Assembly: GCA_043804695.1 (NCBI GenBank)
Contig: JAZDIV010000013.1
Coordinates: forward strand, 1 to 14,016
Reading direction: 5' to 3'
DNA length: 14,016 nucleotides
Origin: PVC group bacterium
GTDB lineage: Bacteria; Auribacterota; Erginobacteria; Erginobacterales; Erginobacteraceae
In this document: one piece after another, positions 1-14,016 of the stretch
Position numbering within the stretch: position 1 is the first letter of the stretch
How the letters are laid out: each line of letters starts with the position of its first letter
Translations under genes and position numbers: made by a program
The notes under the pieces: model-generated
Database searches by the model: none
Told to the model about the DNA's origin: nothing
Seen by the model: the letters and a program-made list of their open reading frames with translations, nothing else

Positions 1-46
1 AACCCGATTTATGCCTGCCTGCCGGCAGGCAGGCATAAATCGGGTT
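1..46. repeat. Perfect 46-bp palindrome (REP-like hairpin) with CCTGCCTGCCGGCAGGCAGG core
   Basis: AACCCGATTTATGCCTGCCTGCCGGCAGGCAGGCATAAATCGGGTT equals its own reverse complement. It starts at base 1, so it may extend beyond the window. Confidence 0.9.
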
Positions 47-62
47 AAGCCGGATAAAAAAG

Positions 63-92
63 TTGTATTTGCAACAATTATCTTTATATGAT
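63..92 (+). promoter_or_regulatory. Putative sigma70-type promoter for the motor operon
   Basis: TTGTAT (63-68), 18-nt spacer, TATGAT (87-92), in an AT-rich patch upstream of the first plus-strand gene. Motif match only. Confidence 0.35.
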
Positions 93-281
93 AGACACTG
101 ACCATAACGGTGCCTCCGTTTCGGTGACCGGCTGCTTCGCAATTTTACTGCTATTATTTTTTTCTTTGAAAAAATAATTAATGGGGGCGATCCATCCGTA
201 TGTCCATGGGGAATATGCCGGCGGGGGCGTGAAATACCTTTGGGGGCGGTGCCCCCATTAAATCATCGTTATCGAAGCAAC

Positions 282-310
282 AGCCCCCCGATTGAATCAG
301 TCGGGGGGCT
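282..310. other. GC-rich stem-loop in the 5' leader
   Basis: AGCCCCCCGA (282-291) pairs perfectly with TCGGGGGGCT (301-310) and can extend by 3 more pairs. No U-tract follows on the plus strand, so it is not called a terminator. Confidence 0.6.
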
Positions 311-376
311 CGGATAAATGACGAGCAAAGCAGCTAATGTACAACTCTCCCTCGGGAATTGTGGAGGCTTATTCAA

Positions 377-1225
377 ATGGTTAAATCATTCTTTACCCCT
401 GTTTCTCTTCTCCTGATCTTTCTTTTCGTCTCTTCCATCCTGTGTGCGGAGACGGCTGAACTGGCCGACCGGCAGGGGCTGGAAAGTGTCTGGAAACGAT
501 CGGGGAGGACCACGGGGGTGATCGACTACCCCTACAGCCCGCAGCCCGGCATTTACGGCGGGAAAGATGTCCGGCAGCTGGAAAACCGGGGATACATCTT
601 TATCAATCCCCGAACGGAGGAGTTCGCCGCCCGCCGCCCGGGCCGCCGGGCCGAGGAGGCGCCGGCCGCCCCCGTCGAGGCCGACTGCGCGGAGATCCGG
701 AAAGCTCTCGAGGACGAGGTGGTCCGGTCCACGCGGCTCCTGGAAGAGCAGCAGACATCTGCGGAAGACCTCCGCCAACTCAGCCAGAAAGCCGATGACC
801 AGGCGCTGAAGATCGAGGCCCTGGAGTTTGAAATCACCCAATTCGAGGAGCAGGCCGCGGCATCCGCCGGCGTGGCCGGCGTGGAGGGCGTGGTCGGCGG
901 CGGAATCGCGGGCGGCGGACCGGAGGTCGAGGAGACCGGCACCTACCTGGTCGAGAAAGACGACAACCTCTGGACTATCGCCGGCAAACCCGGAATTTAC
1001 AACGACCCCTACCGCTGGCTCCTTCTCTACCACGCCAACCGGGACCAGATCTTCGAGCCGGACCTCATCTATCCCGGCATGGTCCTGCTCGTTCCCCGCT
1101 ACCGGGGGATGGAGCGGCCGCCGAGCGCTCCGGCCGCAGAAGAACCTCCGGCCGCAGAAGAATCTCCGGTGGCAGAAAAGCCTCCGGCGGGGGCGGAAGA
1201 CGCTGAAAACGAGCAAGGAGACTAA
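377..1225 (+). CDS. Secreted protein with coiled coil and LysM peptidoglycan-binding domain
   Basis: ATG 377 preferred over TTG 359 because GGAGG lies at 363-367. N-terminal hydrophobic signal (FTPVSLLLIFLFVSSILCA), heptad-like helix (EIRKALEDEVV...EITQFEEQ), LysM motif YLVEKDDNLWTIA...LYHANRDQIFEPDLIYPGMVLLVP (about 941-1096), acidic Pro/Ala tail. Confidence 0.9.
   Translation: MVKSFFTPVSLLLIFLFVSSILCAETAELADRQGLESVWKRSGRTTGVIDYPYSPQPGIYGGKDVRQLENRGYIFINPRTEEFAARRPGRRAEEAPAAPVEADCAEIRKALEDEVVRSTRLLEEQQTSAEDLRQLSQKADDQALKIEALEFEITQFEEQAAASAGVAGVEGVVGGGIAGGGPEVEETGTYLVEKDDNLWTIAGKPGIYNDPYRWLLLYHANRDQIFEPDLIYPGMVLLVPRYRGMERPPSAPAAEEPPAAEESPVAEKPPAGAEDAENEQGD
1130..1201 (+). repeat. Four degenerate 18-bp in-frame tandem repeats (PAAEEP/PAAEES/PVAEKP/PAGAED)
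   Basis: CCGGCCGCAGAAGAACCT, CCGGCCGCAGAAGAATCT, CCGGTGGCAGAAAAGCCT, CCGGCGGGGGCGGAAGAC in the LysM-protein tail. Confidence 0.8.
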
Positions 1226-3349
1226 ATGGGAAAGACGGCTTCAATCTTCCCGGTCGGCCCCATCAGAAACGCTGGCCGGGCTGGCGCGGCGCTGCTGGTC
1301 CTGTTCTCCTTTTCGCCCGCTCATTCCCAGCCTCTCCAGCGGAGCGATGCGGCCCAGATCCAGGCCGACCTGGAGTCCTCCCTCCAGGACAAGCTTGACA
1401 CGCTGATCGGGCCCCGGAGGAGCATCGTCAACGTCAATGTCACCCTGATCGATCAGTTTGCCGGCCGGGACGCGCAGGCGGCCCGGGCGCTGGAGCGTCA
1501 CCCGGGCATCCGGGTGAAGGTTCCCGACGAGCAGGCGGCAATCAGCAGCGCGAACCGGGGAGATATCTCCAGCCTGCATATTATTATCGACGCCGACGAT
1601 ACCCTGCCGGAGGAGGATCTTGGCGCGGCGCCCGAGTACAACGGGAGAATCCGGGAGGCCGTTTCCCGATGGTCCCGGCTCAATCCGGCCCGGGGGGACA
1701 CGCTCAAGGTCAATCCGATGGAATGGGGAGATCACGCCCCCCCCTCCGCCGCCCAGCAGAACTATGTCCTTTACTCCATCCTGGCCCTGGTGGCGCTTCT
1801 GATCCTGATCGCCGCCATCTACTTCCCGATGCGGAAGCTGAAGGGCACGGCGCCGGCAGCGGCGATGGCGGGAGGCGCCGGGGAAACGGGCGCGCTCGCG
1901 GTCGGCGGAGCCGCGGCCCTCTCGGAAGAGGACCGCCGGAGTGAGAGGAAATCGGAGATGGAAGCGATGCGGGACATGCTCTCCGGGGTCGGAAGCACCG
2001 GCGATGCAACCGAAACCACCCTGACCGCGATCAGGGAACTGATGGAGCAGCAGCTGGCCGGCGGGGCCCGGAACGACACCGGGCTGCTGGAAGAGATCCG
2101 CGATCTGCTCGGGAACCCGCCGCAGGAATCCGACGCCCTCCTCACCGAGATGAGAGACACTCTCTCGGACATGCTCGATGAGCAGAGAAAAATCGCCGCC
2201 CGGGCCGGCATCGCCGCCGGCGCTCCGGGAGCGGCGGCCGCCGCGGCCGCGGCGGCGGGACCGGCAGGCGGTCCGACGGGAGAAGGCGGCGTCGACGATG
2301 CCATGGGGGCCGAGATCGTGGAAGCCCTGGAGACCCTGGAAGAGCTGATGTCCCAGCAGCTGGAGAAAACCCCCGACAAGGAAGGGATCGACCAGCCGTT
2401 CAAGTACCTCAAGTCCACCGACCCGGAGGACATCATTCTCCTGATCAGCGACGAGGAGCCGAAACTGGCGGCGGCGGTTCTTTCCCAGATTGATCCGAAA
2501 ACCGCGGCGGCGGTCTTTGAGGCGCTGGAGGACAACAAGCAGTTCGAGCTGGCCCGGGCCATGACGCAGCTCACCGAAGAAGAAGACATGGCGGAAGAGA
2601 TCAAGGACTTCCTGGAACGGAAGCTGAAGATCGTCCGTCTTCACAAGGACTATCAGCCGGTCACGGGGGTCCGGGTCCTGGCCGACATTCTCAGCACCAG
2701 CCGCTACGCGGTCGCCCGGGTGATGCTGGATAAGATGGAAGGCAAGAACCCGGCGATGGCGGCCGAGGTCCGGAAACGGATGTTCCTCTTCGAGGACATT
2801 CAGACCCTGCAGGACAAGGATGTCGAAATCATCATCCACAACCTCAGCCCGGAACTCCTGGCCTACGCGCTGACCGATACCGACGAGGAGACCCGGGCCA
2901 AGTTCTTGAAGAACATGACCGAGAAGGCCCGGGAGATGGTCCGGGAAGACATGGAATCGGTCAAGAAAGTGCAGCTCGAGGAGGAGGGGAAGGAACTTCC
3001 CTTCAACCAGGCTCTCCTCGGCGTCGACCAGAACATCATCGACGAAATCTTCCGGACGGTGGACCGGACCACCCTGAAAATGGCGCTCCGGGGAGCCTCC
3101 GAACAGGTGCAGGAGAAGTTTTTCAGCGGCCTGACCGAACGCGCGGTCGCCATGCTGAGAGAGGACCTGGAGGTGATGGGCGGCATCTCCCGGGACCGGG
3201 CGGATGAAGCCCAGGAAGAGATCATGAACATCCTCCGCCAGCTGAGCAGCAAGAACCTGTCGGCCCAGCATGAAATAATCGCCACCATCCGGAAACTCGA
3301 ACACGAGGGACAGATCACGGTCGCCCGTTTCCGGGAAGAGACGGTATAA
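1226..3349 (+). CDS. fliG: FliF-like ring domain / TM / FliG middle and duplicated C-terminal domain fusion protein (putative one-piece rotor)
   Basis: AAGGAG RBS; ATG directly follows the upstream TAA. Signal-peptide-like aa 1-34. FliF_C/RBM3-like aa ~45-167 (LESSLQDKLDTLIGPRRSIVNVNVTL...ISSLHIIID...IREAVSRWSRLNPARGDTLKVNPMEW). TM aa 180-200. FliG_M-like from aa 391 (PFKYLKSTDPEDIILLISDEEPKLAAAVLSQIDP). MFLFED (MFxF hinge) at aa 519. Torque-helix-like NMTEKAREMVRED and GLTERAVAMLRED. Terminal AQHEIIATIRKLEHEGQI. The FliG part is confident; the FliF-like part is moderately confident. Confidence 0.85.
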   Translation: MGKTASIFPVGPIRNAGRAGAALLVLFSFSPAHSQPLQRSDAAQIQADLESSLQDKLDTLIGPRRSIVNVNVTLIDQFAGRDAQAARALERHPGIRVKVPDEQAAISSANRGDISSLHIIIDADDTLPEEDLGAAPEYNGRIREAVSRWSRLNPARGDTLKVNPMEWGDHAPPSAAQQNYVLYSILALVALLILIAAIYFPMRKLKGTAPAAAMAGGAGETGALAVGGAAALSEEDRRSERKSEMEAMRDMLSGVGSTGDATETTLTAIRELMEQQLAGGARNDTGLLEEIRDLLGNPPQESDALLTEMRDTLSDMLDEQRKIAARAGIAAGAPGAAAAAAAAAGPAGGPTGEGGVDDAMGAEIVEALETLEELMSQQLEKTPDKEGIDQPFKYLKSTDPEDIILLISDEEPKLAAAVLSQIDPKTAAAVFEALEDNKQFELARAMTQLTEEEDMAEEIKDFLERKLKIVRLHKDYQPVTGVRVLADILSTSRYAVARVMLDKMEGKNPAMAAEVRKRMFLFEDIQTLQDKDVEIIIHNLSPELLAYALTDTDEETRAKFLKNMTEKAREMVREDMESVKKVQLEEEGKELPFNQALLGVDQNIIDEIFRTVDRTTLKMALRGASEQVQEKFFSGLTERAVAMLREDLEVMGGISRDRADEAQEEIMNILRQLSSKNLSAQHEIIATIRKLEHEGQITVARFREETV

Positions 3350-3350
3350 T

Positions 3351-3557
3351 ATGATCAAATTGTCCAGGCTGAACGGGCAGGAGCTGGTCGTCAACGCCGA
3401 GATGATCGAGAAGATCGAAGCCAAGCCCGACACCATCATCACCCTCACCACCGGAGATCAGTACATCGTCCGGGACACGGTGGATGAGATCATCGACAAG
3501 GTGACCCGGTATAAACGGGAGATCAACCTCCCCAGCAAGGATACAACAACTGGATAA
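3351..3557 (+). CDS. flbD: FlbD/SwrD family small flagellar-motor protein
   Basis: MIKLSRLNGQELVVNAEMIEKIEAKPDTIITLTTGDQYIVRDTVDEIIDKV matches the FlbD pattern (MIxLTRLNG...NxxxIExIExxPDTxIxL..G..xxV.E). It sits in its usual position directly upstream of motA. Confidence 0.9.
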   Translation: MIKLSRLNGQELVVNAEMIEKIEAKPDTIITLTTGDQYIVRDTVDEIIDKVTRYKREINLPSKDTTTG

Positions 3558-3563
3558 GGAATT

Positions 3564-4316
3564 ATGCGCCTCAGCACCATCATCGGTTTTATCATCGGCG
3601 GCTGCGTCATCTTCTTCTCCATTTACCTCCGCGGAGCGGAGATGGTCAAGGCCTTCGTTAACTACCCTTCGATGATCATCGTCTTTGGGGGGACGACAGC
3701 CGCCATCCTGATCAACTTCAGCTTCCGCCAGATTCTCAGCGGACTGAAGGCTTTTCGCTACACCCTGGTGGGAAGCATCATCGACCCGGAAGCGGTCATC
3801 AACCTGATCGTGGAGATGGCGGTCAAGGCCCGGAAGGAAGGTTTCATGTCCATCCGCAACCTCTCCACCCGGGGCCGTTACCCGCTGCTGGATATCGGGG
3901 TCGATCTGGTTGCCGACGGGACCGACCCGGGGGTCACCCGGGGCATCCTGGAAACGGTCTCCGATTACCTGCAGATGAAGATCGGCGCCGACGAGCGGAT
4001 CTGGCGGGATGTCGGGGTGTATGCCCCTCTCTACGGGATGGTGGGGACGCTGATCGGGCTGATCATGCTTTTAAGAACGCTGACCGACCCCCAGACCATC
4101 GCCCCCAACATGTCGATCGCCCTGGTAACCACCTTCTACGGGCTCATCATGGCCGGCTTGATCTGCATGCCGGTGGCGGGGAAGATCCATGTCTACAACA
4201 CCAACATGGCCCTGGCCCGGGAGATCATCATCGAAGGGATCGCCTCGATCCAGGCCGGGGACAACTCCCAGATCGTCCGGGAAAAACTCCGGGCCTATCT
4301 GGCCGGGCGGCAGTAG
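3564..4316 (+). CDS. motA: Stator A subunit, MotA/PomA/MotP family
   Basis: Four hydrophobic segments and motifs PSMIIVFGGT, ARKEG, LVADGTD, APLYGMVGTLIGLI, ALVTTFYG, EIIIEGIASIQAGDN...EKL. TAAGGA RBS upstream. Confidence 0.95.
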   Translation: MRLSTIIGFIIGGCVIFFSIYLRGAEMVKAFVNYPSMIIVFGGTTAAILINFSFRQILSGLKAFRYTLVGSIIDPEAVINLIVEMAVKARKEGFMSIRNLSTRGRYPLLDIGVDLVADGTDPGVTRGILETVSDYLQMKIGADERIWRDVGVYAPLYGMVGTLIGLIMLLRTLTDPQTIAPNMSIALVTTFYGLIMAGLICMPVAGKIHVYNTNMALAREIIIEGIASIQAGDNSQIVREKLRAYLAGRQ

Positions 4317-4343
4317 TCTTATTTTCCCGGAGGAAAAATAAGA
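4317..4343. repeat. 27-bp palindromic repeat, copy 1
   Basis: TCTTATTTTCCCGGAGGAAAAATAAGA, one mismatch to the copy at 11582-11608. Begins at the base after the motA stop codon. Confidence 0.9.
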
Positions 4344-4424
4344 ACTATTCCATCGCAGCCTTCTGACCGGGCGGAGATGAGTCAGCTCCCGATCGTTGCC
4401 TTCGAATGACAGGAAAGTATCCCC

Positions 4425-5240
4425 ATGGCCGACGACACCGACCTGACCCCTCAGGTCGAGCATGAACGGATCGCCCCCGAGACGGGGAGCGGCAGCATCG
4501 AGGGCGATTGGCCGCCCTACTGGATGGTCACCTACTCCGATATGGTGACCAACCTGATGACCTTCTTCGTCCTCTGGTACGCCCTGACCACGGCGGGCAT
4601 CGACCCCAGGATTATCAAAATTCGTACGGACGATTCGGTCATTATCCGGGGAATAGCAGAAAAAACCAACCTCGATCGAGTCACCGAGGAGGAGCTGCGG
4701 ATCCTGCGCCAGTTCCAGCGGCTCTCCCGGGATCAGCAGCGGATCGTTCTGGCCGAGATGCGGGCCCTCCGGATCAAGGCGGAAGAGGTGATGGAGTTCA
4801 TCCGGCAGGGACGGATGGAGAACGAGGTCGAGATGAAGGTGACGGCGGAAGACATCGTGATCATCCCCACCGCGCCCCTCGTTTTCCGGGAAGGGAGCGC
4901 CGACATCAGGGAATCCTTCTACCCGGTCCTGGACAAGATCGCCTGGCTGCTGAAGGAAACCGGGGCGTCGGTCCGGATCGAGGGACATACCGACGCCACC
5001 CCCATCCACCCCCGCCACCGGCAGAGGTTCCCGACCAACTGGGATCTCTCCGCCGCCCGGGCGATCTCGGTCGCCCGTTACCTGCTCGACGCCGGGGAGA
5101 TCCCCCCGGAGAGAATCGCCGCCGCGGCCTACGGCCCCTCCCGGCCGAAGTTCTCCAACGACGATCCGGACCTGATGCCCCGCAACCGCCGGGTCGAGTT
5201 TCACATCTTCATCAGCTCCGAATCGATCAGCAAGAAGTAG
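4425..5240 (+). CDS. motB: Stator B subunit MotB/PomB, paralogue 1 (TM Asp and OmpA-like PG-binding domain)
   Basis: WMVTYSDMVTNLMTFFVLWY with conserved Asp39. C-terminal IEGHTD...NWDLSAARA...AAYG...P...NRRVEF. Confidence 0.93.
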   Translation: MADDTDLTPQVEHERIAPETGSGSIEGDWPPYWMVTYSDMVTNLMTFFVLWYALTTAGIDPRIIKIRTDDSVIIRGIAEKTNLDRVTEEELRILRQFQRLSRDQQRIVLAEMRALRIKAEEVMEFIRQGRMENEVEMKVTAEDIVIIPTAPLVFREGSADIRESFYPVLDKIAWLLKETGASVRIEGHTDATPIHPRHRQRFPTNWDLSAARAISVARYLLDAGEIPPERIAAAAYGPSRPKFSNDDPDLMPRNRRVEFHIFISSESISKK

Positions 5241-5250
5241 CTATACCATC

Positions 5251-6084
5251 ATGGCCCATCGGATACCAAAGTCGGCAGAGGATACCGGGAAAGCGGAGTG
5301 GCCGCCGGAGTGGATGACCACCTACTCCGACATGGCCACCCTCCTGATGACCTTCTTCATCATCCTCTCCTGCATGCTCGCCCTCAACATCGACATCACC
5401 TGGGTGTCGGGACAGAAAATGATCTCGCTGGTTCCCGAGGAGATCCAGGACACGACCGACATCGAGCTGTCCCGGGAAGAGAAAGACCTCCTGAAAAAGA
5501 TCCGGGAGCTGAAGCAGCAGCAGATGATGGAGCTGGCCAAGATTAACGAGATGCAGCGGATGGCAAAAGAGGTCCAGCAGTACATCATCGACGCCAACCT
5601 GAGCAGCTTTGTCCGGGTCGAGGTCAGCAAGTGGAAGCTGAAGATCGTCCCGGTCGCCCCCTTCCTTTTCCGGCCGGGCAGCGCCGCTCTCAAGGCGGAG
5701 GGGAAGACCTTTCTCACGGCCCTCTCGAAATTTTTCCTCTACAGCCCGACCGCCCAGGTCCGGATAACGGGGCACACCGACGATGTCCCGATCAAAACCC
5801 CGCGCTTCCCGTCCAACTGGGAGCTGAGCTGCGCCCGGGCCACGGTCGTGATGCGCTACCTGACCGATGAATGCGGCCTTGACCCCCAGACCCTGAGCGC
5901 GGTCGGCTACGGGCCCTATCAACCGGTCATGTCCAACGCCACCCCGGAGGGCCGGGCAAAAAACCGGCGGGTAGAGATTGAAATCATCCAGCGTCCGGGA
6001 TTACCGGTTCAATTGCCCGAATCCGGCGAAACCGGGGTTATCGACGCGGAGGGCAGTGCCAAGGCGAAAAATTCGGAGATCTGA
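5251..6084 (+). CDS. motB: Stator B subunit MotB/PomB, paralogue 2 (TM Asp and OmpA-like PG-binding domain)
   Basis: WMTTYSDMATLLMTFFIILS with conserved Asp27. C-terminal ITGHTD...NWELSCARA...VGYG...P...NRRVEI. Confidence 0.93.
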   Translation: MAHRIPKSAEDTGKAEWPPEWMTTYSDMATLLMTFFIILSCMLALNIDITWVSGQKMISLVPEEIQDTTDIELSREEKDLLKKIRELKQQQMMELAKINEMQRMAKEVQQYIIDANLSSFVRVEVSKWKLKIVPVAPFLFRPGSAALKAEGKTFLTALSKFFLYSPTAQVRITGHTDDVPIKTPRFPSNWELSCARATVVMRYLTDECGLDPQTLSAVGYGPYQPVMSNATPEGRAKNRRVEIEIIQRPGLPVQLPESGETGVIDAEGSAKAKNSEI

Positions 6085-6239
6085 TTCTGCTGCCGGTGCA
6101 CTTTCGCTGCCTGCTGGAGCAGCCTCCCCAGGACCAGACCGAGGATGATCCCTGCGACCGCGGCGCCCAGCAAAACTGCGCCGATCTGCCAGCGGGGGAG
6201 ATGGTTCCTCCTTCTGCTTTCACGCAGATCGGAACGCAT
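6009..6239 (-). CDS. Possible small single-pass membrane protein (76 aa)
   Basis: ATG at 6239 gives MRSDLRESRRRNHLPRWQIGAVLLGAAVAGIILGLVLGRLLQQ...: a basic N-terminus and a clean hydrophobic helix. Fills the gap after the radical SAM gene but overlaps the motB2 3' end by 76 nt; RBS is weak. Confidence 0.4.
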   Translation of the reverse strand: MRSDLRESRRRNHLPRWQIGAVLLGAAVAGIILGLVLGRLLQQAAKVHRQQNQISEFFALALPSASITPVSPDSGN

Positions 6240-6300
6240 CCTGACCTTGACCCATCTCTTCGGCGCCCGGCCGGGATTGCCTGATTCCCGCCTGCGAAGA

Positions 6301-7434
6301 TCACCCGGCTGCATTTTTTCTCCTGTGGAAACGGGCGGCCCGGGCCCATTTAATCTTCAGATACTCCCGGATGATCCGGGGATAAACCCGGAAATTAAAG
6401 AGGATATTCAGCGTCAGAAAACATTCATACGTGCAGAAACAGCGTGACTCTTTGATCGCCCGGCGGGCCCGGGCGGCCGCGGGACCGGACCAGAGGCGCT
6501 TGAAGTCATATCCGGCATCCCTCAGATTTCCCATCTTCAGATCATCGTGGAGTTCGCAGGGCAACAGATCTCCGTTGGCAAAGAGCGCCGCCCCCAGAAT
6601 ACCCGCATAACAGGGAAGAATCATCCGGTTCTCCCTGATGACCCGGGCGATGATCTGATGCCGGATAATCCGTTTCGCGTTGATCAGGTCCGCGAAGGGG
6701 AAGCGGTCATACCCGCTTAACATCCGTTCCTTGATCCCCCTCTCCATCGCCCGGGCGTATTTCTCGTAGTTGTCGATATTAAAAAATTTCGCCGCCGGCT
6801 CCATCGGTTTCCCCCGGCAGAGAAGCGTAAAAAGGTTGTCCGCCTCGGTCTCTTCGACGAAGTAGCGGTACATGCTCATCAGTTTGGCATCGTTGAACGA
6901 GGAGACCGTGGTCTCGACTGTCGCGGAAAAATGAGGATAGGCCTTTTCCAGCCGCTTCAATTCATGGAAGGTGGCCATCGCTTTTTCAAATAAGCCGGGG
7001 ACGCCCCTGATCTCGTCATGATCCGCCCCGATCCCGTCAATCGACACGTCAACCATCAGGTCCATCCCCGGGCAGGTGTCCATTATTTTCCGCACGGTTT
7101 CCACCACCCGTTCCGTCAGGGAACCGTTGGTCGGAATGCCGACATTGAGAATATGGTTGTTCCGATGAAATATCCGGATGATTTCCGGCAGATCCTGCCT
7201 CAAAAAGGGCTCCCCTCCCGTCGGCAACAGGAAAAGAAAGTCATCCATCCCGGCGGAGATTTTATCGATCTCTTCCAGCGTCAGCTCATCGCGGCCCGGA
7301 TGGATCCCCGCCAGCAGGCAGTGCTTGCACCAGGCATTGCAGCGCTCGGTGACAAAAAACACCAGGTAAAGAGGAGAGGCATGCCGTTTAGAGAAAACCC
7401 GGGAGGCGTATTTAAGATACCGCAGCGCAGACAT
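6301..7434 (-). CDS. Radical SAM protein with C-terminal SPASM/twitch-like Cys cluster
   Basis: CNAWCKHC (CxxxCxxC), TGGEPFLRQD, TNG, VSIDG...HDEIRG; C-terminal CYAG...GDLLPCE...MGNL...CFCTYEC. GAGG RBS upstream. Confidence 0.92.
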   Translation of the reverse strand: MSALRYLKYASRVFSKRHASPLYLVFFVTERCNAWCKHCLLAGIHPGRDELTLEEIDKISAGMDDFLFLLPTGGEPFLRQDLPEIIRIFHRNNHILNVGIPTNGSLTERVVETVRKIMDTCPGMDLMVDVSIDGIGADHDEIRGVPGLFEKAMATFHELKRLEKAYPHFSATVETTVSSFNDAKLMSMYRYFVEETEADNLFTLLCRGKPMEPAAKFFNIDNYEKYARAMERGIKERMLSGYDRFPFADLINAKRIIRHQIIARVIRENRMILPCYAGILGAALFANGDLLPCELHDDLKMGNLRDAGYDFKRLWSGPAAARARRAIKESRCFCTYECFLTLNILFNFRVYPRIIREYLKIKWARAARFHRRKNAAG

Positions 7435-7482
7435 AGATAAACTTTTACCTCACTTTTGAATAAATGAATCGGGACAATAAAA

Positions 7483-7599
7483 GGTAACGGTTAGGGTAAC
7501 GATGCCCGTATCGGTAAGGGTAACGGTAACGGGCGCCGCGGCGAGCTCACGTAACCGTAACCGGCAGACGAAACGGGCCTCGTTACCGTAACCGTTACC
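7483..7599. repeat. Intergenic inverted-repeat element built from GGTAAC-type hexamers
   Basis: 7483-7513 matches the reverse complement of 7569-7599 at 28/31 positions. Further GGTAAC/CGTAAC units lie inside, with a central CGCCGCGGCG palindrome (7534-7543). Confidence 0.8.
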
Positions 7600-7681
7600 C
7601 AGTTGCGCCGCAGGCGCTAACTTGTAATATTATACCATGTCCAATGAATATAACCAGTTCATCCCTTCCCGGGAATACCTT

Positions 7682-8821
7682 TCACTCTTTTTTCCGCCGG
7701 GTCTTCTCCGCGGCCCGATAGAGTCGTTGATAGGCGCCGACCATGGCCCCGATATCATACCCGGCCGCCACCTCATTCTGTGCCGTCCGGCCCAGCCGGT
7801 CAGCGAAATCCCGATCGTCCAGCACCCGCTCAATAGCTTGGGCCAAAGCCGATCCGTCCCGGGGAGGGACCAGAAGCCCGGAAAAGCCGTCCCGGACCAG
7901 GCCGGAGCTCCCCCCCACCGCCGTCGCCACCACCGCCCGCTTGAGAGCCATCGCCTCCAGGAGGGCAATGGAGAGGCCTTCCCGGATGGAACTGAGGACA
8001 AACACATCGGAGAGGCCCACAATCTCCGCCGCGTCGGGGCGGGAGCCGAGCAGGAACACCCGTCCATCAAGCCCGCGGGCCCGGATGGTCTCGCCCAGTT
8101 CCCCGCGCAGTTCCCCCTCTCCCAGGAGGAGGAAGTACACGTCCTGCCGGTGCCCGAGGATCTTTTCGGCGGCCTCCAGCAGGTAGCGGTGCCCTTTTTT
8201 CGGCGTCAGCGCCGCCGCCGTGGCCACCACTCGGTGTCCGGGGAGAACCCCGAGCCCGGCCAGTTTCCCGGCCGGGTCGGCGACTTTCCGCAAACGCTCG
8301 AGGTTGAGACCGTTTGCCACCACCCGGACTTTCCGCGCCGGAATGCCGCAGCGGGAGACGAGCGAACGGCGGACGGGTTCTGAAACCGCGATCACCTGAT
8401 CGGTGCGGAAAGCGAGAATATAATCGAGCAGCCGCCGGGGGGCGTTTTTCCATTCGGACATGTTATGTTCGGTCCGGAAAAGAAGACACCGGGGGCAGAG
8501 GACAGCCCCGGCCCAACCCCAGAGATGGCTTGAGAAGAGATGGGTGTGAATGATCCGGACCCGGTTATCCCGGATGATCCCGAGCAGCCGCCGGAAGCTC
8601 TTGAGATCGAATGGCGACCGCCGGCCCAGCACAAAGACCGGGACGCCGATCGCCCGCAGCATGTCCGCGACACCGCCTCCCCGGGTCAGGGCGCAGACCA
8701 GAAACCGGAACTTCTCCCGGTCCCCCCGCTGGATGAGATCGTAGACCACCATCTCGGCGCCTTCCCGGGGGAGGCTGTCTATGACATGGAGAACGGTAAT
8801 TTTCCGCTTATTCCGCATCAT
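7682..8821 (-). CDS. Glycosyltransferase family 4 (GT-B)
   Basis: VLHVIDSLPREGAE, IHTH, VANG, KGHRYLLEA, FVLSSIREGLSIALLEAMA (EX7E), ATAVGG. Start could be 8821 or 8818. Confidence 0.93.
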   Translation of the reverse strand: MMRNKRKITVLHVIDSLPREGAEMVVYDLIQRGDREKFRFLVCALTRGGGVADMLRAIGVPVFVLGRRSPFDLKSFRRLLGIIRDNRVRIIHTHLFSSHLWGWAGAVLCPRCLLFRTEHNMSEWKNAPRRLLDYILAFRTDQVIAVSEPVRRSLVSRCGIPARKVRVVANGLNLERLRKVADPAGKLAGLGVLPGHRVVATAAALTPKKGHRYLLEAAEKILGHRQDVYFLLLGEGELRGELGETIRARGLDGRVFLLGSRPDAAEIVGLSDVFVLSSIREGLSIALLEAMALKRAVVATAVGGSSGLVRDGFSGLLVPPRDGSALAQAIERVLDDRDFADRLGRTAQNEVAAGYDIGAMVGAYQRLYRAAEKTRRKKE

Positions 8822-8853
8822 AAATCACAAATTCGTTACCATATGACAGATAA

Positions 8854-9669
8854 CTAAAGCCCCTCTCCCACCGCCTTCTGCCAGAGATGATGCCAGAGGT
8901 CGAAAGCCCCTTCTATTTTCATCCGGAAATCCCCCAGATCATCATCCCGCGAGACCTCGGTCCGCCGGAGACGGAAGAGATCGTAGGGACGGCGGTTGGT
9001 CCCCGGGCGGACGGTGACCGCGCCCCGGTATCCGGCCGTCCTGACCCGGGCGGCCAGGTCCGGCGTGTGCTTGCCCCGGGGGTAGGAGAACCACTCCGGC
9101 CTCACCCCCAGCCGTTCTCCGATGCGGGAGGCGCTCCCCGCTATCTCGCGCTCCGCTTCCGGCGCCGGCAAACCGGTGAGCTCCCGGTGCGACAGCGAAT
9201 GAGACCCGACCGCGATGCCGTATCCCCGCATTTCGTCCAGCATTTCCCAGGAGAGCGGGCGGGATTGCTTAGGCCCGGTCCGATAACGTTCCAGAGCGAC
9301 CGGGCCGTCGATAAAACCGGGAACGACGAAGACCAGCGCCGGCAGCCGCCGCTGCTTCAGAACCGGGAAGGCCGTGTCATAGAAATCCAGATAGCCGTCA
9401 TCAAAGGTTAAGACCAGCACGGTCTTCCCTTCATCCCTCCCGGCCAGGGCCCCCGACAGCGTCTCCACCCGGTAACCCTCCCCGAGCAGGAAGTCCATCT
9501 GTCTCGCGAACTCGCCGGGGGAGACGGAGAGCCGGTCCCCGGGGCAGTCGGCCACCCGGTGGTACATCAGGATCCGGACCCCTCCTCCCCGGACCAGGCG
9601 GCTGATCCGGGCCGCCGGGGCGGATAACACCGGGATGACCTTTCGCAGCGTGCGGCTACCCTTTCCCAT
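8854..9669 (-). CDS. Polysaccharide deacetylase (CE4/NodB-like)
   Basis: ILMYHRV, LTFDDGY, GSHSLSH, FSYPRG motifs. ATG 9669 (MGKGSRT...) overlaps the upstream GT end by 14 nt and is preferred over the track start at 9765. Confidence 0.9.
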   Translation of the reverse strand: MGKGSRTLRKVIPVLSAPAARISRLVRGGGVRILMYHRVADCPGDRLSVSPGEFARQMDFLLGEGYRVETLSGALAGRDEGKTVLVLTFDDGYLDFYDTAFPVLKQRRLPALVFVVPGFIDGPVALERYRTGPKQSRPLSWEMLDEMRGYGIAVGSHSLSHRELTGLPAPEAEREIAGSASRIGERLGVRPEWFSYPRGKHTPDLAARVRTAGYRGAVTVRPGTNRRPYDLFRLRRTEVSRDDDLGDFRMKIEGAFDLWHHLWQKAVGEGL

Positions 9670-10795
9670 GGCTGATGGTGTCCCCCGCCCATCCGGCCGG
9701 GCGCCCGGCGGCCAGAGAATACAGTTCCTCGACTTTCCGGCACATCCTGGAAACGGTGAAATCACGCGTCACCCGGCGGCAGGCCGCCTTCCCCAGCACC
9801 GGGAGAAGGGCCGGGCTCCCCAGCAATTCCGCCAGACGAGCGGTGAGGGCGGCGGGATCCCCCGGCGGCACCAGAAAACCGTTCCCGCCGTTATCGATCA
9901 CCTCCGGGTTGGCGCCGACCGTGGTAGCAATCACCGCCCTCCCGGCCGCCATCGCCTCCAGGAGGGCGTTGGAGAACCCCTCGGCGAGAGAGGGAAGAAC
10001 AAAGATATGCATCTCCCGTAAAAACGAATCCGGGTCTACAATCTCTCCGCGGAAGGTAAGCCGACCCTGTAAACGGTGCCTCCGCCCCAGTTCCTGCAGC
10101 CGGTCGTGATACCGCCGGTCGAGGACCCGGCCCCCGATATGCAGTTCCCAGGGCGGGTCCACGGGCAACCGGCCGGCCGCCTCCAGCAGGTACTCCAGCC
10201 CCTTGACCGGACGGATGTTGCCCAGAGTCCCGATCTTTATTTTTTCTTCCGGGACCGGCGGACGGACGGCCCTGCCGCCGGGGGGGGGCTCTATCCCGTT
10301 GTACACGAGCACGATCCTGCTTGCGGAGGCCTTCTCCCGGCGGAGCAGGTAGGATACCACCTCGCCGGAATTGGCGGTGATCCTGAACGTGAGGGGGTTG
10401 ACCGCCCGGTGAGCCAGGATATGACGCCCCTTTTTCCAGAAACCGGTATCTCGCCGGCTGGTGATCACCGTGGTACCGGTGAGAAAGCCGGCGAGAGGAG
10501 AAATAATATTCGCCGCGAAGAGGTACGAATGCACCACGGAGACACGGTGACGGCGGATCGCGCCGCTCACCCCCCCGATCGCCCGGGCGAAACGCGGCCC
10601 CATGATATCCCGGAGGGCAAGCGCTTCAACCGGGACCCCTTTCCCTTCCAGTTCCTTCCCCAGGGGTCCTTTCTCCAGCAGGCAGCAGACAACCGGCTGA
10701 AAACGGTCCGGATCCAGGCCGGAGATCAGCTGCCAAAGGTGCCTCTGGGCACCCGCCCGGACCATCTTGTCGATAACGTAGAGGATTCTGATCAT
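9656..10795 (-). CDS. Glycosyltransferase family 4 (GT-B)
   Basis: ILYVIDKMVRAGAQ, VYNGI, KGLEYLLEA, FVLPSLAEGFSNALLEAMAAG (EX7E), ATTVGANPEVI. Confidence 0.93.
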   Translation of the reverse strand: MIRILYVIDKMVRAGAQRHLWQLISGLDPDRFQPVVCCLLEKGPLGKELEGKGVPVEALALRDIMGPRFARAIGGVSGAIRRHRVSVVHSYLFAANIISPLAGFLTGTTVITSRRDTGFWKKGRHILAHRAVNPLTFRITANSGEVVSYLLRREKASASRIVLVYNGIEPPPGGRAVRPPVPEEKIKIGTLGNIRPVKGLEYLLEAAGRLPVDPPWELHIGGRVLDRRYHDRLQELGRRHRLQGRLTFRGEIVDPDSFLREMHIFVLPSLAEGFSNALLEAMAAGRAVIATTVGANPEVIDNGGNGFLVPPGDPAALTARLAELLGSPALLPVLGKAACRRVTRDFTVSRMCRKVEELYSLAAGRPAGWAGDTISHGKG

Positions 10796-10820
10796 TATAA
10801 ATTAGCTCGCTGCGCTCGCA
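10796..10820 (-). repeat. 25-bp motif directly upstream of a GT start codon, copy A
   Basis: Minus strand TGCGAGCGCAGCGAGCTAATTTATA followed by ATG; 23/25 identical to 13957-13981. Confidence 0.8.
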
Positions 10821-10833
10821 AATTTATTATCCA

Positions 10834-11475
10834 TCACTCCATCACCCCATCATCGCCTGGTTGCATATCCTGCGGGGAAACCCTGTTGTCCCGCAGGCGG
10901 TATTCCCTCCCGCACCGGGAGCAGACCGCCTCTTCATTTTCGAAGGTCAACCGTGTCCCGCAGGCGCAGACCCAGCCCCTGATCACGGCCGGATTGCCGT
11001 AGACCAGGGCATAATCGGGGACATCCCGGGTGACCACGGAACCGGCGCCGACAAAAGCGGAACGGCCGATCGTGTGCCCACAGACAATGGTGGCGTTGGC
11101 CCCGATGCTGGCCGATCTCCCGACCAGTGTCTTTTTATAAAACTCGCTCCCCCGCTGGGGAAATTCGCTCCGGGGGTTCAGGATATTGATAAAAACCATC
11201 GAGGGGCCGCAGAAGACATAGTCTTCCAGTTCCACGCCCTCATAGACCGAAACATTGTTCTGAATTTTTACCTGATCTCCGATCCGGACATTCCCGGCGA
11301 TATTGACGTTCTGCCCGAGGGAGCAGTTCTTCCCGATCCGAGCGCCGGATTGGATATGACTGAAATGCCAGATCTTCGTCCCCGCCCCAATGACCGCTCC
11401 CTCGTCTACATAACTGGATTCGTGGACGAAGTAATCCCCCTGTTGAGAAAAATTAGAGCTGTCTTTTTTTATCAT
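10834..11475 (-). CDS. wbpD: WbpD/WlbB-like sugar N-acetyltransferase (left-handed beta-helix) with C-terminal Cys-pair ribbon
   Basis: VHESSYVDEGAVIGAGTKIWHFSHI, VKIQNNVSVYEGVELEDYVFCGPSMVF, SIGANATIVCG, GNPA..GWVCACG...CSRCG. GGAG RBS upstream. Confidence 0.85.
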   Translation of the reverse strand: MIKKDSSNFSQQGDYFVHESSYVDEGAVIGAGTKIWHFSHIQSGARIGKNCSLGQNVNIAGNVRIGDQVKIQNNVSVYEGVELEDYVFCGPSMVFINILNPRSEFPQRGSEFYKKTLVGRSASIGANATIVCGHTIGRSAFVGAGSVVTRDVPDYALVYGNPAVIRGWVCACGTRLTFENEEAVCSRCGREYRLRDNRVSPQDMQPGDDGVME

Positions 11476-11581
11476 CGATCTTTCTCCATTTATAAATGAG
11501 CTTCCTTAGATCGCATATTTATATTTTGAACACTGAATTCACTTAAAATTTACCTGTGAAGTTATTATACTGCTTGCACAC

Positions 11582-11608
11582 TCTTATTTTTCCGGAGGAA
11601 AAATAAGA
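11582..11608. repeat. 27-bp palindromic repeat, copy 2 (perfect 12-bp stem, GGA loop)
   Basis: TCTTATTTTTCC-GGA-GGAAAAATAAGA, abutting the stop codon (11609-11611) of the dehydrogenase gene. Confidence 0.92.
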
Positions 11609-12613
11609 TTATAATTCTACCGTAACTCCTCCTTCCTCCAGTGACCTCTGGGCCGCCTCCAGAACCCGTACCACCGCGCAGCCGTTTTCACCGTCGGTCA
11701 GGGGACGCCGCCGCTCCTTCACGCACCGGATAAAATGTCCGGTCTCCGCCTGCAGGGGTTCCCCGGCCTTCACCCAGGGGATCTGCACGTCTCCGTAGCG
11801 AAGATTCAGATACTCCCCGTAGGTGTCATAGACGAGGTTTTCGGGCACTCCCTTATCGTAAATCCTGATCGGCTCGCTGCTGTCCATGTCATCGAAGACC
11901 ATCATTTTCCTGCTCCCGACGATGGTCACCCGCCTGATTTTATGGGGGTCCAGCCAGCTGACATGAAGATGGGCCATTACCCGGTCGGGGAAGGTTATGG
12001 TGATGAAATCCACATCGGCCACATTGCTCTGAATATATGACTCTCCCCGGGCGGCCACCGATCGGGGTTCCCGGTCGATAAGATAGAGGGCGACCGAGAC
12101 ATCGTGGGGGGCGAAGGTCCAGAGAGCGTTCTCGCTCCGCCGGATCTTCCCCAGGTTGACCCGCTGGCTGTACAGATAATAGAGATCCCCGATCTTGCCG
12201 CTGCGGAGCTCGTCTTTTAGTTTTATTACCCCGGGATGATACAGCAGGAGGTGTCCGACCATCAGGATCAATTCCCGTTTCTCCGCCTGTTCACAGAGTT
12301 TCCGGCACTCGTCGGCGGTCAGCGCCATCGGTTTCTCCACGAAAACGTCTTTACCGGCCTCCAGGCAGTCTCGGGCAATCCGGTAGTGGGTGCTCCCCGG
12401 CGTGGCCACCACCACCGCCCGGATGGAGGAGTCCTGCAAAATCCGACCGTAGTCGGCGGTAACCGCCATCTCGGGATACTTCGCCCGGGCGGCGGCAAGC
12501 CGGGATTCCACCAGATCGGCGGCGGTGACGACCTCCGCCCCGGGCTGTTCCTGAAAATTCCTCAGCAAATTCTTCCCCCACCCTCCGACACCGATAATTC
12601 CTAATTTTATCAT
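11609..12613 (-). CDS. Gfo/Idh/MocA family NAD-dependent oxidoreductase (WbpB/WlbA-like nucleotide-sugar dehydrogenase)
   Basis: Rossmann motif GIIGVGGWG, VATP..TH, VFVEKPMA, MVGH, APHD. GAGGG RBS fits ATG 12613 (alternative GTG 12616). Adjacent to the WbpD-like gene. Confidence 0.9.
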   Translation of the reverse strand: MIKLGIIGVGGWGKNLLRNFQEQPGAEVVTAADLVESRLAAARAKYPEMAVTADYGRILQDSSIRAVVVATPGSTHYRIARDCLEAGKDVFVEKPMALTADECRKLCEQAEKRELILMVGHLLLYHPGVIKLKDELRSGKIGDLYYLYSQRVNLGKIRRSENALWTFAPHDVSVALYLIDREPRSVAARGESYIQSNVADVDFITITFPDRVMAHLHVSWLDPHKIRRVTIVGSRKMMVFDDMDSSEPIRIYDKGVPENLVYDTYGEYLNLRYGDVQIPWVKAGEPLQAETGHFIRCVKERRRPLTDGENGCAVVRVLEAAQRSLEEGGVTVEL

Positions 12614-12688
12614 CACTCCCTCTCTTATCCCGGATTATTCATGAAAATTAATTCTACGGACAATAATACACATAATATCAGATTAAAA

Positions 12689-12713
12689 TTATTTTTCCGG
12701 AGGAAAAATAAGA
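12689..12713. repeat. 27-bp palindromic repeat, copy 3 (25 bp retained), inside the 3' end of a GT gene
   Basis: TTATTTTTCCGGAGGAAAAATAAGA; on the minus strand it encodes LIFPPEK and the TAA stop. Confidence 0.9.
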
Positions 12714-13957
12714 CTGGATGAGAAAAGATCCGCGATCTGCCGGCTGGTCACCCGGATGTCCCACAACTGTTCTATCTTCTTCCTGCCCGACCGGCCGTAC
12801 CTTCTCAACAATTCAGGATTACCACTGACCCTCTTAACCAGATCGGCGATCGCGCGGGGATCTTTCTCGGCGATCGCGAACCCGCAGAATGGGTTATCGA
12901 TCAGCTCCGGCAATGAGGGGAGCGGAGTGCAGGCGACCGGGACGCCGACGGCAAGCGCTTCCAAGAGCACATTGGGTATCCCCCAGTGGATCCGCAGGAC
13001 CGCGGGCAGGATAAAAATATCCGCCCACCGGTAATGCCGCGGCATCTCTTCCTGCGCCTGGTAGCCGGTGAAGGTGATCCGGCTTTCCAGGTTCTTTTCC
13101 CTAACGATCGTTTTCAGCCGCTCTTCCAGATACCCGCCGCCGATAATCCGGCAGTGAAAGTCGAACTTTTCCTCCGCCAGCAGAGCGCAGGCGTCGATCA
13201 GGTACTCGAACCCCTTGCATTCGAACAGACTCCCCGCGGAGAGGATATGGAAGGCCCCGTCCCCGGGAGCCTCCCCGCCGGCCGGCCTCCCTGCCCTCCC
13301 CGGGGCGGCAATTTTTCCCTTCAGACGATAGTTCTCCAGATCGATCCCGTGGTAGATGATCCTGATCTTATCCGGGCTGGTCTCCGGGGCAAGCCCCAGA
13401 AGGTGCCGCTTGTTGTCGGCGGTGCAGGTAATCACAAAAGCCGCCCGGCGGAGCTTCTCGCCCAGGCCGACGGTCTTGACGTGGATATCATGGGCATGCC
13501 CGGTGAAACTGAACGGGATCCGGTTGATCCGGGAAATACAGAAGGCCGTCAGGGCCGGATAGGTGGCCCACTGGCCGTGAACGTGCTCGATGCCCCGCTT
13601 CCGGCAGACGGCGGCGAAGTACACCGCCCGGGGGATACAGGCGAGAGATTTGCAGAGGAACTCGGCATCCCGCCAGTTCATCCTGATCACGGAAAAGACC
13701 ATCGCCAGGTACTCCCGGGGCCGGGTAAAAAAAAGGCGACAGTTTTCCCCCAGCACGTTCCGATCCAGGAGAAGCCCGGCATAGATCGCCCTCTCCGCCA
13801 GTCCGTTGCCGACGGCATGGCGCACGGGCTCCCGGCTGCTCTTCTTCAGGGAAAAGACCACCAGGTCCAGCAGCCGCTCGAGGGCGAGGAGCTCCCGGAG
13901 AATAAAAGCCTCGTCGTAGCAGGGGAACCGGGAGAAGATCATGGCGACTTTCTTCAT
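12689..13957 (-). CDS. Glycosyltransferase family 4 (WcaL-like)
   Basis: FPCYDEAFILREL, HVHGQWA, PFSFTGHAHDI, IYHGID, KGFEYLIDA, GIPNVLLEALAVG, LPELI. Confidence 0.9.
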   Translation of the reverse strand: MKKVAMIFSRFPCYDEAFILRELLALERLLDLVVFSLKKSSREPVRHAVGNGLAERAIYAGLLLDRNVLGENCRLFFTRPREYLAMVFSVIRMNWRDAEFLCKSLACIPRAVYFAAVCRKRGIEHVHGQWATYPALTAFCISRINRIPFSFTGHAHDIHVKTVGLGEKLRRAAFVITCTADNKRHLLGLAPETSPDKIRIIYHGIDLENYRLKGKIAAPGRAGRPAGGEAPGDGAFHILSAGSLFECKGFEYLIDACALLAEEKFDFHCRIIGGGYLEERLKTIVREKNLESRITFTGYQAQEEMPRHYRWADIFILPAVLRIHWGIPNVLLEALAVGVPVACTPLPSLPELIDNPFCGFAIAEKDPRAIADLVKRVSGNPELLRRYGRSGRKKIEQLWDIRVTSRQIADLFSSSLIFPPEK

Positions 13958-13981
13958 ATAAATTAGCTCGCTTTGCTCGCA
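13957..13981 (-). repeat. 25-bp motif directly upstream of a GT start codon, copy B
   Basis: Minus strand TGCGAGCAAAGCGAGCTAATTTATA, whose last A is the A of ATG; 23/25 identical to 10796-10820. Confidence 0.8.
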
Positions 13982-13986
13982 CGATT

Positions 13987-14016
13987 CTAATGGCTCCCCG
14001 CCGCGAGCGCCGGGGG
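13987..14016 (-). CDS. Probable 3' end of an upstream gene, truncated by the window edge
   Basis: Minus frame reads PPALAAGSH-TAG with GC-rich codons and ends just before the intergenic motif. Only 30 nt are visible. Confidence 0.3.
   Translation of the reverse strand, partial: PPALAAGSH

Follow-up and report, generated by a model that had tools for sequence, protein, structure and literature searches.

Can the rotor and stator of a flagellar motor serve a bacterium that has no flagellum? The question is raised by six genes in a metagenome-assembled genome (MAG) of the Candidatus Auribacterota, which encode a LysM-type protein, a FliF/FliG fusion, an FlbD/SwrD family protein, a MotA and two MotBs. 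A first-pass annotation, made from the sequence alone, had read them as a repurposed non-flagellar motor. Our analyses support that reading through the lack of a flagellar set, synteny without decay, an RBM3/FliG-MC chimera and a flagellar-type stator. We consider it probable that the cassette is a non-flagellar ion-driven rotor-stator machine set in an exosortase/polysaccharide locus. No published description of the cassette was found.

Organization of the locus

The window, that is, the whole stretch of DNA analysed, is an entire contig of 14,016 bases, and because of this only 376 nt of non-coding DNA are available 5' of the lysM-type gene. This leader, which had been noted before, runs to the contig end; it has no match in Rfam and no sigma-70-like site on the plus strand. 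The ORF coordinates agree with the earlier description of six packed genes on the plus strand (gaps of 0, 1, 6, 108 and 10 nt). They also agree with its convergent polysaccharide locus downstream, which opens with a radical-SAM/SPASM gene (6301-7434, minus strand) and continues with polysaccharide genes. The context polysaccharide genes are partly kept beside the cassette in four other loci (L011, L012, L099 and L025), and the position of the cassette in an exosortase/polysaccharide locus is conserved. Features are listed in Table 1.

Table 1 Features of the window and of the fusion protein encoded in it.
Feature	Position	Strand	Remarks
Leader	1..376	.	Non-coding; perfect palindrome of 46 nt (1-46), G+C hairpin (282-310)
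lysM-type ORF	377-1225	+	Start taken at ATG; longest ORF opens at TTG 359
FliF/FliG fusion gene	1226-3349	+	707 aa; presumed rotor subunit
RBM3-like ring-building domain	1325..1729	+	Residues 34-168, periplasmic; by profile and fold
Transmembrane helix, FliF TM2 equivalent	1748..1843	+	Residues 175-206; model helix
Gly/Ala-rich cytoplasmic linker	1844..2392	+	Replaces FliF C-terminal peptide and FliG_N
FliG middle domain	2423..2629	+	Pfam FliG_M; alignment to T. maritima FliG
FliG_C stretch 1	2732..2983	+	MFLFED hinge and extra ARM-type repeat
FliG_C stretch 2	3011..3250	+	Charged torque ridge R622, R639, E646, D647
FlbD/SwrD family gene	3351-3557	+	68 aa
MotA/PomA-type stator A subunit gene	3564-4316	+	250 aa
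MotB paralogue 1 gene	4425-5240	+	271 aa; Pfam MotB_plug and OmpA
MotB paralogue 2 gene	5251-6084	+	277 aa; Pfam MotB_plug and OmpA
Context genes, outside the machine	6301..13957	-	Radical-SAM/SPASM, three GT4, deacetylase, hexapeptide acetyltransferase, GFO oxidoreductase

A natural fusion of FliF-like and FliG domains

Pfam assigned FliG_C (8.3e-42, two stretches) and FliG_M (4e-11) to the 707-aa protein, and no FliG_N was found above cut-off. Alignment of the M and C domains to T. maritima FliG gave E 4e-33, and the model of the C-domain superimposes on that of T. maritima FliG (Z 14.2, rmsd 1.2, 89/89 residues) and on stator-bound FliG 8ucs_H (Z 13.8, rmsd 1.4, 88/88 residues). The extra ARM repeat in the first FliG_C stretch duplicates residues 608-649 (36% identity over 42 aa, E 3e-7). 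The second stretch aligns without gaps to E. coli FliG 239-316, with K264, R281, D288 and D289 of E. coli corresponding to R622, R639, E646 and D647; four of the five torque-helix charges are kept. R639, E646 and D647 do not vary among the 24 family members and R622 hardly does, while all 24 have S, P or T at the position equivalent to R297. The EHPQ-type FliM-binding motif has degenerated to DEEPK. According to PMC12505986, the stator-rotor contacts are R90/D288-D289 and E98/R281.

As the Pfam FliF models gave no match on the 707-aa protein, its FliF half was identified by profile and fold. In VIA-align, the RBM3-like domain (model pLDDT 69, moderate confidence) matched Salmonella FliF best (6scn_A, FliF 229-438; Z 13.9, rmsd 2.4, 100 residues), followed by Vibrio FliF (Z 13.8 and 12.2) and, as next families, PrgK (Z 9.1) and SpoIIIAG (Z 8.5). 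All of the best 18 Foldseek matches are FliF. At the sequence level the likeness is marginal (E 5e-4 to 1e-2): the best three hits of a profile search of 177,635 PDB sequences are FliF (E 4.9e-4 to 0.011), and the profile weakly matches the true FliF of one flagellated relative. The transmembrane helix aligns with the FliF segment following the RGD motif. The fusion lacks RBM1 and RBM2, its FliF part being an RBM3 domain plus a transmembrane helix only. The earlier call of a FliF/FliG fusion therefore stands for these two elements and for FliG M and C, and falls for a whole FliF. Furthermore, the linker carries conserved amphipathic helical motifs at residues ~266-322, with invariant columns L288-L317 (alignment A1).

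Stator, FlbD and LysM-type proteins

The 250-aa protein matched Pfam MotA_ExbB (1.6e-21) and, over its full length, solved flagellar MotA/PomA (E 4.7e-41 to 3.6e-37). Among NCBIfam models PomA and MotP ranked best, under cut-off, and TolQ reached 19.5 bits against a cut-off of 221. The channel prolines of TM3 and TM4 are retained. Where solved MotAs have a conserved Glu, 13 of 13 sequences have Arg, so that the stator side of one of the two canonical charge pairs is changed. Both MotB paralogues have a plug, a transmembrane helix with Asp and an OmpA-type peptidoglycan anchor. Judged by its sequence, the cassette stator is of the flagellar type; ZorA was not matched. The genome has two further ExbB/TolQ-type genes, separate from the cassette.

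The 68-aa protein matches FlbD (Pfam, 3.2e-27); 13 of the 14 genomes of the order encode it once, beside the fusion. It retains R6, N15 and the P-D-T motif, which have been named as conserved in FlbD/SwrD (PMC13740483).

The LysM-type protein (282 aa) is periplasmic, with a signal peptide. It has two conserved modules, an N-terminal one of ~60 aa and a LysM-like C-terminal one, with a variable coiled coil between them, and its tail is rich in Pro and Glu. Its annotation as lysM is only partly upheld: remoter homologues contain PF01476, but the call for the window's own protein is weak (Pfam LysM E 0.0023, 18.3 bits, under the 20.9 cut-off; NCBIfam LysM/YgaU 6e-9, also under cut-off). The gene adjoins the fusion in 12 of 12 loci of relatives.

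A putative rotary machine

The fusion runs from a signal or TM helix through an RBM3-type domain, a second TM helix and the long Gly/Ala linker to FliG M and C. We propose that its RBM3 domains would build a ring in the inner membrane, which would display a FliG_C ring on the cytoplasmic face. MotA5MotB2-type units, formed by the one MotA with the two MotB paralogues and powered by ion flow, would push on FliG_C and so turn the ring. FlbD may assist the stator units, and the LysM/coiled-coil protein may be a periplasmic partner that is anchored to peptidoglycan and serves as bushing, scaffold or load link. The conserved position within an exosortase/polysaccharide locus suggests that the output concerns the envelope or surface glycan. 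This reading suggests that a rotary engine has been reused for a job at the cell surface.

Some features count against rotation. The operon encodes nothing obvious to turn, and a peptidoglycan-bound LysM partner, if fixed to the rotor, would hinder turning; the loss of the R297 equivalent and the Glu to Arg change in MotA may point the same way. The cassette could instead be a non-rotary ion-driven force transducer, with MotAB acting on a stationary FliG platform as in ExbBD-TonB and TolQR-TolA. RBM3 and the LysM/coiled-coil protein would then relay conformational work to the wall or the outer membrane, where it might, for instance, power the export of polysaccharide or exosortase substrates, or their anchoring. 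Three putative peptidoglycan binders (the LysM-type protein and both MotBs) would fit a static assembly, as would the altered charge pair, the lack of an axle or load gene in the operon and the exosortase/polysaccharide surroundings. Nevertheless, we regard this alternative as unlikely: the RBM3 fold is matched best by the ring-forming domain of FliF, the torque-ridge charges are largely kept, three of them invariantly, and MotA is flagellar-type rather than TolQ/ExbB-type. In addition, 5:2 stators are thought to rotate anyway.

Absence of a flagellum in the order

As proposed by the first-pass annotation, we searched the genomes for flagellar genes. FlhA, FliP, Flg_bb_rod, Flagellin_N, YscJ_FliF and FliMN_C were each found in none of the 14 genomes of the order, eight of which are at least 90% complete, while the same searches were positive in four flagellated control genomes. 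No flagellar set was thus found elsewhere in these assemblies, and FliG_C matches were confined to the two stretches of the fusion. All genomes are MAGs, 75-97% complete; the source genome is 88% complete, in 155 contigs. In the same phylum, flagellated families account for 16 of 79 genomes, and the fusion occurs in none of them. Candidatus Erginobacter occultus, one of the Ace Lake MAGs, encodes a member of the fusion family; PMC9324843 reports the Ace Lake Auribacterota MAGs to be without flagella.

Given the incompleteness and fragmentation of such MAGs, and the flagella in other families, the cassette might belong, as a dispersed motor operon, to an ordinary flagellum with its remaining genes in unassembled parts. 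We judge this very improbable, as six independent families are missing from all 14 genomes, and it is implausible that every assembly should have missed more than 20 scattered genes. A flagellar rotor also requires RBM1/RBM2, FliG_N and the FliM-binding motif, none of which the fusion has, and the published analysis cited above speaks against this reading as well.

Conservation and evolutionary history

Thirteen of the 14 genomes carry the operon intact and in synteny, each with a full-length, stop-free fusion, and gene order is identical in the 12 loci of relatives examined. The synteny thus recurs, without decay, in genomes lacking flagellar genes, a check that the first-pass annotation had called for. 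Identity across the order is 68-88% for MotA and 52-79% for the fusion. The same gene order was found in further metagenome loci, two distant ones (L022 and L048) among them, and distant Omnitrophota-like relatives retain fusion-flbD-motA-motB. From G004, a genome of the order that is 94% complete, the whole cassette is missing; it is therefore dispensable.

Phylogenetic analyses, by quick tree searches with long branches, indicated a separate evolutionary lineage. In a tree of 78 FliG rows, a branch with SH-aLRT 100 sets 11 fusions apart, and a fully supported branch likewise divides the cassette MotAs from flagellar MotAs. An AU test rejected the grouping of the fusions with the phylum's flagellar FliG (p 0.00016), this group having been named after the tree was seen. 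Our analyses suggest that the six genes form a self-contained machine that probably descends from the flagellar motor, in a lineage without a flagellum.

With flagella elsewhere in the phylum and the cassette lost from one genome of the order, it might be viewed as a decaying relic of a lost flagellum, without present function. There is hardly any likelihood of this, since the ORFs are free of internal stops in 13 of 14 genomes, MotA and the fusion show the identities given above, functional residues are invariant, Omnitrophota-like relatives share the architecture and the cassette belongs to another lineage than the flagellar genes of the phylum. A Zorya-kind anti-phage or conflict system, with a MotAB-like 5:2 motor as the sensor of envelope perturbation, is equally far-fetched: both MotBs match PADLOC ZorB models (E 1e-8 to 1e-23), but through shared MotB/OmpA homology, MotA has no ZorA match, the other four proteins match none of 5027 PADLOC models, the window has no ZorC/D-like effector gene, and vertical conservation in a fixed polysaccharide context across the order is unlike a mobile defence island.

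Comparison with known systems

The cassette shares the flagellar motor core: the RBM3 fold, FliG M and C with an MFXF-type hinge and four of five ridge charges, a flagellar-type MotA with its prolines, MotB with plug, Asp and OmpA domain, and the gene order flbD-motA-motB, which also occurs in Bacillus and in spirochaete fla operons. It differs in that the export gate, rod, hook, filament and FliM/FliN were found in none of the 14 genomes of its order. FliF is cut down to RBM3 and a TM helix and is covalently joined to FliG, a Gly/Ala linker replacing the FliF C-peptide and FliG_N. Further differences are DEEPK in place of EHPQ, the additional ARM repeat in FliG_C, the missing R297 equivalent, Arg at the MotA Glu position, and the presence of two MotB paralogues and a LysM/coiled-coil partner.

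Salmonella fliF-fliG deletion-fusion mutants reportedly exist. In Vibrio alginolyticus, engineered FliF-FliG fusions still form MS-rings, and the S-ring (RBM3) has been solved (PMC11481574). In these constructs (PDB 8z4d/8z4g), as in the cassette, one polypeptide joins FliF to FliG, and 8z4d is among both the sequence matches and the fold matches of the 707-aa fusion. They are laboratory-made chains of 945 aa with full-length FliF and FliG, within a complete flagellar system. The cassette fusion, in contrast, is natural, has 707 aa and lacks RBM1, RBM2 and FliG_N.

TolQR, ExbBD, AglRQS, GldLM and ZorAB are non-flagellar 5:2 ion motors. Like the cassette, they combine a MotA/ExbB-family channel with a MotB/TolR-type partner for non-swimming work at the envelope. 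To our knowledge, they work without FliG and without a FliF-type ring, and the cassette differs from them in its flagellar, PomA/MotP-like MotA. AglRQS of Myxococcus serves gliding and also the deposition of spore-coat polysaccharide with Nfs, and AglRQS-Nfs provides a precedent for a motor of this kind coupled to a surface polysaccharide.

Gene layout and genomic setting

The cassette probably places flagellar rotor and stator parts in a non-flagellar machine. It consists of six packed plus-strand genes, for which an ORF scan returned the same positions and spacing as the first-pass annotation, with gaps of 0, 1, 6, 108 and 10 nt in order. The source MAG measures 2.97 Mb in 155 contigs, with an estimated completeness of 88% and contamination of 1.4%, and the window is one complete contig (C13; 14,016 bases) of this assembly. 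No Rfam matches were found across the window, and a promoter and terminator scan of the plus-strand leader returned nothing useful. A G+C hairpin with 14-nt arms lies approximately 67 nt ahead of the lysM start. At the extreme end of the contig there is a perfect 46-nt palindrome, which may have caused the assembly break there. The 108-nt spacer between motA and motB1 opens with an A+T-rich hairpin with 12-nt arms. This spacer looks like a family-specific insertion, because it measures 96 nt in L011, a locus of the same genus, as against 2-3 nt in the relatives' loci L012 and L013.

Features of the cassette and its surroundings (window positions unless a contig or locus is named)
Feature	Position	Strand	Basis
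Palindrome	1-46
G+C hairpin	282-310
LysM-type protein gene	377-1225	+	ORF scan
707-aa fusion gene	1226-3349	+	ORF scan; Pfam FliG_M + two FliG_C stretches
Linker with amphipathic motifs (residues ~266-322)	2021-2191
Duplicated ARM part of FliG_C	2798-3031 vs 3032-3346	+	internal sequence comparison
flbD	3351-3557	+	ORF scan; Pfam FlbD
motA	3564-4316	+	ORF scan; Pfam MotA_ExbB
motA-motB1 spacer	4317-4424
A+T-rich hairpin	4317-4343
motB1	4425-5240	+	ORF scan; Pfam MotB_plug + OmpA
motB2	5251-6084	+	ORF scan; Pfam MotB_plug + OmpA
Radical-SAM/SPASM gene	6301-7434	-
Polysaccharide deacetylase	8854-9765	-	longest ORF
Glycosyltransferase upstream of deacetylase	9656-10795	-	longest ORF
Secreted-protein pair/exosortase series	C84:231-6296 (G000, source genome); L011:730-6840; L013:1635-7017; L012:498-1544

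Downstream on the opposite strand, the window carries a radical-SAM/SPASM gene that converges on motB2, followed by three GT4 glycosyltransferases (Pfam), a polysaccharide deacetylase, a hexapeptide acetyltransferase and a GFO-type oxidoreductase. The downstream polysaccharide genes are common to the window, L011 and L012. The radical-SAM gene occupies the same place in metagenome loci L099 and L025, with 72-73% identity, and is missing from L011; its best NCBIfam models are heme-synthase-like and score far under the cut-off. Taken at full ORF length, the deacetylase and the glycosyltransferase upstream of it share 110 nt, and the deacetylase probably starts at a codon further in. Upstream of lysM, and transcribed divergently from it, the relatives carry genes for two unnamed secreted proteins that are paralogues of each other (~340 and ~490 aa, without a Pfam match); further out lie genes for a metallophosphoesterase, a polysaccharide deacetylase, an EpsH exosortase and a DUF3485 protein. 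In the source genome, this series opens a contig of 53,160 bases (C84), which is probably the left-hand neighbour of the window, as judged from synteny with L011 and not from the assembly. The cassette, flanked by exosortase and polysaccharide genes, therefore sits within a large exosortase/surface-glycan locus.

A presumed one-protein rotor built from FliF RBM3 and FliG domains

The sequence of the 707-aa protein, an alignment of 24 family members and two models agree on its order: a hydrophobic helix at the N-terminus, then a periplasmic domain (~34-168) and a TM helix (175-206), after which come a Gly/Ala-rich linker bearing conserved amphipathic motifs, FliG_M, a hinge reading MFLFED, one additional repeat of ARM type and, last, FliG_C. 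The first-pass annotation had called this protein a FliF/FliG fusion, which proved right for RBM3 and the TM helix and did not hold for the rest of FliF. Pfam FliF models did not match the protein, PF01514 (YscJ_FliF; RBM1/RBM2) is absent from it and from all 14 genomes of the order, and a single-sequence search of its N-terminal 215 residues against PDB sequences gave chance matches only. A profile built from 11 N-terminal domains and searched against 177,635 PDB sequences nevertheless placed FliF in the top three positions (E 4.9e-4, 0.0086 and 0.011), in alignments spanning both RBM3 halves, the R-G-D motif ahead of TM2, and TM2. With the model of the periplasmic domain, whose pLDDT is only 69, FliF RBM3 filled the 18 leading rows of a Foldseek search (best E 2.5e-5). 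Exhaustive VIA-align against 48,161 chains ranked Salmonella FliF 229-438 best (Z 13.9, rmsd 2.4, 100 residues), followed by Vibrio FliF (Z 13.8 and 12.2) and then by other ring-building-motif proteins, namely PrgK (Z 9.1) and SpoIIIAG (Z 8.5). Among 79 genomes of the phylum, the only profile match outside the order was a 539-aa ORF (E 9.1e-4) of a flagellated relative, where it directly precedes fliG and presumably encodes FliF. Because profile, Foldseek and VIA-align results all point to FliF RBM3, the FliF half is real, yet limited to RBM3 and the TM helix, with RBM1 and RBM2 missing. The modelled periplasmic part comprises only ~140 residues, and a short, poorly modelled loop (residues 77-113) stands at the site of the FliF beta-collar.

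The linker holds repeated amphipathic motifs of the type L-x-E-I-x-D-L-L. Its segment from L288 to L317 is invariant across the fusion family and recognisable in Omnitrophota-like proteins; it could take the place of FliG_N as the spot where, for instance, FlbD or an adjacent subunit docks.

The FliG half scores 142.3 bits with FliG_C (cut-off 23.3) and 43.4 bits with FliG_M (cut-off 25) in Pfam, and it aligns with the M and C domains of T. maritima FliG at E 4e-33. FliG_N reaches 19.1 bits, under its 25-bit cut-off, on a stretch that falls on the middle domain, and the full-length FliG equivalog TIGR00207 reaches 160 bits, under its cut-off of 226.7, over model positions 109-304 only. The EHPQ (FliM-binding) motif of FliG_M is replaced by D-E-E-P-K, kept in 23-24 of the 24 members, which fits the absence of FliM from the order. 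The C-terminal model (pLDDT 80) superimposes on the T. maritima FliG C-domain (Z 14.2, rmsd 1.2, 89/89 residues) and on MotAB-bound FliG 8ucs_H (Z 13.8, rmsd 1.4, 88/88 residues).

Aligned without gaps to FliG of E. coli K-12, the fusion shows R622, R639, E646, D647 and S655 at the torque-ridge residues K264, R281, D288, D289 and R297, so that four of the five charges are retained (R622, R639, E646 and D647). Across the 24 fusion sequences, R639, E646 and D647 are invariant and R622 nearly so; residue 655 is always S, P or T, Arg occurs at 656 in 16, and R658 is invariant. As given in the available text of a MotAB survey, stator-rotor contacts are R90/D288-D289 and E98/R281 (PMC12505986). Furthermore, an internal duplicate lies between the hinge and the last FliG_C (residues 536-577 vs 608-649, 36% identity, E 3e-7). 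At an offset of 72, this extra ARM copy carries K567, E574 and D575 at the sites matching E. coli R281, D288 and D289, with E574 invariant and D575 nearly invariant in the family, so the rotor subunit may present two charged ridges. The duplication is present in the Omnitrophota-like relatives P0032 and P0033 and absent from P0030 and P0031.

Stator, partner proteins and mode of action

Cassette MotA aligns end to end with solved flagellar MotA and PomA proteins (E 4.7e-41 to 3.6e-37); among NCBIfam models, PomA and MotP score highest, both under their equivalog cut-offs. E. coli MotA is alignable over TM3-TM4 only, where its P173 and P222 correspond to P155 and P203. In the cytoplasmic loop the Arg is retained, and the site eight residues on, a Glu in solved MotAs, is Arg in all 13 aligned sequences, two of which are copies from one genome; we take these two sites to be E. 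coli R90 and E98. The residue after the Glu-to-Arg site is acidic in 10 of the 13. MotB1 and MotB2 both carry the Pfam domains MotB_plug (36.7 and 39.5 bits, respectively) and OmpA (71.1 and 66.6 bits, respectively), and their Y-S-D motif aligns to F-S-D or Y-A-D of solved MotBs with the aspartate kept.

FlbD retains R6, N15 and the P-D-T motif, listed as conserved in the available part of a 2026 paper on SwrD hexamers, in which binding of SwrD to MotA was predicted but confirmation failed (PMC13740483). Pfam LysM matches the first protein weakly (18.3 bits, under the 20.9 cut-off). Its ~60-aa N-terminal module and LysM-like C-terminal module are strongly conserved, with a variable coiled coil between them, and Pfam LysM is present in homologues further removed. 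In the ESM Atlas this protein had only low-TM LysM neighbours, and no feature matched it.

The analysis establishes the parts, how well they are conserved, that other flagellar gene families are lacking, and a separate line of descent. From these parts we infer ring assembly, rotation, partner roles and a load, and we judge it rather probable that the cassette encodes a ring-and-stator machine. The RBM3 domains would assemble an inner-membrane ring whose fused FliG_C domains form a track, and peptidoglycan-anchored MotA5B2 units together with FlbD would draw on ion flow to exert torque on it. The two MotBs would be used as hetero- or alternative dimers, and the LysM/coiled-coil protein would tie the assembly to the wall. 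Several points speak against this reading: one canonical charge pair is altered, the cassette has no gene for anything turned, and a wall-bound partner could block turning. The same parts might instead act as a non-rotary force transducer, an alternative that we regard as unlikely with four of five torque-ridge charges retained.

Conservation in an order with no other flagellar gene family found

The first-pass annotation proposed a repurposed, non-flagellar motor, and the wider comparison supports this: export, axial and FliM/FliN families are lacking from 14 genomes of the order, and the cassette parts are conserved. In 13 of the 14 the fusion is full-length and stop-free; in one of these genomes it is split over two contig ends. 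FlbD is a single-copy gene adjoining the fusion in 13 of the 14 genomes. The order lysM-fusion-flbD-motA-motB1(-motB2) was found in all 12 fetched loci of relatives, to the extent that each locus reaches, and on five metagenome contigs (L021, L023, L024, L025 and L099), which is the recurrence of synteny that the first-pass annotation proposed to test. The one genome of the order that has no fusion, FliG_C, FlbD or cassette-type MotA is G004, of the same family and 94% complete, from which the cassette seems to have been lost, or missed by assembly, as one unit. That the cassette is a relic, as this single absence might hint, is scarcely credible given the uninterrupted fusions and the conserved gene order.

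Neither FHIPEP (FlhA, PF00771), FliP (PF00813), Flg_bb_rod (PF00460, rod/hook), Flagellin_N (PF00669), YscJ_FliF nor FliMN_C (PF01052, C-ring FliM/FliN) was detected in any of the 14 genomes, while each of these searches matched in four flagellated controls (E. coli, B. subtilis, Caulobacter and Thermotoga). FliG_C matches in the 14 genomes are confined to the fusion. Across the 79 genomes of the phylum, FlhA is present in 16, belonging to four families, none of which has the fusion, and the fusion is present in 13, none of which has FlhA. The expectation that no flagellar set lies elsewhere in the genome thus agrees with these searches. That the cassette is the motor operon of a flagellum whose remaining genes were missed by the assemblies is very improbable with every searched family missing from all 14 genomes. 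Source names place the fusion family in Candidatus Auribacterota, including Ca. Erginobacter occultus. According to the available text of a study of Ace Lake, none of the Auribacterota MAGs there encodes flagella, and that text leaves MotA and FliG unmentioned (PMC9324843).

The first-pass annotation also set the cassette apart from other stator-driven systems, and the searches concur. The TolQ model gave MotA a trace score (19.5 bits vs a 221-bit cut-off), which sets the cassette apart from TolQR/ExbBD, and the source genome has two separate ExbB/TolQ-type genes on other contigs. A defence system like Zorya ZorAB, which would likewise pair a MotA-type with a MotB-type protein, is highly implausible, since PADLOC gave no ZorA match for MotA and no match for any non-MotB protein of the cassette, and the window has no ZorC, ZorD or ZorE effector genes.

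Wider family, descent and significance

The fusion belongs to a distinct lineage. A phmmer search of its N-terminal 215 residues against 1.84 billion representatives returned only seven proteins at E <= 0.001. Five lie outside the close family: four longer ones (560-667 aa) end in FliG_M and FliG_C, and the fifth is partial (345 aa) and has no Pfam match. Two of the five show a faint YscJ_FliF_C and two are named Candidatus Omnitrophota. The short contigs L022 and L048, related to these outside matches, keep the order fusion-flbD-motA(-motB).

Phylogenetic analyses separated the cassette proteins from flagellar ones, in quick, unrooted searches with long branches and limited sampling. In the maximum likelihood tree of FliG-MC (78 rows), a branch with SH-aLRT 100 has the 11 fusions together to one side, and the seven flagellar FliGs of the phylum are placed among 60 canonical FliGs. 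When the Auribacterota fusions were constrained to form a clade with the phylum's flagellar FliGs, a group chosen after tree inspection, the cost was 79.5 log-likelihood units (p-AU 0.00016). Against the phylum's flagellar MotA, the cassette protein shows 35-37% identity, and against the MotA of L048 it shows 42.8%. Database MotAs form three tiers by identity: its own family at 68-100%, a middle tier at 47-54% in which one is named Omnitrophota, and canonical flagellar proteins at <=43%. The MotA tree (59 rows) places the top two tiers and the L048 MotA on one side of a branch with SH-aLRT 100, the middle tier having been picked by identity and the cassette context verified for L048 only.

Taken further, the rotary reading leads to a fuller proposal that we put forward only tentatively. 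The cassette might be a working free-standing rotary machine of an undescribed kind, in which a homo-oligomeric FliF-RBM3/FliG ring is spun by MotAB in the inner membrane and works on the envelope or on exosortase-linked surface polysaccharide. Its FliG/MotA lineage, common with Omnitrophota, would have split from the flagellar proteins ahead of the diversification of the sampled flagellar FliGs and MotAs. Accordingly, it would descend from the flagellar motor as an ancient side branch, or else be a relative of the motor's rotor-stator core that has survived.

Our literature searches found engineered constructs only as FliF-FliG fusions, and no paper on a natural FliF-FliG fusion or on a FliG-MotAB module in flagellum-less bacteria. 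The available portion of the MotAB survey mentions FlbD nowhere and FliG once, and its supplements might list such stators (PMC12505986). Engineered Vibrio FliF-FliG fusions were expressed and imaged, according to the accessible text of that work (PMC11481574), and by analogy the natural fusion could be expressed and imaged in the same way, which would open the system to experiment. If the early split is true, the lineage bears directly on the origin of the flagellar motor. To our knowledge, torque generation by FliG and MotAB is known from the flagellum only. A conserved rotor-stator pair without flagellar export or axial genes would show the rotary core working, and selected, alone; it would offer a minimal system for torque generation, with six genes and a one-protein rotor, and would extend the set of envelope machines driven by 5:2 motors.

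Follow-up and report, generated by a model that had tools for sequence, protein, structure and literature searches.

To our knowledge, neither FliG nor the FliF ring is known outside the flagellum, the one printed exception that we found being a remnant in the Chlamydiaceae. There, a short FliF is a natural FliF-FliG_M fusion of ~330 aa, made of an RBM2-like domain, a second RBM-like domain, two transmembrane (TM) segments and a FliG_M-like tail; in the part of the text accessible to us, this protein occurs alongside homologues of FlhA and FliI and an injectisome, and few flagellar genes and no stator are named for this family (Bergeron 2016, PMC4768692). Full-length FliF-FliG fusions have also been engineered in Salmonella and Vibrio, and form rings in membranes according to the accessible parts of the reports (PMC10941966, PMC6079021; PDB 8z4d/8z4g). 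As described there, these constructs keep all FliF and FliG domains, inside a complete flagellum. On the stator side, non-flagellar 5:2 motors act on partners of the TonB, TolA, GltG and GldM types. We know of none among them that works on a FliG torque ring or with a ring domain of FliF. The non-flagellar, ion-driven 5:2 motors named in the available portions of the sources are ExbBD, TolQR, AglRQS, GldLM and ZorAB (10.1101/2024.03.12.584617; PMC12505986).

The window analysed here, a stretch of 14,016 nucleotides from a PVC-group bacterium of the order Erginobacterales, contains at 1226..3349 of the plus strand one open reading frame (ORF) of 707 aa with the order FliF(RBM3)-TM-linker-FliG(M, C, C′). 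This ORF is a natural fusion, composed of an RBM3 domain with a short insert, one TM helix, a long linker, FliG_M and a duplicated FliG_C. We think it probable, though by no means certain, that its product is the rotor subunit, made of a single chain, of a rotor-stator machine of the flagellar type that works without a flagellum. Our literature search, supplements aside, brought up no description of a non-flagellar FliG/MotAB machine or of this fusion family. The published chlamydial precedent goes unmentioned in the initial annotation of this DNA.

With the flagellar rotor-stator core, the locus shares the FliF RBM3 fold followed by TM2, as well as FliG_M, ARM_C, the MFXF motif and the charged torque helix; with the flagellar stator (PomAB-like MotA5B2), it shares the equivalents of MotA R90, P173 and P222, and the plug, Asp and OmpA-like domain of MotB. 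The flagellar gene order flbD-motA-motB is also retained. In contrast to the flagellum, where the rotor consists of two polypeptides, it is here a single one, without RBM1/RBM2 and FliG_N, with a ~40-aa insert at the place of the collar, and with a duplicated FliG_C subdomain; two MotBs accompany one MotA, and genes for FliM/N, the export apparatus, rod, hook and filament were not found in the same genome. The Chlamydiaceae protein is likewise a shortened FliF joined to FliG in a PVC-group bacterium regarded as non-flagellated, but compared with what the accessible description says of it, the present protein has RBM3 only, FliG_M plus two FliG_C copies, a MotAB/FlbD operon and no FlhA. Unlike the engineered fusions, it is natural and truncated at the FliF/FliG interface, and none of the flagellar genes looked for turned up in its genome. 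The 5:2 motors ExbBD, TolQR, AglRQS, GldLM and ZorAB resemble it as cases of a MotA/ExbB-family motor in non-flagellar use, whereas here the best PDB and NCBIfam matches of the stator are flagellar MotA/PomA, and the presumed partner is FliG. Finally, SpoIIIAG and SctJ/PrgK/EscJ have the same RBM fold, SpoIIIAG also with an insert between strands 1 and 2; in VIA-align they lie 2-4 Z units below FliF RBM3 (SpoIIIAG Z 8.2, PrgK D2 Z 8.9, EscJ Z 8.0), and the profile-profile alignment supports homology to FliF in particular and runs through TM2.

Extent and integrity of the fusion ORF

The fusion had been placed at 1226..2395 in the initial annotation. This span is indeed stop-free on the plus strand, but it covers only the first 390 of the 707 aa, the full ORF being 1226..3349. 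The in-frame run proposed from the TM helix via a cytoplasmic linker into FliG_M was borne out by the continuous translation and by a Pfam FliG_M match at aa 400-468. Homologues amount to 26 proteins of 686-710 aa, with 55-79% identity and every frame open, and full-length fusion loci are present in 10 independent assemblies. In the alignment, conservation extends across the joint (TM helix, RK, linker helices). Because the 26 full-length homologues come from other assemblies, the fusion is genuine and not a misassembly. An assembly chimera, or a read-through of adjacent genes, has a negligible probability, given that 26 further proteins of several origins, 10 full-length loci in independent assemblies and 13 genomes all show this architecture without interruption, with a conserved sequence at the joint.

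Conservation was read from an alignment of 23 homologues, and functional residues were counted in 10 family members. Two AF2 models, each built from 10-sequence alignments, reached mean pLDDT values of 67.5 and 65.4, i.e. a moderate confidence. In a FliG tree of 34 rows made by a quick method, the fusion clade, on a long branch, falls outside every ordinary FliG, including four that belong to flagellated members of this phylum.

The periplasmic domain and the transmembrane helix

The N-terminus (aa 1-34; 1226..1327, plus strand) resembles a signal peptide, as judged from the alignment, the lengths of hydrophobic stretches and a model helix at 12-28: it has a positive n-region, a hydrophobic core of 12-21 residues, a small residue at −1 and an invariant Gln35. 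The signal-like sequence ending in PAHS/Q was therefore correctly recognised. From the n/h/c pattern, and from the small −1 residue present in 23/23 aligned sequences, we infer that this peptide is cleaved; alternatively, it might remain as an uncleaved, TM1-like anchor.

The residues that follow (aa 35-170; 1328..1735, plus strand), only ~135 in all on the periplasmic side, form a ring-building-motif domain homologous to FliF RBM3, as first proposed, and four approaches agree on this. With hhalign, the family's N-terminal alignment matched 12 ordinary FliFs (probability 96.4, E 1.2e-9), query 34-200 falling on FliF columns 233-454 of 553, where the beta-collar corresponds to a large gap. The AF2 order of elements (helix, strand, insert, strand, helix, strand) is that of RBM3 before TM2. 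Foldseek rows 1-17 were FliF MS-ring/RBM3 chains and row 18 a FliF-YlxF model, and the best 14 rows of VIA-align were FliF (Z 10.4-12.2, next fold Z 8.9), model residues 35-167 covering Salmonella FliF 232-437. The three motifs quoted earlier were all located, at aa 57-72 (LDTLIGPRRSIVNVNV), 114-122 (ISSLHIIID) and 152-167 (LNPARGDTLKVNPMEW), along with a conserved RGD at aa 156-158. They are not due to chance, because their columns are invariant or nearly so across the 23 aligned homologues and pair with FliF RBM3 columns in the profile-profile alignment.

Most of the beta-collar had been reported missing, with an estimate of ~38 aa between the strands. We find ~40 aa between model strands 68-75 and 116-124: this insert, aa 76-115, replaces the long beta-collar, of which no trace was detected within RBM3 by AF2, VIA-align or hhalign. 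The absence of RBM1/RBM2 holds as well, PF01514 (YscJ_FliF) being unmatched both in the protein (E<=0.01) and in its own genome. In profile searches of the N-terminal part, PF08345 (YscJ_FliF_C) had no match in the window's own protein, and in 4/10 family members it matched at positions ~96-146 of 147 with 13-21 bits, below the cut-off of 23.8; an HMM of the N-terminal alignment run against PDB sequences did not find FliF and gave a chance TM match only. A complex prediction with four copies of aa 36-170 had a median score of 0.41, against a mark of 0.42.

A single TM helix, as announced, comes next (aa 178-202; 1757..1831, plus strand). It was recognised by hydrophobicity (Kyte-Doolittle, aa 176-206) and AF2 (helix 175-202), and is aligned with FliF TM2 by hhalign.

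The linker and the FliG part

The cytoplasmic linker (aa 203-388, ~185 aa; 1832..2389, plus strand), delimited by the alignment and by the flanking hhalign ends, consists of about five conserved amphipathic helices spaced by Ala/Gly-rich low-complexity stretches. Neither a FliF C-tail nor FliG_N was detected in it by hhalign, where the alignment ends at ~aa 207 and resumes at aa 388. That FliG_N is absent, as had been suspected, is also seen from the FliG side: hhalign against 14 ordinary FliGs (E 5e-36) begins at FliG column 109 of 340, and the Pfam FliG_N match (19.1 bits, below cut-off) falls inside the M domain.

FliG_M with ARM_C occupies aa 389-518 (2390..2779, plus strand), as defined by Pfam FliG_M (43.4 bits, cut-off 25, aa 400-468), phmmer and E. 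coli numbering. The FliG_C profile scores 142.3 bits (cut-off 23.3) over aa 503-586 plus a second stretch, T. maritima FliG_MC (1lkv) is matched by phmmer at E 4.5e-33, and the AF2 model of the FliG part is also matched to FliG by its fold. The Vibrio fusion chain 8z4d_1 is matched by both the N-terminal model and the C-terminal sequence. The NCBIfam equivalog TIGR00207 gives 160 bits, below its cut-off of 226.7. At the EHPQ position of the FliM-binding motif (EHPQR), 9/10 members, the window's protein among them, have EEPK and one has EEAK.

Beyond ARM_C, FliG_C contains a tandem duplication (aa 545-582 versus 617-654, 37% identity, E 5e-7). The first copy of the torque-helix subdomain, with the MFXF motif in the form MFLF at aa 519-522, spans aa 519-590 (2780..2995, plus strand; Pfam, phmmer, E. 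coli numbering), and the second, more canonical copy, whose last helix is repeated, spans aa 591-707 (2996..3349, plus strand; Pfam, phmmer, hhalign). Both copies retain the charged torque-helix residues, the K264 equivalent in copy 2 only. In the window's protein, the equivalents of E. coli R281, D288 and D289 are K, E and D in copy 1, and those of K264, R281, D288 and D289 are R, R, E and D in copy 2. Throughout the family (10/10 members), copy 1 keeps the equivalents of R281, D288, D289 and R297 and not that of K264, and copy 2 has R/K, R, E and D at the four positions K264 to D289, with an invariant Arg one position past the R297 column. The initial annotation had not reported this duplication.

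The operon and its neighbourhood

The fusion is the second gene of a six-gene operon in the order LysM/coiled-coil protein, fusion, FlbD, MotA, MotB, MotB, with intergenic gaps of 0, 1, 6, 108 and 10 nt. This order is kept in 11/11 related loci, within the reach of the contigs. The first gene (377..1225, plus strand) encodes a secreted or anchored LysM-like protein, according to its translation, Pfam, NCBIfam and hydrophobicity, in which a hydrophobic segment at the N-terminus is followed by a coiled-coil-like stretch in the centre and, at the C-terminus, by a LysM-like peptidoglycan-binding domain; the evidence for LysM (Pfam 18.3 bits; NCBIfam PRK11198, E 6e-9) is below cut-off in both cases. 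Its longest ORF starts at TTG 359, ATG 377 being the likelier start, and its stop abuts the start codon of the fusion. It lies immediately 5′ of the fusion in 10/11 related loci, and the eleventh contig begins inside the fusion gene.

Downstream of the fusion, FlbD, a small flagellar motor protein of the SwrD type (68 aa; 3351..3557, plus strand; Pfam PF06289, 94.3 bits), is found in 11/11 related loci. The stator A subunit is of the MotA/PomA type (250 aa, four TM-like segments; 3564..4316, plus strand; Pfam MotA_ExbB). Its best PDB matches are MotA/PomA chains (E 1e-37 to 5e-41), and the NCBIfam stator equivalog models (PomA/MotP/MotA and others) all remain below their cut-offs. The two MotB paralogues (4425..5240 and 5251..6084, both plus strand) are 38% identical and each contain a plug, a TM segment with the conserved Asp, equivalent to D32, and an OmpA-like peptidoglycan-binding domain. 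The Pfam matches to MotA_ExbB, MotB_plug and OmpA are all above cut-offs. MotA R90, P173 and P222 equivalents are retained in 10/10 members. The equivalent of E. coli MotA E98, a known FliG contact, is Arg in 10/10; the next residue is acidic in 7/9 relatives, but not in the window's protein.

Convergent to the operon lies a surface-polysaccharide gene set (6301..13957, minus strand; Pfam/NCBIfam), with a radical SAM/SPASM protein, three GT4 glycosyltransferases, a polysaccharide deacetylase, a hexapeptide acetyltransferase and a GFO/UDP-GlcNAc 3-dehydrogenase-like enzyme. Homologues of these genes stand 3′ of the operon in 8/9 related loci reaching that far, and in all relatives examined the operon is within an exosortase/polysaccharide locus. 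The operons that flank the rotor operon are divergent and convergent and not co-transcribed with it, and the tie to polysaccharides is one of neighbourhood only. One terminator-like hairpin (6194-6211) was found 3′ of motB2, and the promoter/terminator scan of 1-6400 gave no convincing signal upstream. A link to the EpsE-type clutch of B. subtilis was considered and dropped: the NCBIfam ‘EpsE’ match of the GT4 gene at 12689-13957 is to a GT4 model and below cut-off, and the Bacillus clutch is a GT2.

In some flagellated bacteria, stators and FliG feed into the control of biofilm and exopolysaccharide (EPS) production. The fusion could be imagined as a static membrane platform, either a ring or a non-ring cluster, without useful rotation, with MotAB as a gated ion channel or mechanosensor through which ion flow or the load on the envelope would be coupled to the control of exopolysaccharide production. 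The constant location of the operon inside an exosortase/EPS locus would fit such a role, as would the lack of a recognisable load-bearing output component in the operon (Pfam, NCBIfam) and the drift of the MotA E98 equivalent and of the FliG EHPQ motif. We nevertheless judge it unlikely: torque-relevant residues are kept in both FliG_C copies in 10/10 members, the ring-building RBM3 domain is conserved, no GGDEF, PilZ, kinase or other signalling domain was found in the six operon proteins by Pfam and NCBIfam, and the search for an upstream riboswitch was empty (Rfam, with gathering scores over the whole window and with E<=1 over 1-450).

Distribution in the order and flagellar genes

The genome that holds the window is 88% complete, in 155 contigs. 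Six families were searched in it. Five, namely PF01514, FHIPEP, flagellin_N, FliMN_C and Flg_bb_rod, had 0 matches each, and the matches of the sixth, FliG_C, are confined to the fusion ORF; the claim that export gate and rod are missing is therefore in agreement with this genome as far as it goes. Because it is 88% complete, we draw the absence of flagellar genes from how they are distributed over 14 genomes of the order. FHIPEP (FlhA) was found in 0/14, 8 of which are at least 90% complete, yet 16/65 genomes of the phylum outside the order have it, as do the control genomes. The Ace Lake Auribacterota MAGs, including Ca. Erginobacter occultus, encode no flagella according to the accessible part of their description (PMC9324843), and one relative in our set (L005, 63% identity) bears this name. 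The incompleteness of the bin would leave room for an ordinary flagellum whose remaining genes were missed, but we hold this to be most improbable in view of the empty searches and the FHIPEP pattern, and of the protein itself: as RBM1/2 and the collar are missing, it has no holder for an export gate or a rod.

The fusion was detected in 13/14 genomes of the order, spanning four families, together with MotA and the full-length LysM protein, which occur in the same 13. The fourteenth genome, 94% complete, lacks all three. These data also bear on whether the locus is a functionless, decaying relic of an ancestral flagellum. Flagella do exist elsewhere in the phylum, as seen with FHIPEP, and the fusion has lost most FliF parts and FliG_N. 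A relic is still very unlikely, since the frames are intact in 13 genomes of four families, full-length identity is 55-79% with invariant functional residues, the whole module is gone together in the sole genome without the fusion, and the extra domain duplication and second MotB are innovations rather than decay.

A possible mechanism

The fusion next to MotA and MotB genes suggests a flagellar-type rotary motor put to another cell-surface use. For the single-chain rotor that we favour, we infer ring formation and rotation, which could proceed as follows. Once exported by Sec, RBM3 domains would assemble into a ring resembling the S-ring, on the periplasmic side of the inner membrane, and the FliG_M/ARM_C parts would link into a ring beneath it. 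MotA5B2 units, anchored in peptidoglycan by their OmpA-like domains and turning with ion flow, would push on the FliG_C torque helices, so that the whole ring rotates in the membrane. As FliM/FliN are absent, this ring would have no switch. The LysM/coiled-coil protein might be a wall-bound partner. Against the rotor reading, the window's protein has no PF08345 match, the MotA E98 and FliG EHPQ positions have drifted, and the operon has no obvious load for a rotor.

The output of the motor may be a surface-polysaccharide or envelope process, as indicated by the constant location of the operon within an exosortase/exopolysaccharide locus. We propose, tentatively and with somewhat less than even confidence, that a homo-oligomeric ring of this one protein is spun by MotAB as a flagellum-independent engine for an exosortase/exopolysaccharide-linked surface process. 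If true, this would be the first motor built on FliG to serve something other than a flagellum, and a natural minimal rotor without export gate, rod or switch. The conservation of an operon with rotor ring and stator, without other flagellar genes found, would then mean that MotAB and a FliF-RBM3/FliG ring suffice for a useful function, and that flagellar torque generation has been given another use. It would bear on how the flagellar motor could have functioned before, or apart from, its secretion system, and offer a case on which to test ideas about motor evolution. A minimal natural rotor made of one protein would also serve structural and single-molecule work, and may reveal an ion-driven step, new to the biology of surface polysaccharides or of the envelope.

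Related proteins beyond the order

Among public reads, no RNA run was listed with this sequence; two sediment DNA runs (5-10% of words) contained short contig pieces of relatives, none of them spanning the TM-to-FliG joint. A whole-library profile search matched ordinary FliFs as well as proteins with the present arrangement: 40 of the 48 matches tested have an N-terminal RBM3-like domain followed by FliG_M/C, without PF01514. Because these 40 library proteins have the same architecture, the sequences suggest that the fusion family is widespread. The taxa, taken from ESM Atlas, are to be read as leads to one-piece rotor versions in several other phyla. Nine of these 40 distant fusions are above the PF08345 cut-off.

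The fusion ORF and its operon

A truncated FliF-FliG fusion had been proposed at 1226-2395 in the initial annotation. The fusion itself was confirmed, but the extent given was too short: these positions cover only codons 1-390 of an ORF that has 707 codons and reaches 3349 (1226..3349, + strand). Pfam placed FliG_M at aa 400-468 and FliG_C at aa 503-586 and in a second stretch, and detected no domain in residues 1-390. The ORF comes second in a tight six-gene operon on the + strand: a gene for a protein whose N-terminus is hydrophobic, whose middle resembles a coiled coil and whose end is LysM-like (377-1225), the fusion, FlbD (3351-3557), MotA (3564-4316), and two MotB paralogues (4425-5240 and 5251-6084). 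The intergenic gaps are, in order, 0, 1, 6, 108 and 10 nt. The window is an entire contig of 14,016 bases, from a genome of 2.97 Mb in 155 contigs, 88% complete. The contig starts with a perfect 46-nt palindrome (1-46, aacccgatttatgcctgcctgcc/ggcaggcaggcataaatcgggtt), and the ∼330 nt between it and the first operon gene are non-coding and AT-richer; Rfam gave matches at chance level only in this region. No riboswitch was detected by Rfam, either across the window at gathering scores or in 1-450 at E≤1.

The N-terminal part as a cut-down FliF

The fusion N-terminal part (aa 1-204) was aligned with nine relatives from independent genome assemblies (alignment A2, ten family members). That the fusion is an artefact of misassembly has a negligible probability. 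Profile-profile comparison of A2 with 12 ordinary FliF proteins, drawn from flagellar loci, gave a probability of 96.4 and an E value of 1.2e-9, residues 34-200 pairing with FliF columns 233-454 of 553, i.e. RBM3 and TM2; a long gap falls at the position of the beta-collar. The full-length family alignment reproduced this result. The three motifs initially taken as RBM3 signatures fell on the FliF columns assigned to them.

An AlphaFold2 model built on A2 (mean pLDDT 67.5, core blocks 70-90) showed, in order, a helix (39-61), a strand (68-75), an insert that is poorly defined, a second strand (116-124), a helix (141-150), a third strand (159-165) and the TM helix (175-202). In a Foldseek search of the PDB, the top 17 rows were FliF MS-ring/RBM3 chains and row 18 was a FliF-YlxF integrative model (E values of 3.3e-4 to 2.1e-2 for these 18 rows). 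With VIA-align, the best 14 entries were all FliF (Z 10.4-12.2), for instance 7cg7_A (Z 12.2, rmsd 3.8, 94 residues aligned, model 35-167 on FliF 232-437); the next folds were OsmC-like and PrgK D2 (8.9), SpoIIIAG (8.2) and EscJ (8.0).

Two results count against the FliF reading. Pfam YscJ_FliF_C matched 4 of the 10 family members, every time under the cut-off, and gave nothing in the window's own fusion, even at E≤10; and an HMM of A2 recovered no FliF from PDB sequences. The A2 search of the whole library did reach ordinary FliFs (3 of the 48 tested matches carry both PF01514 and PF08345). As judged from profiles and the predicted fold, we conclude that a shortened FliF makes up the N-terminal part. 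RBM1 and RBM2, which seemed to be missing in the initial annotation, were not found in the fusion by Pfam.

All ten members have an N-terminal hydrophobic stretch of 12-21 residues; in the alignment, position −1 is always occupied by a small residue and position +1 by Gln. This stretch is likely a cleaved signal peptide, though it may instead be an uncleaved, TM1-like anchor.

The linker and the FliG part

A linker of 185 aa (aa 203-388; window 1832-2389) follows, in which Ala/Gly low-complexity runs and about five conserved amphipathic helices were seen in the alignment. Four or five of these helices share the recurring pattern L..I[RK][DE]L[LM], and the runs between them vary in length. No relation of the helices to the FliF tail or to FliG_N was found by hhalign against ordinary FliFs and FliGs.

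An alignment of 23 family members matched 14 ordinary FliGs at E 5e-36 (hhalign). The alignment begins at FliG column 109 of 340, so that FliG_N remains unaligned, in line with its proposed absence. Against PDB sequences, phmmer matched T. maritima FliG_MC (1lkv) in two pieces (E 4.5e-33) that skip aa ∼540-607. The part skipped corresponds to an extra copy of the torque-helix subdomain (aa 545-582 versus 617-654, 37% identity, E 5e-7). By homology, the C-terminal part is a FliG devoid of its N domain and endowed with a duplicated torque unit. Using E. coli FliG as a ruler, the equivalents of R281, D288 and D289 are K/R, E and D in copy 1, and R, E and D in copy 2, in 10/10 family members. The K264 equivalent is basic in copy 2 only, and the FliM-binding EHPQ motif reads EEPK. 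The last FliG_C helix is present twice in tandem, '...AQEEIMNILRQLSS' and '...AQHEIIATIRKLEHEGQITV' (window 3185-3310; aa ∼654-695); hhalign and phmmer aligned different copies of it to the canonical helix.

MotA and the two MotBs

MotA matched solved MotA/PomA chains with E values of 1e-37 to 5e-41, and the equivalents of E. coli R90, P173 and P222 are kept in 10/10 members. Both MotBs have kept the D32 equivalent, the plug and the OmpA-like domain. From these sequences, the stator looks functional. The position of E. coli E98, which contacts FliG, is an Arg in 10/10 members (around aa 85-95); the next residue is acidic in seven of the nine relatives, whereas the MotA encoded in the window lacks this acidic residue. 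Since the FliG R281 equivalents are basic as well, the usual MotA-FliG charge pair would not form as aligned. The MotB paralogues are adjacent (4425-6084), 38% identical and found alongside a single MotA; they may form a heterodimer, or define two kinds of stator.

Absence of a flagellum and distribution in the phylum

The only two FliG_C matches of the genome lie inside the fusion ORF. This 88% complete genome contained no match to PF01514, FHIPEP, Flagellin_N, FliMN_C or Flg_bb_rod, while each search was positive in four flagellated control genomes. The export gate (FHIPEP) and rod (Flg_bb_rod), which the initial annotation expected to be lacking, were among the families unmatched.

Among 79 genomes of the phylum (14 of the window's order, eight of them ≥90% complete, and 65 others), the A2 profile was found in 13, all in the order (13/14, versus 0/65 elsewhere), and MotA adjoins the fusion in the same 13. 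FHIPEP was found in 16 genomes, none of the 14 in the order and 16 of the 65 elsewhere. It is extremely unlikely that flagellar genes were simply missed. The fusion is missing from a single genome of the order, G024, which belongs to the same family and is 94% complete. This genome likewise yielded neither this MotA nor a full-length LysM/coiled-coil orthologue; because all three are missing, the module appears to have been lost there as a unit. Auribacterota MAGs from Ace Lake are described as encoding no flagella, and Ca. Auribacter fodinae as encoding them (PMC9324843). The interpretation as a truncated FliF-FliG fusion is supported, and the analysis adds to it the complete ORF, the duplication within FliG_C, the operon, the pattern across the phylum and the wider family.

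Genomic neighbourhood

The order LysM protein, fusion, FlbD, MotA, MotB is kept in 11 related loci, as far as contigs reach. The second MotB is present in 9 of them, and the remaining two contigs stop within about 720 nt past MotB1. Downstream of the operon, the window contains convergent polysaccharide genes (GT4s, deacetylase, acetyltransferase, dehydrogenase), as do 8 of the 9 related loci reaching that far. A radical SAM/SPASM gene (6301-7434, − strand) lies between motB2 and the glycosyltransferases; among related loci, it was seen only in L006 and L010.

A divergent second gene set, upstream and beyond the window start, is common to seven loci and was annotated in one, L003. It encodes a pair of secreted proteins, 344 and 494 aa long (4242-6840, − strand), that belong to no Pfam/NCBIfam family, a metallophosphoesterase, a polysaccharide deacetylase, an exosortase (EpsH/XrtA-like) with EpsI, and an EPS priming glycosylphosphotransferase. 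The two secreted proteins, flanked by the motor operon on one side and the exosortase genes on the other, are conserved and share a repeated end motif, ..PY[DT]N[PG][ED]I..[FW].V..I.V. With polysaccharide genes downstream and the exosortase/EPS set upstream, the motor operon therefore sits inside an exosortase/EPS locus. The link is one of neighbourhood, not of co-transcription.

A proposed motor

Domain homologies, conserved functional residues, the operon, co-inheritance and the lack of a match for the flagellar genes searched support a motor. In the mechanism we propose, the RBM3 domains would assemble into a ring at the outer surface of the inner membrane, and FliG_M/ARM_C into a second ring underneath. 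Ion flow would turn MotA5B2 units anchored to peptidoglycan, and these would push on the torque helices of FliG_C, making the ring turn. This motor would have no switch complex. A static scaffold or a sensor is a rather unlikely alternative, and a functionless relic a very unlikely one. The locus suggests an output in surface-polysaccharide or envelope biology; the sole candidate for a periplasmic partner is the LysM/coiled-coil protein.

The wider family and precedents

No description of a FliG/MotAB machine in bacteria without flagella turned up in our literature search. According to Bergeron 2016 (PMC4768692), which also cites engineered Salmonella FliF-FliG fusions, the Chlamydiaceae FliF (∼330 aa) is a natural FliF-FliG_M fusion. 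The A2 search of the whole library returned 83 proteins at E≤0.001, of which 48, mainly N-terminus matches, were chosen for a Pfam scan. FliG_M and/or FliG_C followed the RBM3-like match in 40 of the 48 (372-667 aa); none of these 40 fusions had PF01514, and 9 passed the PF08345 cut-off. The remaining 8 were 3 ordinary FliFs and 5 short proteins. As leads only, look-alike clusters with FliG_C, FliG_M and YscJ_FliF_C were found in the ESM Atlas, the commonest recorded phyla being Bdellovibrionota, Elusimicrobiota, Cloacimonadota, Bacteroidota, Thermodesulfobacteriota, Pseudomonadota and Myxococcota. Two FliG_C stretches were seen in three distant fusions (among the library proteins P0031, P0035, P0056 and P0074), and the C-terminal end of P0074 (662 aa) consists of TPR repeats.
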